Below, one piece after another: positions 1 to 64,000 of a stretch of DNA of 64,000 nucleotides. Origin of the DNA: Synechococcus sp. (GTDB lineage: Bacteria > Cyanobacteriota > Cyanobacteriia > PCC-6307 > Cyanobiaceae); contig JBJBEO010000001.1 of assembly GCA_047284725.1 (NCBI GenBank), positions 608,001 through 672,000 on the forward strand, given 5' to 3'. Position numbers and translations under genes: made by a program. Position 1 is the stretch's first letter. Each line of letters starts with the position of its first letter. The notes under the pieces are model-generated. The model ran no database searches. It worked only from the letters and a program-made list of their open reading frames with translations, and was not told the origin of the DNA.

Positions 1-1
1 T

Positions 2-79
2 TTGGAGCAGGCGGGGTTGCGTTCGGCTTTGATCGAGGCTGTGGTGGCTGCAGCCGAACATGGCCGACGCTTGCGCTGA
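2..79 (+). CDS. proC: pyrroline-5-carboxylate reductase, C-terminal end (partial)
   Basis: Frame 2 reads LEQAGLRSALIEAVVAAAEHGRRLR*, which matches the ProC C-terminal helix pattern (LExxGxRxxLIEAVxAA). Confidence 0.75.
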   Translation: MEQAGLRSALIEAVVAAAEHGRRLR

Positions 80-150
80 GACAGAGGGGTTGCGGGTCAC
101 ACCCTTCGCTTCGGCGTTGCAGCCAGTCACTGAAGCTGTCTTGGGGCTGA

Positions 151-1347
151 TCAGGCTGCCATGGGAGTGGCCAGCAACTGGTTGTACAACCCTTCAAGGG
201 CATCGATGTTGCTGCTGAGGGTGTATCGCTCCAGTACCCGTTGTCTGGCTCGTTGTCCCAGCTCATGGGTGAGAACCGGCTGATCCCGTAGGACGGGCAA
301 CAAGGTGCGCAGTTGTGTGGTGACCCCCTGGGTGCTGAGAACGATGCCCGCTCCATCGGCCAGGACTTCCCCATCAGCACCGGCATCGGTGGCCAGGCAG
401 GCGCAGCCACTGGCCATCGCTTCCAGCAGGGCAATCGAGAGACCTTCCACCAGGCTGGGCAAGACAAACACCTCCGCTTCCTGCATCAGGGCCACCCTGC
501 TGGCGAGATCCGATTCGTAACCCCACCAGAGCACGCTGTCGCTGCTGTGGGCGTTCTGCAAGGTCGTGCGAAGAGGACCATCTCCCACGATCACCAGCTT
601 GCAGCCCTTGGGATTGACCAGCTTCCACCCCTTGAGGAGGGCTTCCACGTTCTTTTCGGTGGACACACGACCCATGTAGAGGAAGATCCTGTCTGAGCCG
701 AGCCGGTCGCGCAGCATGCGGCGGGAGTTGGCATTGGATGTGCCAGGCACCGGGGTGCAGGGGGGCCACCATTGCTGCGGATCCACACCGTTGGGGATCA
801 CGGCCAGTCGGTCGTCCGGAACCCCCAGCCGGGCCAGCACATCGGCTTGAAGCTCGGAAAACACGACCACTCGGTCGTAGCGCGCCAAAGCGGGCGCATA
901 GAGCTGATAGGTGAGTTGTTGGGTGCCTGCTGTGAGATTACGAAGGCTGGCATCAAACGCCGGATGGAAGGTGGCCACCAGGGGAACACCCAGTTGCTGG
1001 CACAACTCCGGCAGGCGGAAATCCAGCGGAGAGAGGGTGAGGCTGGCGTGCACCAGATCGGGTTGAAGGCGTTCCAGCGACTCCCGCAGTTCCCGCTGGG
1101 CCCGGGGCGAGGGAATGGTGTAAACCTGAGACTTCACCAGGTAAGGAAGGCTCACATCGGGGTCATTGGCAAGCAGCGAGGTGGTGCTGCTGCCGGGGGA
1201 TCCAGGGTTGTCAAAATGAATGAAGCTGGTCTGGTGACCGCGAGCGCGAAGGGCCTCCGTGGTGCTCAGCCCGTAGGTGACGTTGCCGCAGAACGGTGAC
1301 TTCTTTCCCAGCCAGGCGATGTGGGCCAACCGCTCTGCCTTTTCCAC
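151..1347 (-). CDS. glycosyltransferase family 4 (GT-B)
   Basis: IPNGVD, YMGRVSTEKN and FVLPSLVEGLSIALLEAMASG motifs; the start may be a few codons downstream. Confidence 0.9.
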   Translation of the reverse strand: MEKAERLAHIAWLGKKSPFCGNVTYGLSTTEALRARGHQTSFIHFDNPGSPGSSTTSLLANDPDVSLPYLVKSQVYTIPSPRAQRELRESLERLQPDLVHASLTLSPLDFRLPELCQQLGVPLVATFHPAFDASLRNLTAGTQQLTYQLYAPALARYDRVVVFSELQADVLARLGVPDDRLAVIPNGVDPQQWWPPCTPVPGTSNANSRRMLRDRLGSDRIFLYMGRVSTEKNVEALLKGWKLVNPKGCKLVIVGDGPLRTTLQNAHSSDSVLWWGYESDLASRVALMQEAEVFVLPSLVEGLSIALLEAMASGCACLATDAGADGEVLADGAGIVLSTQGVTTQLRTLLPVLRDQPVLTHELGQRARQRVLERYTLSSNIDALEGLYNQLLATPMAA

Positions 1348-1362
1348 TTCACAGCCAGCAAA

Positions 1363-2784
1363 TTAGCAGCGCTGCCAGGGACGTTCGAGCAACGCTGCGA
1401 TCAGAGCCAGCAGAGCCAGCAGCCAGAGCACGGGGCTGAGTCCCACGCTGCTCACCAATGTGCCTGCCAGCACCAGGGGCAGACTGAGGGCGATGTTGAT
1501 CAGGTTGTTCTGCAGGCCGAAGACCCGCCCACGCTGGGATTCAGGGGTTTCTTCCTGAATGGTTGTCTGGGCTGGAATGGCCACCAGTGCGGCGCCCACG
1601 CCGAGGATTCCGCAGAGGGAGAGGGTGCTGCTGAGGGATCCCTTGAACTGGCTCAGCAACACCAGCGAGAAGGTGATGGTGCCCAGGCCGGCTGCCGTGA
1701 GACGCCGGCGGTTGAAGTGGTGCCCCAGTTGAGCAATCAACACCGCTCCCACCGCCATGCCGAGACCGCTCATGGCCAGCAAGGTGCCGAAACCGGACGG
1801 TCCGAGGCCTTGGATCAAGCCCGCCAGCTGCAGGGCCAGCACGTACAGCGCCGCCAGCAAGCTGTACAGCAGCACCAGGTGCACCATGGCATTGCGCACG
1901 GTGGGAATGCGTTTGAGCACCTGAATTCCTTCGCCAATTTCATGCCAGACGGAGACCCCCGCTTGCTGGATGGCCTTCTCGCGGTGGCGGATCGCCAGCA
2001 AGCTCAAAGCGGCCATGCCGTAGCAGAACGGCAGCAGGGTGAACTCGCCTCCGTCAATGCCTAGGGCTGCGAAGAGATGGCTGAGGCCCCGCAGAATCGG
2101 CTCCCCCAGGGCGAATCCCACGATCGTGGCGCCCATACTTGTCGTCTGATACAGCGAATTGGCAGCCAGCAGCTTTTCGTTCGGTACCAGCAGCGTGATT
2201 GCGGCCTGCTCTGCAGGGGCAAAGAACTGGGTGAGGATCGACTCGATGAAGGTCATCAACACCAGACCCCAGTAGCCCCAGGGAAGTCCCAGCAGCAGCG
2301 GCCCTGGGATCAGAAACAGCGGTGTGAACAGCACCATCAGGGCTCGAAGGCCGTTCGAGGCCACCATCACGCGGCGCTTGGGCCAGCGGTCGACCCAGAC
2401 GCCGGCCACACTGCCCAACACCATGGCCGGGAGGGTGTTGGCCACGAAGATTCCTGTGGCAAGCAGGGTGATCACTTGCGTGCGGGTGCTGATGTCGAAG
2501 CCGATATCAGAGGCGACTTCCGCCAGAAACCCGTTCTGCTGAGCTGTGAGCAGCAGGTGCTGATCGATCAGGAAGACCATCAGCACTATGTAGAACTTGT
2601 CTGCCAGCTGGGAGAAGATCTGGCCGATCCACAGCTTGCGGAAGTCATCCAGGCGCAGCACCGCCTGAAGGCCACGACCACCTTCAGGGTTGTCGGTGGT
2701 GGGGAGCGCCGGCTCCGGGCTGTTGATGGAAGGACCGCTCAAGATGCCAGGGAAGACCCGGTCATGATCGCTCAGCGCTGTCAT
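1363..2784 (-). CDS. MFS transporter
   Basis: About 12 hydrophobic segments, GVWVDRWPKRRVM (MFS motif A) and QEETPESQRGRVFG; start uncertain (2784 or about 2742). Confidence 0.88.
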   Translation of the reverse strand: MTALSDHDRVFPGILSGPSINSPEPALPTTDNPEGGRGLQAVLRLDDFRKLWIGQIFSQLADKFYIVLMVFLIDQHLLLTAQQNGFLAEVASDIGFDISTRTQVITLLATGIFVANTLPAMVLGSVAGVWVDRWPKRRVMVASNGLRALMVLFTPLFLIPGPLLLGLPWGYWGLVLMTFIESILTQFFAPAEQAAITLLVPNEKLLAANSLYQTTSMGATIVGFALGEPILRGLSHLFAALGIDGGEFTLLPFCYGMAALSLLAIRHREKAIQQAGVSVWHEIGEGIQVLKRIPTVRNAMVHLVLLYSLLAALYVLALQLAGLIQGLGPSGFGTLLAMSGLGMAVGAVLIAQLGHHFNRRRLTAAGLGTITFSLVLLSQFKGSLSSTLSLCGILGVGAALVAIPAQTTIQEETPESQRGRVFGLQNNLINIALSLPLVLAGTLVSSVGLSPVLWLLALLALIAALLERPWQRC

Positions 2785-3568
2785 GTGCCGGCAGTTGCAG
2801 CGCTTCCCGCAGCATGCCCAGCGAACGCACCGGTCGGGGCAGATGGCACCGAATCCAGCACTCCACAACGGCCAGCAGCCGTAACCACACCGACACGGGA
2901 CCCATCAGTTCCCCATCGCTGCGGCGGGGCAGCTCCGTTCGAGGCAGACGTTGCAGCAGGGCGAGTTCGGAGGGATTGAGCTGCACGGCTGCACCCGGTT
3001 GACTGCCGATGGCCAGGCCCTCGTCAGCGATCAGGCTGCAGCGCCAGTCCCACTCCCCAATGGGTGGAATCAGGGCAGCGCCGCTGCGACAGCAACTCTG
3101 CAGCGGCAATCCGTAGCCGCCGAGGGCCAGCAGGTGCACGCAGGCCTGCACACCACTGGCCAGGGCGATGGCGGCATCATCAGAAACTCGGCTGATTGCC
3201 TCCAGGCGTTCGAGGTGAATCACCACGGCGTCGAGCATGCCTTCGAGGGGATCCTCCCCCTCCACCAGCGCCATGCAGAGTTCCGCCAGGGCCTGGGCCG
3301 CCGAGAGGGTGTCAAGGCGTTGGCCCACGGCGCAGAAGTTGTGCTCCACCCGCAGCTGTCTGACCCGCGGCAGGCCTCGGCGGCCCACCACCTGAAGCTC
3401 AAGCTGGGTGAGGGGAACGGCCGCTGCCAGGCTGCTGCGGGGCCGGCGGGCTCCCGGAGCGGCCAGGCGAATCACTCCCGCCTCTGCGCTGAGCATGGTG
3501 AGCAAGCGGTCATGTTCTCCCAGGGGACCAGTCTTCAGCACCAGCCCTGTGAGACGACGATCAGCCAT
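2762..3568 (-). CDS. recO: DNA repair protein RecO
   Basis: GLVLKTGPLGEHDRLLTML...APGARRPRS N-terminal OB motif and a CCRSG...C Zn-region; ATG at 3568 overlaps the deoC stop. Confidence 0.88.
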   Translation of the reverse strand: MADRRLTGLVLKTGPLGEHDRLLTMLSAEAGVIRLAAPGARRPRSSLAAAVPLTQLELQVVGRRGLPRVRQLRVEHNFCAVGQRLDTLSAAQALAELCMALVEGEDPLEGMLDAVVIHLERLEAISRVSDDAAIALASGVQACVHLLALGGYGLPLQSCCRSGAALIPPIGEWDWRCSLIADEGLAIGSQPGAAVQLNPSELALLQRLPRTELPRRSDGELMGPVSVWLRLLAVVECWIRCHLPRPVRSLGMLREALQLPAHDSAERS

Positions 3569-4262
3569 CGTCTTTGCGTCGGGGCTGCGGTTGGCGTGAG
3601 GCCTGAACCAGCTCAGGGCCGCTGCTGGTGCCGAGGGCGGAGGCCCCCGCCTCCACCAGCTGTTGGCACTGCTCAAGGGTGTGCACGCCACCGGCCGCCT
3701 TGAGGCCGCAACGGCCGCGACTGAGGCTGCGCAGCTGCTGGATTTGCTCGGCGCTGGCGGCAGGTCCGAATCCGTTGCTGGTTTGCAGCGCGGAGGCGCC
3801 GGCATCGATCGCTGCTTCCACCGCCAGGGCGAGCTGACTGTCGTCGAGTCTCACCATGTCGAGGATCACCGTCACCGGCAGTCCGAGGTCGCAGAGGCAG
3901 GCCAGTTCTTCGGCGTAGGCATCGCTGCATCCGTCCGCCAATGCCGCCAGGTTGGGGACCACGTCGAGGGCTTCGGCCCCATGGGCAGCGGCCCACTCCG
4001 CCTCCGCCAGTTTCAGGGGCGTGGGGATGGCGCCGAAGGGGAAGGCGACCACTGCAATCAGCCGGGTGGCGCCAGGTGCTCCCAAACGCTCACGAGCAGC
4101 AGTGAGATGGGTGAGGGTCGTGCACACTCCACCGAAGCCGAAGTGGCGCGCCGCATCACACCCCTCCTGGAGGCGTTCGCTGCTCAGTAAGGGATCGAGC
4201 AGGGCCTGGTCGATCAGAGGGGCCAGATCCGGCAGCTCTTGCTGCCGGGGCGTGCGGGTCAT
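3561..4262 (-). CDS. deoC: deoxyribose-phosphate aldolase
   Basis: IDQALLDP, VVAFPFG, TSNGFG, KAAGGV and LGTSSG motifs of DeoC. Confidence 0.88.
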   Translation of the reverse strand: MTRTPRQQELPDLAPLIDQALLDPLLSSERLQEGCDAARHFGFGGVCTTLTHLTAARERLGAPGATRLIAVVAFPFGAIPTPLKLAEAEWAAAHGAEALDVVPNLAALADGCSDAYAEELACLCDLGLPVTVILDMVRLDDSQLALAVEAAIDAGASALQTSNGFGPAASAEQIQQLRSLSRGRCGLKAAGGVHTLEQCQQLVEAGASALGTSSGPELVQASRQPQPRRKDDG

Positions 4263-4281
4263 GGCAACGGAAGGTCGGGCG

Positions 4282-4869
4282 TCAGTCTCGCGCCTGGATC
4301 ACGCCATAACCACCGTGGTTACGTCGGTAGATCACCTGCAACTCCTGGTTGGCGGCATCGCGGAAGAGATAAAAGTCGTGGTCGATCAAATCCAGTTGGT
4401 GGCGAGCCTCTTCGACGCTCATCGGGGGCATGGAAAAGTATTTGCGCCGCACGCCGGGATCGGGCAGGTGCGCTTCCTTGCCATCGAGCAGGGATCCATC
4501 CACAGCGCTCTCATCCATCACCGCTTCGGTGGCCGGGGTGGTGCTGGCGCTATGGCCGTGGCTGTGGTGATGGTCGCTGTGGCGTTCCTTGAAGCGACGC
4601 AGCTGGCGGCTCAGCTTGTTCGCCACCAGGTCGATGCTGGCGTAGAGATTTTCGCTGCGCTCCTGGGCACGGATCACGGTGCCATTGGCAAACACGGTCA
4701 CCTCGGCTGTCTGCTGAGGCACCCGGGGGTTGCGGGCCACCGAGAGATGCACATCCGCTTCCACCACCAGGTCGTTGAAGTGTTGGACAGCTCGCTCCAG
4801 TTTCGCTTCTGTGTACTCGCGCAGAGCTGAGGTCACGTCCAGGTTGCGACCATGGATCAGAAGCTTCAT
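4282..4869 (-). CDS. hpf: ribosome hibernation promoting factor (LrtA / long HPF)
   Basis: [13 protein letters not shown]...[22 protein letters not shown] followed by a C-terminal MSVEEA...DHDFYLF domain. Confidence 0.93.
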
Positions 4870-4881
4870 GGCATCCCTCCG

Positions 4882-5625
4882 GTGCCGGTAGATATCTGCA
4901 AGCTAGAGACGTCAAAGCAGGTCGCCCAGCACCATGCGGCAATTCTTTTTGAGCCGCAGCAATTGGTGCCGTTCACCCAGGCCTGGCGCTGGCAGCAGCA
5001 GTGGCAATCGGCGTTGCTGGCATCAGACCAGCCGTCGCCTCCTGAGGCGGTCTGGATCCTTCAGCACCATCGCTGTTACACCCTGGGTCGCGGTGCTTCC
5101 GAGCAGCATTTGTTGTTTGATCCAGCTGCTCCACCGGCGCCACTGCATCGCATTGATCGAGGCGGTGAAGTGACGCACCACATGCCCGGTCAGTTGGTGG
5201 CCTATCCCGTTCTGGATCTGCGGCGACGTCAATGCGACCTGCATTGGTATCTGCGTCAGCTCGAGCAGGTGGTGATCGACGTGTTGGCCAAGCTGGGCCT
5301 TCAAGGTCAGCGGGTGGAGGGCATGACAGGCGTCTGGCTTGACGATCGCAAGGTGGCCGCCATCGGGGTGGGTTGTCGCCGCTGGATCACTCAGCACGGT
5401 TTGGCTCTGAATGTCGATGGTGAACTCGGAGGATTTGCGGCGGTGGTGCCCTGCGGCCTCACCGGCAAGCTTGTGGGGCGTCTTGCTGACTGGTGCCCGG
5501 ACTTGTCTGTGGAGGTCGTGCAGCCGCTGTTACGCGATGCTCTGGCCCGACGTTTTGATCTCCGCTGGCAGTCTCCGGGAGCGCTGGACCATGGGGTTTT
5601 GATTGCCGATCCACCCCAAGGGTGA
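4882..5625 (+). CDS. lipB: lipoyl(octanoyl) transferase
   Basis: [40 protein letters not shown] and VPCGL; start approximate. Confidence 0.93.
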
Positions 5626-5655
5626 TAGCCCTAGGCGATCTTGCTCATCGTTGCT

Positions 5656-7599
5656 GTGTCCACCGACGTCCGCGCCCGCTGGATTCCGACCCCTCGTGAG
5701 CAGGTAGCTCTGGCTGCTCACCAACACGTGGATGGGCTTGGCCGGGTGGATCAGATCTGGCCCTGGTTGGCTCGCCATCATGGCGCCGTGATGGCCGTCG
5801 ATGCTCCCCATGCGGCGCACCCCGAGCGGTTCACCTACGAGGAGCTAGATGCCCGCATCCGTGTCGCAGCAGCAGGTTTGCGGGCTCTGGGGATCCAGTC
5901 CGGTGATGTGGTCGGGTTGTTTGCGGAAAACAGTCCCCGCTGGTTGGTGGCCGATCAGGGCTTGATGCGGGCCGGGGCGACCAGCGCAGTGCGCGGTGCC
6001 GCTGCGCCGACACCTGAACTTCTCTACATCCTGGATGACAGCGCGGCGGTGGCGCTGGTGGTGCAGAACGCCGACTTGTGGCAAAGGCTGGAGCTTTCCC
6101 CAGCGCAAAGGGAGCGCCTGCGCTGTGTGATCCAGCTCGAGGGTGACGCCTCTGAAGGCGTGATCGGATGGGAGGAGTTGCTGAAGCTGGGCTCTGAAGC
6201 GCCGACGCTGGATCCGGTGGCGGGTCGGGATGCAGCGAGCGCTGCTGTCACCACGGCCACGATCCTCTACACCTCAGGGACGACGGGCCAGCCGAAAGGG
6301 GTTCCCCTCACCCACGCCAACCTGTTGCACCAGATGCGCAGCTTGGCCTGCGTGGCCCATCCGGCCCCCGGTTCGCCCGTGCTGAGTGTGCTGCCGATCT
6401 GGCACTCCTATGAGCGCAGTGCTGAGTACTACTTCTTTTCCTGTGCATGCTCGCAGAGTTACACCACGATCAAACACCTCAAGAAGGATCTCCCCAGGGT
6501 GAGGCCAGTGGTGATGGCGACGGTTCCCCGTTTGTGGGAGGCGGTTCAGGCTGGTTTTGAGGATGTGTTGAAAACCTTCCCGGCCTCGCGGCAGCGCTTG
6601 TTGCGCTCTGCCCTTGCCAACAGCAGTGCCTATTGCCTGGCACGTCGTCGCAGTCGCGATCTGATGGTGGAGCCTCTGGGTAAGCGTCAGCGCGCCAAGG
6701 CGGCCCTAGAGGCCAGCCGCCGGTGGCCGGCCCACGCTCTGGCATCGGCATTGATCTGGCCCAAGCTGCGGCAGCAACTCAGTGGCGGCCAGCTTCAGTT
6801 CCCCATCAACGGTGGCGGTGCGATTGCCCCCCACGTGGATGCTTTTTACGAGGCTGTGGGGATTGAGCTGCTGGTGGGATACGGCCTCACGGAGACCAGT
6901 CCGGTGGTGAGTTGCCGCAGACCCTGGCGCAACATCCGCGGCAGCTCCGGGCAGCCCATGCCCCAGACCGAATTTCGGATTGTCGATGCTGAGACCCGGG
7001 CCCCCCTTGGCTTCCGTGAACGGGGAGTGGTGCTGGTCCGTGGGCCCCAGGTGATGGGGGGCTACCTCGGTCGACCCGATGCGACGGCCAAGGTGCTCGA
7101 TGCAGAGGGCTGGTTCGACACCGGCGATCTGGGCATGCTGCTGCCGGATGGCTCAGTGGTGCTTACTGGCCGTGCCAAGGACACCATCGTGCTGAGCAGC
7201 GGCGAGAATATCGAACCAGGCCCGCTGGAGGAGTGTCTTGTGGCCAGCCCTCTCGTGGAGCAGGTGATGTTGGTGGGTCAGGACGAGCGTCAATTAGGGG
7301 CCTTGGTGGTGCCCCGCAGCGAGGCCATCCAGGCTTGGGCGGCGCAGCAGGATGTCGATCTGCCATCGGATCTTGGTGGCTGCCCAGGGGATCAGGCCCT
7401 TCGCAAGCTGCTGCGCGGTGAGTTCAATCGCCTGCTGGCGGCTCGCCCGGGGGCGAGGGGTGATGAACGGCTGGCCGGTGTGGCGTTGGTTGAGCCCTTC
7501 TCGATCGAGAACGGCTTGCTGACCCAGACGCTGAAGCAACGACGTGATCGCATCAGCCGCCGAGATCAGGCGGCCCTCGAGGCTATTTTTCGCCCCTGA
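5656..7599 (+). CDS. aas: long-chain acyl-ACP/acyl-CoA synthetase (AMP-binding)
   Basis: YTSGTTGQPKG AMP-binding loop, GYGLTE, DTGD and GRAKDTIVLSSGENIEP. Confidence 0.85.
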   Translation: MSTDVRARWIPTPREQVALAAHQHVDGLGRVDQIWPWLARHHGAVMAVDAPHAAHPERFTYEELDARIRVAAAGLRALGIQSGDVVGLFAENSPRWLVADQGLMRAGATSAVRGAAAPTPELLYILDDSAAVALVVQNADLWQRLELSPAQRERLRCVIQLEGDASEGVIGWEELLKLGSEAPTLDPVAGRDAASAAVTTATILYTSGTTGQPKGVPLTHANLLHQMRSLACVAHPAPGSPVLSVLPIWHSYERSAEYYFFSCACSQSYTTIKHLKKDLPRVRPVVMATVPRLWEAVQAGFEDVLKTFPASRQRLLRSALANSSAYCLARRRSRDLMVEPLGKRQRAKAALEASRRWPAHALASALIWPKLRQQLSGGQLQFPINGGGAIAPHVDAFYEAVGIELLVGYGLTETSPVVSCRRPWRNIRGSSGQPMPQTEFRIVDAETRAPLGFRERGVVLVRGPQVMGGYLGRPDATAKVLDAEGWFDTGDLGMLLPDGSVVLTGRAKDTIVLSSGENIEPGPLEECLVASPLVEQVMLVGQDERQLGALVVPRSEAIQAWAAQQDVDLPSDLGGCPGDQALRKLLRGEFNRLLAARPGARGDERLAGVALVEPFSIENGLLTQTLKQRRDRISRRDQAALEAIFRP

Positions 7600-7695
7600 T
7601 GTGTCTGCGGGGCTGCGGGATCGGGAACCCGCCTTGCCGGTGGGTTGACCCTCACAGCAGTGGCTGAGACGCTGAAACCTCCTCAATCACCTTCC

Positions 7696-8139
7696 ATGTC
7701 AGACGGCGCCACCTTGTCGATCAAGCGCACGATTGCTGTGCGTGCCGTGGTCACTCCAGCCTGGAAAGAGGAGGCAGAGCGCGAACTCAGCAATGCGATC
7801 GCCACCACCGATCAGCAGCTGGCCCAGCTGGAGCAGGAGGGGCAGCAGGTGGTCGATGAGGTGCGACGTCAAAGCGCCAATCCTCTCGACCCTCGCGTCC
7901 AGGAGCAGGTGGCTCAGGTGCAGCAGCAGGTGGCCGCCAAGCGGGCTGAGCTGGAGGAGCAGAAGCGCAATCTCTTGCAGCAGCAGGTGCAGGTGCGCGA
8001 TGTGGAGATGGAACAGATCGTGGATCAGGGCCAGATCGAGAGCTTCTGCGATCTGAAAGTGGGCGACAACCTTGTCAGCAAGATGCAGGCAGCGGTTGTG
8101 GTTCGCGACGGCGTCGTCGAGTCCATCGAGCAGGGCTGA
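7696..8139 (+). CDS. YlqD family coiled-coil protein
   Basis: LSIKRTIAVRAVVTPAWKEE, a Gln-rich coiled coil and VVRDGVV, typical of cyanobacterial YlqD-like proteins. Confidence 0.75.
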   Translation: MSDGATLSIKRTIAVRAVVTPAWKEEAERELSNAIATTDQQLAQLEQEGQQVVDEVRRQSANPLDPRVQEQVAQVQQQVAAKRAELEEQKRNLLQQQVQVRDVEMEQIVDQGQIESFCDLKVGDNLVSKMQAAVVVRDGVVESIEQG

Positions 8140-8202
8140 TCCTGGACTTGCCCGACCGATAGCCCCGTAAAATCCCCCTACTCAGCCCCTCCGGAGACGG
8201 TT

Positions 8203-9537
8203 TTGGCGACCCACGACATCTTCATGCCTGCCCTCAGCTCCACCATGACGGAGGGGAAGATCGTCGAATGGCTCAAGCAGCCTGGAGACAAGGTGGGGCG
8301 AGGCGAGTCGGTGCTTGTGGTCGAGTCCGACAAAGCCGACATGGATGTTGAGTCGTTCAATGAGGGCTACCTGGCTGCCGTGCTGATGCCAGCTGGCAGC
8401 ACCGCTCCGGTGGGTGAAACCATCGGCCTGATCGTGGAGACCGAGGCGGAAATCGCTGACGCCCAAGCCAAGGCCGGTTCCGGTGGTGGAGGCGCTGCCG
8501 CCGCCGCTCCAGCTACCCCTGCGCCATCAGCGCCTGCGCCTGCGGTCAGTCCAGCAGCGGCGCCTGCTGCACCAGCCCCCGTTGCCCCCCCTGCTCCGGT
8601 TGCGGCTCCTCCCGCTCCGGTGGTGAGCCATGGCCGTGTCGTCGCAAGTCCCCGAGCCAAGAAACTCGCCTCCCAGATGGGCGTCAATCTGGCCAGCGTG
8701 CGGGGCAGTGGACCCAACGGCCGCATTCAGGCAGAGGACGTTGAACGGGCCGCTGGTCGCCCCGTCAGCGTGCCGCGTGTGGGTGAAGGCACTGCAGCTG
8801 CTGTGGTGGCCGGCGCAGCAGCTGCAGCACCCAGTGCTCCTGCCGGCAACAGCTTTGGCGCTCCAGGCGACACCGTTGCCTTCAACACGCTGCAGGCGGC
8901 GGTGAACCGCAACATGGAGGCCAGCCTTGCGGTGCCCTGCTTCCGCGTCGGGTACACCATCACCACCGACAAGCTCGATGCTTTTTACAAGCAGGTGAAG
9001 CCCAAGGGCGTCACCATGACGGCTCTGCTGGCCAAGGCCGTGGCGGTGACTCTGGCCCGCCATCCTCAGGTGAATGCCGCCACCACCCCCGCAGGCATGG
9101 CTTACCCCGCTGATGTGAATGTGGCGGTGGCGGTGGCGATGGAAGACGGAGGTTTGATTACGCCGGTGCTTCGACAAGCGGATCGTACCGATCTCTATGC
9201 AATGTCACGCCAGTGGGCCGATCTGGTGAAGCGTTCGCGCAGCAAGCAGTTGCAGCCTGAGGAATACAGCACCGGCACCTTCACCCTGTCCAACCTGGGC
9301 ATGTTCGGGGTGGATCGCTTTGATGCCATCCTTCCCCCTGGCACCGGTGCGATTCTGGCGGTGGCTGCGTCTCGGCCCACCGTGGTGGCTGGCAAAGACG
9401 GTTCCATCTCTGTGAAGCGTCAGATGCAGGTGAATCTCACCGCCGATCACCGGGTGGTGTATGGCGCTGATGGTGCAGCCTTCTTGAAGGATCTCGCTGA
9501 GCTGATTGAGACCCGCCCCGAAACCCTGGCGATCTGA
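8203..9537 (+). CDS. pdhC: pyruvate dehydrogenase E2, dihydrolipoamide acetyltransferase
   Basis: Lipoyl domain (VESDKADM), Ala/Pro linker, E3-binding ASPRAKK...GSGPNGRI and catalytic DHRVVYG. Confidence 0.95.
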
Positions 9538-9629
9538 TTCACACAACACCGGTGCCATGGCGTGATCGCCTGGTGCCCCCTGGTGTTTGGCGATTCGGCA
9601 GCATGGGAGCAATCACACATCCGGCGTCT

Positions 9630-10745
9630 GTGCCCGACCCCAGGGATCGTCAGCTTTGTTCGTACGACTATGTGCTTCCCGAAGAGCGCATCGCCCAGGT
9701 GCCCGTGGAGCCCCGCCATGCAGCACGTCTGCTGATGGTGCCACCTGTGGAGGCTGCCGTTGAGCAGGCACGGCACCAGCAGGTGTGGGACTGGCAGCAG
9801 GAGCTGCAACCCGGCGATCTGTTGGTGGTGAATGACACCCGGGTGCTGAAGGCTCGCCTGCGGGTTCGCCGTTCAGGAGGTGGCTTGGCGGAAATGCTCG
9901 TGCTGGAGCCCCGGGGAGATGGGAAATGGCTTTGTCTTGGCCGTCCTGCCAAAAAGATGCGTCCCGGGGATCAACTCTGGCTTGAAAGCCTGGAACAGGA
10001 GCCCTTGGAGTTGCAGGTGTTGGCCAGTGATGAGGCCACCGGCGGGCGACTGATCCAGTTTCCGCCTGGATGTGATGACGCGGTGGCGATTGAAGGCCTG
10101 TTGGAGCGCTACGGCGAGGTGCCTTTGCCTCCCTACATCGATCGTCACGATGCCGACGATCAGACCCGCTATCAGACCCGTTACGCCGCGCGTCCCGGTG
10201 CGGTGGCAGCTCCCACCGCAGGCCTGCATCTCAGTGATGCGTTACTGACGGGTCTGCATCAACGAGGCGTGGAGATTGCTCGGGTCACCCTGCATGTGGG
10301 CCTGGGCACGTTCCGGCCCGTGGAAACCGAAGATCTCACAGCCCTCACCCTCCACAGTGAATGGGTGGAGGTGAAGCCGGACGTGGTGGATGCCGTGGCG
10401 GCCTGTCGCAGCCGTGGTGGACGGGTGATTGCTGTGGGCACCACCAGTGTGCGGGCACTGGAGGGAGCGGCTCAGGCTGGCGGTGGTCAGTTACAGCCCC
10501 TCAAGGGGCCGGTGGATCTGGTGATTCAACCCGGCTACTGCTTTGCCGTTGTGCAGGGCCTGCTCACCAATTTTCACCTCCCCAAAAGCTCTCTGCTGTT
10601 GCTGGTGAGTGCGTTGATCGGTCGAGAGAAGCTGCTCGCGCTGTACGCGGCGGCGATTGCGCAGGAGTATCGCTTCTACTCCTACGGCGATGCGATGTGG
10701 ATCGCACCTGAGGCGGTGTTGGAGGCAGCACGGCCACCGATCTGA
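9630..10745 (+). CDS. queA: S-adenosylmethionine:tRNA ribosyltransferase-isomerase
   Basis: [41 protein letters not shown] and [10 protein letters not shown]. Confidence 0.95.
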
Positions 10746-10769
10746 TCCCACAGCTGGTGGCCAGGCAAC

Positions 10770-10796
10770 AAAAAACCCCGCGGCGTGCCACGGGGT
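10770..10796 (-). terminator. rho-independent terminator after cysK
   Basis: Minus strand ACCCCGTGG-CACG-CCGCGGGGT hairpin followed by a T run. Confidence 0.75.
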
Positions 10797-10844
10797 GCGT
10801 GAACGACCGAGAGTCATCTCCTCAGGCCGATGGATTCAGGGGGA

Positions 10845-11831
10845 TCAGGCCGCCACGGGTTGCTCAATGATGCCGGTGGGCACGTCGGCAAACATCACTG
10901 AGGAGAGATAGCGCTCGGCCAGGTCGGGGAGCACCACCACGATGGTTTTCCCGGCATAGGCATCCTGATGCGCAAGGCGGATGGCGGCAGCCGCAGCAGC
11001 ACCACAGGAGATGCCCACCAGCAGACCTTCCTCCTTGGCGAGGCGCAGAGCCATCTCAACGGATTCGTCGTTGGTGACCTGCTCCACCTTGTCGACCACG
11101 GAAAGGTCGAGGTTCTTGGGGATGAAACCGGCGCCGATGCCCTGGATCTTGTGAGGTCCAGGCTTGACCTCTTCCCCATTCATGGTCTGGGTGATCACGG
11201 GGCTGTGGCTGGGTTCCACGGCAACGGACTCAATCGCTTTGCCGGCCTCGTTTTTGATGTAGCGCGACACGCCGGTGATGGTGCCCCCGGTGCCGACCCC
11301 GGCGACCAGCACATCAATGGCGCCGTCGCAATCGTTCCAGATCTCAGGGCCAGTGGTTTTTTCGTGAATCTCAGGGTTGGCGGGATTCTCGAACTGGCCA
11401 GGCATGAAGTACTTGGAGGGATCGCTTTCAGCGATTTCCTTGGCTTTGGCGATGGCGCCAGGCATGCCCTTGGCCGCTTCTGTGAGAATGATTTCCGCTC
11501 CCAGCACGGCCATCACGCGGCGACGCTCGATCGACATCGACTCGGGCATCGTGAGGATCAGCTTGTAGCCGCGGGCTGCAGCGGTGTAAGCGAGAGCGAT
11601 GCCGGTGTTGCCGGAGGTGGGCTCGACGATGGTTTTGTCAGCGCTGAGGGCGCCGCGCTTCTCGGCGTCCCAGATCATGTTGGCGCCGATGCGGCACTTC
11701 ACGCTGTAAGCAGGGTTGCGACCTTCGATCTTGGCCAGCACGGTGGCCTTGCAACCTTTGGTGACGTTGTTCAGACGCACCAGGGGGGTGTTGCCGATGG
11801 CTTGGCTGTTATCGGCGTAAACGCGAGACAT
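10845..11831 (-). CDS. cysK: cysteine synthase A
   Basis: [18 protein letters not shown] (PLP Lys), [15 protein letters not shown] and PHKIQGIG. Confidence 0.96.
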
Positions 11832-12021
11832 GGGAGAGATGAAGCAGGTTGCCCAAGTTGGGCAACATAGATACAGCACTGGGGAGATGCCGCGCTCTTT
11901 AAGGGCATTTTCAGACTTTGACAAGCCCGTTGCTTTGCCCCTCTGAGCGCGCAGTCGAGTCACTCTGCTGGTGCTGTCAGCGTGCTCAGAGGGGCAAAGC
12001 AACGGGCTTCGTTGTTCGGTC

Positions 12022-13494
12022 CTAAACCGCCAAGGCCCGTTCAAATCGCTGCCAAAGCTGTTGTGGGTCCTCCATGCCAACCGATACGCGCAACAGATGG
12101 GCGGACACGCCGCAGGATGCGGCCCACGCGAGTTCGTCGTAGTGAGCCAGCAAGACGTAGGGGCAGCAGAGGCTGAAATGGGTGCCGAGGCTGGGACCCT
12201 TGCACACCTCCAGGGCGTCGTAGACCCGTTCAGCCTCCGCCAGGCCGCCCTTCAGTTCGAACGACAGCAGGCATCCGTTGCCTCCTCCAGGTCTGAGCAG
12301 GGCCTGAAAGCTTTCACATTGCGTGGGATGCATGACCCGCTGGATCGCTGGGTGACGCTGCAGGCGTTCGGCCAAGGCGCTGCAGTTGTCGTTCAGCTGC
12401 GGAATGCGTTGGAGCACATCGCGACTGCATTCTTCCAGAACCAGGGCATCGGCATCCCCCAACGCAGCAGGGGCATTGGTGAGGGCAGAGCGAAAGCGTT
12501 CATGCCAGCGGGAGAAAGGACTCACCACCAGAGCCCCGGCCAGTACATCGCCACGACCGGCGAAGCTTTTGGTGAGGGAGCTGAACACCAGATCGGCGTA
12601 GGGCAAGGCGTCGATATTCACGCCCGATCCGATCGTGTCGTCGGCGATCACTACCACGCCCCGATCGTGGGCCAAGGCGGAGAGCTGGATCAGATCCACG
12701 CACTGCAGCATGGGGTTGCTCGGCAGCTCCACCACCACCGCCGCTGGTTGCAGTTCGTCGAGCTTGGCGGCGATGGCTGTGGCGGAGGCATCGGTGAGCA
12801 GTTCGGCCCCTGCAAACACCACCTGCGGCAGCTTCAGCACATCCACATAGGGGAAGCCCACCTGGAGTGTGGGTCTCCCGGGTGCGAGAGCATCCACCAG
12901 GAGCAGGGCGCTGTGGAGGGCCGCCATGCCTGAGGGGTGCAGGCTGATGCGGTCACGACCGCAGTTGTAGATGCCGTTGAGACGAGCGCGAACCAGGGCC
13001 CGTGCCTGCTCTCCGCTCTCCGGAGACGGAGCGGTGGCACGGCTGAGGGCGATCGCGGCCTGACGCGAACTCACGCCTAAACCAGCGTGTTGCCAAAAGG
13101 CTTTCGCTGCTCCGCTGGCTGCTGCATCGGTGAGCAGAATCCGCAGTTGATCCTTGGACAGGATCCGAGCCTCTGCGTCGGGTGCGGCCCGCTGGCAATG
13201 GGCCAGAGCCGCTTGTGCAGCAGCGTCCGTTGGGTAAGGCCAGGCCTGGAATCCAGCCGGGCATCCAGCCGTTTCCAACACACTGCCGACCAGGTCTGCC
13301 ACCAGCGGATGGAAGCCAAAACGTGGATACACAGCCCGTAAGCGACTGCGACAGCTTGGGTCTTTTTCTTCGTAGGCCACCACATCGCGCCAGCGGGGCA
13401 GGGCAACCGACACAGCATGGAGGCTGTCCGGCAGCGGATGGCCCAGATCTTTGCCCTGCCAACAGGGGTCGGTGAGCAGATCGCGCTGGATCAC
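12022..13494 (-). CDS. PLP-dependent transsulfuration enzyme (cystathionine gamma-synthase-like, long form)
   Basis: [20 protein letters not shown] (PLP Lys), KGPSLGT and LLRVSVGME. Confidence 0.8.
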
Positions 13495-14660
13495 AGCAGC
13501 TGAATCAGCGCCTGATCGAGGTCTGCGATCAGATCGTCCGGGTCTTCACAGCCGAGCGACAGACGCACGAGTCCATCGCTGATGCCCAGCTTTTCTTTCA
13601 CCTCAGGGGCGACGGCCGCATGGGTCATGGTGGCGGGATGGCAGATCAGGCTTTCAACGCCCCCCAGACTTTCGGCCATCGTGAACCAGTGCAGGGCCTT
13701 GCAAACGGCATAGGCCTGATCGCGGTTCGCGTTGAGGCCGATGGTCACAATCGCGCCACCACCCTGCATCTGGCGTTGGGCCACGTCCTGCTGGGGATGG
13801 TCGGCGCGGAGGGGGTACCGCACCCAGGCAACGGCGGGATGGCAGGCGAGATGATCAGCCACGGCTGCGGCATTGGCCATCTGTTGCCTTAGCCGCAGGG
13901 GCAGCGTTTTGATGCCTCGGGTGATCAGCCAGCAGTCAAAGGGGGAGGGCATCAGGCCCAGTGCCTTCTGGGCGAACACCATCGCTTGGTGCCAGTCCGG
14001 ATCGTCTGTGCAGACGGCGCCGCCAAGGGCATCGGAGTGCCCGTTGATGTATTTGGTGGTGCTGGTCAGCGACAGGGTGGCTCCCAGTTCCAGTGGCCGT
14101 TGCACCAGGGCTGTGGCGAAGGTGTTGTCGACCACGACGGGGACGCCGGCAGCACGGGCTGCAGCCCCCACGGCGGCAAGATCGATCACCTTGAGCAGGG
14201 GATTCGTGGGACTTTCCAGCCACACCATGGCCGGCTTGCGGCTGGCCATGCTGGCCAGGGCGGTTGCATCGGTGAAATCCACCCATTCAGTGCGCACACC
14301 GAACTTGGCGAATACCTGCTCGAACAGGCGCACGGTGCAGCCATAGAGATTCTCTTCGCACAGCACCAAATCACCCTGCTTCAGGGTGGAGGCAATGGCT
14401 GTGATCGCACTGACACCGGAGCCGAACACCGTGGCGTGGGCGCAGTGTTCCACGGATGCCAGCACTCCTTCAAGGATGCGGAAGTTGGGGTTGCCTGAAC
14501 GGGTGTAATCAAAGCCCTCAGGGTTGCCGTGGGCAAAGGTGGAGGTGGCGTAGATCGGCGGCATCACCGTGCCTGTTTCCGCTGCGAAGCTGTTGCCGTG
14601 GTGAATCGCCCGGGTGGAGACCGCTGGGGATGGCTTGGGATGGGAAGAGTCGGTCGCCAC
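13491..14660 (-). CDS. cystathionine gamma-synthase / beta-lyase family enzyme
   Basis: YTRSGNP, ESPTNP, DNTFAT, STTKYINGHSD, AESLGGVESL and RLSLGCE. Confidence 0.9.
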   Translation of the reverse strand: MATDSSHPKPSPAVSTRAIHHGNSFAAETGTVMPPIYATSTFAHGNPEGFDYTRSGNPNFRILEGVLASVEHCAHATVFGSGVSAITAIASTLKQGDLVLCEENLYGCTVRLFEQVFAKFGVRTEWVDFTDATALASMASRKPAMVWLESPTNPLLKVIDLAAVGAAARAAGVPVVVDNTFATALVQRPLELGATLSLTSTTKYINGHSDALGGAVCTDDPDWHQAMVFAQKALGLMPSPFDCWLITRGIKTLPLRLRQQMANAAAVADHLACHPAVAWVRYPLRADHPQQDVAQRQMQGGGAIVTIGLNANRDQAYAVCKALHWFTMAESLGGVESLICHPATMTHAAVAPEVKEKLGISDGLVRLSLGCEDPDDLIADLDQALIQLL

Positions 14661-14749
14661 GGATCAGTCGAGAGGGAGCGCCTGCAGCGCCGATCGAACC
14701 ATGCAGGCTAGGCAATGGCCTGAAAGCAGGATCCTGACGCCTGTCCATG

Positions 14750-14777
14750 AAAAAGCCCCCCGCGCTGGCGGGAGGCT
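14750..14777 (-). terminator. rho-independent terminator after rpsD
   Basis: Minus strand AGCCTCCCGC-CAGC-GCGGGGGGCT hairpin followed by TTTT. Confidence 0.75.
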
Positions 14778-14797
14778 CCATTGCTGTTGATCTGGGA

Positions 14798-15406
14798 TCA
14801 GACCTTGCGGGAGTAGTACTCCACCACCAGCAGTTCGTTGATCTCAAGAGCAACCCACTCACGCTCGGAGCGGCCAATCACCTTGGCGCTGAGCTTGCTC
14901 TTGTCGAGCTCAAGGTGGGGCGGCACGTTGGCCAGACCGGGGAATTCCAGGTTGGCTTCGGCCAGCTTCTTGCTGCACTTGCGCTCGCGGATGGCGATCA
15001 CGTCGCCGGGCTTGCACTGGTAGCTGGCGATGTCGGTGACGCGGCCATTCACGGTCACGTGGCCATGGTTCACCAGCTGACGGGCGCCAGGCACGGTGGG
15101 GCCAAAGCCGAGGCGGAAACAAACATTGTCGAGACGGTTCTCGAGCAGTTTCAGCAGGTTGGTTCCAGTGGAACCTTCCTGGGCGCGCGCTTTCTTCACG
15201 TAACGCACGAGCTGACGCTCGGAAACGCCGTAGTTGAAGCGAAGCTTCTGCTTCTCTTCGAGGCGGATCGCGTATTCAGAGCGCTTGCGACGGGCTTGGC
15301 CGTGCTGACCGGGTGGATAGGACCGCTTTGCGGCCTTCCGGGTGAGACCGGGAAGGTCTCCCAAGCGCCGCGTGATCCTCAGGCGAGGGCCGCGGTAACG
15401 AGACAT
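14798..15406 (-). CDS. rpsD: 30S ribosomal protein S4
   Basis: [16 protein letters not shown]...LLENRLDN...ARQLVNHGH...VVEYYSR; 202 aa. Confidence 0.98.
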
Positions 15407-15457
15407 GGGATGGAAATCGGAGAACGATCGAGCATCTGAATCAGGCATGCTGGGCTG

Positions 15458-15745
15458 GTGGGCCGCGCTCCTGCTTTGACGCACGAATCAACAATCGTAT
15501 CTGGCGGACCTGCGGCAGCTCTGAACAAGCTGCTCGCGGCTGTGATGTTGGCGTTGATCGGGTTGTATCGCAGCTGGATCTCGCCGTTGCTCGGCCCACG
15601 CTGCCGCTTTGTTCCCACCTGCAGTGCCTATGGCCTGGAGGCGATCCAACGCCATGGCCCCTGGCGGGGAGGCTGGCTCACTTTGCGTCGTCTGTTGCGA
15701 TGCCATCCCTTCACTCCCTGTGGCTGTGATCCCGTTCCCGACTGA
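15458..15745 (+). CDS. yidD: membrane protein insertion efficiency factor YidD
   Basis: [18 protein letters not shown]...RLLRCHPF...DPVP; start approximate. Confidence 0.9.
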
Positions 15746-16034
15746 CGGCCAAACGCTGATCCTTTACAGCCGCCGGGGTTGCTGTTTGTGTGAGGGATTG
15801 GAGCAGCGCCTTCGCAGCCTGCCTCTGGCCTCACTCCACCCTCCGTTGCAGCTCCAGGTGATCGATATCGATGCCGTCGGGGTGGATCCGTCCCTGCGAG
15901 CTCGTTATGACCTGGAAGTCCCCGTGTTGTCGCTGGGCTCGATTCCCCTTCCCAGAGTGTCTCCCAGGCTTCAGGGAGACAGTTTGTACAGCTGGTTACA
16001 ACGGGCCTGTACCAGTGCGCTTGGATCGGACTAG
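15726..16034 (+). CDS. glutaredoxin-like protein (DUF836 type)
   Basis: [13 protein letters not shown] (CxxC) and RYDLEVPVL; start approximate. Confidence 0.8.
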
Positions 16035-16061
16035 AACTGCACCACCGATGGTGCTTGGCTG

Positions 16062-17597
16062 ATGGCTCAGACACTCCATGCACTGCTCCACGCGGTTGAT
16101 CTGCCCGTGGTGGAAAGCCTCCCCAATCCTGCGATTGCAGCCCTCACCTGTGATTCCCGCTGCGTCGGTCCAGGGTCACTGTTTCTGGGCCTTCCCGGGG
16201 AACGCGTCGATGGAGGCAGTTTCTGGCGTCAGACCTTGAAAGATGGCGCAGCGGCGGCTGTGATCGGATCGGCCGCTGCAGCGGCCGATCCCCCCGGTCC
16301 CAACGATGCTGTGGTGGTGGTTCCAGATCCGGTGGCCCACTGGCTCGGTGCGTTGGCTGCTGCGTTCTGGCAACACCCTTCGCGGCGCATGACCTTGGTG
16401 GGTGTCACGGGCACCAACGGCAAAACCACCGTGACGCATCTGATCGAACATCTGTGTGAGCAGACCGGGCGGCCTTCCGCGCTGTTCGGCACCCTGGTGA
16501 ACCGCTGGCCAGGCCGCACGGTCACCTCCACCCACACCACGGCCTTTGCGGATCACCTGCAAGCGCAGTTGGCTGAAGCGGTGGCAGCCGGTACGCAGGT
16601 GGCGGCCATGGAAGTGAGTTCTCACGCCCTGGATCAGGGGCGTGTTGCCGGCTGTCAGTTTTCGGCCGCGGTGTTCACCAATCTCACCCAAGACCATCTC
16701 GACTATCACCCGTCGATGGAGGCCTACTTCGAGGCCAAAGCACGGCTCTTCCGTGATCCTCTTCTCCTGAGCAACGGCCCCTGTGCCGTGGTCAATGTCG
16801 ATGACCCCTGGGGGCAGCGTCTGGCGGATCAGTTGGGTGAACGCTGCTGGCGTTGTTCGCTGCAACCGGACCGGACGGACGGGGAGGTGGAGCTCACCAT
16901 GACAGACCTGCTCATGACTGCCTCCGGCGTGAGAGGCCAGATCGTGACTCCCGTTGGATCGGCTCCTTTTCAGTCTCCCCTGGTGGGTGACTTCAACCTG
17001 ATGAACCTGCTTGAGGCGGTGGGGGTGCTGGTGCAGTTGGGGATGCCGCTGCCCTTGTTGCTGGACGCTGCAGCCTGTTTCAAGGGCGTGCCAGGACGGA
17101 TGGAGCGGGTGATGCTGCCCACGGCGCCGTCTCAGGCTGCGTTGCCCTCGGTGCTGGTGGATTATGCCCATACCCCCGATGGCCTGCGCAATGCCCTCGC
17201 CGCATGCCGCCCTTTTGTGGATGGTTCCCTGGTGTGTGTGTTCGGTTGCGGTGGGGACCGTGATCGTGGCAAACGGCCTCAGATGGCTGCGGTGGCAGCT
17301 GAGTTGGCCGACCGGGTTGTGGTCACCTCGGATAATCCCCGCACAGAGGATCCCCAGCAGATCCTTGACGATGTGGTAGCGGGTCTGTCTCCTGATGCCT
17401 CCAAGGTGGTGGAGGCTGACCGCGCTCAAGCCATTGCCCTGGCGATTCGTGATGCTCAGCCAGACGACCTGGTCTTGATCGCTGGGAAAGGTCATGAGGA
17501 TTATCAGATCCTTGGCACCAGCAAAATTCACTTTGACGACCGAGAACAGGCTGAGCTGGCACTGCGCCAATCTCTGCGCGTCAATCAGCTGGGGTAG
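16062..17597 (+). CDS. murE: UDP-N-acetylmuramoyl-tripeptide synthetase
   Basis: [38 protein letters not shown] and AGKGHE. Confidence 0.96.
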
Positions 17598-18691
17598 TAG
17601 TAAAACGCTGCTCCAAAGATTGAGAATGTTCCCAGCAACAAGACCCCCTCCAGCCAGTTTGATTTGGCATCCATGCCGACCAGGTTCACAATGAGCACGC
17701 TGAACAACAGTGCCAGGATTTCGAAGCCCTCGAAATCAAGATTCATGGGCTGATCAAGGAATGTCGCTGTGATCACAAGGGCAGGAGCGATCAGCAAAGC
17801 GACCAACAGGCTGGATCCCATCGCCAACGAGATCGGAAGATCCATTTCATTGTTCAACGCTCCTTTCACAGCGGGTACATATTCAGAAAATCCGCCGATG
17901 ATTGGAATGATGATCACGCCTGTGAACAGTGCGCTGAATCCCATCTGATCGGTTGCTGGCTCAAGAAAATGGATAAAGGCCTCAGATTGGAAAGCAAGAC
18001 ATGCGGTGCTCAAGATGAGCTGCAGGATCCAGGGGGCAACGGCGGTTGGAGGGTTGTCGTCGTCTTCATCAACGTGTTGAGATGATGGGGGGTCGAAAAG
18101 ATGGCTGTGTGTGGCCAGTGAAAAAAGAAGCGTTAAAAAGTAGATGGCAATGAGGATGATTGCCACAGTCACGGATAAGCCATGAATGGCGTGCACGTCG
18201 TCAATCCCTGATGTGCTAATCAAGGAGGCGGGAAGGGCTAATGCAATCACCGCGAGGGTCATCGTGGCTCCATGGGTGCGCACCATGGTGGGCTGAAAAT
18301 TTTGCTCGCTAAATCGCAGGCCTCCTACAAGCATGGCCAGGCCTGTAATCAGTAGCAGGTCGGAGAGAATCGCTCCTGTAATACTGGCTTTCACGACATC
18401 GATAAGGCCTGCACGTAGGGCCGCCAGTGCGATCACGAATTCGGCACAGTTGCCAAATGTAGCGGTGCAAATGGCTCCAATCGTTGGACCACTCAGCCTC
18501 GCAATCTCTTCTGTCGCGTCACTCAACAGCAGGGCGATTGGAATAATGCCAAGACCCGCCAGAATGAAGCCAGCCTCAGTGTTCCAGTGTGCATTGACGG
18601 CCAGTTGTGTCAGGGCAAGCATGGTGATGGCGGGGATCATTTTCCACCGTCCGTGCCTGAAGAAGGCCAGAGAATGCGTTAAGGCTCCCAT
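17585..18691 (-). CDS. Ca2+/H+ antiporter (CaCA/CAX family)
   Basis: About 11 TM segments, alpha-1 repeat ATFGNCAE, acidic central loop (DEDDD), alpha-2 repeat [12 protein letters not shown]...GSS and C-terminal SNWLEG. Confidence 0.88.
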
Positions 18692-19803
18692 CGCTGTGCT
18701 CCAAAAAATGTCAATTCGACATAGTCGCTGGCTTGGTTGTCGGAGTCAGTGAGATCAAACGTCATGCCATCGGCATTGAGTACTTTGATCGTTTTCAGGG
18801 CCTTCAACAATGTCTCTCGCGTGGGGTTTGGGCCTGCGCGCTCAAGGGCCTCAGTCATCAACTTGGCTGCAATGAACCCCTCGAGACTGGTAAAGCTGAA
18901 GCTTGCGTCTGTATTGGTGGATCGCATTAATTGCTGGTATTCAGCAACAACTGGGATCCAACGGTCCCATGGAAAGGGAACGACCTGGCTGACGCCGATG
19001 CCATTGGCCTGCCCTGCAGGTAGCGAGTCTTCGAGAGCCCTGCTGCCTACGAAGGATACATTCATGATCTGAATATCAAGATTATTCCTGAGAATTGTCT
19101 TGCTTAAAGCCGCTGAGCTGACGTACGCAGAAACGATAATTAAGCCATTGGGTCTGACCTCGTCGATGATACTGAATGCCTTGGCGATGTTGTCAGAGTT
19201 CCTTTGCACAGTGGCAATGCCGGCCGGTGTGAGGTTATGCTTTTTTAAAGCTTTTTTGGCCGCCGAGAGTCCGTCTTGTCCGAAGGCATCATCTTGATAA
19301 ACAATGGCAATTTTTTGTCGCGCGTCACGGACCAGGCTGTCAACGATCTTGTCAATTTCCATGCTGTAACTTGCGCGGAAATTGAACACCATCTTCAAGT
19401 CGGAATCCCTGAGCAGGCTTGCTCCACTCAGGGGGGCAATCAATGGGATCCGCTCGCTCTCAACGATGGGCAGAATGACTTTGGTTGTTGGTGTCCCGAC
19501 ATACCCAAACAAAGCGAGTAGGTCAGTGTTCTGAAGGAATGTCTTGGTGTTCTGGATGGTTCGTTGGGGTTCGTATTGGTCATCCAGGCTGGTGAGCCTG
19601 ATACGGCGCTGATGAATCCCCCCGCGACGATTCACTTCGTTGAACCAGGCAAGAGCGCCTGCTTGGTATTCGCGTCCTAACTGTCCTGACGGACCCGTTA
19701 ACGGAAGTGACTGACCGATGACGACCTGGTTGTCTGATGTTGGTGAATAGGCGCGTCTGCTTTTTTCTGCCGTTGCTTGCGTTGTCGCTAACATTAAACC
19801 CAT
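18679..19803 (-). CDS. orphan periplasmic ligand-binding protein, LivJ/branched-chain amino acid (PBP type I) family
   Basis: IGQSLPLTG, VNRRGGIHQRRIRL..LDDQYEP, YQDDAFG and EGFIAAK; start uncertain because the ORF stays open further upstream into the divergent gene. Confidence 0.85.
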   Translation of the reverse strand: MGLMLATTQATAEKSRRAYSPTSDNQVVIGQSLPLTGPSGQLGREYQAGALAWFNEVNRRGGIHQRRIRLTSLDDQYEPQRTIQNTKTFLQNTDLLALFGYVGTPTTKVILPIVESERIPLIAPLSGASLLRDSDLKMVFNFRASYSMEIDKIVDSLVRDARQKIAIVYQDDAFGQDGLSAAKKALKKHNLTPAGIATVQRNSDNIAKAFSIIDEVRPNGLIIVSAYVSSAALSKTILRNNLDIQIMNVSFVGSRALEDSLPAGQANGIGVSQVVPFPWDRWIPVVAEYQQLMRSTNTDASFSFTSLEGFIAAKLMTEALERAGPNPTRETLLKALKTIKVLNADGMTFDLTDSDNQASDYVELTFFGAQRWEP

Positions 19804-19885
19804 CACAAGCAGCGCTTGGATGACGTTTAGCCGTGTGACTGTCTCTTGATTTGATGATGAACACTGCCTTCCCTTTGGGCCGGAA

Positions 19886-21121
19886 ATGACACGCAAACGC
19901 CGTCGCAGATGGAACATTCTCGCTTTGGTGTCGATCCTGATGGCGGTGATGCTTTCGATCATTGCCCTCAGCAATCTTAATGTTGAAGCGGTTAAAGGGC
20001 GTGATTCCTTGCGTCTTTCTTCCGGTTCTCGTGCTCTCACCACTGATCCCAGGCGTCTGCCTCCCGATGGATGGTCGTCTCTGCGCGGGACCCGTCTGGT
20101 GGGCCCAGAGTTAGAGGCCGATATCAAATCCCTGAATGAAGCTCAATATCGAGTCAGGGTTGGAATCTATGCAAACAGTACCTATGACTTGGATTTAAGC
20201 GTACCAAGTTTTTCGTCGAATGGATACATTTGGCTGCGATGGCAGCAACCCCTCCAGGATTACCTAGATGAGCAGGAGTTGTCGCTGAGTGATCGGATTG
20301 GCCTTGTCAATGTCTTGCTGTCTGACGCGGAGCCCGAATTGATCCCGGTGCAGGAAGAGCCCGTCAAGCTCGAGGATGGAGATTATTATCAGCTGTATAA
20401 ATATGTTGGTCGCTTTTACGTCGATAAGGCGAGCTTCGTGCGTTTTCCCTTCCTTACGGTGAGTCTCCCAATTGCAGTGGAGGCTGTGGATGTTGATGGG
20501 TCGTTTGATTACTCCCGTTTTCGTTTTGAAGCCGATGTTCAGAACAGTGGGATGGGCCTGTATGCAGGAACTGGCATCATTGGATGGCGCAGTCGTGGTT
20601 GGTCAATCGCTGAGTACCGCCATAATTATTCGACCAATTTTGGCCTTGGTGGTGATGAGGATGATTACAGCACTGTGATTTTTGATATCACATTTGGCAC
20701 CTCTTCATGGTCAGCCTTCTGGAGGCTGATTCTTCCTCTGATGGTGGTGATGACGATGGTTCTTCTGGTTTTCAAAGTGCGTCCGGACGAGCAGGATGCA
20801 CGCGCTGGGATTCCCGTCACGGTGTTGCTCACACTGGTCTTTCTTCAGCAGGTTTATCGCGATGAACTTCCCGATTTGCCGTATCTCACCTTTCTTGACA
20901 AGGTCTATGTGATTGCTTATGTCGTGACCTTGGTGGCTTTTGTGCTTTTGATCTGGATCGGTCGACGTTATTCCGACGTTGACAAGATCCCAGAAGGACC
21001 ATTGCGAGACCGTCTGGAAATGCGGCTACAGGTTCTTGATGAGGTCTGGCCTATGGCCATGGTGGTGTTTTGTGCAGTTGCCGTTGCCTTCTCGTGGCTT
21101 TCGATTCCCGCCAGTACTTGA
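19886..21121 (+). CDS. prokaryotic pentameric ligand-gated ion channel (GLIC/ELIC-like Pro-loop receptor)
   Basis: N-terminal basic plus hydrophobic signal or anchor; beta-sandwich ECD motifs VRVGIY..DLD..SF..YIWLRW and Pro-loop RFPF; then 4 TM helices: M1 WRLILPL, M2 RAGIPVTVLLTLVFLQ, M2-M3 loop LPDLPYLTFLD, and M4. Confidence 0.8.
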   Translation: MTRKRRRRWNILALVSILMAVMLSIIALSNLNVEAVKGRDSLRLSSGSRALTTDPRRLPPDGWSSLRGTRLVGPELEADIKSLNEAQYRVRVGIYANSTYDLDLSVPSFSSNGYIWLRWQQPLQDYLDEQELSLSDRIGLVNVLLSDAEPELIPVQEEPVKLEDGDYYQLYKYVGRFYVDKASFVRFPFLTVSLPIAVEAVDVDGSFDYSRFRFEADVQNSGMGLYAGTGIIGWRSRGWSIAEYRHNYSTNFGLGGDEDDYSTVIFDITFGTSSWSAFWRLILPLMVVMTMVLLVFKVRPDEQDARAGIPVTVLLTLVFLQQVYRDELPDLPYLTFLDKVYVIAYVVTLVAFVLLIWIGRRYSDVDKIPEGPLRDRLEMRLQVLDEVWPMAMVVFCAVAVAFSWLSIPAST

Positions 21122-21124
21122 CGT

Positions 21125-22312
21125 TCAGTCAAGATTGCTGATCCGATTGGTTAATGATCTGAGCTCTTCTTCGGTGGTGCTGATGTGCGTGCAGGCTCGC
21201 AGGCACTTGGGGGAAGCGAGGTCACGGATCCACAGGTTTTGCTCACCCAGTTGCTTTACTACGGCGGCCGGTGCGATTGGCTTCAGTGCTGGATGTAGTT
21301 GGAAGCTCACAAGACCGGCTGGGGGAGGTCCCTTCAGCAGGGGATTGACTCCAGGCAGCTCGGCAAGCTGATGCCAGAGCTTGTCGCTGAGGTCCTGAAT
21401 CGTTGCCAGGCGTTCGTCAGTGCTGCCCTCCTGTTCAAGCAGCTCCAGGGAGGTGCGAAGCCCAGCCAGCAGGGGGACACAACTGGTGGCCACCTCGAAA
21501 CGGCGGCTGTCGTGGTGGAAAGGATCGGGGTCGCCGAAGACGGCCCGGCTTTCGTCCTGCAGGCTGCGCCAGCCGATCAGGGTGGGGTTGGCTTCATTCA
21601 GCACCCGCTCAGACAGGGCCACACCCCCAAGTCCTTCCGGGCCGCAGCACCATTTGTGTCCGGTGAAGGCATAGATATCGGACGCAGCAGCAGCCTCGGC
21701 CACGGGGATCTGGCTCATGCTTTGCGCCGCATCCACCAGCAGATAGGGGTGGTTGGGATGATCTCTGAGTTGATCGGCAACGTCCGCAATCGGCATCAGC
21801 TGTCCTGTATTCCAGAGCAGGTGGGACAGCACCACGACCCGGGTGTTGGGGTGCAGATTCGCCTCGATGGCGGCAAGCACGGCTGCATCATTGCCGCTCT
21901 GCTGCTCGCGGCCGCCGAGAACCTGCTGAACAGGCAGGGTGTCGATGTCGAGATGCTGGCGACGGGCCAGTTCATGGCAGGCGGCCACCACGCCGGGATG
22001 CTCGCAGTCGCCAATCAACAGACGATCGCCCTGGTTGAGGGGCAGGCCCCACAGCGGCAACACGCAGCCACTGGTGACGTTTTCGCTGAGGGCCAGGCGA
22101 TGGGGGGCAACACCGCACAACCCTGCCAGCTGTGCTCTGGTGCTGTTCACTTCCCGGCTGATGTAGGGCCAGACGTCGGCGGTGAAGGGTCCCAGCTCCT
22201 GGATGCGATGCCAGCTGCTGGTGATGGCCTCAAGCGAAGGCGCCGGCAGTGGACCCTGCCCCCCATAGTTGAAGTAAGTCTTGTTCTGAAGGGCAGGGCA
22301 GAGAGACCTCAA
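21125..22312 (-). CDS. class V aminotransferase (cysteine desulfurase/lyase-like)
   Basis: YFNYGGQGP, SHLLWNTG, VDAAQS and TGHKWCCGPEG (PLP Lys); the ORF is open to 22408 but the conserved core begins near the TTG at 22312. Confidence 0.85.
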   Translation of the reverse strand: MRSLCPALQNKTYFNYGGQGPLPAPSLEAITSSWHRIQELGPFTADVWPYISREVNSTRAQLAGLCGVAPHRLALSENVTSGCVLPLWGLPLNQGDRLLIGDCEHPGVVAACHELARRQHLDIDTLPVQQVLGGREQQSGNDAAVLAAIEANLHPNTRVVVLSHLLWNTGQLMPIADVADQLRDHPNHPYLLVDAAQSMSQIPVAEAAAASDIYAFTGHKWCCGPEGLGGVALSERVLNEANPTLIGWRSLQDESRAVFGDPDPFHHDSRRFEVATSCVPLLAGLRTSLELLEQEGSTDERLATIQDLSDKLWHQLAELPGVNPLLKGPPPAGLVSFQLHPALKPIAPAAVVKQLGEQNLWIRDLASPKCLRACTHISTTEEELRSLTNRISNLD

Positions 22313-22901
22313 GTGGCCTGCGCTGTTGTTGGTCGAGGCGTTCCTTGCGCCGTCCAGATTTGCCATGTCCATGCCATGTCCATGCACCATCAGTCTTGCT
22401 GACGCCAAGCTGCTGTGTCATCCGCTGTGCATCCCATCGTTGCTTTGGCGGCGTGGAAGCACAGAGTGGATTGGGCCTCAATCAGACAAGGTGAGAGTTG
22501 CCTTGGTAAGGATCATACTGATCGGGCAATCGCGATGGCTCTTAGTCAGCTGACTTGATCTTTGAGTGTGCTGATCATGTGTGTAAGTCTGTCATTGTTT
22601 CTGTATACAGCAGTGCGACCTTTTCAAAGGAATGAGGGATCTTCTTCGAGGTCAAGCCAGGTGCGAGACAATTTGAGCACCAATTTATGTGGTTTTCGCG
22701 TTAAGACTCTGTGAGCGTTTTGGTGATGCGTCAGTTTCGCCAATAAGCGTAATTGCTGGCAATCTTTCCTCAATTTGTGCTTTCTAATTGGCGTCTCTTC
22801 GGATGAGTTAATCGCGTCCTCTTGCGTCTGCTTAGAAAATAAGCAATCTATCTAAGGCGTTTGGTGGGCTGCTTAAGGACAAGTTTTTGATTGTGCCAGG
22901 G

Positions 22902-24035
22902 TTAAGCAAGTTGAGCTGCATAATTTTGGATATCACTTCCTTCGAAGGCTATGAAATTTGAGTTTGTAGTGTCTAGTAGGGAGTCATTGACATCCCAGCC
23001 TAAGTCGTCAAGAACTCCTAATGTAACCATGCTTAAAGATTGAGTTTCGGCATTGTAGATATCTAAATAACCAATATGCAAATCATTGTGGAGGGGATTG
23101 TATTTGCCGTTGATGATTTCATCGCTCTCCCAATGGGCTCCTGCAGTTCCTGAGCCGCCTCCGTTTTCAAGGACTGGGTTGGTAATAACGTCTTCTCGAG
23201 TTGCAAACTCTGATTCAACCCATTCTTCAAAGATTGTATTAGCCTTGCTTCCGTTAAAATAAAATCTATCGTCGTTGTTTTTATCGATACTCTCGTCCCA
23301 ATTGTCGTCGCCTGGAAAGCCCAGTGAGTGAATAAGTTCGTGAGCAAGGAGGTGGGTAAATGATTTGTATTGATTGCTAATCATGGCGTCTGTGTAGCGA
23401 GGGTTCAGGATGATTGTTCCCTCATCGGCAAGACCGTTTGTATTATTATCACTACTTGGGTAAGAGCCTCCCAGTGTTCCACCGCCTAGCCATTTCTCGA
23501 AGCCAAGATCCAGCTTGAATGTTTCAATCTCTGCAGCGGGGCCAGGAAACTCATCAAACCAACTGCTGACAAAGTCCAATGCATTGTAGATTGATTCATA
23601 ATATGGATTATAATTAAAGTTACTTATTAATGTAACATCAAATTGGAGTTGACTTGTTCCGTAGCGAATGAGTTCATGACTTTCTTGATCTGTTGTGCCG
23701 AAATATGCTTCATAAGGATTTAGGGGATCTTCGTTCCCTCCACCGTTAGGCCCTTTGTCCTTCGGTTTATTTCCTCCTCTTGCTTTGTCGATACCGAAAT
23801 CAACAAAGTCCTGCCTGTCAACATCAATTGTTTCAGCTTCCTGTTGCTTAAGTTCGGCGGCAAAACTTTTTAGAGGAAGATCTAGATCACCATTAATATC
23901 AGGATCAAAATCGGCTTGGCTGCTTTCTTGCGTATGTTCCAAGTCGAATAATGAGCCAGTAATATATTTGCTACGATAATTAAGATTTTCGATGGAAAAA
24001 TTAGTTAACTTGTCAAGAATCGTTAAATTTTTCAT
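22902..24035 (-). CDS. leishmanolysin (peptidase M8)-like zinc metalloprotease
   Basis: HELIHSLGF zinc motif, ENGGGSGTAGAHWE (third His) and LSMVTLGVLDDLGW; AT-rich gene. Confidence 0.78.
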   Translation of the reverse strand: MKNLTILDKLTNFSIENLNYRSKYITGSLFDLEHTQESSQADFDPDINGDLDLPLKSFAAELKQQEAETIDVDRQDFVDFGIDKARGGNKPKDKGPNGGGNEDPLNPYEAYFGTTDQESHELIRYGTSQLQFDVTLISNFNYNPYYESIYNALDFVSSWFDEFPGPAAEIETFKLDLGFEKWLGGGTLGGSYPSSDNNTNGLADEGTIILNPRYTDAMISNQYKSFTHLLAHELIHSLGFPGDDNWDESIDKNNDDRFYFNGSKANTIFEEWVESEFATREDVITNPVLENGGGSGTAGAHWESDEIINGKYNPLHNDLHIGYLDIYNAETQSLSMVTLGVLDDLGWDVNDSLLDTTNSNFIAFEGSDIQNYAAQLA

Positions 24036-24084
24036 GCGAATTCTATGGATTCAACTGATTTAATTTTATCCGAGCATGTTGGAT

Positions 24085-24117
24085 TTTTCCTGAAAATTCC
24101 CTTAGATTTTTCTGAGG
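24085..24117 (-). promoter_or_regulatory. putative response-regulator box (3 direct repeats, 11-bp period) upstream of the M8 protease
   Basis: Minus strand CTCAG-aaaaat-CTAAG-ggaatt-TTCAG-gaaaa. Confidence 0.45.
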
Positions 24118-24887
24118 TGCTTGTCGATCGCGTATTGATTGGCGGCGTTATTGGCTAGGTGAAAAATGTGAATTTGTCGAGGTTTTTGATTTTGTATATT
24201 ATCAATGGTTTAGAGTCTGATTCCTTTCCTTTCCGTTTTTGGGCTCGATTCTCTTGAGATCTTTAGGTCTGTTTCGTGGTCAGCTTGTGATGGTTTCTCT
24301 CTGGTCTTCGTTCATTTCATAAGGCTAACGCTTGTCGTTGATTGATGATTTCGCGATGGTATTGCACCTTCTTGAGTCTCGCCCCTGCATCGCCCGCTGT
24401 CGTCTTGGCGGGTTGGTGTTGACGGGCCTGTTGGCAATGGCTTTTCAATCGAACCCTAAAAGCTCAATGCATTCTGAGTTTGTTCTTGCTTGTCTGTTGG
24501 TGGTGCAGGGTCCTCTTGGTCAAGGCGGAACAACGGTCTCGTTGAAGTATGGCCGATGCAGGCAGCATTAGTGGATAACTTTTGCTGTCATGCTGTAGTT
24601 CTGCAGCTTTACGCATGTACGCATCTTGTTCACCGTGCATTTGTTGCATGGTGTTTGTGTCGGAGGTTGTGACTCCAGAAAGATCGATTCATGTGGTGTA
24701 TGGCGCTAAATACTTCTAAGAATGGGCTTCACTGGAGGGAGTGCAAGTCCTTGCCCTGTGAGGGTATCCGGCTGAAAAGTGTAGTGGCTGCTGGTGTTTC
24801 TGGACGCTTCACCCTTCAACCGGTAGCCCATCGAAAGCCTGCCCGGAACGTCATCGCTAGCGTCCCAAAATAAGTCGCTGATCATCG

Positions 24888-25634
24888 ATGACGGCAGTGG
24901 ATTGGCTTTGGATCCTTCACCCCTTTCTGGCGGTGGTGCTGATCTATCCCCTGATCGGCATGGTGATGCGGCTTGGTTTGCAAACCCGGGCTCGCCGCCA
25001 GAAGACCAATCTCAAACTTCCACCCAGCCTTGGGCGAAGCCATACCGATCTCGGCCGGTGGCTCGCTGCTGGGGTGGTGGGACTCGTGTTGATCGCTCTG
25101 ACGGTGGTGATTGCCACCAAGGTGCCACTGGCTGACTTCTCTGGGGGCGCCCCTCGGGCGCTTCAGCTGCTGCTCGTGCTGATTGGAACCGTGATCAGTT
25201 TGGTGGCGTTGTGGCGCAGTCAGTCCCCAGGGTTGCGGTTGGCGTTTGCCCTAATCACCTGGGCGGGGATTCTTGGCCTTGGTGCCCAGCCGGAGGTGTG
25301 GCGCCTCTCGGACAATCCGCTCACCGCCGCCTTCTGGCAGTCCCATTACTGGGCGGGTGTTGGGGTGACAGGTCTGATGTTGTTTTCTCTGGGGGCCCGG
25401 CCTGAGATCGTGCGTGATCTGCGCCTGCGTCGGTTGCACATTACGGCCAGCGTGCTAGCCGCCGTGCTGTTTGTGGTTCAGGGCCTTACTGGCACCCGTG
25501 ATCTGCTTGAGATTCCGCTCACCTGGCAGAAACCGGCGGTGTATGCCTGCGATTTCGACAGCCGGACCTGCCCTTCCCCCGTTGCAGAGATCATTTCCCC
25601 TACGCCATCGGGGACCGGTTCATCGGCCCCGTGA
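24888..25634 (+). CDS. DUF4079-like membrane protein
   Basis: Multi-TM protein; WILHP, HTDLGRW, WQSHYW, RRLH and GTRDLLEIPL resemble cyanobacterial DUF4079 proteins. Confidence 0.65.
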   Translation: MTAVDWLWILHPFLAVVLIYPLIGMVMRLGLQTRARRQKTNLKLPPSLGRSHTDLGRWLAAGVVGLVLIALTVVIATKVPLADFSGGAPRALQLLLVLIGTVISLVALWRSQSPGLRLAFALITWAGILGLGAQPEVWRLSDNPLTAAFWQSHYWAGVGVTGLMLFSLGARPEIVRDLRLRRLHITASVLAAVLFVVQGLTGTRDLLEIPLTWQKPAVYACDFDSRTCPSPVAEIISPTPSGTGSSAP

Positions 25635-25764
25635 GGTCGATGTGAAAGCTCACACTCCTCTGGCGCCTCCTCCGAGGCCTCGAACGCAGAGGTGACGAGA
25701 AGGGCGGAGAAACGCCCTATACCCACCCGACTGCGCCAACAGAATCGCTGCCGTTGGTGTGGCG

Positions 25765-26010
25765 TCAGAGCACTTGCACCACTTCGCTCACTTCAGGGAT
25801 GGCTTCCCGCATCTTGCGCTCAATCCCCATCTTCAGGGTCATGGTGCTGCTGGGGCAGCTGCCGCAGGCGCCCTGCAGCCGCACTTTCACTACGGGGCCA
25901 TCGATTTCCACCACTTCCACGTTGCCGCCGTCAGCCATCAGGAAGGGGCGCAGTTCATCGAGCACCTTCTCCACGTTCTCACTGGTGAGGGGCAGGGTTT
26001 CGGTACTCAT
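25765..26010 (-). CDS. NifU/NfuA-type Fe-S scaffold
   Basis: [13 protein letters not shown]...[20 protein letters not shown]. Confidence 0.93.
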
Positions 26011-26099
26011 GGGCAGGATGCAAGCGTCGTCTTGACGTCGAGCCTAGGCAGCCGTGGAGACCGTCGCCCCCATAGCCTGAGGGAAGCCAAACCGCCGCC

Positions 26100-27584
26100 T
26101 TGAACAGCTACGACGTTGTGCTGGTGGGTGCAGGGATCATGAGCGCCACCCTGGCCACTCTGTTGCACGAGCTCGATCCCGATCTGAGGATGTTGCTGGT
26201 GGAGCGGCTTGAGGGACCTGCGCAGGAAAGCAGCGCGGCCGTGAACAACGCTGGTACGGGCCATGCGGCCAATTGCGAGCTCAATTACACCCCACTTCAG
26301 GCCGATGGCACCGTGGCCACCACGAAGGCCCTGGCCATCAATGCCGCGTTTGAAACCAGCCTGCAGTTCTGGGCGTCCTTAGCGGAGCAGGGCCAGCTCA
26401 ATCCGGGCAGTTTTCTGCATCAGGTGCCCCATCTCAGTGCTGTATGGGGGGGCGGTGATGTTGCTTTTCTGCGCCAGCGTTATCAGCAGCTGCGCCAGCT
26501 GCCTGCCTTTGCTTCTATGGAGTGGACAGAGGATGCCGGCGAACTGTCGGCGTGGATGCCCCTGGTGATGGCGGGCCGGAAGGGCCACGAACCCGTTGCT
26601 GCCACCCGCATCAACCGCGGCACCGATGTCGATTTCGGCAGCCTGACGCGGGCCTACCTGGCGCCGTTGCAGGCCAGTGGTGCCCTCGAGGTGCTGCATG
26701 GCACGACCGTGGTGAATCTGCGCCGGCGACGGGATGCGGCCATGAACGAGGCCGACTGGCAGCTGGAGCTGCGCGGGCCGTCGGGGAGGCGTCAGGTTGA
26801 TGCAGGGTTTGTGTTTCTGGGTGCCGGGGGCGGCGCATTGCCGTTGTTGCAGCGTTCCGGTATCCCCGAGGCGGCTGATTACGCCGGTTTTCCGGTGAGT
26901 GGTCAATGGCTGGTGTGCAATGACCCGGAGCTGGCGGAGCATCATCACGCCAAGGTGTATGGCAAGGCCAAGGTGGGAGCGCCGCCGATGTCGGTGCCAC
27001 ACCTCGACACCCGCTGGATTGATGGCAAGCGGTCGTTGCTGTTTGGCCCCTATGCCGGGTTCAGCAGCAAGTTCCTCAAGCAGGGTTCTTTGCTGGATCT
27101 GCCAGCGTCGGTGCGGGCGGGCAACCTGCTGCCGATGCTGCAGGTGGGGCTCAGCAACTTTGATCTGGTTACCTATCTGGTGAATCAGCTGCGCCAGAGC
27201 TCCACCGATCGCCTCGAGGCCCTCAAGGTGTTTCTGCCCACGGCCCGCGAGGAGGATTGGAGCCTGTCGGTGGCTGGCCAACGGGTGCAGATCATCAAAC
27301 GCACCAAGGACGGCGGCAGGTTGCAGATGGGAACTGAAGTGGTGGCGTCAGCCGATGGTTCCCTGGCGGCGTTGCTGGGGGCCTCTCCCGGTGCCAGCAC
27401 AGCGGTGACGATCATGTTGGAGGTGCTGCAGCGCTGTTTCCCGCAACGGCTGGCCAGCGACGCCTGGCAACGGCGCCTGCGTGTGCTGATTCCCAGTTAC
27501 GGTCAGGATCTGAACGCCGATGCCGAGCTTCTGGGGCGGATGCGTGACCGCAGTGATGGCGCACTGGGGCTACACGCCGCGTAG
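26100..27584 (+). CDS. mqo: malate:quinone oxidoreductase
   Basis: [43 protein letters not shown] and [10 protein letters not shown]. Confidence 0.95.
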
Positions 27585-27722
27585 CCGTCTGATCCTGATT
27601 CGCCTCGATCGCCTAACCCTCGGATCAGAGGCGAGCTCTGGGGTTGGGCCTGGCGGACCGGGGCCGCTGCCTAGGATCGGTCGACTCAGTTGAATCACCC
27701 GAGCCGGGCTTCCCCCAATCGC

Positions 27723-29537
27723 ATGACCGACGCCCCCGTCTCCCGGATCCGCAACTTTTGCATCATTGCCCACATCGACCACGGCAAGTCGACCCTGGCC
27801 GATCGGTTGCTGCAGGACACCGGCACGGTTGCCAACCGCGACATGCAGGACCAGTTCCTCGACAACATGGATCTGGAGAGAGAGCGGGGGATCACGATCA
27901 AGCTCCAGGCCGCCCGCATGACCTACACCGCAGCGGACGGTCAGCAGTACGTCCTCAATCTGATCGACACCCCTGGTCACGTTGACTTCTCCTATGAGGT
28001 GAGCCGCAGCCTGCAGGCCTGCGAAGGGGCACTGCTGGTGGTGGATGCCAGCCAGGGGGTGGAAGCTCAGACCCTTGCCAACGTGTATCTGGCCCTGGAG
28101 AACGATCTCGAGATCATTCCGGTGCTCAACAAGATCGATCTGCCCGGTGCGGAGCCTGAGCGCATCAAGGAAGAGGTGGAAGCGATCATCGGCCTGGATT
28201 GCAGCAACGCCATCCCCTGCTCGGCCAAAACGGGTCTGGGGGTGCCTGAAATCCTGCAGGCGGTGGTGGATCGGGTGCCGCCTCCGGAAGACACGGTGCA
28301 GGACCTCACCAAGGCCTTGATTTTCGATTCCTATTACGACCCTTATCGGGGCGTGATCGTGTATTTCCGGGTAATGAGCGGCCGCATCAGCTGCAAAGAC
28401 AAAGTGTTGCTGATGGCCAGCCAGAAAACCTATGAGCTTGATGAGATCGGGATCATGGCCCCTGATCAGAAAAAGGTGGATGAGCTCCACGCCGGTGAAG
28501 TGGGCTACCTGGCGGCCTCGATCAAGGCGGTGGCTGATGCACGCGTGGGCGACACGATCACGTTGTTCAATGCACCTGCAGATGAACCATTGCCTGGCTA
28601 CACCGAAGCCAAGCCGATGGTGTTCTGTGGATTGTTCCCCACCGAGGCGGATCAATACCCCGATCTCCGTGAAGCTCTCGACAAGCTGCAGCTCTCCGAT
28701 GCAGCGCTGAAGTTTGAGCCGGAAACCAGCAGCGCCATGGGCTTCGGGTTCCGGTGTGGCTTCCTGGGGCTGCTGCACATGGAGATCGTGCAGGAGCGAT
28801 TGGAGCGGGAGTACGACCTGGATCTGATCGTCACTGCGCCGTCGGTGATCTACAAGGTGAACATGATCGACGGCAGCGAGATCATGGTTGATAACCCCGC
28901 CACCCTGCCTGATCCGCAGAAGCGTGAGTCGATCGAAGAGCCCTATGTTCGTATGGAGATATACACGCCTAACGATTACAACGGGGCGCTGATGGGCCTG
29001 TGCCAGGAACGGCGTGGGGAGTACATCGACATGAAATACATCACCACCGATCGGGTGACGTTGATCTATGAGCTGCCGTTGGCCGAGGTGGTGACGGATT
29101 TCTTTGATCAGATGAAGACGCGCACGCAGGGCTATGCCTCGATGGAATACCACCTGATTGGCTATCGCAAGAATCAGTTGGTGCGCCTCGATGTGCTGAT
29201 CAATGGTGAACGAGCCGATGCGCTCACCACGATCGTTCATCAAGACAAGGCCTACAACGTGGGGAAAGCTTTGGTGGAGAAATTGAAAGAGCTGATCCCA
29301 CGCCAGCAATTCAAGATTCCGATTCAGGCGTCTATCGGTAGTCGCATTATTGCCTCAACCAGCATCAGTGCGATGCGGAAGGATGTGCTGGCAAAGTGCT
29401 ATGGAGGTGATATCTCGCGGAAGAAAAAGTTATTGAAGAAGCAGGCGAAAGGGAAGAAGAGGATGAAAGCAATGGGGAAGGTGGATGTGCCTCAGGAGGC
29501 ATTTATGGCGGTGCTTAAGTTAAATCAATCAACTTAG
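27723..29537 (+). CDS. lepA: translation elongation factor 4
   Basis: [30 protein letters not shown] and [14 protein letters not shown]. Confidence 0.98.
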
Positions 29538-29571
29538 CAGCTATGTGTGGTGCTGTTTTTGTCGTGGGAAC

Positions 29572-30132
29572 TTAGGGGCACCAGGATTGAGCTGGCATTA
29601 CGAGATAGGCACTCTGGTTACTTCCGGTTAGAGACGAAGAACCGGCCGAATATTCTACTTTCAAGAGATTATTGTTTGTTGCTTCGGTGATAAGAGTCCG
29701 ACTAAGTGTGACATTTGGATCAGTAATCGTGGGATCGTTGGCCAAGATATCGTCATTGATTCGCCGTGAGTCATTTGTGGTAGTAGTCAGAGCTCCATAC
29801 TGGGCCTGAGGAAATTGTTCATTGTCCTGCAGAAGAGAAAGTGCGATAGAGCTATCCGAACACATAGTGTCCGAAGGCTCGTAATTAAGTTCACCAGCGA
29901 TAGTAATGTCATCATCATTAATTGTGGTTTCGTCAATTTGCCATAAGTGCGTGATTCTTCTGATTTCCGCAAGGTCTGAAGAAATAGCTCCTGATATCTG
30001 ATCGCGCAGTTTCGAACTATTTACCACATTCATGGAGGATGTGAACGATTGGAGAGAGACCGTGGTAAAAATCGTCAGCGACAAGATGGCGACAGCAGCT
30101 TCAGTAAGATTCATGGCAATCGAACTCTCCAC
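29572..30132 (-). CDS. type IV minor pilin-like protein (PilV-like)
   Basis: Short leader, then A|MNLTEAAVAILSL (class III signal-like with E+5) and a C-terminal Cys; AT-rich. Confidence 0.65.
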   Translation of the reverse strand: MESSIAMNLTEAAVAILSLTIFTTVSLQSFTSSMNVVNSSKLRDQISGAISSDLAEIRRITHLWQIDETTINDDDITIAGELNYEPSDTMCSDSSIALSLLQDNEQFPQAQYGALTTTTNDSRRINDDILANDPTITDPNVTLSRTLITEATNNNLLKVEYSAGSSSLTGSNQSAYLVMPAQSWCP

Positions 30133-30275
30133 ATGTCTTCATGGTATCACCTATACGGGTTTTGGCACGTACACGATGATTGATCAATTGTTTTGCTAGA
30201 AGTGTGTATGCCAAATCTATCAACATGGAATAAAATCGCTGATCTATGAGCTTATTGTGGCCTGCAAAGATTCGT

Positions 30276-31589
30276 TCACTGAGAAGAAACCGGAATGTCT
30301 TTGCGCTGATCCCTGAAAATTAATATTTCTACGCCGGTAAGAGATAACGTTTTAGGGCTTGCAGGTACGGTGTTATCAGTGACAGTGCAGGAAGTGCGAT
30401 CACATGATTGACTTAACACATAATTGGCTGTACCTCCATTTGCAAAATTCTCAGTAAAATAAACAACATCAAGGTTATCCCCGCCGTCGATTTGAAAATT
30501 TCCACGCCCTGGAACGTACTGATTGTATCCATTGCCGCCATCAAGTATTTCGATTTCAGTTGTTGATTGGCTATTGTTCCCGTTGCCAATGAGAATATCA
30601 TTGCCATCTACTATTGCGTCATTTGTTGGGCAGTCATCAGAGAATTGATCTCCATAAATAGTATCGATGGTTTCGGTTCCTTCAATAACATCACTCCCAT
30701 TGCAACCAATTAAAGATGTTGATGATGTTCCACCCGCTTCAATTAAATCGTCGAAACTACTTCCAGTAATGCTAGTGACTTTCCCAACACCACAGATCAA
30801 GATATCTCTCCCATCTGTCACACTGGTTATTCCTCTATCTTCTGCATTGAATGTGGTGTCGCCTTCGTTTGGGGTAAATTTTGGCAAACTACCGCCAGCA
30901 AAATCGCAAAGACCAAGTGCGTTTGGCTCAGTGTAGAGCGGATTATTGCGTGTGTTAGCTGAAAAGGTGTCGGAATAACGAAGAGGAACTTTGTTCTCGC
31001 CTCGATCTTGCTCCATGGAGAGAGTGAACGTTATCAGTCGACCTGTTGTTTCGGTGGGATCGGTGGATACTGAAAATCCATCGCTGCTTAATCCATCGAT
31101 TAAACGTTGCGGCAATGGTGCTGTAGCAGTTTCATCAATCACCGATAAGTATTGGCCGCGTTCATCAAAGCTCGGTCCACATCTCCATAATGATTTTTCA
31201 CCGAACCATCCCGAAACAGAACTCCCTTGACTATCTAATGATGAACTTGCTAAGGCATAGATTGAAGGATAAAAGTCAGCTCGAATGTCTAGCGCAAAGA
31301 GGAAGGAAACACCAGCTGTGTTGAAAAGTGCTGTGCAAGTGGATGGTATATCGATCTTAGACGGATCAGTGATGATCGCTTCAGACAAGCTGACTTCAGA
31401 TTCAATAAACTTCGTGGTTCGATCCCAATTTTTTCGCTGACGCTGATAAGCTTCGCTCCGTTCATTGACTCCAAGCTGGCTGACAAAAAAGTTAAAAGCT
31501 ACAATCGTAATAAATGATGTGATGAACAGAGTTACAAGTAACTCAACAAGAGTAAAACCTTGCTTTAAAAAGCGTTTGTGTAGTTGCAT
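30276..31589 (-). CDS. large type IV minor pilin (PilW-like) with C-terminal RTX-like Gly/Asp repeats
   Basis: KQG|FTLVELLVTLF prepilin site; later GSSFDDLIEAGG, GCNGSDVIEG, GNDILIGNG, DGGNGYN and GGDNLD. Confidence 0.8.
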   Translation of the reverse strand: MQLHKRFLKQGFTLVELLVTLFITSFITIVAFNFFVSQLGVNERSEAYQRQRKNWDRTTKFIESEVSLSEAIITDPSKIDIPSTCTALFNTAGVSFLFALDIRADFYPSIYALASSSLDSQGSSVSGWFGEKSLWRCGPSFDERGQYLSVIDETATAPLPQRLIDGLSSDGFSVSTDPTETTGRLITFTLSMEQDRGENKVPLRYSDTFSANTRNNPLYTEPNALGLCDFAGGSLPKFTPNEGDTTFNAEDRGITSVTDGRDILICGVGKVTSITGSSFDDLIEAGGTSSTSLIGCNGSDVIEGTETIDTIYGDQFSDDCPTNDAIVDGNDILIGNGNNSQSTTEIEILDGGNGYNQYVPGRGNFQIDGGDNLDVVYFTENFANGGTANYVLSQSCDRTSCTVTDNTVPASPKTLSLTGVEILIFRDQRKDIPVSSQ

Positions 31590-32133
31590 GATCCTCCAAT
31601 GTAAAGTCCTTCTCGAAATAAACCGAGGGGAGCTAAAATGTTGATACAACGTGTTTGAGTGTTGCCGTTTCTAAGAGGCTCACTTTCGAATAAAATCTCA
31701 CCTCCGCAAGGAACTGAACCAGTCGGCGGGAAAATAAGATACAAGTTATCATTATCGCTTAGGCAAACCGGATTTAAGCCTGCTGGATATTCAAAGCGTT
31801 CAATGCTGGCATTAAATCGATGAGGTGCGATCCCACTGCAGTATTCGTTGGATGTAATGTAGGTGAATCCTGTGTAAGATTTAGCAATATCGTTGTCACC
31901 AGCACTAGCCGCTTTTTCTATTTTAATCGCACAGATTTTATTTTGCTCGAGAGCTTTTGTTTGAATGGATTGAAGCCAGCTTGCATCTTCATTCACATCT
32001 TTTTGTGTTGAGCTTTAATAACTTGATCCCTAAACACCACAAGCGAGAGACCTAACATTGCGCCGACAAGTGCCAGAACAATAATTAGTTCTGTCAAAGA
32101 GAAACCGCTATCTCTTTGTCTAAGAATCATCAT
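31565..32133 (-). pseudogene. FimT/GspH-like minor pilin split by a 1-nt frameshift
   Basis: ATG at 32133 gives MMILRQRDSG|FSLTELIIVLALVG...KAQHKKM* (stop 31995-31993). The rest continues in another frame (DVNEDASWLQ... to 31565). The shift falls at a 5-A run (T5 at 32000-32004 on +). Confidence 0.75.
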
Positions 32134-33839
32134 TGACTTATGATTCGTCCAAACCCTGTCCAAACGGATGTACCAATGGCGACGAAATCTTTGACACCTG
32201 CACTATAATCTTCTCCATTATTATCCGAGGCGTCATTGGGTGCGTTGGTGGGTACAACCAATTGAGCTTGGTTGGAGTTGGAGCCGTCCCACACTTCTGC
32301 CCAAACAACACCGCGTACATCTCCACCTCCACAATCACCATAGGGTGGTATCCCATTTGGATTATAAGATGGATCAAGATAATTATCTACAGTAACTGTA
32401 CTGTCTTCATAGTTACAGTCGTTTTCGTCAACTGATGATCCTGCTCCACCATTAATACCTACTTTTCCACAAGGGAAATGGACAAACACATTAGCAGCCT
32501 TCGCTTCAACACTTCCACCGTTTTTACCACCCTTTCCTTTTACTGCACTGACGCCTGAAAAATAAGCCTCTTGCTGAAACTCCTCGTCAATGACTCTTGC
32601 GGCTTGGCACTCTGCCACTGACCTTCCGTACAGACCAAGCCTGAAAGGTGTAGGTTCCACTGTGCCTCCAGTAACCACTTGGGAAATGCTTCTCTGTCCC
32701 CCAGCATCAACGTCATTGAGCGTGTAGATTTTAACGGGTCCGTTAGTGGTATCAACTTCAAGCTGCTCAGTATTAGAAAGTAAAATATTGTCAACCAAGC
32801 AATAGGTAAACGGTTGACCATTAGCAAGTGGTAATCCACTTGATGGATCTGTATTATTGCCTTGATCTGTTATGCACATATTACTATTATTAATGTTTCC
32901 ATCGGCAGTTGATGCTGCAGTTCCAGCAATTACCTGATACTTGTTTTGCCCAGGTATTTTACTGATATAATCCTGCAAGTCTTCCGTTGTTCCCTGTGCT
33001 GCAAGCAAATTACTCAGTAATGTGGGTGGAAATGGATAAATATCTGGGCATGGCTCACCGCCGATAAAGACTAAGCCAGAAACTGTGGCATTATTGCCAG
33101 CATCAATCAAGGTCAATGCTTCTTCTTGTGTCCCATTGTCGGGATCTGCATATTCACAATCTGTACAACGAATGTTTCCTGAGATAGCGCCAAAAACATC
33201 GTTATTTCCTAAATTTACATCTTTGGCGCAAATTCCTCCAAACCCACTGCTGGTGCCAGGATCTTCAAAACCAGCTTCGCAATTTTTTGATGCGACGTTA
33301 AATGTTTTCTGTAAAACAACTCTCGACAGTGTTCTACTGCTGTCCTCGCTCAAGACGCTTCCTTCGACGGTTAAAGTGCCCTGCCCCCCATAAAATGGTG
33401 TGCCATCAAAGACATAACTAAGTATCTTGTAAGATCCATTGGGAGAGCTCGAAATGGTCTGCTCTAAATCACTTGCAGGCAAGGGATCTACACCAGTTGA
33501 TGCATCACATTGAAGAACACTCCGAGGATTGCTCCATGTTCCTTTAATATCGCCGTTGGTATCGGTATAAACAATATTTTTGCATTGATCTGATGTATTA
33601 TTGTAGCAATTGATGAGGAGATATTTGTAATCAGAATTCAAAGCTTCTACTGTTCTCGCCATACCTGCTTCAGCATGTTCACGAGCTTGACGCTCTTGCT
33701 GCGAATTAATCGAATTCAATAGACCACGTGAAGTTACAATCGCGACTGTAGTTACACCTAAAAAACCAACTGCCCCGACAACCATGACAATTGGCATGGC
33801 AAGTCCGGACTCGCGGCGAATCGTCTTCATTGAGAGCAT
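32130..33839 (-). CDS. large PilX-like minor pilin / putative tip adhesin
   Basis: RRESG|LAMPIVMVVG (no E+5, PilX-type), QARxxAEAG helix and a long Cys-rich beta-type C-terminal region. Confidence 0.72.
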   Translation of the reverse strand: MLSMKTIRRESGLAMPIVMVVGAVGFLGVTTVAIVTSRGLLNSINSQQERQAREHAEAGMARTVEALNSDYKYLLINCYNNTSDQCKNIVYTDTNGDIKGTWSNPRSVLQCDASTGVDPLPASDLEQTISSSPNGSYKILSYVFDGTPFYGGQGTLTVEGSVLSEDSSRTLSRVVLQKTFNVASKNCEAGFEDPGTSSGFGGICAKDVNLGNNDVFGAISGNIRCTDCEYADPDNGTQEEALTLIDAGNNATVSGLVFIGGEPCPDIYPFPPTLLSNLLAAQGTTEDLQDYISKIPGQNKYQVIAGTAASTADGNINNSNMCITDQGNNTDPSSGLPLANGQPFTYCLVDNILLSNTEQLEVDTTNGPVKIYTLNDVDAGGQRSISQVVTGGTVEPTPFRLGLYGRSVAECQAARVIDEEFQQEAYFSGVSAVKGKGGKNGGSVEAKAANVFVHFPCGKVGINGGAGSSVDENDCNYEDSTVTVDNYLDPSYNPNGIPPYGDCGGGDVRGVVWAEVWDGSNSNQAQLVVPTNAPNDASDNNGEDYSAGVKDFVAIGTSVWTGFGRIISQ

Positions 33840-34363
33840 GGCTCGACCTATATACAACTTACTATAGTCGATTGCAGCGCATAATGCAAATGTCTGGGCC
33901 ATGAATGATTGGACCACGCTTGATGTTTGGAATTGCCACGCTGGCTTGGAGGATTGGATTGGCTCCATTTGTTCCAGATCCTGTACCTTTTAATGGCAAT
34001 CATAGAGTTTGCTTAGAATGCTTTAAATGTAGTTTGCTCTTTGTGAAGAGCGCTAACCTGTCGTACATAACCGTTTTGCTCCCCAAGCTTGTTCCTGAAT
34101 GCCTCTATTTGCTGTTGTTTTTTCTTCAAGAGAAGGAAAATGCGTGTTCTTTATTTTATGAGCGTGCACGCTAACCAAACTAAAGCTGCTTAAACCATGA
34201 GTCGTATCAATGGGTGATTGATGCTTTATGCGATTTAGGGGGCGGGGCCAACACAGTGGTTTTTTATGATATTGATTGTCTTGCTTAGGGATTTTTATTG
34301 ATTTCCTGGTTTGCTGTGTAGGCTCCTCATTTATTCAGCATTACAGAATTGCCCTGAAATGTT

Positions 34364-35926
34364 TTGCTTCTGCTTGGTTCAGAGAGGAAACTTGTCTATA
34401 GTGACTTTAGCGTGATTATCCTCGTGCTTAAACTACTTCAAGTTTTTAGGCGGAGCAGCAAAATAGATCCCCTGCCTATTACATTTGGGTGTGTATGGAT
34501 TTTAACTTGCTTTGGATTTTTTTTAACAGCCTTTGTTCCTCCAGATAATTTTAAGCATGATTATCAGTGGATTGTTGTTGGAATCGGATATTTAATTGCT
34601 GCGATCTCTTTTTTGCGTTCTCGCCAGCATCTTTCTAAATTGCGAGTTTTTTTAGCCTCGGTGAAATGGTTCTGGGCGGTTTGGTTGTTCACCACTCTGT
34701 GGCTTCTCTTGATGCTTTTCGTGCATGGAGATCGAGTTGGAAATCTCATGGGTGTGAATTCAGGTTTCCTTGGTTTGTGTGTTTTGCCTATCGCAGCTTA
34801 TTTGGGCCACGACCTTTCCTTGAGCCGAGAACCCTTGTTGAGAAAGCGGCTCAGCTGGGTTTTGCTAATGAGCTTATTGCCATTGTTGCTGTTCGAGAAT
34901 ATTTATCTTGCAATGCATCGTTTTGCCGCAATTCCGGAGAGTCTTTCCTACCACACCACAGAGCATCTTGTTTGTTGTCCCTATGTTTACTGGAGTTTTT
35001 TGCCCCGAATGTTCGTAAACGTACGCGAAGGAAATATTTTGTCTTTGATGGGTATTTGTGTTGTTTACTTCTTTTTGGCGCAATGGTCGCCCGAAGAGAA
35101 AATGCCTAAAACAAGGAGCCTAGAAAGCGTCCCTTCATCCTTGGTCTGGTGCCTTAAAGCATTGCTATTTTTATGCTTTTTAAATGCCTTTTTGACGCAA
35201 GGTCGAGCGATCCTTTTGGCGCTCACAATCCCAATGCTGATCCTATATTTTGCCTCTTTTTTGAGTACTTGGATTGTTAGTCATCGCTATATTCGACATA
35301 TCGCTCGCATGTTTTTTGCTACTGGCGTTGCCTCATATGTTGTATCAAGTGGGTTGAATGTTCTTGCTCCAAGAGCCAACCGTCTTCTCACTAGCTCGCT
35401 GAATGACATGAACACACTCAATGATGGTTTCTCTGCTGGTAGAGCATTGATTTGGAAGGAGTGGTTGGAGCAAGGATTTTTTTCATCACCATGGCTTGGG
35501 AGTGGATTTAATTTCCGGCCATTTCATGACGGTATTCATTATGCTTTAAGCAGTGCGCATAATATTATTGTTACGGTTTTGGCCGATGGAGGCTTGGCAG
35601 GGGTCTTGGTTTGCATTTTATGGTTTTGTGTTGTTTGGAAGAATTGGACGGCTGATCGATTGTCCGCCTTGATGATTGGATGTTTTATAACGTCTTTTGT
35701 TTTTTTCTCATTTGCGTCGAGCGTCTTTGTCAGGCCTATTGGTTGTATTTTCCTCCCACTGCTGGTTTTTCTGCTCTTTGCTTTCAAGGGTTTTTCCTTG
35801 CAATCGCTTGATGGCATTGTGTTGCCTGAAGTGCATGCTATGCCTTTGGGAATGAGGATTTGGTCGTTAGGTTTAGGAGCATCTCTTTTTGTTTTTGGTG
35901 CTTCTTTTTTTCTTGCTCAGATCTAA
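34364..35926 (+). CDS. Wzy_C-domain O-antigen ligase / O-oligosaccharyltransferase-like membrane protein
   Basis: Many TM segments; TQGRA, GRALIW, PWLGSG and AHNIIVTVLADGGLAG (Wzy_C pattern); start uncertain. Confidence 0.75.
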   Translation: MLLLGSERKLVYSDFSVIILVLKLLQVFRRSSKIDPLPITFGCVWILTCFGFFLTAFVPPDNFKHDYQWIVVGIGYLIAAISFLRSRQHLSKLRVFLASVKWFWAVWLFTTLWLLLMLFVHGDRVGNLMGVNSGFLGLCVLPIAAYLGHDLSLSREPLLRKRLSWVLLMSLLPLLLFENIYLAMHRFAAIPESLSYHTTEHLVCCPYVYWSFLPRMFVNVREGNILSLMGICVVYFFLAQWSPEEKMPKTRSLESVPSSLVWCLKALLFLCFLNAFLTQGRAILLALTIPMLILYFASFLSTWIVSHRYIRHIARMFFATGVASYVVSSGLNVLAPRANRLLTSSLNDMNTLNDGFSAGRALIWKEWLEQGFFSSPWLGSGFNFRPFHDGIHYALSSAHNIIVTVLADGGLAGVLVCILWFCVVWKNWTADRLSALMIGCFITSFVFFSFASSVFVRPIGCIFLPLLVFLLFAFKGFSLQSLDGIVLPEVHAMPLGMRIWSLGLGASLFVFGASFFLAQI

Positions 35927-36403
35927 AATAGCTAATTTTGCTTTAATGATTATGATCGCTGTTCTGGTCAATTGTGCTCCACTTTAATTGGCCGAGGCCA
36001 TGTTTTCTGCTTTTGAATTTGATCGGTGCATGATGGCTCAAGGTTCTGAGGTTGTTTGGGGATTGTTATTTTCGGCTTCACGATTGGTGAAATGATGTTC
36101 AGTGATTTTGCTTCGCTTAGAAGCTAGATTGCCCGTTTTTTGTATTGCTGGTTAGTAGTTGGTTGTTGTTAGTCGGAATGACTCGTTGGCTTGACCGGTG
36201 TTTTGTGATTAGCACCACTCCTGGAATTCAAAATTTTATTTGTTTTGCGGGAGCGTTTGAAGTGTTTGTGAGGGCTCGTGAATATTGGGCTTGTGTGGGT
36301 GTTTTGTAAATAGTCTGTTGGCCTTTCTTGGAGTGGATACTTGATGAGTCTGGTTTTGTGTGTAGATGAATTTTTTAGCGATGCTGATTGGTTTTCTGGA
36401 TAA

Positions 36404-36434
36404 TAAAAACCCCTTGCTCCGCGAGCAAGGGGTT
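36404..36434 (-). terminator. rho-independent terminator of pilA
   Basis: Perfect 12-bp stem AACCCCTTGCTC / GAGCAAGGGGTT followed by TTTATTA on the minus strand. Confidence 0.85.
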
Positions 36435-36501
36435 CTGGGGATTTTAGTTCAGTATTGTTTCTGAGCTGTATTGGGATTTTAGTTGTTGATTGAGGTGTGT
36501 T

Positions 36502-37113
36502 TTACGAGATGGTTGCGCAGTCGATATCCGCATCAATGGTTGGCCAGGATGATCCCCCCGCTTCGGTAAATACACCATCATCAGTATAATCATTAATGTA
36601 TGTATCTACAGTGGCGCCTGCGGCAGTATCGACTAAGCCACTCGAGACATCTGTTTTGCCTGAGATCAAATTGACGCAACTAAAAGCTGCTTTGTCGACG
36701 ATGGATGCATCGCCACCATCAGCAACGGGAACCGAGACAGCCACGCACAGGACGGATTCATCACCAGCTACAGCATCTGTCGTTCTTGTAGATAACGTTC
36801 CTGTCTTGTCACATTTGTAATTGAACTTCCCCCCAACTTCACTCGCGGCTAGGGCTACCGATTCGCCAATTTTTCCTTGCTCTTGCCACTCAGCATGAGA
36901 TTGTTTGATGATTGCTGACATTTTGGACTTGGCTTCTGTCGCCTTTGCTTTCTCGGTCTGGCTGAGGAAGTTGGGCAAGGCAATTGCAGACAAAATGCCC
37001 ACAATCACGATCACGATCATCAGCTCCACCAGCGTGAAGCCTTTTGCGAGCGCGTTGCGGCCTGTTTTGCGATTGAGGAGCGCCAGTTGAAGGCGCGAGT
37101 TCAGAGAAGTCAT
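36502..37113 (-). CDS. pilA: type IV major pilin
   Basis: MTSLNSRLQLALLNRK...KG|FTLVELMIVIVIVGILSAIALPNFL (cyanobacterial PilA leader and alpha1), four Cys and its own strong terminator. Confidence 0.88.
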   Translation of the reverse strand: MTSLNSRLQLALLNRKTGRNALAKGFTLVELMIVIVIVGILSAIALPNFLSQTEKAKATEAKSKMSAIIKQSHAEWQEQGKIGESVALAASEVGGKFNYKCDKTGTLSTRTTDAVAGDESVLCVAVSVPVADGGDASIVDKAAFSCVNLISGKTDVSSGLVDTAAGATVDTYINDYTDDGVFTEAGGSSWPTIDADIDCATIS

Positions 37114-37187
37114 GTCTGAAAGATGGAGAAGCACCCTCGGTGCGTACCTTTTCATTGTTCAGCCACACGGGAATCCATGGGTGGAAA

Positions 37188-37220
37188 TTTCCCTAAAGTT
37201 TCTCTAAGAACCCTCTTAGG
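37188..37220 (-). promoter_or_regulatory. putative OmpR-type binding box (3 direct repeats, 11-bp period) between pilA and the sensor kinase
   Basis: Minus strand CTAAG-agggtt-CTTAG-agaaac-TTTAG-ggaaa. Confidence 0.5.
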
Positions 37221-37239
37221 TCTGCACTAGGCCAGTCAG

Positions 37240-38517
37240 ATGCGTGTGCTCCCCTCGCTGAGGCTCTGGTTGCTCTCCACCGGCACGCTCTCTGTGATTG
37301 CAGGCTATGCCCTGTTGCTAGGGGTGCATTCCCTGCTGGCGCGGCAGCAACGTTTGCAGACCCATCAACAGCTGGTGATGGTTGTTGCGGAGCAGCGGTC
37401 ATTGTTCGAGCTGAATGCGGAAGCGCGGGCTCCATTCGGGGTTGAAGTGGCGATGTTGCCCAACGGGAAAGCGCAAGCCCCCAGGCTGGAGCACGCCGCC
37501 AATGGCGATACCTGGCTGAGCAGTGCCACACCTTTGATGGCAGAGAGTGGATCGATGCCGTTGCTGTTGGTGCGTCAGAACGTGACGGCATCGTTGGCCT
37601 ATGAGCAAAGGCTTCAGTTGCTTCTGATTGCCGCAGCCGGGGTGTCAACTCTGCTCACGGCCGCCTTGCTTCGGCTGGTGCTCTGGCGCGGCCTGATGCG
37701 ACCGCTGCATGATCTCAGTGAACAGCTTGATGGCCTCAGTGTTGATGCCCTTGGGCAGCAGTTGATTCGGTTGGACGATCAACCCCAGGAATTGCAATCG
37801 ATTGCCTCGGCCTTCAATGGCGTCCAGCAACGACTCTCGGGAGCCTGGCAGCGGGAACGCCGCTTTGTGGATGGGGTTGCCCATGAATTGAAAACGCCGA
37901 TCACCTTGATCTCAGGTCGCTCCCAGCGCTTGCTCAAGGAGCCCCTCACCGCTGATCAGAGCCATGTGCTGGGACGGATCGCTGCAGAGGCCTCCCGGAT
38001 GGCGACCCTGATTTCAGCCCTGCTTGAACTGGCCCGCAATGATGCAGGGCGCCTGACCCTTGATCTGCAGCCGTGGGATCCGGAGCAGTTGCTGGTGGAA
38101 GCTTTCGAGCGCTTTGAACCCCTCGCCCCCAGCCGACTACTGCTGGCAGGCTCGACCCCGAACGGTTGCCCGCCGATTCTGGTCGATCGTGAGCGGCTTC
38201 AGCAATGTCTGTTGGCACTGGTGGATAACGCCCTCGCTTACAGCCAGGCTTCGGTGATGCTCAGTGTGAGTTTTGGCCACGACCCCAGCGGAGCCTGGGT
38301 CCGCTTGCATGTGCTTGATCGCGGTCCAGGCATTCCTCTGCAGGAAAGGGAACGGGTGTTGGAGCGATTTGTGCGCGGCACCAGTTCCATGGGCACCCGC
38401 GGCAGTGGTATCGGTCTTGCGGTGGTTCAGGACCTCTCGATTGCCATGGGTGCTGCGCTGGTGATTGAAGACCGTGACGGCGGAGGTGCTGATCTGCAGC
38501 TGCGTTTCAAGGCTTGA
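37240..38517 (+). CDS. sensor histidine kinase (2 TM, HAMP, HisKA, HATPase)
   Basis: VAHELKTPIT H-box, LVDNALAY N-box, DRGPGI and GSGIGL. Confidence 0.9.
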   Translation: MRVLPSLRLWLLSTGTLSVIAGYALLLGVHSLLARQQRLQTHQQLVMVVAEQRSLFELNAEARAPFGVEVAMLPNGKAQAPRLEHAANGDTWLSSATPLMAESGSMPLLLVRQNVTASLAYEQRLQLLLIAAAGVSTLLTAALLRLVLWRGLMRPLHDLSEQLDGLSVDALGQQLIRLDDQPQELQSIASAFNGVQQRLSGAWQRERRFVDGVAHELKTPITLISGRSQRLLKEPLTADQSHVLGRIAAEASRMATLISALLELARNDAGRLTLDLQPWDPEQLLVEAFERFEPLAPSRLLLAGSTPNGCPPILVDRERLQQCLLALVDNALAYSQASVMLSVSFGHDPSGAWVRLHVLDRGPGIPLQERERVLERFVRGTSSMGTRGSGIGLAVVQDLSIAMGAALVIEDRDGGGADLQLRFKA

Positions 38518-39226
38518 GTTCGCCCACCCGTGCCATGTATCCCACCCCTCGGCTGGTGTGCAGGAGCCTGGCCAGGCCGCTTGCTTCGATCTTGCGGCGC
38601 AGGTAACCCATGTACACATCCAGGGTATTGGGATCGCCCACAAAGGGTTTCCCCCACACTGCTTCGAGGATGGTCTGCCGTGTCATCACCGTGTTGGCGT
38701 GTTGCACCAGATACACCAGCAGGTCAAATTCCCGCTGTGACAGCTCGATGGCGCGCCCCCCGCGTTGCACGTCCCGGCGGATCAGATCGATCTGCAGGTC
38801 GCCGAGGTTCAGAATCTGGGCTTCGCTGCTGGTTACCTCGTAGTGACGCCGGCGCAGTTGTGCCCTGACTCGGGCGTGCAGTTCATCCAGCTCGAACGGT
38901 TTGGTGATGTAGTCGTCGGCACCGGCATCCAATGCCATCACCCGTTCCTCCAGGGCGTCGTGGGCGGTGATCATCAGCACCGGTGTGGTGTCGCCGCTGC
39001 TGCGCAGACGCCGGCAGATCTCCACCCCATCGAAATCCGGGAGCCCCCAGTCCAGGAGCACCAGCGCAAATTGCCGACTGCGCAGCAAGACCAGCGCTTC
39101 CTGGCCGCTGTTCACGCCCGTGCAGCAGTGGCCGGAGACTTCCAGTTCGTCCATCAGGAACTGCAGCAGATCAGGATCGTCGTCCACCAGCAGCAGTGGC
39201 GTTGTTGCCTCCTCCAAACCAATCAT
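38507..39226 (-). CDS. OmpR-family response regulator
   Basis: LLVDDD, LLDWGLP (phospho-Asp), GADDYITKPF, LSQREFDLL and LHTSRGVGY. Confidence 0.93.
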   Translation of the reverse strand: MIGLEEATTPLLLVDDDPDLLQFLMDELEVSGHCCTGVNSGQEALVLLRSRQFALVLLDWGLPDFDGVEICRRLRSSGDTTPVLMITAHDALEERVMALDAGADDYITKPFELDELHARVRAQLRRRHYEVTSSEAQILNLGDLQIDLIRRDVQRGGRAIELSQREFDLLVYLVQHANTVMTRQTILEAVWGKPFVGDPNTLDVYMGYLRRKIEASGLARLLHTSRGVGYMARVGELKP

Positions 39227-39287
39227 CCCTCTCCAGGCAGCGTATGCATGGCAGGAGGGGAATGCTCTGACCAGTTGCACGGATGCG

Positions 39288-39815
39288 ATGCATCGATGGA
39301 TCACGGCCAGGGGGACAGCCAGTCGCCAGTCGGCGGAGACTGGGTTTGTGTTGCCCCTGGCGATCACCACCTCTGTGGTGCTCTTGCTCGGCAGCGCGTC
39401 ATTGCACACGCTGGCTCTGCATAGCCGTTGGCGAGAGCGGCAGCAATGGCAGTCCATCACGCAACGCGACCAGTTGCGTTCGGCGGCGATGATGTATCTG
39501 GATCAGGCCTCAGAGCCCGGACAACGCTGCGTGCTTGCCTGGCCTTCCAGCCACTGGTCTGGATTGGCTGTGCAGTGCCCAGACGCTGATGTAGACAGTC
39601 TGCGCCAAGGCCAACTTGATGGGGAGTCCTGGCAGTTGCTCCAGTGGCAGCTCACCCCTCAGGGTGCAACCCTGACGCTGGCGTTGGACAGCAACGGCTC
39701 GGCTGCAGAAGTGCGCTTGCACCGCCATGGCGAGGGATTTCGCTTGGCGGACGGCTTGGTTTCGATGCCTTCCCACGTTGCTGCTGAAGGCACCTCTGTG
39801 CTGGAGATACCATGA
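39288..39815 (+). CDS. small PilX-like minor pilin
   Basis: ETG|FVLPLAITTSVVLLLG and DQLRSAA; first gene of four overlapping genes. Confidence 0.65.
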   Translation: MHRWITARGTASRQSAETGFVLPLAITTSVVLLLGSASLHTLALHSRWRERQQWQSITQRDQLRSAAMMYLDQASEPGQRCVLAWPSSHWSGLAVQCPDADVDSLRQGQLDGESWQLLQWQLTPQGATLTLALDSNGSAAEVRLHRHGEGFRLADGLVSMPSHVAAEGTSVLEIP

Positions 39816-40213
39816 CGCTCACTGAACTCCTGGTGGCCGGGATTATCGCCGGCTCCAGTTGCTGTGCCTCGCTGCAGGTGTTCAGCCAGGCGGCGGCGGC
39901 CAGCCATGTCGCCCGCACACGCCTGGAAGCAGGCGAGCTTCTGGAGCTGCACTGGCTCTCGAGCCGCCGTTGGTTGATGGCAGCCAATGTCGGTTGCCCC
40001 GACGACCCCATGGCCATTGAGCATGAGCTCATGGCTGATGTGCCGTTGGATGACTCCCTGCAGCGCAGCCTCACAGACGACGATGCCTCCTGGGGGCTGT
40101 GGCTGGTGCTGGTTCACCCCGCCACCGGCCTCCAGCGTCGCCAGTTGTTCACCGCCGCCGGCAGTGGGTGGTGCAACGACACTGCCGCCGCCACTTCGGA
40201 GGCAGAGGCATGA
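39812..40213 (+). CDS. small PilV-like minor pilin (no leader)
   Basis: Starts MTLTELLVAGII (E+5); ATGA overlaps on both sides. Confidence 0.6.
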   Translation: MTLTELLVAGIIAGSSCCASLQVFSQAAAASHVARTRLEAGELLELHWLSSRRWLMAANVGCPDDPMAIEHELMADVPLDDSLQRSLTDDDASWGLWLVLVHPATGLQRRQLFTAAGSGWCNDTAAATSEAEA

Positions 40214-40725
40214 GCCGTTGGAATGAACCGCGGGGGTTCTCCTTGCTGGAGCTGCTGGTGGCGGGCGCGGTACTCACCCTGCTCAGCGGTGTGACCTTGG
40301 TGCATGCCGGCCGTGATCGCTCCCGTCAGCAGTTGCATCAGGCAGCCCAGCGGCTTCAGGTGGCGATCGATCGCGGCCGTCTGGTGGCGCAGCGGCAGCA
40401 TCGGGCCTGCGTCATTGCGTTGACGGAACTTAAACCATCTGCTGAAAGCGCTTCCTTGCCTCTCTGTGCCGGAGTCCGGCCTCTGTTAATGCCACAGCAG
40501 CATGAGGACCCGGGGGTGCGTTGGCATGCCAACCTGCCGCCCCAGCTGCGGTTCAGCAGAAATGGCCTGTTACTCGATGGCGGGCTTGTGGTGTTCAGCC
40601 ATCAGGCTTCAACCCTGCGCCCCTGTGTGGTGATCAGCCTCCCCCTGGGGGTGACGCGCCAGGGCGTGTATGGCACTGATCCGTTGCAGGAGCTCAACAG
40701 CAGTCGTTGCCGGCCGTCGTCATGA
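40210..40725 (+). CDS. FimT/GspH-like minor pilin
   Basis: PRG|FSLLELLVAG, RFSRNG and CVVISLPLG. Confidence 0.72.
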   Translation: MSRWNEPRGFSLLELLVAGAVLTLLSGVTLVHAGRDRSRQQLHQAAQRLQVAIDRGRLVAQRQHRACVIALTELKPSAESASLPLCAGVRPLLMPQQHEDPGVRWHANLPPQLRFSRNGLLLDGGLVVFSHQASTLRPCVVISLPLGVTRQGVYGTDPLQELNSSRCRPSS

Positions 40726-41345
40726 CCATGGCTTTTCGTGGCTCCCGTGTTGGCCTGGCTACGGGCTTCACCCTGGTGGAACTGCTCCTGGCGGCTGGGT
40801 TGGGCGCCATATTCTGTGGTGTTTTGCTGCTGCTGCTGCTGGGCGATCTCCGCCTCACTGGCGCCATGGCTCTGCGCCTTCAAGCGAGAAGGCAGCAGCA
40901 GCGCACGCTCACCCTGATGCGGGCGGAAGGAGAGTTGAGCTACGGCATGGTCGCTGACCCGCAGCCATCGGCGGCTTGGCCCTGTGGTCTGGCGGGTCGG
41001 AGGCCAGTCCTGGCGGTTGCGCTCTCTCCCGAGGATCCTGATGCCAGGCAGCACGCCATTGTTTACAGCGTGGGCTCTGCTCCCTCCCCGATCTGGCGCG
41101 GCCAGGTGTTGATGCGGTGCGGGCCGGCCTATGGCTTGGACGGCCGCATGGATTTGACCAGCACATTTCAGAACCGAGTACTGCTGGATGGCTTGCCTGA
41201 GGGCGGAGTTGAGGGCCTTCAGGCGATGCCTCACCCCACGTTGCCGGTGGTCACGATCGAGCTGGCTCAGCAGTTGCCTCGCTCAGCTCGCGCAACCGGT
41301 GGGGGCGTTGGTGCCGTGATTCTGCGCAGTCGGTCCGCGCTCTGA
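40722..41345 (+). CDS. PilW-like minor pilin
   Basis: ATG|FTLVELLLAAG; LMRCGPAY..DG and LLDGL resemble LWRCGPSF and LIDGL in the AT-rich PilW-like protein at 30276-31589. Confidence 0.72.
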   Translation: MTMAFRGSRVGLATGFTLVELLLAAGLGAIFCGVLLLLLLGDLRLTGAMALRLQARRQQQRTLTLMRAEGELSYGMVADPQPSAAWPCGLAGRRPVLAVALSPEDPDARQHAIVYSVGSAPSPIWRGQVLMRCGPAYGLDGRMDLTSTFQNRVLLDGLPEGGVEGLQAMPHPTLPVVTIELAQQLPRSARATGGGVGAVILRSRSAL

Positions 41346-41361
41346 GCTGTGTGGTCGCACC

Positions 41362-41712
41362 TCAATGCAGGGGGGAGGAAGCTTGTTCTTCCAGCAGGTA
41401 GTAGGCCTCCACGGAGAGGGCCGCCAGCGCAAGAAAGAGATGGTCGATCCAACCGAAGTCCACCCCCATGCCCTGGTAAGCGATGGTCACATTGACCACC
41501 ACCATCACGATCACAAAAGACATCAGCACGATGGCGGGGAACGTCTTGATGACGCGACGGTCGCGCCAGAGTGACAGCAGCAGCGGCAGCAGCACCAGCA
41601 CAGATACCCCATGCAGGATGCGCATCGAGAGATCACTGTGTGTGTGCGCATTGATTGCTGCCCAGATATTCACTGGGATCAGCAATGACGTGAGCATGAG
41701 GTAGGTAATCAT
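41362..41712 (-). CDS. small 4-TM membrane protein
   Basis: Four hydrophobic segments; starts 10 nt after the kinase stop, so probably co-transcribed. Confidence 0.65.
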   Translation of the reverse strand: MITYLMLTSLLIPVNIWAAINAHTHSDLSMRILHGVSVLVLLPLLLSLWRDRRVIKTFPAIVLMSFVIVMVVVNVTIAYQGMGVDFGWIDHLFLALAALSVEAYYLLEEQASSPLH

Positions 41713-41721
41713 TCCCAGGGA

Positions 41722-43206
41722 TCAGGTCTCAGTGGTGATATTGACCATGTCCTCCACTGTCGCGAACGGCAGGCGCACTGTGAAGGTGCTGCCCTGATCG
41801 AGCTCACTGCGCACAGTCACTTTGCCTCCCATGGCCTCGACCAGAAGCTCCACAATCGAGAGTCCAAGGCCGCTGCCACTGCTGATGCTCGCGTTGGCGG
41901 CGCGATGGAATCGCTCGAACACTTTGGGCAGGTCATTCTCCGGTATGCCGATTCCCTGGTCTTCCACTTCCACTACCGCTGCGTTGTCATCACGGCGCAG
42001 GCGCACCGTGATCGGACGCCCTTCAGGCGAGTATTTGTGCGCGTTCTCGATCAGGTCGAGCAGCACCTGGCGCAGACGATCCTGGTCTGCCATGGCCACA
42101 AGGCTTGATTCATTCTCGGGTTTGGGGACGTCCACATGGATTTCCCGCTCCAGGCTGCTCCTGGCGAGGTTCACCACCTCATCCACGGCGATGTCGAGGG
42201 CAAGCGGTTTGTTGTTGAGACGCAACTGACCACTATCGCTGCGGGAGAGGTCGAGCAGGTCATCGAGCAGATGGCGCATGCGTACGCTCTCTTCCTCAGC
42301 CGTTGTCAGCCCCCGGCGTTGCGCGTCATTGAGGTTGGTGCCCCGTTTCAGGGTGCGATGCAGATATCCCTGCACGATGGTGAGCGGGGTGCGCAGCTCA
42401 TGGCTGACGGCGCTGACGAACTGGCGTTGATCCGCCCACGATTTGGCCAGGCGGTTTCGCAGGGCGTTGTAGGTGTTGGCTAGCTGGGTGACTTCCAGCG
42501 GGGCTTGTTGAATCTGCAGGGCTGAAGTGTTGAGGGTGTCGGCTGTGAGTTGGGCAGAAGCTTCTGTGAGCTGCCGCAGGGGAAGACTGATCCGCCTCAC
42601 CAGACCATTCACCGTCCAGATCGACAGCACCAGGCAACCGCTCCATACCACCACCATCCAGTTGAGAAACGTGCTTTGGACCTTGTTGATGTGCGTGATG
42701 TCGGCGCTGCTCCACACCCGTTGGCCTGAAGGGTAGATGCGATTGTTGATGGCGATGTAATCCGTGCCCTTCACGTTCAGGGTTTGCGTCACGCCGGCTT
42801 TCCCACCGGCCTTCGTCACGGCTTCGGCCATGCTCACATTGAGGCCTAGATGGGTATTGAACGGCAGCAGCAGTGCTCCATTGGGTTCCTCGATCCAGAA
42901 GGTCTCTCGCCGGGTGGAGTGCCATCGCAGCTCCTGGCGGATGGCCTGTTTGCGCGTGGTTCGCGCTTCAGCGCTTTCATTGGGGCGGATCTCCAGCAAC
43001 CGATCGGCAAGGAGGTGACGTTCGAGCGATTTGGCGTTGGCACGCAATTGCTCTTCAGTCGAGAGGCCCAGCGTGCGTTGGTTCAGCCAGAGGCTGGCAA
43101 CGCTGGCACCGCTGAAGCCAAGAAAGACGGCGATGTAGGTGGCTAGCTGCAGCTGGCCCGTCAGGCTGCAGAGCAGACGTTGGCGCCAGGGGGAGGGAGT
43201 TGCCAT
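41722..43206 (-). CDS. sensor histidine kinase (2 TM with periplasmic domain, HAMP, HisKA, HATPase)
   Basis: VSHELRTPLT, IENAHKY, DQGIGI and GSGLGL. Confidence 0.92.
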   Translation of the reverse strand: MATPSPWRQRLLCSLTGQLQLATYIAVFLGFSGASVASLWLNQRTLGLSTEEQLRANAKSLERHLLADRLLEIRPNESAEARTTRKQAIRQELRWHSTRRETFWIEEPNGALLLPFNTHLGLNVSMAEAVTKAGGKAGVTQTLNVKGTDYIAINNRIYPSGQRVWSSADITHINKVQSTFLNWMVVVWSGCLVLSIWTVNGLVRRISLPLRQLTEASAQLTADTLNTSALQIQQAPLEVTQLANTYNALRNRLAKSWADQRQFVSAVSHELRTPLTIVQGYLHRTLKRGTNLNDAQRRGLTTAEEESVRMRHLLDDLLDLSRSDSGQLRLNNKPLALDIAVDEVVNLARSSLEREIHVDVPKPENESSLVAMADQDRLRQVLLDLIENAHKYSPEGRPITVRLRRDDNAAVVEVEDQGIGIPENDLPKVFERFHRAANASISSGSGLGLSIVELLVEAMGGKVTVRSELDQGSTFTVRLPFATVEDMVNITTET

Positions 43207-43330
43207 GCCTTCATCTTCATCGCCTCCGCAAGGTTCTGCAGCAAGAATGCGACCAGCACGCACACATCAAAGACCAGTGAGCTTTGGTTTTTCGTCCTTG
43301 GGGCTGTCGTATTCGAGTCTTTCCGCCCGG

Positions 43331-44146
43331 ATGGCGCGCTGGGGACTGGTGATCGTTGCGCTCTACGCTCTCATCGCGGTGGTGACTCCGCTGCTGGTAT
43401 CGGCTGGTCTGCTGCCCGATCCCAACTCTGGTCTCGACAATCCCATCTATGCCGCACCGTCCTGGGGCCATTGGTGCGGAACCGATCGCCTCGGTCGCGA
43501 TGTGTGTGTGCGCACCCTGCAGGGGAGTGGAGTGGCTCTTCAGGTGGTGTTGCTGGCCGTCGCCCTGGCCCTGGTGGTGGGCGTCCCCCTGGGCATGGTG
43601 AGTGGCTATCTGGGCGGTGTTGTCGACCGGGTGCTGGTGTTGCTGATGGACACGCTCTACACCCTGCCGGTTCTGTTGCTGTCTGTGGTGCTGGCGTTTC
43701 TGCTGGGGCGAGGCATCCCCAATGCCGCCGCCGCCCTTTGCGTTGTGTACGTGCCCCAGTACTTCCGGGTGGTGCGGAACCAAACCGCTCAGGTGAAGGC
43801 GGAGTTGTTTGTGGAAGCGGCCCGTTCCCTGGGGGCAGGCCCTGTCTGGATCCTGCGCCGGTATCTGCTGCGCAATGTGATCACGTCGGTGCCCGTGCTG
43901 GTCACTCTCAACTCGGCCGATGCGGTGTTGGTCTTGGGGGGGCTCGGTTTCCTTGGACTGGGCTTGCCGGAAACGGTGCCTGAGTGGGGAAGTGACCTCA
44001 ACCTGGCCCTGGCTGCGGTGCCAACAGGAATCTGGTGGACGGCTCTGTTCCCAGGCTTGGCGATGTTTGTGCTGGTGTTGGGTCTTTCCTTTCTGGGAGA
44101 GGGATTGGACGCCTGGGTGAGCGGATCTGAAGCGGGGCATCGATGA
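43331..44146 (+). CDS. peptide/nickel ABC transporter permease (DppC-like)
   Basis: HWCGTDRLGRD, EAARSLGA (EAA loop), LGFLGLG and PEWG. Confidence 0.9.
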   Translation: MARWGLVIVALYALIAVVTPLLVSAGLLPDPNSGLDNPIYAAPSWGHWCGTDRLGRDVCVRTLQGSGVALQVVLLAVALALVVGVPLGMVSGYLGGVVDRVLVLLMDTLYTLPVLLLSVVLAFLLGRGIPNAAAALCVVYVPQYFRVVRNQTAQVKAELFVEAARSLGAGPVWILRRYLLRNVITSVPVLVTLNSADAVLVLGGLGFLGLGLPETVPEWGSDLNLALAAVPTGIWWTALFPGLAMFVLVLGLSFLGEGLDAWVSGSEAGHR

Positions 44147-44252
44147 TCAGAAGCCTGGCCCTTGTGCTGGATCGAGCCCGCACCGATTCATTGTGTTGGT
44201 GCGTTGCGTGGGCCCTAGCGGCGCCACAATGAAGACTGCTTGTTCTGTCGTG

Positions 44253-44513
44253 ATGCCCTGGTGGACCACTCTGGTGTTGCTGGCTTTGGGCACCTACCTC
44301 TGGCTTGCCGGTCGTGCCAATCCAGATGATGTGATTGGTCTTCTCGAGCAGATGTTGGCCATTGTTCTGGGCCTGGTTGTGCTGTTTGTCGGCCGGAGCA
44401 TGGTCTTGGAATCACTGGTGCTGTTGGTGGCCTTGCGTTTGCCTGCTGCCCGCCGCAATCATCCTGTGATGCAGCGATCGAAAGCGGGCAGCGATGTGTT
44501 GATGCCTTTCTGA
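44253..44513 (+). CDS. small hypothetical membrane protein
   Basis: Hydrophobic ORF with host-like codon usage; start could be 44229. Confidence 0.55.
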   Translation: MPWWTTLVLLALGTYLWLAGRANPDDVIGLLEQMLAIVLGLVVLFVGRSMVLESLVLLVALRLPAARRNHPVMQRSKAGSDVLMPF

Positions 44514-44535
44514 ATCTGGGCCTGCTCAAGCAGGT

Positions 44536-45099
44536 TTAGAGCCATGAGAATTTGGCCCAGTGTTTACAGATCTTGAACTCCAGCTTGCCGTTGATGGATT
44601 GATCATTCCTGGGCAGCCTGACCCCTGGTGGCTTGAGGCCGAGATATTCTTTGATCTCGGCAATTGTGCGTACTTTGAATTTAGGGTTGATGCAATTGAA
44701 GCTCTGTTTTGGGGATTTGCCTGATGTGGGATCTTCGGGATTTGGGTCGATCTGGTAAGTGATTGTGAGAATGTTTTTCTCGGCTTCAATCCGTTCTGCA
44801 AATTCCATGCTTTCCTTGAGAGCTTGTTCTTCTGCAATGCCGAGAACGCGGCTGTATTGATAGGAGCAAAAGTTGTCATCAAAGTGCTTGCGGCACAGAT
44901 CTTTTTCCCGTCTGCTTGTGAAGTTGCGCAGGGTTTCAATCGCGTAGGGTGTGATCGAGGTGGTTTCTTTTTCTACTTTGTATTGAGTGCCGTATTCGCT
45001 TCTGACGGACAGCGTATCCTTTCCGCTGCAAGACGTCGTGGCTAGGAGCATTGCGACGGAGAGGGCGCGGTGCAATGGTGTTGGCCGATTGCAGCGCAT
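44536..45099 (-). CDS. hypothetical putative lipoprotein
   Basis: Hydrophobic stretch ending ATTS|C and a charged soluble domain; lower GC than its flanks. Confidence 0.55.
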   Translation of the reverse strand: MRCNRPTPLHRALSVAMLLATTSCSGKDTLSVRSEYGTQYKVEKETTSITPYAIETLRNFTSRREKDLCRKHFDDNFCSYQYSRVLGIAEEQALKESMEFAERIEAEKNILTITYQIDPNPEDPTSGKSPKQSFNCINPKFKVRTIAEIKEYLGLKPPGVRLPRNDQSINGKLEFKICKHWAKFSWL

Positions 45100-45430
45100 T
45101 GGCGGAGCGTCCTCCCGTCGATGCAGCGGGCCGGTAAAGGTTGAGGAGCCCTGCTGATGGTGAATGCCCTTGATTCTACCTTTGGTCGGCGTAAAGGTCT
45201 AGGCAATATGGCCTTTGATTGGGTTGAGGATTGTTTGTGATAGGAGATTGGTGGGATCAATGAGAATCGTTATTTGGCTCGAAGATGTCCTTCGGTTTGA
45301 CTGGGCGTCCAGGTTTTGTTGCTGCTGTTTCTCTGATTGATGAAAATTACGTCTGGGTTTTGTTTGTCATATGCAATTTTTCTGAGTTGTGGAGCTTGAT
45401 TTGGAATCTTCCTCAAGTGACTTTTCTTGA

Positions 45431-46120
45431 TCAATGTCGCAATCTCTGTGTGCGCGGCAAGAGTTCGAGGATTTCCCCTTCCTCGCTCAGGGATGGATAG
45501 GGCCGTTGCTCCCGCCGGCACCAGTCGGCGACGTCAGGATAAGCCCATTCAAACAGCCGTTGTCTGTAGAGGTCTTCCGGGAGTCCTTCCCCTGCCGTGG
45601 GTAATTGTCCAGCAGCCCTGCGTTGGCGCACTGCCTCAAACAGCAGGGTGGCGGCTGCAACCGACACATTCAGCGATTGCACCATGCCGGCCATTGGGAT
45701 GTAGACCGCCTCATCCATCAGATCCCTTGCGGCGTCGCTCAGTCCCCATTTCTCAGCACCGAGCACAAAGGCGGTGGGTTGGGTGAAGTCGCAGTCGCGG
45801 TAATCGCAGGCAGTCACGCCAAGATGGGTTCCGTAGAGCCTGAACCCTCGTGCTTTGAGGCTGCGCACCGCCTCTTCACTGCTGGGATGATCAATCAGAG
45901 GCACCCACTTCTGGCTGCCCTGGGCCGTGCTGTTGAAGGTGCGAGGCCGCCCCTTCATGCTCACGGCATGGGCCTCCAGGGCTCCAACGGCATCACAGCT
46001 GCGCAGGATCGCGGACAGGTTGTGAGGTTTCTCGACGTGTTCGAGCAGGACGGTGAGATCGGCCATGCGGCCATTGAGAACGGCCTTGAGGCGTTCAAAC
46101 CGGCGTGCGAGCAGGGGCAT
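45431..46120 (-). CDS. trmH: tRNA (guanosine(18)-2'-O)-methyltransferase
   Basis: KPHNLSAILRSCDAVG, LGAEKWG and IPMAGMVQSLNVSVA (SPOUT motifs). Confidence 0.9.
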   Translation of the reverse strand: MPLLARRFERLKAVLNGRMADLTVLLEHVEKPHNLSAILRSCDAVGALEAHAVSMKGRPRTFNSTAQGSQKWVPLIDHPSSEEAVRSLKARGFRLYGTHLGVTACDYRDCDFTQPTAFVLGAEKWGLSDAARDLMDEAVYIPMAGMVQSLNVSVAAATLLFEAVRQRRAAGQLPTAGEGLPEDLYRQRLFEWAYPDVADWCRREQRPYPSLSEEGEILELLPRTQRLRH

Positions 46121-46339
46121 GACTCAGGATTGCATGCAGCTTGAGTCTCATCAGGTCAACGCGGCGGTGGATTGCGGTGTTCAGCAGCCCACCATGCAAA
46201 GAATCACCCACCAGATCGCGTCCTGTTCGCCGCGCCACGCTTTAACCCTGAAGGTCAGTTGGAGGAAACTCCCGCCGATCAAGGGCTGTGCCGTTTGGAT
46301 GCAAGCAGAGCTTCGGCAGGAGTGCAGCAGACATTGGCT

Positions 46340-46642
46340 TCAGCGGGCGGCGGAGCGCTTGCGCACGGCACGGGGAGCATTGCGGGAGGCATCGCCTTCC
46401 GGTGCCGACCCTGTTGTTTCTGAATCCTTGCTGTCACCGGTGGGTTCATCGTCGGGCTCCTGGTCCGCAATGATTCCAAGAATCATGCCGGCCTGCAGCT
46501 GGTCTTGGAGGTCGCCGATGGTCATCAGTGCTTTAAGCACCAGCTGAGAGCGCACGATCTTGGGTAGACCAGGGCGGAGCTTCTTGGTGCTGTTCCACAG
46601 CTCTTGAGCGACCTCTTTGATCAGCTCCTTGTCAGCCGTCAT
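46340..46642 (-). CDS. hypothetical protein
   Basis: MTADKELIKEVAQELW...; host-like codon bias. Confidence 0.65.
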   Translation of the reverse strand: MTADKELIKEVAQELWNSTKKLRPGLPKIVRSQLVLKALMTIGDLQDQLQAGMILGIIADQEPDDEPTGDSKDSETTGSAPEGDASRNAPRAVRKRSAAR

Positions 46643-46694
46643 TGCCTTCTGTCTAAGTCCAAGCACCCCAGCATCCCACCACGCCGTCCCCCCT

Positions 46695-47093
46695 ATGGCC
46701 GTTCCACCAAAGCACCACGATCGCGGCAGCTTTGATCAGCGGGTGTGCGACGTGGTGGCGCTCATCCCCATAGGTCGCCTGGCCACCTATGGCCAGGTGG
46801 CTGATTGGATCGGAGCCTATGGCTGTGCTCGTCAGGTGGGTTGGGCGTTGAGGCGTCTACCACTGCCCTCGCCCCTCCCCTGGCACCGCGTTGTGAATGC
46901 CAGGGGTTCCATTGCGATGAGCCTGAGCCGTGAAGGGTCCGACTGGATTCAGCGGGATTTGCTCATTGCCGAAGGCATTCCTGTGGATTGCAATGGGGGC
47001 CTCTCCCTGCATCCATTCCTTTGGCGTCCACTCCAACCTCCTGGGCAGGCCACACCGGAGGATGTGAGGGTGATGCCATCGGCCCGTGAGTGA
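46695..47093 (+). CDS. MGMT/alkyltransferase-like (ATL) protein
   Basis: IPIGRLATYGQVA, ARQVG and PWHRVV (Trp in place of the catalytic Cys, the ATL signature). Confidence 0.85.
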   Translation: MAVPPKHHDRGSFDQRVCDVVALIPIGRLATYGQVADWIGAYGCARQVGWALRRLPLPSPLPWHRVVNARGSIAMSLSREGSDWIQRDLLIAEGIPVDCNGGLSLHPFLWRPLQPPGQATPEDVRVMPSARE

Positions 47094-48447
47094 TTCATCC
47101 CCTCGCAGCGACGCGCCGGCTGTTGGTCTGGCACCGCGGCGGCTGGCATGGGAGGTGCTGGAAGCCGTGGCTGCAGGTGCCTATGCCGATGTGGCGCTGG
47201 AACGAGCGCTGCGGGGGAAGACCCTCTCGGCGCTTGATCGTGGCTTGTTGACGGAACTCGCCTATGGCGCCATTCGCCGACGGCGTTGGTTGGATGCCTG
47301 GCTGGATCATCTGGGTCGCATGCCTGCCCGTAAACAGCCGCCTCGCCTGCGTTGGCTGCTCCATGTGGGCCTTTATCAGGTGTTTTGGATGCAGCGGATC
47401 CCCGATGCCGCTGCTGTGAATACGTGTGTGGAGCTGGCCAAGCGCCATCGCCTGGTCCGGCTGGCGCCTGTGGTGAATGGTCTGTTGCGGGCTGCCCTGA
47501 GGGCCAGGGATGCGGGAGACACCTTGCCATTGCCGGACGACCCAGCACTGCGGTTGGCGCAGCAGCAGTCGTTGCCCGATTGGTTTTGCCAGGCTTTGCG
47601 TCAGTGGTGCACGCCTGGGCAGGCGGAACGGGTCGCCTTTGCCTGCAATCAGGTCCCACCTCTTGATCTACGCGTGAATCGGTTGCGCAGCTCGGTGGCG
47701 GAGGTGCAACAGGATCTCGAGAAGTCTGGCCTGAAGGTGGTGCCGATCGCTGGATGTCCGGATGGGCTGCAGGTATTGGATAGTGGCGGTGATCTGCGCC
47801 AGTGGCCGGGCTATGAGCAGGGCCACTGGTGTGTTCAGGACCGTGCCGCCCAGTGGGTTGCACCGCTCGTGGCGCCTCGCCCCGGTGATCGGGTGCTGGA
47901 TGCCTGTGCGGCTCCAGGTGGCAAAGCCACCCATCTGGCTGAATTGATGGGCGATCAGGGGGAGGTCTGGGCAGTGGATCGCTCCGCCGGTCGCCTGCAG
48001 CGGGTCGCCGCCAATGCCGCCAGGCTCGGCACCGATTGCCTGCAGGCGATGGTTGCTGATGCAACGAAGCTTCTGGCGCAACAGCCGCGCTGGCGTGGCT
48101 TTTTTCAGCGCATCCTGCTCGATGCTCCCTGCTCAGGCCTCGGCACCCTGGCCCGCCATGCTGATGCTCGTTGGCGGGTGTCGACCACCACGGTGGAGGA
48201 CCTGTTGCCGCTCCAGGCCCGGTTGCTGGAGGCGATGCTGCCGCTGCTGGCCCCCGGCGGTCGGTTGGTTTACGCCACCTGCACGATTCATCCCGCAGAA
48301 AACAGTGATCAGGTTGCTCTGTTTCTCAGATCGCACCCCAGCCTGCAACTGCTTCAGCAGGAGCAACGCTGGCCTGACCCGGAGGGGGGCGATGGGTTTT
48401 ATGCCGCTGTGATGGACTTGCCGACTACTGCACCGGAAGCGGTCTGA
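47086..48447 (+). CDS. rsmB: 16S rRNA m5C967 methyltransferase
   Basis: NusB-like N-terminus, VQD, DACAAPGGK, DAPCSGLG and YATCT. Confidence 0.93.
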   Translation: MSDSSPRSDAPAVGLAPRRLAWEVLEAVAAGAYADVALERALRGKTLSALDRGLLTELAYGAIRRRRWLDAWLDHLGRMPARKQPPRLRWLLHVGLYQVFWMQRIPDAAAVNTCVELAKRHRLVRLAPVVNGLLRAALRARDAGDTLPLPDDPALRLAQQQSLPDWFCQALRQWCTPGQAERVAFACNQVPPLDLRVNRLRSSVAEVQQDLEKSGLKVVPIAGCPDGLQVLDSGGDLRQWPGYEQGHWCVQDRAAQWVAPLVAPRPGDRVLDACAAPGGKATHLAELMGDQGEVWAVDRSAGRLQRVAANAARLGTDCLQAMVADATKLLAQQPRWRGFFQRILLDAPCSGLGTLARHADARWRVSTTTVEDLLPLQARLLEAMLPLLAPGGRLVYATCTIHPAENSDQVALFLRSHPSLQLLQQEQRWPDPEGGDGFYAAVMDLPTTAPEAV

Positions 48448-50413
48448 AAAATTCGTCGACCGGAGGTCCACCGGGTGGAACCACGTTGCGTTTGGGCGCA
48501 GCCACGTCCGGTTTGGCGGGTTTGCTGGTGTCCCAGCTGGTATCGGGTTGGCTGCGGTCGGTGCGGTTGGTGGTGCCGCGGGGGGCCTTAAAGACCCGCG
48601 TCAGCACCGGTTGCGGCGGAAATGTCTGAACCGGGAAGTTGCCCTTGATGGTGCTCATGAACTGTTTCCAGGCCCAGGCTGCTTCGCTGCTGCTGCTACC
48701 GGTTTCAGCGTTGTTGTCGTACCCGAACCAAACAGCGGTGGTGAGCTGAGGGATCGAGCCGATGAACCAGAGGTCGCGCGCACCTTCTGAAGTGCCGGTT
48801 TTGCCTGCAACAGGTCGATCATTCAGTTTCGCAGCAGCGCCGGTTCCGCCGCTGACAACCCGTTGAAGCATCCAGTTCATGGTGTCGGCGACATCGCTGT
48901 CGACCGCTCTTGTCCCCCGGGCACCATCGCGACGGCGACTCCAGATCAGCTCTCCTCCAGGGCCGCGAATGTCTTCAAAGGCGGTGGGTTTCACGTACAC
49001 ACCACGATTGGTGACAGCGGCGTAAGCCGAGGCCATGTCGAGGATGGTTTGCTCGTAAGCCCCGATGGCCATCGGGTAGTACTTGCCCAGGGGGCGGGTC
49101 GTGCCGATGCCCAAGTTGTTGGCCATCGTGATGATGGCATCAAAGCCCACCTTGTCCTGCAGCTGAACGGCAACGGTGTTCAGGGAGTTCTTCAGCGCAT
49201 CAGCCAGGCTGATGCTGCCGAAGTATTTGTTGCCGAAGTTCTTGGGACAGTATCCACTCCAGCAGCGGGGTGAGTCGACGAAGAGGTCGCTGGGTTTCAC
49301 GCCGGCGTTGACGGCTGCGGCGTAGGGGAAGAGCTTGAAGGTGGAGCCTGGGGAGCGCAGAGCCTGGGTGGCGCGGTTGAACTGACTGGCCTGGAAGTTC
49401 TTGCCACCCACCATCACCCGAACCAGGCCCGTGCCCGGTTCAATCGACACGATGGACCCCTCGGTGTTCCCAGGAGCAAAGTCCCTCACAACTTTCTGAG
49501 CATGCTTTTGCCATTTGAGATTGAGGCTGGTACGGATCTTCAGTCCGCCCACTTCCAGTTGCTCAGGGGTCAGCATCTGAGGTAGCTGCTGCGCCACCCA
49601 GCTGGTGAAGTAAGGCGCAGCGCTGTTGAAGTATTTCGGGGTGGCCGGCTTGAGATTGAGCGGGCTGTTGCGGGCTGCATCGGCTTCGCTGGAACTGATG
49701 AAACCTGCCTGCTGCATCCGTTCCAGCACGATCGAACGGCGCTCAAGTGCCACGGTTTCATCCACCAACGGTGAATACACCGACGGTGCGGGAGGCAGAC
49801 CTGCAATCAGCGCTGCCTCCGGCAGGGTGAGCTGATCCGGCGTTTTTGAGAAGTACACCCATGCGGCATCAGAAACCCCATAGGCCCCAGAGCCGAGATA
49901 CACGTAGTTGAGGTATTGCTCGAGGATCTGTTCCTTGCTCAGCTGCCGTTCGAGCTTGTAGGCGAGAGCCGCTTCTCGCAGTTTGCGAGTAAGGGTGCGG
50001 TCCTGGCTGAGAAATACCGTTCTCGCCAGCTGCTGTGTGATCGTGCTGGCCCCTTCACGCACCGACCGTTGCTTCAGATTGGTGAAGAGGGCGCGACTGA
50101 TGCCCCAGAGGTCCACACCATCGTGCTCGTAAAAGCGGCGATCTTCCGCTGCAACAAAGGCTTCCTTCACCAGGGGTGGCATCTTGCCGGGGCTGACCTT
50201 TTCTCGCGTGGCAGGCCCCAGTTTCTGGATCACCTGGCCATCGCTGGAGAGCAGTGTGATCGTGCCTGGTCGGTTGAAGCTCGCGACCCCCCGAGCATCA
50301 GGCAAGGTTGCATCGATGGCCTCGACCAGTGCACCCTGGCCGAGCGCGACGCCGCAGCCAACGGCTGCGGCGGACCCAGCCAGAAGGAACCAATGAAGGC
50401 GAGTGCGTTTCAC
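48425..50413 (-). CDS. class A penicillin-binding protein (PBP1A family)
   Basis: EDRRFYEH, GASTITQQL, RKLRE, GSTFK (SxxK), SLN and KTGT. Confidence 0.93.
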   Translation of the reverse strand: MKRTRLHWFLLAGSAAAVGCGVALGQGALVEAIDATLPDARGVASFNRPGTITLLSSDGQVIQKLGPATREKVSPGKMPPLVKEAFVAAEDRRFYEHDGVDLWGISRALFTNLKQRSVREGASTITQQLARTVFLSQDRTLTRKLREAALAYKLERQLSKEQILEQYLNYVYLGSGAYGVSDAAWVYFSKTPDQLTLPEAALIAGLPPAPSVYSPLVDETVALERRSIVLERMQQAGFISSSEADAARNSPLNLKPATPKYFNSAAPYFTSWVAQQLPQMLTPEQLEVGGLKIRTSLNLKWQKHAQKVVRDFAPGNTEGSIVSIEPGTGLVRVMVGGKNFQASQFNRATQALRSPGSTFKLFPYAAAVNAGVKPSDLFVDSPRCWSGYCPKNFGNKYFGSISLADALKNSLNTVAVQLQDKVGFDAIITMANNLGIGTTRPLGKYYPMAIGAYEQTILDMASAYAAVTNRGVYVKPTAFEDIRGPGGELIWSRRRDGARGTRAVDSDVADTMNWMLQRVVSGGTGAAAKLNDRPVAGKTGTSEGARDLWFIGSIPQLTTAVWFGYDNNAETGSSSSEAAWAWKQFMSTIKGNFPVQTFPPQPVLTRVFKAPRGTTNRTDRSQPDTSWDTSKPAKPDVAAPKRNVVPPGGPPVDEFFRPLPVQ

Positions 50414-51363
50414 ATCACCTGCGTCAGAGGGCTATGGCCAAACGCCAGGGCTGTGACGAGCATGCCAAGCACAAGAAAGGGTTGGGCGCTGGCCTGATAT
50501 TTCACGTCATATTCCACGGGATCTCGCAGCAGCCAAATGTCCTGGAATGTGATCTGAGGAACCACCAGCAGCACAAGCAGAACAGCAGCAAAATGTTGTC
50601 CGATCGCAATCAGAACGGCAACCATCAGCAACTGGAAGACATCAATCATGCCTGCGCTGATCCAGCTGGCTCTCTGGATGCCGAACACCACAGGAAGCGA
50701 CTGCAAGCCGAGAGCGCGATCCCCTTCGACACTCTTGAAGTCGTTCACCACGGCAATCCCTAAGCCGGCAAGGCTGTAGGCGAGGGTGAGCAAGGCTGTG
50801 GTCCAGGTGAGCTGGCCGAAGAGCGCTTGACCTGCCCACCAGGGAAGGGCGATGTAGCTGGCCCCCAAGGCGTAATTCCCCAGCCAACCGTTCTGTTTGA
50901 GCTTCAGCGGTGGAGCGGAGTAGATGTAGCTCACAAGGGAGCCGCCCAGAGCCAGGAGGAACACAACGGGTGTGTTGTGATCGGCCCAGAGGTCAAGGCC
51001 GTAGGCCACACCAAGACCTGCCAGAAGCAGAAGCCAGATTTGCACCTTCACCTGATTCAGCGGAATCGCACCACTGGGAATCGGCCTGTAAGGCTCATTG
51101 ATCGCGTCAATTTCGCGGTCGTAATAATCGTTGATGGTTTGAGTGAAGCCGGCCAGAAGTGGACCGCTCATTACCATGCAGGCCACAGATGCAGCCAGGT
51201 GATCGAGCTTCCATTGGTAGTTGCCGCTGGCGGCAGCACCACATACAACGCCCCAGATCAGAGGAATCCAGGTGACGGGCTTCATCAGCTGCAGCCGCAG
51301 CTTCCAAAGATTGGTGGTGCCGCTGGCACCTTTCATGCCAAGCAGCTGACGCGCGTCACTCAC
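50410..51363 (-). CDS. chlG: chlorophyll synthase
   Basis: LMKPVTWIPL, NDYYDREIDAINEPYRPIPSG and NDFKSVEGD. Confidence 0.96.
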   Translation of the reverse strand: MSDARQLLGMKGASGTTNLWKLRLQLMKPVTWIPLIWGVVCGAAASGNYQWKLDHLAASVACMVMSGPLLAGFTQTINDYYDREIDAINEPYRPIPSGAIPLNQVKVQIWLLLLAGLGVAYGLDLWADHNTPVVFLLALGGSLVSYIYSAPPLKLKQNGWLGNYALGASYIALPWWAGQALFGQLTWTTALLTLAYSLAGLGIAVVNDFKSVEGDRALGLQSLPVVFGIQRASWISAGMIDVFQLLMVAVLIAIGQHFAAVLLVLLVVPQITFQDIWLLRDPVEYDVKYQASAQPFLVLGMLVTALAFGHSPLTQVM

Positions 51364-51374
51364 GGGCTTCTGCC

Positions 51375-51587
51375 TCAGGCTGCGACGATTTCGTCGTCAA
51401 AGAACCAGCAAGTCGAGCCGTTGCTGAGTTCCACCACGACACCGATGCCCTTGCCGTCAACGGTGCGGAAATCGACGACTTCCCCGCTGGCATCCTTTTT
51501 GAGAAGCTCCACAAGCGCAGTGGGAATACGGTCTCGCACGCGGGTCACCCGCACCTTTGAGCCGATGTTGATCGCCGCCTGGGACAT
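51375..51587 (-). CDS. petP: cytochrome b6f subunit PetP-like (DUF2862) protein
   Basis: IGSKVRVTRVRDRIP...DGKGIGVVVE...WFF; 70 aa, upstream of chlG. Confidence 0.75.
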   Translation of the reverse strand: MSQAAINIGSKVRVTRVRDRIPTALVELLKKDASGEVVDFRTVDGKGIGVVVELSNGSTCWFFDDEIVAA

Positions 51588-51653
51588 GGCCTGCAAGGCT
51601 TGGAAAGTGGGCGTCACCTTAACAGTTATGCCCCTTGATCCCTTCAATTCGTC

Positions 51654-52439
51654 ATGGTCGCCCTTCGTCTGATTCCCTGCCTTGATGTGGCCGATGGCCG
51701 AGTGGTGAAAGGGGTCAATTTCGTTGGCCTCCGCGATGCTGGAGACCCCGTGGAGTTGGCCTGTCGTTACAGCCAGGCTGGTGCCGACGAACTGGTCTTT
51801 CTTGATATCGCCGCCAGCCATCAGGGGCGCGGCACCCTGATCGATATGGTGCGACGCACCGCTGCGCAGGTCACGATACCCTTCACTGTGGGGGGAGGAA
51901 TCTCCACGGTGGATGGCATCACTGAGCTGCTGCGGGCTGGGGCCGACAAGGTGAGCCTCAATTCGTCGGCTGTGCGAGATCCGGAGCTGGTGGCAAGAGG
52001 CGCGGATCGCTTCGGTTGCCAGTGCATCGTTGTGGCGATTGATGCCAGGAGGCGGCAGGAGGCCAGGCCAGGCTGGGATGTGTTCGTCAAAGGTGGACGC
52101 GACAACACTGGGCTGGATGTGGTGACTTGGGCGCGTCGCGTGGCAGATCTTGGTGCAGGTGAAATTCTGCTGACGTCCATGGATGGCGATGGAACCCAAG
52201 CCGGCTACGACCTGGAGCTGACGCGAGCGGTGGCGCAAGCCGTGCCAGTTCCGGTGATTGCATCCGGCGGAGCAGGCTGCCTCGATCACATTGCGGCTGC
52301 GCTCGACCAAGGGGAGGCAGGCGGGCAGGCCTCTGCCGCGTTGCTGGCGTCACTGCTTCACGACGGTGTTCTCACGGTGCAGCAGATCAAACAGGATTTG
52401 CTGCGAAGGGGCATGGCCATTCGCCCTCCGGAAGCCTGA
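51654..52439 (+). CDS. hisF: imidazole glycerol phosphate synthase cyclase subunit
   Basis: [33 protein letters not shown] and ASGGAG. Confidence 0.97.
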
Positions 52440-52487
52440 GATCACTTCCTAGGCTGAATCAGTCGTTTTTCATTTGTCGGTCTAGCC

Positions 52488-52706
52488 ATGACTGGCCTGT
52501 CACTGATCAGTCACGACTGGATGTTGCCGCTTGGCCTGGGCAGCACTGTTCTTGTGATTGGCCTCGTGGCATGGGCCATGTCCTTGATGCAGGCTGCGAT
52601 CGATCAACGCGAATTTTCGTTGATGCTGGCTGGATGTCTGGTGTGTTCGGCTGCTGTTGGGATCACCCTGGTGATGGTAATCACCCTGAATGGAGTGCCA
52701 GCCTGA
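52488..52706 (+). CDS. small 2-TM hypothetical protein
   Basis: Two hydrophobic helices; fills the gap between hisF and menG. Confidence 0.6.
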   Translation: MTGLSLISHDWMLPLGLGSTVLVIGLVAWAMSLMQAAIDQREFSLMLAGCLVCSAAVGITLVMVITLNGVPA

Positions 52707-52709
52707 ACC

Positions 52710-53417
52710 ATGCCCGTGAAACCAGGTGATCCGGAAGCGGTTGAGCAGTTGTTCAACGATGTGGCCCCACGCTACGACCGTCTGAATGATCTGCTCAGCA
52801 TGGGTCTGCATCGCCAATGGAAGCGTCAGCTGCTGGCTTGGTTGCGCCCTTCGACAGGTGAACGTTGGCTCGATCTTTGTTGTGGCACGGGTGATCTCGC
52901 CCTGGCGCTGGCGCGCACTGTTCGTCCCGGTGGTGCAGTGGTGGGGCTCGATGCCGCGGCAACGCCCTTGGAGGTGGCCCGGGAGCGGTCCGCTCGGGAG
53001 CCTTGGCTGCATGTGAGTTGGCAGCACGGGGATGCACTTTGCACGGGTCTGCCCGCTGCCTCGTTTGATGGTGTGGTGATGGCCTATGGCCTGCGTAACC
53101 TGGCTGATGCCCGGGCTGGGCTGGCAGAGATGCATCGCCTGCTCAGGCCAGGTGGGCGTGCGGGAGTGCTTGATTTCAACCGGTTACCAGCGTCGAGTTG
53201 GCAGGCTTCCTTTCAACGGCTTTACCTCCGCCGCATGGTTGTCCCAGCGGCCTCGCTGGTGGGATTGCAGTCTCAGTACGCCTATCTGGAAGACAGCCTG
53301 AAACGTTTTGCCACTGGAGCGGAGCAGGAAGCGATGGCCATGGATGTGGGGTTTCGTTCGGCGCGGCACCGGTCTTTGGTGGCGGGCCAGATGGGCGTTC
53401 TGCTGCTCGAGCAATGA
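52710..53417 (+). CDS. menG: demethylphylloquinol/menaquinone methyltransferase (UbiE family)
   Basis: FNDVAPRYDRLNDLLS, DLCCGTGD, YGLRN and YAYL. Confidence 0.88.
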   Translation: MPVKPGDPEAVEQLFNDVAPRYDRLNDLLSMGLHRQWKRQLLAWLRPSTGERWLDLCCGTGDLALALARTVRPGGAVVGLDAAATPLEVARERSAREPWLHVSWQHGDALCTGLPAASFDGVVMAYGLRNLADARAGLAEMHRLLRPGGRAGVLDFNRLPASSWQASFQRLYLRRMVVPAASLVGLQSQYAYLEDSLKRFATGAEQEAMAMDVGFRSARHRSLVAGQMGVLLLEQ

Positions 53418-53496
53418 CTCGTTTCGCAAGTTGCGTCGCTTGCGACCAGGGCCTGGGAGAGATTAGAAAGAAATTCTTAAGAAGTGGTCGTTGGTC

Positions 53497-53847
53497 ATGG
53501 CCTTCCCCCTCCCGTTGCTGCTCGCCTCGATTGAGGACCTGTTGCTGGAGGTGCAATGGCTGGACGGCATGGTGTTGGTCACGGATTCCCAGCGCGCCAC
53601 CTTCGTGTCGTTTTCCCAGGTTGATCCTGTCTTGCGCCGCCTACGGGCCAGGCCCAAAGGGATGGAAGTGGCGGAAAAGCTCTGCATGTCGTTGCTGGAA
53701 TCCCACGGCAAAGCCGCAGCCAAGCCGGTGCTTGTGTTTCAGGGTGATGGCAGCTTCTGGCTCGGGATGATGAGCCCGAGCCGCGGCAATCCCCACCGCC
53801 ATCACGCCGTCGCCCATCTGCATCGTTGTCTGGCTCAGAGCAATTGA
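53497..53847 (+). CDS. hypothetical protein
   Basis: Host-like ORF filling the menG-glyQ gap. Confidence 0.6.
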   Translation: MAFPLPLLLASIEDLLLEVQWLDGMVLVTDSQRATFVSFSQVDPVLRRLRARPKGMEVAEKLCMSLLESHGKAAAKPVLVFQGDGSFWLGMMSPSRGNPHRHHAVAHLHRCLAQSN

Positions 53848-53900
53848 TGTCCAGCCGCCACCCCCGGGCAGGACAATGAATGGCAACCAATCCGGCACGG

Positions 53901-54788
53901 ATGCATTTCCAGGACATCATCAGCACCCTCAATCGCTTCTGGGCGGATCAGGGTTGTCTGCTGCTGCAGCCCTACGACACGGAAAAGGGCGCTGGCACGA
54001 TGAGTCCGCATACGGTGTTGCGGGCGATCGGTCCTGAGCCCTGGGCGGTCGCCTATCCCGAGCCCTGCAGGCGCCCCACGGATGGCCGTTACGGTGATAA
54101 CCCCAATCGCGCCCAGCACTACTTCCAGTATCAGGTGCTGATGAAGCCTTCCCCGGACGGTATTCAGGAGACCTATCTCGCCTCCTTGGAGGCCATGGGA
54201 ATCAAAGCTGCCGACCACGACATCCGTTTTGTCGAAGACAACTGGGAATCGCCCACCCTCGGTGCGTGGGGCGTGGGTTGGGAAGTGTGGCTCGACGGCA
54301 TGGAGGTGACACAGTTCACCTACTTCCAGCAATGCGGTGGCCTGGATTGCCGCCCGGTCTCGATCGAGATCACCTACGGCCTTGAGCGTCTTGCCATGTA
54401 TCTCCAGGATGTGGAGAGTATCTGGGATCTGAGCTGGAATGCCGATCGCAAGTACGGCGATATCTGGTTGCCGTTCGAAAAGGGACAGTGTCACTTCAAT
54501 TTCGAAGCCTCCAATCCCGAACGGCTCAAGCAGTTGTTTGCCATTTACGAAGCCGAAGCGAGCGACTTGATCGCGCAGAACCTGCCGGCTCCGGCCCTCG
54601 ATTTCGTGCTCAAGTGCTCCCACACCTTCAATCTGCTCGAGGCAAGGGGAGTGATCTCAGTGACCGAACGCACGGCCACCATTGGCCGTATTCGCAATCT
54701 GGCTCGCAAGGTGGCTGAAGCCTGGTTGGCCGAACGTGAAGCCCTGGGCTTTCCATTGCTGAAAGAGCCGGTCCCTTTGAAAGTCTGA
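53901..54788 (+). CDS. glyQ: glycine--tRNA ligase alpha subunit
   Basis: [34 protein letters not shown] and EITYGLER. Confidence 0.97.
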
Positions 54789-54805
54789 GGCGGTGTTAGC
54801 CCCTC

Positions 54806-56743
54806 ATGGGCGGGGAATCCTTTCGGGGCGTTGCCTCGGCAGAGATGCCCGCAGCTCTGGCGGTTGCCTTGCTTCTTCTCCTCAGCCTGCTGGGGTCGGC
54901 CTTGGCTCAGGCGCTCTGGCAGTGGTTGTTGCTTGCCATGTTGCTGCTGTTGGGCAGCTGCTGGGTGGTGCACCAACGGTCGCTGGCGCGCGTTCAGGCC
55001 TTTCTCCTTGCTCTGGCTCTCGCACTCAGTGCTCTGCGGGGAGGCCTGGGGACTCAGCTTCGTCCGGACGCTCTGGACCCTGTGCACGCCATTGCCCAGC
55101 CAGCCGTCATTCAGGTGATCGAAGCGCGCCTGATCCGCGATGCGCCCGTCCGCCGCGATCGATGTCAGGCATTGACTCAGGTGCGACGGGTGGATGGTGA
55201 GCGCCGCCATGGATTGACGGAGTTGCTGTTGTCGCCTTGCCCGGCACCTGTTCGTGCCGGTGTGCTGTTTCGTGCCGAGGGCCAATTGATCAGGCCCGCG
55301 GCCGCTCGCCATCCCCGAATGTCGTCGGCAGCCCAACGCCTTCACAGCCGTGGTAGCTGGACGCAGTTCCGAACCCAGCATCTCCAGCTGTTGGGTCAGC
55401 GTTGGACGCCCTTGGCCGATGGGCGGCGCCGGATTGAAGCGCGCCTCAAGACTCAGGCCGGCAACAGCACAGGATCCTTGCTGGCGTCACTGGTGCTGGG
55501 GGGTGCCCAGGTGGAGTTGCCGCCTGACCTGAAGCAGGCCTTTCGCGTGGCGGGTCTGTCCCATGCGTTGGCCGCATCGGGGTTTCATCTTTCGGTGTTG
55601 CTGGGAGCCGTGTTGGTGGTGACGCGTCAAACCCCCGTGTCGGTGCGACTGCTTGGGGGGATGGGGGCGATGGTCTTGTTTCTTGGGCTGGCTGGTCCGC
55701 AACCGTCGGTGGTCAGAGCTGTACTGATGGGTTTGGCGGCTTTGGTGATCCGTGAGCAGGGATCCCGCACGCGTCCTCTGGGGGTGTTGGTGCTTGTGCT
55801 GTTGCTGATGCTCTGGATCCATCCCGCTTGGGCGTGCTCCATTGGCTTCCAGCTCAGTGCCGCCGCCACGGCTGGGTTGGTGATCACCGCGCCTGGTCTT
55901 GAGCAGGCACTCCTGCCGCTGCTGGGCTGGCCGTGGCCCGGGCTGGCTGCCGCCACGGCGGTTCCCCTCGCGGCCATGGCCTGGACTTTGCCACTGCAGT
56001 GGCTGCATTTCGGCGCCATGCCCCTCTACGCCTTGGTGGCCAACCTTGTGGTGGCACCGCTTCTGGCGCCACTCACCTTGGCGTCCATGCTGCTGGCTCT
56101 GATCCACTTGATCCTCCCCCAGGCCGCGGCTCTGCCGTTGTCATCGCTGTTGGTGATCCCGGTAAAAGCCCTGGCGGGGCTGTTGATTGCCGTGGTGACG
56201 ACGATCAGTCAGTGGCCCCTGGCGGAGTTGCTCACCGGTCGTCCGCAGCCATGGATGGTGCTGGTGTTGATCCTGGCGCTGTTGCCTTGGTGGCTGCCGT
56301 GGATGCGTCCTTGGCGTTGGCGCGTTTCTCCCCTTTTGGTACTTGTGGTGCTGACCCATGGCGCTCTGCAGCTGGAGGATGCCGTCGTGCGCGTGGAGCA
56401 ATGGGGTCGGCAATGGGTGCTGCTCAGGCATCGCGGCCGTGCGGCGCTGATCACGAGTGATGGCGACGGTCTCAGTTGTCATGGAGCCAGGCAGCTTCAA
56501 CGAGGGCATGGTCATGGCCGGTTGGACTGGGTCGTGATCCTGGATCCTGTCGCGACGGATCAGTTGGCCTGTTGGCGCGCGCTGGCGCACACGGTGCAAG
56601 GGGAACAGCGGGGTTTGTCTGCATTGACGTTGGGGCAACGGATGGCGTCGCCTGGTTTGTGGCTTCAGCCTGTTGATCGTCGGGGCAGGCAGTACACCCT
56701 CCAGGCAGGCCGTCGTGCGTTTCGCCTGCGTCGAAAGGTTTAA
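54806..56743 (+). CDS. comEC: competence DNA uptake channel ComEC
   Basis: GLSHALAASGFH, PSVVRA, GFQLS and ANL; many TM segments. Confidence 0.88.
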   Translation: MGGESFRGVASAEMPAALAVALLLLLSLLGSALAQALWQWLLLAMLLLLGSCWVVHQRSLARVQAFLLALALALSALRGGLGTQLRPDALDPVHAIAQPAVIQVIEARLIRDAPVRRDRCQALTQVRRVDGERRHGLTELLLSPCPAPVRAGVLFRAEGQLIRPAAARHPRMSSAAQRLHSRGSWTQFRTQHLQLLGQRWTPLADGRRRIEARLKTQAGNSTGSLLASLVLGGAQVELPPDLKQAFRVAGLSHALAASGFHLSVLLGAVLVVTRQTPVSVRLLGGMGAMVLFLGLAGPQPSVVRAVLMGLAALVIREQGSRTRPLGVLVLVLLLMLWIHPAWACSIGFQLSAAATAGLVITAPGLEQALLPLLGWPWPGLAAATAVPLAAMAWTLPLQWLHFGAMPLYALVANLVVAPLLAPLTLASMLLALIHLILPQAAALPLSSLLVIPVKALAGLLIAVVTTISQWPLAELLTGRPQPWMVLVLILALLPWWLPWMRPWRWRVSPLLVLVVLTHGALQLEDAVVRVEQWGRQWVLLRHRGRAALITSDGDGLSCHGARQLQRGHGHGRLDWVVILDPVATDQLACWRALAHTVQGEQRGLSALTLGQRMASPGLWLQPVDRRGRQYTLQAGRRAFRLRRKV

Positions 56744-56807
56744 CGCTGACCGCGCTGTAATGGGGCAACGCTGACCGCTAAGATTGGTTCACGCCTTTGG
56801 GCGATGT

Positions 56808-56894
56808 GGAGAGGTGGCAGAGCCCGGTTGAATGCGCACGACTCGAAATCGTGTAGGGGTAATACCCTCGTGGGTTCGAATCCCACCCTCTCCG
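56808..56894 (+). tRNA. tRNA-Ser (anticodon CGA)
   Basis: GGAGAGG/CCTCTCC acceptor stem, anticodon arm CACGA-CTCGAAA-TCGTG, long variable arm and GTTCGAA T-loop; CCA not encoded. Confidence 0.96.
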
Positions 56895-57472
56895 TTTCAG
56901 ATAGGACCTTGTGGTCGCCCCGGATCCTCCCTGTTCCATTGTGGTGACAGAGTTCTTTTGCGTTTGTCTGTCCTGTTTGTTTTCCTGGAAACTCAGGATG
57001 GTTCTCAAATTTGTTGGGTGGATCAGAAGTCGAGGGCACGCACTCGAAGGAAGAGGTCCGTTTTGGTGGATAGAGCGTCTTCTGAGGGCGTCGAGCTTGA
57101 TCTCAAGGCTTTCCTGAAGACAGCAGTTCGTGCTGTGGTCGTGGCTCAAGAGCCGATCAAGATTGATCATTTTTGTGTGGTTTCAGGCGAGCACTGGCAC
57201 TCACATGACCTTGCAGGAGCGATGAGTTAACGGTTTGCGCTTTTGCTCAACACCATGCGAACAACGTGCTCGATGGCATCCTGATGTCAGGGCTGCGATG
57301 GGGAAATTGTTTGGAGGGGCAGACGGTGTTCCAGGGATGAGCGATTGTCGATGACTTGTGATCGTTAACTGCCTTGGGAAGGTGTTTTCAGTGTGGAACT
57401 AAGCGTCCAAAAGGATTGCTGTTTAAGTTCTCACGTCTGTCCTGATTGCTTCTATCTGTACGTTCCCAATTG

Positions 57473-57730
57473 TCAAGAGTGGAAAAGTAGCACTAATCCT
57501 TGCGTCACCTGGTGAAATTCGCGTTCTTCTCGGCTGAGGTCCAGACCCACTTCTAATCCTTCCTTGAGTGCATGGTCGAATGGTGGAGTCGATGGTGTAT
57601 TTGTGCTGTTCCAAAGCGCTGCAATCCCCACGGGTGTGGCGTGCCAGCTGAAGCAATCCGTTGTGCCGATCGCAGGCTCTCTCAGGGAATCTTCCAGCAG
57701 CGTGTTGATTGCCAAGGGGTGTGTCGCCAT
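57473..57730 (-). CDS. small hypothetical protein
   Basis: 85-aa ORF (WHATPVGIAALW...LDLSREERE) divergent from the glycosyltransferase. Confidence 0.6.
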   Translation of the reverse strand: MATHPLAINTLLEDSLREPAIGTTDCFSWHATPVGIAALWNSTNTPSTPPFDHALKEGLEVGLDLSREEREFHQVTQGLVLLFHS

Positions 57731-57806
57731 GCTGCATAGCTTCGAGATTTCTTCTCAGGGGTGCAATCAGCTGAGAGACTTCTTGATGTAGATGCATTCT
57801 TGCGGG

Positions 57807-59060
57807 ATGACGGTGACGGTCCAGGGATCGGTGGACTTGCCGTCACGCATTGCCCTGGTGCATGAATGGTTCTCGCCCCGCTCCGTGGGTGGGGCTGAGC
57901 AGGTCGTGGATGCCATCGATCATCTGCTGACCGCCCGAGGGCGGAGACCTGAACTTGCGGCTCTCGTCGATGGTGAATCCATGCGCCCGCAGAGCCGCTG
58001 GGCTGGACGTCGCATTCTCACCAGTCCGATTCAGCACTTGCCTTGGGGCGTGAGTCACGTGCAGCAATACCTCCCGTTGCTTCCAGTGGCGATTGAACAG
58101 ATCGACCTGGGTGACTACCCCTTGGTGATCAGCAGCAGTCACCTGGTGGCCAAAGGCGTCCTGACGTCGCCCGACCAGTTGCATCTCAGTTACGTGCATA
58201 CCCCCGTGCGTTACGCCTGGGATCAGATGCATGCCTATCTTCGCCGTTCCGCGTTGGCCCGTCGCGGCCTGGGCCCGTGGATTCGCTGGCAGCTCCATGC
58301 CTTGCGCCAATGGGATCAGCTCAGTGCAGCGAGAGTGGATGTCCTGCTCGCCAATTCACGCTTCACGGCTCGGAGGATCCGGCAGTTCTGGCAGCGCGAT
58401 GCCCAGGTATTGCATCCGCCTGTGCAGGTTGATCGGTTTTCGTGGGATCAGCCCAGAGGCAACGCTTATCTCTGCGTCTGTCGATTGGTTCCTTACAAGC
58501 GAGTGGATGTCGTGGTTGAGGCGTTCAATCGTCTTCGCCTGCCTCTGCAGGTGGTGGGTGATGGCCCTGAGCGGCGTCGCTTGGAGCAGCTGGCTGGTCC
58601 GACGGTTCAGATCCTCGGCCGTCAGAGTCAGACACAGGTGGAAGCGTTGATGGCTCAATGTCGAGCCTTTGTGTACGCGGGGTTGGAGGATTTCGGTATC
58701 GCACCGGTGGAGGCGATGGCCTCTGGAGCGCCTGTGATCGGCCTGGCACGAGGAGGACTGCTGGACAGCGTTCGCTGTGCGGCGGCTGGCCATGAGCGGC
58801 CGACGGGGGTGTTGTTCCCCGATCAGACGCCAGCGTCGGTGGCGGCTGCGGTGGAGTGGTTTGAAGAGCAGCAGTTGTGGCGGGAGCTGGTGCCTGAAAC
58901 GCTTCGTGAATGGGCTGAGCGGTTCAGGCCAGAGGCCTTTGCGTCGCGTTTTGAGACAGTGCTGCGGCAGGCCTGGGATGACCATCAAAGTACCTGTGCC
59001 GTTGCCGCGAGTGACCCACTCGCTCTCTTCGGTACGCCCCGTTGCGGTTCAGTAGGGTGA
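57807..59060 (+). CDS. glycosyltransferase family 4
   Basis: ALVHEW..GGAE, YVHTPVRYAWD, RLVPYKR and EDFGIAPVEAMASG. Confidence 0.9.
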   Translation: MTVTVQGSVDLPSRIALVHEWFSPRSVGGAEQVVDAIDHLLTARGRRPELAALVDGESMRPQSRWAGRRILTSPIQHLPWGVSHVQQYLPLLPVAIEQIDLGDYPLVISSSHLVAKGVLTSPDQLHLSYVHTPVRYAWDQMHAYLRRSALARRGLGPWIRWQLHALRQWDQLSAARVDVLLANSRFTARRIRQFWQRDAQVLHPPVQVDRFSWDQPRGNAYLCVCRLVPYKRVDVVVEAFNRLRLPLQVVGDGPERRRLEQLAGPTVQILGRQSQTQVEALMAQCRAFVYAGLEDFGIAPVEAMASGAPVIGLARGGLLDSVRCAAAGHERPTGVLFPDQTPASVAAAVEWFEEQQLWRELVPETLREWAERFRPEAFASRFETVLRQAWDDHQSTCAVAASDPLALFGTPRCGSVG

Positions 59061-59077
59061 GACGCATGGGAGACAGG

Positions 59078-59836
59078 ATGGTCAATGCTCCGCGTCGTCT
59101 TGTTTTTCCTGCCACCAGTGCTTCATTGAAGCGTCGCGCCAGTCGCCGTCACCTTGCGTTGTTAGCGGCTCCTCCTTCAACACTCACAGCGGGTGCTCTC
59201 GTCAGGCAGCAGAGCACCACAGGGCGCAGTCTCAAGCGCACTGGCGATGTGCTCTTCTCTCTGAGCGTGCTTCTTCTCGGTTCGCCTGTCTTCCTGTTGC
59301 TGGCGGTTCTTGTGAAGGTCAGTTCGCCGGGGCCGGTGTTTTACGTGCAGCGCCGGGTCGGTCGCGGGTACCGCCACTTCGGCTGCATCAAGTTCCGCAC
59401 CATGCGACCTGATGCTGATCGGGTGCTGGCCCGTGTGTTGGCGGAGTCTCCGGAGATGCGTGCCGAGTTCGAACGGGATTTCAAGCTGCGCGAAGACCCC
59501 CGCATCACACCGATCGGGCGCTTTCTTCGCCGGTCGAGCTTGGATGAGCTGCCCCAGTTTCTCAACGTGCTTCGCGGCGAGATGAGTTTGGTGGGGCCTC
59601 GGCCGATCGTTGATAAGGAGATCAATCGCTACGGCCCTTACATGGATGAAGTGTTGGCGGTCAGGCCAGGTCTCACGGGCCTTTGGCAGGTGAGTGGGCG
59701 GAATAATCTGAGTTATGCCAAGCGTGTGCGGTTGGACGTGGCCTATGCCCGAGGCCGCTCGTTCTTGCTCGATTTTGCAATCATCCTGCGCACCTTCGGT
59801 GTGTTGCTGCTGCCCATGGATCGAGGTGCCTACTGA
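59078..59836 (+). CDS. monotopic phosphoglycosyl transferase (WcaJ/PglC-like sugar transferase)
   Basis: KRTGD, KFRTM, DPRIT, SLDELPQ, MSLVGPRP and PGLTGLWQV. Confidence 0.92.
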   Translation: MVNAPRRLVFPATSASLKRRASRRHLALLAAPPSTLTAGALVRQQSTTGRSLKRTGDVLFSLSVLLLGSPVFLLLAVLVKVSSPGPVFYVQRRVGRGYRHFGCIKFRTMRPDADRVLARVLAESPEMRAEFERDFKLREDPRITPIGRFLRRSSLDELPQFLNVLRGEMSLVGPRPIVDKEINRYGPYMDEVLAVRPGLTGLWQVSGRNNLSYAKRVRLDVAYARGRSFLLDFAIILRTFGVLLLPMDRGAY

Positions 59837-59848
59837 GCCCTTTTGCGT

Positions 59849-60874
59849 TTAGCCAGTGAGCAAGACAGTGAGTGGAGGAATGAGCCAAGCCAGCTCAAGC
59901 CTCTGGCTGAAACGAAGAATTCGCATCACACCTGTTGTGCTTGGAGCTGGATGAGCAGCAGCGAGCAGCGGCTTCATGACCCAGCGGTCGCCGTAACGGT
60001 TGCGACCTCCCATCCTAATGCCAGCGCAATGGGCGTAGATCGCTTCTGCTCGTCCGGCATTGGGCGATGGGTCGAACCTTCCTTCTCGTTCAGCTGCCCT
60101 CACCAGCTGAAGCCACCGATTCCATGGGGCGCTCACCAACGGCAGGCTTAACATCACAAGGCGACAGGCAGGCCAGACCAGCAGGTCATCGAGCCTGGCG
60201 CCAGCGGTGCCAAGCCATCGCAATCGACCGGTGCGATAGCCCAGCATCGAATCCAGCGTGCTGGCTGCTTTGAACGCCCAGGCCAGAGCAAGTGGACCAG
60301 GCCCGCAGGCATTGATTTGCCAAACCATCAGGCCCGCCAGCATCCAGAACAGGGGCGCAAATAACCCATCCACGGCGTTTTCAGCCGCGGTTTCAGCTGC
60401 GGCCCTGAGGATGTCTTCCCGTCTGAGATGGCTGGTGTCGCGACCGACGATCCACTGCAGCCGTTGACGGGCCAAGGCTTCATCTCCCGACGCGATCGCA
60501 TCCAGGACCGCCTGCACGGCCTGTTCAAGGCTGCGGCCCGCCAGAGCACTGGCCAAGCCGATCACCATCAGTAGCTGGCTGGTGAGCGTCAGCCAGCTCT
60601 GCTCGGTCATCCACCGGCCTTGGGCGAGTTGTTCCAGGCACCAGCCCCAGAGTCCGCTGCCGCCTACCAGTCCGAGCGTGATGCCCACACCACTCAGCCG
60701 AAGACGTCCGGGGGAGTCTTGGGCCCATGCTTCCGCCCCTTTGCGCAGGCACGTGATCCACCATCCCATCACCACCACAGGATGCGGCCACCGGAGCGGA
60801 TCGCCGATGCTGCGATCGAGCAGAACCGCCAGCAGGATGCATCCGCTGGCCATGGCGGGCGGGTGCAGCATCAT
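59849..60874 (-). CDS. cbiB: adenosylcobinamide-phosphate synthase
   Basis: GDP..WPHPV, IVGRDT, ETAAENAVDG, TLDSMLGY and SPNAG. Confidence 0.9.
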   Translation of the reverse strand: MMLHPPAMASGCILLAVLLDRSIGDPLRWPHPVVVMGWWITCLRKGAEAWAQDSPGRLRLSGVGITLGLVGGSGLWGWCLEQLAQGRWMTEQSWLTLTSQLLMVIGLASALAGRSLEQAVQAVLDAIASGDEALARQRLQWIVGRDTSHLRREDILRAAAETAAENAVDGLFAPLFWMLAGLMVWQINACGPGPLALAWAFKAASTLDSMLGYRTGRLRWLGTAGARLDDLLVWPACRLVMLSLPLVSAPWNRWLQLVRAAEREGRFDPSPNAGRAEAIYAHCAGIRMGGRNRYGDRWVMKPLLAAAHPAPSTTGVMRILRFSQRLELAWLIPPLTVLLTG

Positions 60875-61171
60875 CGCTTGTCTGAAGCGGGATCTGAGGC
60901 CTCGCTGATGCCAGCTGTCAAGACTCCTGTACAAACCAGTGACAGGGCCACCCAGCGCCGCCGCAGTTCACCCATCATCTCCAGACCGATGCTGCGACTC
61001 AGCACTTCATCTTCCGGCTTGGCCGATGATGAGACGGGTTGCGATCAAGACGTGTCTCGGAGATCGTTGCACTGCGCGTTGCAAAATCTGAGGCACCGCC
61101 TCCGGCGTTGAATCCGCTGTTCGCAGGGGTGGAACGGCAGGTTCCACCCCTTGGCTGCCTCAGCAGGACGA

Positions 61172-62203
<1,032 letters not shown>

Positions 62204-62309
62204 TTACGCAAGCGCTGGATAGAACCCGCCTCAGAGTCCCGTCGAAGACGGTTGCAAAGGGGTTGGAGCCTGGGTGTCTGGGCTCTAGCGTGGGCTTCCT
62301 TGACTGCAG

Positions 62310-62819
62310 ATGGACACCCAGACCTCATGCGCTGGAGCTGCCTCCGCGCTCTTCGATGCCCATATGCAGGCCGAACTGGCCGGCGATCTTGATGCCACCA
62401 TGGCCACCATGGTGCCCGAACCGCATCTGCTCAACCTTGGTTCAGGTACGGGCGGACAAGGCCATGGGGAGGTGCGTCGCTTTTATGCCGAGCAACTGAT
62501 CGGCCAGTTTTTTCCTCCGGATGCGAAATTTCTGCCGATCTCGCGCACGATTGATGGGGACCGGTTGGTCGATGAAGTGGTGATTCACTTCACCCATACC
62601 AAGGCCATCGATCATTTCCTGCCTGGTGTTCCCCCCACAGGACGCGAGGCAAAGGTGGCTGTGGTGGTGATCGTTGGCCTCCAGGACGGCAGAGTCAGCT
62701 ACGAACACATCTACTGGGATCAGGCCGGACTGTTGGTGCAGTTGGGGCTCTTGGACGGGTCCAACCTGCCGATCGATCCCACCACGCCTGAGCGCTTGCT
62801 CACGATGGTGGGGCACTGA
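62310..62819 (+). CDS. SnoaL/NTF2-like ester cyclase-family protein
   Basis: DATMATMV, RTI...VDE, LPGVPPTG and EHIYWDQA..LVQLGLL. Confidence 0.75.
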   Translation: MDTQTSCAGAASALFDAHMQAELAGDLDATMATMVPEPHLLNLGSGTGGQGHGEVRRFYAEQLIGQFFPPDAKFLPISRTIDGDRLVDEVVIHFTHTKAIDHFLPGVPPTGREAKVAVVVIVGLQDGRVSYEHIYWDQAGLLVQLGLLDGSNLPIDPTTPERLLTMVGH

Positions 62820-62823
62820 CCGA

Positions 62824-63426
62824 TCAGGCGTCGTTCGGGTGAGCGATCACCCGGTCGATCAAGCCATAGTTCTTCGCTTCCTCGGCACTGAGGAAGTAAT
62901 CACGGTCGGTGTCCTTCTCGATCTGCTCAAAACTCTGACCGGTCATGTCTGCCATGGACCGATTGAGCATCTCCTTCATGCGAAGGATTTCACGGGCTTC
63001 GATTTCGATGTCACTGGCCTGGCGCTGAGCCGTTCCTCCCAAAGGCTGGTGGATCATGATCCGGCTGTGGGGAAGTGCTAGCCGCTTGCCTTTGGTGCCA
63101 GCACTTAATAGGAACGCACCCATGGAAGCAGCCAAGCCCACGCAGATGGTCACCACATCGCTCTTGACGTACTGCATGGTGTCGTAAATCGCCAACCCAG
63201 CAGTCACTGACCCCCCTGGCGAGTTGATGTAGAGATAGATCGGCTTGCTGCTGTCTTCGGAATCGAGATAAAGCATCTGAGCCACCAGGCTGTTGGCGAC
63301 AGAGTCATTCACCTCCGAACCCAGAAAGAGAATGCGCTCAACTCCGAGGCGGGTGTAGATGTCAACCCAGCGCTCCATCTGGCTGCCGGGGAGACGGTAA
63401 GGAACACTGGGAGTACCGATCGGCAT
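62824..63426 (-). CDS. clpP: ATP-dependent Clp protease proteolytic subunit
   Basis: [15 protein letters not shown] (catalytic Ser), MIHQP and DRDYF. Confidence 0.95.
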
Positions 63427-63488
63427 GGGTCGAGAAGGGGCGGAAAGAACGAGTGCGAGAGACGTGGACTACGCCGGAGGGATGGCGC

Positions 63489-64000
63489 TCAAGCGGAGGG
63501 AGTGGGCAGATCCTTGCGGCTGGTGAGCACGCGATCGATCAGGCCGTACTCCACGGCTTGCTCCGGGGTGAGGTAGCTCATCCGGTCGGAATCCTGGGAG
63601 AGCTGTTCGACGCTGCGGCCGGTGTTCTCCGAGAGGATCTCCAGCATGGATCGCTTGTTGTGCAGTACCTCTTTGGCTCGGATCTGAATGTCGGTGGCCT
63701 GGCCGCGTGCACCACTGCGGGGCTGATGCAGAACGATCGAGGAGTGGGGGAGTGCAGCCCGCTGGCCTTTGGTGCCGGCGGAGAGGATCACCGCAGCTGT
63801 GCCCATGGCCTGGCCGATACAGATGGTGTGGACCGGGGGCTTCACGTAGCGAAGGGTGTCGCAGATGGCGAACGCTTCGGTTTCAAAGCCGATGGCATCG
63901 CCGGAATACCAACTGGTGCCTGTGGAGTTGATGTAGAAGTAAATCGGCTTCTCAGGATTGTCGAATTCCAGGTAGAGCAGCTGGGCAATGATCAGCTCCG
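63489..64000 (-). CDS. clpR: ClpR-type non-catalytic Clp subunit (5' part outside window)
   Basis: YINSTG and GQAMGTAA (no catalytic Ser), directly upstream of clpP. Confidence 0.85.
   Translation of the reverse strand, partial: ELIIAQLLYLEFDNPEKPIYFYINSTGTSWYSGDAIGFETEAFAICDTLRYVKPPVHTICIGQAMGTAAVILSAGTKGQRAALPHSSIVLHQPRSGARGQATDIQIRAKEVLHNKRSMLEILSENTGRSVEQLSQDSDRMSYLTPEQAVEYGLIDRVLTSRKDLPTPSA

Follow-up and report, generated by a model that had tools for sequence, protein, structure and literature searches.

A lower-GC block between two core genes

The window analysed here, a stretch of 64,000 nucleotides from a Synechococcus sp. contig (JBJBEO010000001.1, positions 608,001 to 672,000), harbored three intact open reading frames (ORFs) within a block of lower GC content at positions 17585-21121. 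The block was bounded on the left by the core gene murE (16062..17597, plus strand; TIGR01085 515.6 bits; GC 0.627, GC3 0.68) and on the right by a class-V aminotransferase/cysteine desulfurase-like core gene (21125..22408, minus strand; Aminotran_5 E 4.5e-31; GC 0.620, GC3 0.72). The 3′ ends of murE and of the first block gene overlapped by 13 nt, and a gap of 3 nt separated the end of the last block gene, at 21121, from the aminotransferase ORF at 21125. GC content was 0.61-0.66 in the flanks versus 0.49-0.55 in the block interior, and GC3 was 0.68-0.76 in six neighbouring genes versus 0.60, 0.57 and 0.53 in the exchanger, binding-protein and channel genes of the block, respectively. Coordinates and composition thus agreed with the preliminary description of a lower-GC block tightly inserted between murE and the aminotransferase gene.

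The first block gene (17585..18691, minus strand) was predicted to encode a CAX-type Ca2+/H+ exchanger of 368 aa. The second (18679..19917, minus strand; longest ORF 18679-20127) corresponded to a type-I (LIVBP/LivJ-like) periplasmic binding protein, predicted to be secreted, whose stop codon (18679-18681) lay within the exchanger gene, beyond its ATG at 18689-18691, generating a 13-nt gene overlap. The third (19886..21121, plus strand), divergent from the binding-protein gene, encoded a subunit, 411 aa long, of the pentameric ligand-gated ion channel (pLGIC, or Pro-loop receptor) type. ORF coordinates and family matches bore out this arrangement as initially proposed, with a channel gene divergent from a LivJ-type binding-protein gene whose stop overlaps the antiporter start.

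The product of 17585-18691 is assigned to the CAX family of the CaCA superfamily, as judged from the equivalog cutoff (TIGR00378 cax 319.8 bits, cutoff 211.15; Pfam Na_Ca_ex E 8.5e-33) and from its acidic residues. It matched Vcx1 (4k1c, E 6.9e-58) and YfkE (4kjr, E 1.4e-55) over the full length and, like both, retained the two alpha-repeat glutamates, those of alpha-1 (GNCAEF) and alpha-2 (GGFSEY) aligning with the Vcx1 glutamates. However, GGFSEY replaced the Asn and the His of the Vcx1 alpha-2 motif (GNAAEH), and this difference was invariant in 5/5 orthologues. The upstream start of the gene was backed by residues G14, W16 and K17, which precede the next Met and were also invariant in 5/5 orthologues.

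Predicted channel subunit and binding protein

Profile homology and predicted fold identify the 411-aa protein as a pLGIC subunit. The channel family profile (84 sequences) matched GLIC and ELIC over both ECD and TMD at E values of about 1e-35 to 1e-27, including the GLIC chimera 5osa (E 2.7e-35), ELIC 2yks (1.9e-34) and GLIC 4il9 (4.9e-29), with ~310 residues aligned. The AF2 model (pLDDT 90.8, pTM 0.85) presented a beta-sandwich followed by four TM helices (helix 74-85, strands 88-272, and helices 274-297, 303-325, 336-367 and 372-406), and Foldseek related it to GLIC, sTeLIC and ELIC with E values between 3e-19 and 3e-17 and target TM scores of at most 0.78, the best match being GLIC 4ila (E 3e-19, TM 0.77 on target). 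The pLGIC-like identity originally suggested for 19886-21121 was thereby upheld, since profile, model and Foldseek search all placed the protein with GLIC and ELIC. Taken alone, the window channel reached E 5e-5 at best against pLGICs in single-sequence phmmer searches and fell below all curated Pfam and NCBIfam pLGIC thresholds (Neur_chan_LBD, no match; Neur_chan_memb, 19.5 bits, cutoff 28.1; LGIC_1, 29.4 bits, cutoff 500, E 5e-7). Among its 84 relatives, 13 matched the LBD model and eight the membrane model at E <= 0.01; these curated models are too narrow for the present subfamily.

The Pro-loop proline P188, which aligned with the proline of the GLIC YPFD motif, and the M1 proline P284 were invariant in 84/84 sequences. 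The available text of PMC4795631 gives the tip proline of the beta6-beta7 loop as the defining feature of the Pro-loop/Cys-loop superfamily. Another signature, the charge pair formed by a Pro-loop Asp and a pre-M1 Arg, which Tasneem et al. (2005) call universal in pLGICs in the accessible part of their survey (PMC549065), was missing from the window channel, where L190 and T272 were found instead. In the wider family, D/E occupied position 190 in 46/84 sequences and R/K position 272 in 52/84, and the two positions co-varied (both in 39, neither in 25, mixed in 20; Fisher p = 3e-6, a value that ignores relatedness). The channel thus resembled GLIC in fold, Pro-loop and M1 prolines, 9′ Leu and acidic −2′ residue, but differed from GLIC, ELIC and sTeLIC in its 17-18% identity, in ~85 additional N-terminal residues, in L190/T272 and in having a binding-protein gene as partner.

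The pore-lining M2 helix (residues 303-325; 20792..20860, plus strand) was aligned to the M2 of the GABA-A alpha1 TMD in the GLIC chimera, which assigned D304 to −2′, R306 to 0′, T312 to 6′, L315 to 9′, F319 to 13′ and Q322 to 16′. This stretch was invariant in 40 orthologues, and in the wider family position 304 was acidic in 76/84 sequences and L315, the 9′ gate residue, was retained in 82/84. Acidic residues were found at pore positions −2′ and 20′, and the acidic −2′ ring suggests that the pore is cation-selective. The ECD, including a loop-C-like stretch (residues ~244-262), was nearly invariant in the 40 orthologues, and the channel may therefore bind a ligand directly. A family-specific N-terminal extension (residues 36-86; 19991..20143, plus strand) separated the signal/anchor helix from the canonical ECD, and its motif R39-D40-x-L42-R43-L44...R49...W63...G68...E75...D79 was invariant in 37/37 orthologues linked to a binding-protein gene.

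The binding protein scored above the family cutoff of type-I PBPs (Peripla_BP_6 166.5 bits, cutoff 31.7, E 1.7e-48; ANF_receptor 40.9 bits, cutoff 25.4), and its predicted model (AF2 pLDDT 74.7) had the two-lobe PBP fold. Its PDB matches were 3lop (E 1.4e-49) and 4kv7 (E 7.9e-49), which also headed the Foldseek results (4kv7 E 2e-25, best; 3lop E 3e-24). NCBIfam equivalogs scored far under their cutoffs (LivJ 43 vs 477; UrtA 22 vs 493). A hydrophobic N-terminus ending in A-T-A was judged by eye to be a signal peptide, leaving a mature protein of ~360 aa. The start is uncertain, with in-frame candidates at ATG 19917, TTG 19896, GTG 19806 and ATG 19803; either of the first two would make the 5′ end of the gene overlap the channel start codon on the opposite strand. 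Across 38 orthologues, mean column identity was 67% and 66 columns were invariant.

Linkage of the channel and binding-protein genes

The neighbourhood of the channel gene was surveyed in 77 loci, all picocyanobacterial and 55-81% identical, obtained from the best 80 of 279 relatives. Linkage was defined as a divergent binding-protein gene at most 600 nt upstream of the channel gene, and a locus was considered informative if 400 nt or more of sequence was available upstream of that gene. Such a gene was observed in 70 of the 73 informative loci from these best 80 of 279 relatives, the other three having an intact channel gene without it. The pair was found in at least three genomic contexts. 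In the tandem pairs of loci L055 and L060, each binding protein and its adjoining channel shared nearest relatives, whereas the proximal binding protein of L047 and of L077 fell in another paralogue group than the channel. Patristic distances in the binding-protein and channel trees were strongly correlated over 68 pairs, L043 being left out for X (r = 0.91; 0/500 label shuffles as high), although mirrored trees are equally expected of any two neighbours inherited vertically together. In the window, the two proteins were encoded by separate divergent genes and not as one polypeptide, and no binding-protein/channel fusion was detected among the longer homologues, in searches that constitute weak evidence; the longer proteins most closely related to the binding protein were tandem binding proteins, Ser/Thr kinases, a 7TM receptor and a cyclase.

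The conserved unit is composed of two genes, binding protein and channel, and not of three. Linkage, co-duplication and mirrored trees fit the split receptor first envisaged for this locus, except for its exchanger part, which did not hold outside one lineage. Their near-constant adjacency suggests a two-part chemical sensor. It is considered somewhat probable (about 0.55) that the two genes form a picocyanobacterial module in which the binding protein acts as the ligand-sensing partner of a cation-selective pLGIC. The binding protein would capture a small periplasmic solute, a nitrogen compound being a guess from the neighbouring genes; once liganded, it would dock on the periplasmic domain of the channel, where the N-terminal extension probably takes part, and docking would open the cation-selective pore, so that a chemical signal would be translated into a flow of ions or an altered membrane potential.

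The extension is a candidate docking site because divergence was concentrated there where the binding protein had been lost. When identities to the consensus were compared, the extension/ECD ratio was 0.43, 0.49 and 0.69 in the three loci devoid of the binding-protein gene and 0.73-1.05 in 37 linked loci, indicating disproportionate divergence of the extension. These three loci represent two independent losses, which are the whole basis of the argument, and the ratio of one of them (L041, 0.69) lay barely under those of its relatives L031 (0.73) and L039 (0.75). The same region bears on a ligand hand-off or concentration model, for which the available text of Tasneem et al. (2005; PMC549065) is the source, in which the binding protein would concentrate its solute for, or deliver it to, the orthosteric site of the channel with no allosteric gating. 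In its favour, the near-invariant ECD, with its loop-C-like stretch, would allow for a ligand site in the channel itself, and intact channels persist in the three loci without a binding protein, but divergence of the extension upon loss of the binding protein fits a protein-protein contact better. Moreover, we know of no established precedent among channels for a binding protein of high affinity passing its ligand to a site of lower affinity, and hand-off is regarded as improbable.

A different reading is that the protein is an orphan substrate-binding protein (SBP) of an ABC importer encoded elsewhere, of Urt or Nat type, and that its adjacency to the channel gene stems only from a bidirectional regulatory region common to both, or from ancient synteny. 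Annotations list the family as ABC substrate-binding protein, its closest solved structures bear ABC-type names, and Urt- or Nat-type permeases outside the window could serve it; the accessible text of PMC8786288 describes orphan SBPs, including orphan urtA, in marine Synechococcus and suggests their use of other ABC machinery. However, the pair stayed joined across several unrelated contexts and duplicated as a pair, besides being linked in nearly all informative loci. In addition, neither LivH/M-type permeases (BPD_transp_2) nor ABC ATPases were encoded by the 95 window ORFs of at least 150 aa, as had been noted from the outset for branched-chain-type components, and no ABC permease or ATPase gene was found in the 16 commonest neighbour clusters scanned across the 77 loci (best 80 of 279 relatives). 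An unrelated BPD_transp_1 permease was located in the window at 43139-44146. A second, unrelated UrtA-like type-I binding protein was also coupled to a channel: in L005 and L003, the gene of a distant channel paralogue (hhalign vs family, probability 100, E 1.6e-62) overlapped its start. The importer reading is accordingly held to be distinctly improbable.

As early as 2005, prokaryotic pLGICs had been predicted to carry accessory binding domains, and a separate, divergent PBP-I is a variant of that idea. In its available portions, the survey of Tasneem, Iyer, Jakobsson and Aravind (PMC549065) describes PBP-I domains fused N-terminally to pLGICs in Magnetospirillum and Bradyrhizobium, free-standing PBP-II or Cache genes within predicted pLGIC operons, and a Microbulbifer pLGIC operon with a cation/H+ (Na+/H+) transporter; its Figure 3 includes a 'Synechococcus sp.' sequence among the neighbourhoods, and the present pair may already be drawn there. 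As far as this text goes, the systems share with ours the channel superfamily, the PBP-I type (LIVBP/ANF_receptor) and an additional periplasmic sensor cooperating with the channel, whereas here the PBP-I is a separate divergent gene, fusions being absent from what was found in this subfamily, and the channel has its own conserved 50-residue N-terminal extension. DeCLIC, a Desulfofustis pLGIC with N-terminal domains, is described as Ca2+-modulated in the accessible text of PMC9897478 and PMC12664993; it is likewise a bacterial pLGIC to which a further periplasmic module is added, and it is connected with Ca2+, as is only speculative in our case, but its N-terminal domain consists of two fused jelly-roll lobes and the present module is a separate PBP.

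The proposed sensor also has analogues in signalling. To our knowledge, none of the accessory-module pLGICs surveyed in 2005 has been tested experimentally. Binding-protein-dependent receptors include chemoreceptors working with MBP or GGBP, LuxP-LuxQ and TorT-TorS. Stimulation of signalling receptors by SBPs is covered in the available text of PMC9602780 and PMC10443332. By analogy, a free periplasmic binding protein would here communicate its ligand state to a receptor in the membrane, whether in place of a transporter or in addition to one, but the output would be an ion channel and not a kinase or chemoreceptor.

The exchanger gene and a possible calcium link

The CAX gene accompanied the channel/binding-protein pair in only 4 of the 77 loci (best 80 of 279 relatives) besides the window, all of them sharing its murE/aminotransferase context, so that three-gene linkage failed as a general description of the unit, even though the survey confirmed co-occurrence of the other two genes. 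In the remaining 73 of these 77 loci, CAX was not within ~7 kb; among loci of the same best 80 relatives with room past the binding-protein stop it was missing in 56/60, and an unrelated 3-TM protein occupied that position in 34/60. In window-context loci with room, in turn, CAX lay directly downstream of the binding-protein gene in 4/4 (L001, L005, L009 and L016), the stop/start overlap recurring in L001. CAX became associated with the pair in one evolutionary event, and it is a lineage-specific third gene, an occasional companion and not a defining component.

This distribution weighs against viewing the block as a laterally acquired ion-homeostasis island, in which a pH- or ion-gated channel, as in GLIC, sTeLIC and DeCLIC, would act with CAX and the binding protein would be a passenger. 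The lower GC and GC3 of a block set between core genes would agree with such an origin, as would the pH gating that structure descriptions give for GLIC and sTeLIC, which the channel resembles most in structure, and the Ca2+ modulation of DeCLIC (PMC9897478, available text). Nevertheless, the constant partner is the binding protein and the rare one is CAX, and the binding protein is strongly constrained, as its column identities attest; this reading is very improbable.

In the window, the CAX gene, predicted to be translationally coupled to the binding-protein gene, probably came in or was kept together with the block, and its product could export Ca2+ provided that the channel conducts this ion. 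A receptor, channel and reset unit, in which the liganded binding protein would open a Ca2+-permeable channel and CAX would restore cytoplasmic Ca2+, would accommodate the overlap of the binding-protein stop and CAX start in the window and L001, the low GC3 common to the three genes, the 4/4 association in the window context and the acidic −2′ and 20′ residues. Cyanobacterial Ca2+ influx via unidentified channels, mentioned in the accessible part of PMC4284465, would also be consistent with it. In L005 and L068, furthermore, EF-hand arginase-family genes adjoined the channel/binding-protein module, and in L068 an EF-hand urea transporter gene lay near it. However, CAX was missing from most loci, its association is one event, EF-hand neighbours occurred in only 2/77 loci (best 80 of 279 relatives), and sequence cannot reveal Ca2+ permeability. 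The EF-hand link to channel modules is circumstantial and, together with the second UrtA-like pair, gives weak support to the idea of Ca2+ flux with CAX reset, which is speculative; the three-gene unit as a whole is rather unlikely.

A broader scheme, likewise doubtful, is that marine and freshwater picocyanobacteria possess a nutrient-to-Ca2+ pathway, in which binding proteins would sense, probably, a nitrogen compound on behalf of Ca2+-permeable pLGICs, EF-hand arginase-family proteins and urea transporters would be the effectors, and CAX would provide the reset. If this were true, a partner would be provided for the orphan binding proteins that Synechococcus carries, orphan UrtA among them, and prokaryotic pLGICs would gain a physiological role.

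Organization of the block

The block consists of three ORFs at the places given in a preliminary description: a CAX (Ca2+/H+ exchanger) gene (17585-18691, minus strand, 368 aa), a type-I periplasmic binding-protein gene (18679-20127, minus strand, in its longest ORF) and, on the plus strand, the gene of a subunit of the pentameric ligand-gated ion channel (pLGIC) type (19886-21121, 411 aa). On the left, CAX and murE (16062-17597, plus strand) share a 13-nt convergent overlap, and on the right a 3-nt gap separates the channel gene from a class-V aminotransferase gene (21125-22408, minus strand). The binding-protein stop overlaps the CAX start, with 13 nt shared when CAX is read from its upstream ATG, a start supported by residues G14, W16 and K17, which precede the next Met and were invariant in five of five orthologues. 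These junctions had been described previously and were confirmed, as was the lower GC of the block (0.49-0.55 inside versus 0.61-0.66 in the flanks); GC3 of its three genes was 0.60, 0.57 and 0.53, compared with 0.68-0.76 in six neighbouring genes.

The start of the binding protein is uncertain, with in-frame candidates at ATG 19917, TTG 19896, GTG 19806 and ATG 19803; if either upstream start is used, its 5′ end overlaps the channel start codon on the opposite strand. A signal-peptide-like hydrophobic stretch ending in A-T-A was recognized by eye. Promoter and terminator scans gave no signal above chance level, and an Rfam scan of window 15000-26000 returned no match. In 69 divergent intergenic regions between binding-protein and channel genes, the NtcA pattern GTAN8TAC was found in none (shuffled mean, 0.75), and neither were Fur-like or Pho-like patterns.

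A second island of far lower GC (0.37-0.44) lies at 22300-24750. It contains a 377-aa ORF (22902-24035, minus strand; GC3 0.37) without Pfam or NCBIfam match, in whose translation an HExxH-like stretch was seen by eye. Since the aminotransferase and DUF4079 genes are only ~50-300 nt apart in three related loci of other genomes (L005, L009 and L016), this island resembles an insertion, and it looks specific to the lineage of the window. Further along (30276-31649, 36502-37155, 37240-39460 and 41722-43263), two ORFs with a type-IV-pilin N-methylation motif and genes for a histidine kinase and a response regulator appear unrelated to the binding protein and the channel.

Identity of the channel, the binding protein and the exchanger

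As a single sequence, the channel matched curated family models marginally; a profile of 84 relatives, taken from 1327 matches, covered both domains of GLIC and ELIC (E 2.7e-35 to 1e-27). The AF2 model (pLDDT 90.8, pTM 0.85) comprised, from the N-terminus, a helix, a beta-sandwich and four TM helices, and matched GLIC, sTeLIC and ELIC (E 3e-19, TM 0.77), so that the earlier assignment to the pLGICs held in both profile comparison and structure prediction. Two prolines, P188 in the Pro-loop and P284 in M1, were invariant in all 84 sequences. Aligned on M2 of a chimera, the pore residues were D304 (-2′), R306 (0′), T312 (6′), L315 (9′), F319 (13′) and Q322 (16′); this M2 stretch was identical throughout 40 orthologues, and in the wider family an acidic residue was found at 304 in 76/84 and L315 was retained in 82/84. 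An acidic -2′ residue beside Ala-Arg is GLIC-like, whereas anion channels have Pro-Ala-Arg, and on this motif the channel is predicted to be cation-selective.

The channel departs from canonical pLGICs in two respects. First, L190 and T272 replace the Pro-loop Asp and the pre-M1 Arg, two positions that co-vary in the family (canonical at both in 39 sequences, at neither in 25 and mixed in 20; Fisher p = 3e-6, uncorrected for relatedness). Second, ~50 additional conserved residues (36-86), hereafter the extension, precede the extracellular domain (ECD).

The binding protein was assigned to type I by Peripla_BP_6 (E 1.7e-48), with ANF_receptor also above cutoff, and its nearest solved structures were 3lop and 4kv7 (E 1e-49), which were again the structural neighbours of its AF2 model (pLDDT 74.7). 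It scored far under the cutoffs of the LivJ and UrtA equivalog models. Its ligand class is not inferable, because the nearest structures, which are structural-genomics entries, name no ligand in their titles and the ligands of more remote matches are amino acids, aromatic acids, urea or amides. It had been noted that the window lacks a transport partner, and indeed no LivH/M-type permease or ABC ATPase was found among its 95 ORFs of at least 150 aa. A rival and less probable explanation is that the orphan binding protein works for a distant ABC importer.

The exchanger gene belongs to the CAX family (TIGR00378, 319.8 bits, cutoff 211; E 1e-58 with Vcx1 and 1e-55 with YfkE). Both alpha-repeat glutamates are retained; the second alpha repeat reads GGFSEY in all five orthologues and GNAAEH in Vcx1.

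Conservation and co-inheritance of the pair

A genome scan with 15 of the closer channel-family sequences yielded 77 loci, drawn from the 80 best of 279 relatives; they were 55-81% identical to the window channel and all picocyanobacterial by title or similarity. Within this sample, 73 loci include 400 nt or more of sequence upstream of the channel; 70 of them have a divergent binding-protein gene no farther than 600 nt away on that side, and L036, L056 and L041 do not. CAX was present in only 4/77 (L001, L005, L009 and L016). The gene order of these four is that of the window, murE-CAX-binding protein-channel-aminotransferase; elsewhere the pair lies beside an ABC1 kinase, an Orn/Lys/Arg decarboxylase, a sigma factor, a pseudouridine synthase and others. 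Of the three-gene linkage originally proposed, the binding protein and the channel therefore stood, as a conserved and relocatable unit, and CAX dropped out, its presence being one lineage-specific association. This distribution bears on two alternatives in which the exchanger matters. One is that Ca2+ flows through the channel and CAX resets it, which fits the gene order of the window and the predicted cation selectivity of the pore, and is unlikely given how seldom CAX accompanies the pair. The other, also unlikely, regards the block as an ion-homeostasis island, against which stands the binding protein as constant partner and CAX as the rare one. The exchanger is probably a single lineage's accessory.

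Among the 60 loci whose sequence continues far enough past the binding-protein stop, 34 encode, as the next gene, a protein of ~155 aa that Pfam, NCBIfam and Atlas left unnamed and that is absent from the window. It lies on the binding-protein strand, 14-154 nt downstream (e.g., L012:281-760), shows three hydrophobic stretches by eye, consistent with three TM segments, ends in DFDNFDQFF, and is retained in L041 despite the loss of the binding protein. Six loci (L013, L017, L024, L025, L034 and L063) come from records titled as Salipiger, Bifidobacterium, Bradyrhizobium, Bordetella or Chitinophaga MAGs. Their channels are 57-65% identical to that of the window, with a binding-protein neighbour in all except L017, which ends upstream of the channel; these titles probably reflect wrong labels or contamination of the bins, not gene transfer.

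A search for fusions of the two proteins found no 'longer' relatives of the channel, a binding-protein domain in none of six long representatives, and a channel domain in 0 of 24 'longer' relatives of the binding protein. The two best of the latter, P0270 and P0273, had no channel similarity and contained binding-protein domains only, and were therefore read as tandem binding proteins.

Two trees, one of 68 binding proteins and one of the channels next to them (L043 being left out because of X residues), had patristic distances correlated at r = 0.91, a value reached by none of 500 shuffles. Such a correlation alone is expected for neighbours, and tandem pairs are more telling. In L055 and L060, the nearest relatives of each binding protein match those of the channel beside it, and therefore the pair was duplicated as a unit; a tandem duplicated pair is probably also present in L066. 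The exception was found in L047 and L077, where a single channel has upstream of it two binding-protein genes that fall into different paralogue groups, the proximal one belonging to the other group.

A candidate two-component ligand-gated channel

It is proposed, at slightly better than even odds (about 0.55), that the pair forms a two-component ligand-gated channel, in which the secreted binding protein would sense a solute by binding it, dock on the periplasmic domain of the channel and, through this contact, control a putatively cation-selective pore. The extension may take part in docking. Relative to the consensus of linked sequences, the ratio of extension to ECD identity was 0.43, 0.49 and 0.69 in the three loci that lack a binding protein and 0.73-1.05 in linked ones (n=37), and extension positions invariant in 37/37 linked sequences were substituted in those three. 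Compared with its nearest linked relatives, L041 was 0.59 identical in the extension and 0.78-0.83 in the ECD; among themselves, these relatives were 0.86 identical in both. Since just two independent losses of the binding protein are covered, a contact site at residues 36-86 is suggestive only. A less likely rival explanation is that the binding protein hands its ligand off to the channel; the changes in the extension fit it less well than the control by docking proposed here.

In L056, the stretch just upstream of the channel (6208-6912) holds, on the channel strand, a 234-aa ORF whose product has an N-terminus resembling a signal peptide. It was rejected as an alternative partner, as L036 has only a 35-residue remnant and no PDB match was found.

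A few kb from the first pair, L005 (Synechococcus sp. WH 8017; 10739-15222) and L003 (5037-8690) carry a second module, absent from the window. Its channel is a distant paralogue, 29% identical to that of the window and aligned with the family by hhalign at prob 100 and E 1.6e-62; the start of a UrtA-like binding-protein gene (TIGR03407 444 bits, under the 493 cutoff; Peripla_BP_5 E 1e-124) overlaps the gene of this paralogue on the same strand. L003 holds an additional paralogue copy, split over two frames. Divergent from the paralogue in L005 is an arginase-family gene with three EF-hands, and downstream of the first-type pair's binding protein in L068 (457-3735) are a 53% identical EF-hand arginase-family gene and one for a UT-family urea transporter that carries C-terminal EF-hands. 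These arrangements show a second, independent coupling of a channel with a type-I binding protein and, in 2 of the 77 loci (best 80 of 279 relatives), repeated proximity of the module to Ca2+-binding nitrogen-metabolism proteins. A literature search found nothing combining EF-hand, arginase and Synechococcus; orphan urtA genes lacking known partners are mentioned in a review of picocyanobacterial binding proteins (PMC8786288).

Tasneem et al. 2005 (PMC549065) described fusions of PBP-I to prokaryotic pLGICs, separate PBP-II or Cache genes within pLGIC operons and one such operon with a Na+/H+ transporter, and proposed functional cooperation; their alignment contains a Synechococcus sequence. 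Jaiteh et al. 2016 (PMC4795631) inventoried pLGICs, including those of Synechococcus and Prochlorococcus, and leave neighbourhoods unmentioned ('periplasmic' and 'operon' each occur 0 times). Besides Tasneem et al., our literature search found nothing tying pLGICs to solute-binding-protein neighbourhoods, and no later treatment. Accessory binding proteins of pLGICs are thus a kind already predicted.

The pairing is conserved and duplicated as a pair in very abundant, partly culturable phytoplankton, and therefore offers a concrete test system for asking if gating of a Pro-loop channel by a binding protein is possible, which ligand the protein recognizes, and whether the output is Ca2+ or voltage. 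To our knowledge, neither a physiological role nor natural ligands have yet been established for bacterial pLGICs, and two of them, GLIC and ELIC, are structural models for human neurotransmitter receptors. The pair further hints at a role outside transport for 'orphan' substrate-binding proteins, which ocean genomics at present tallies as nutrient-uptake capacity.
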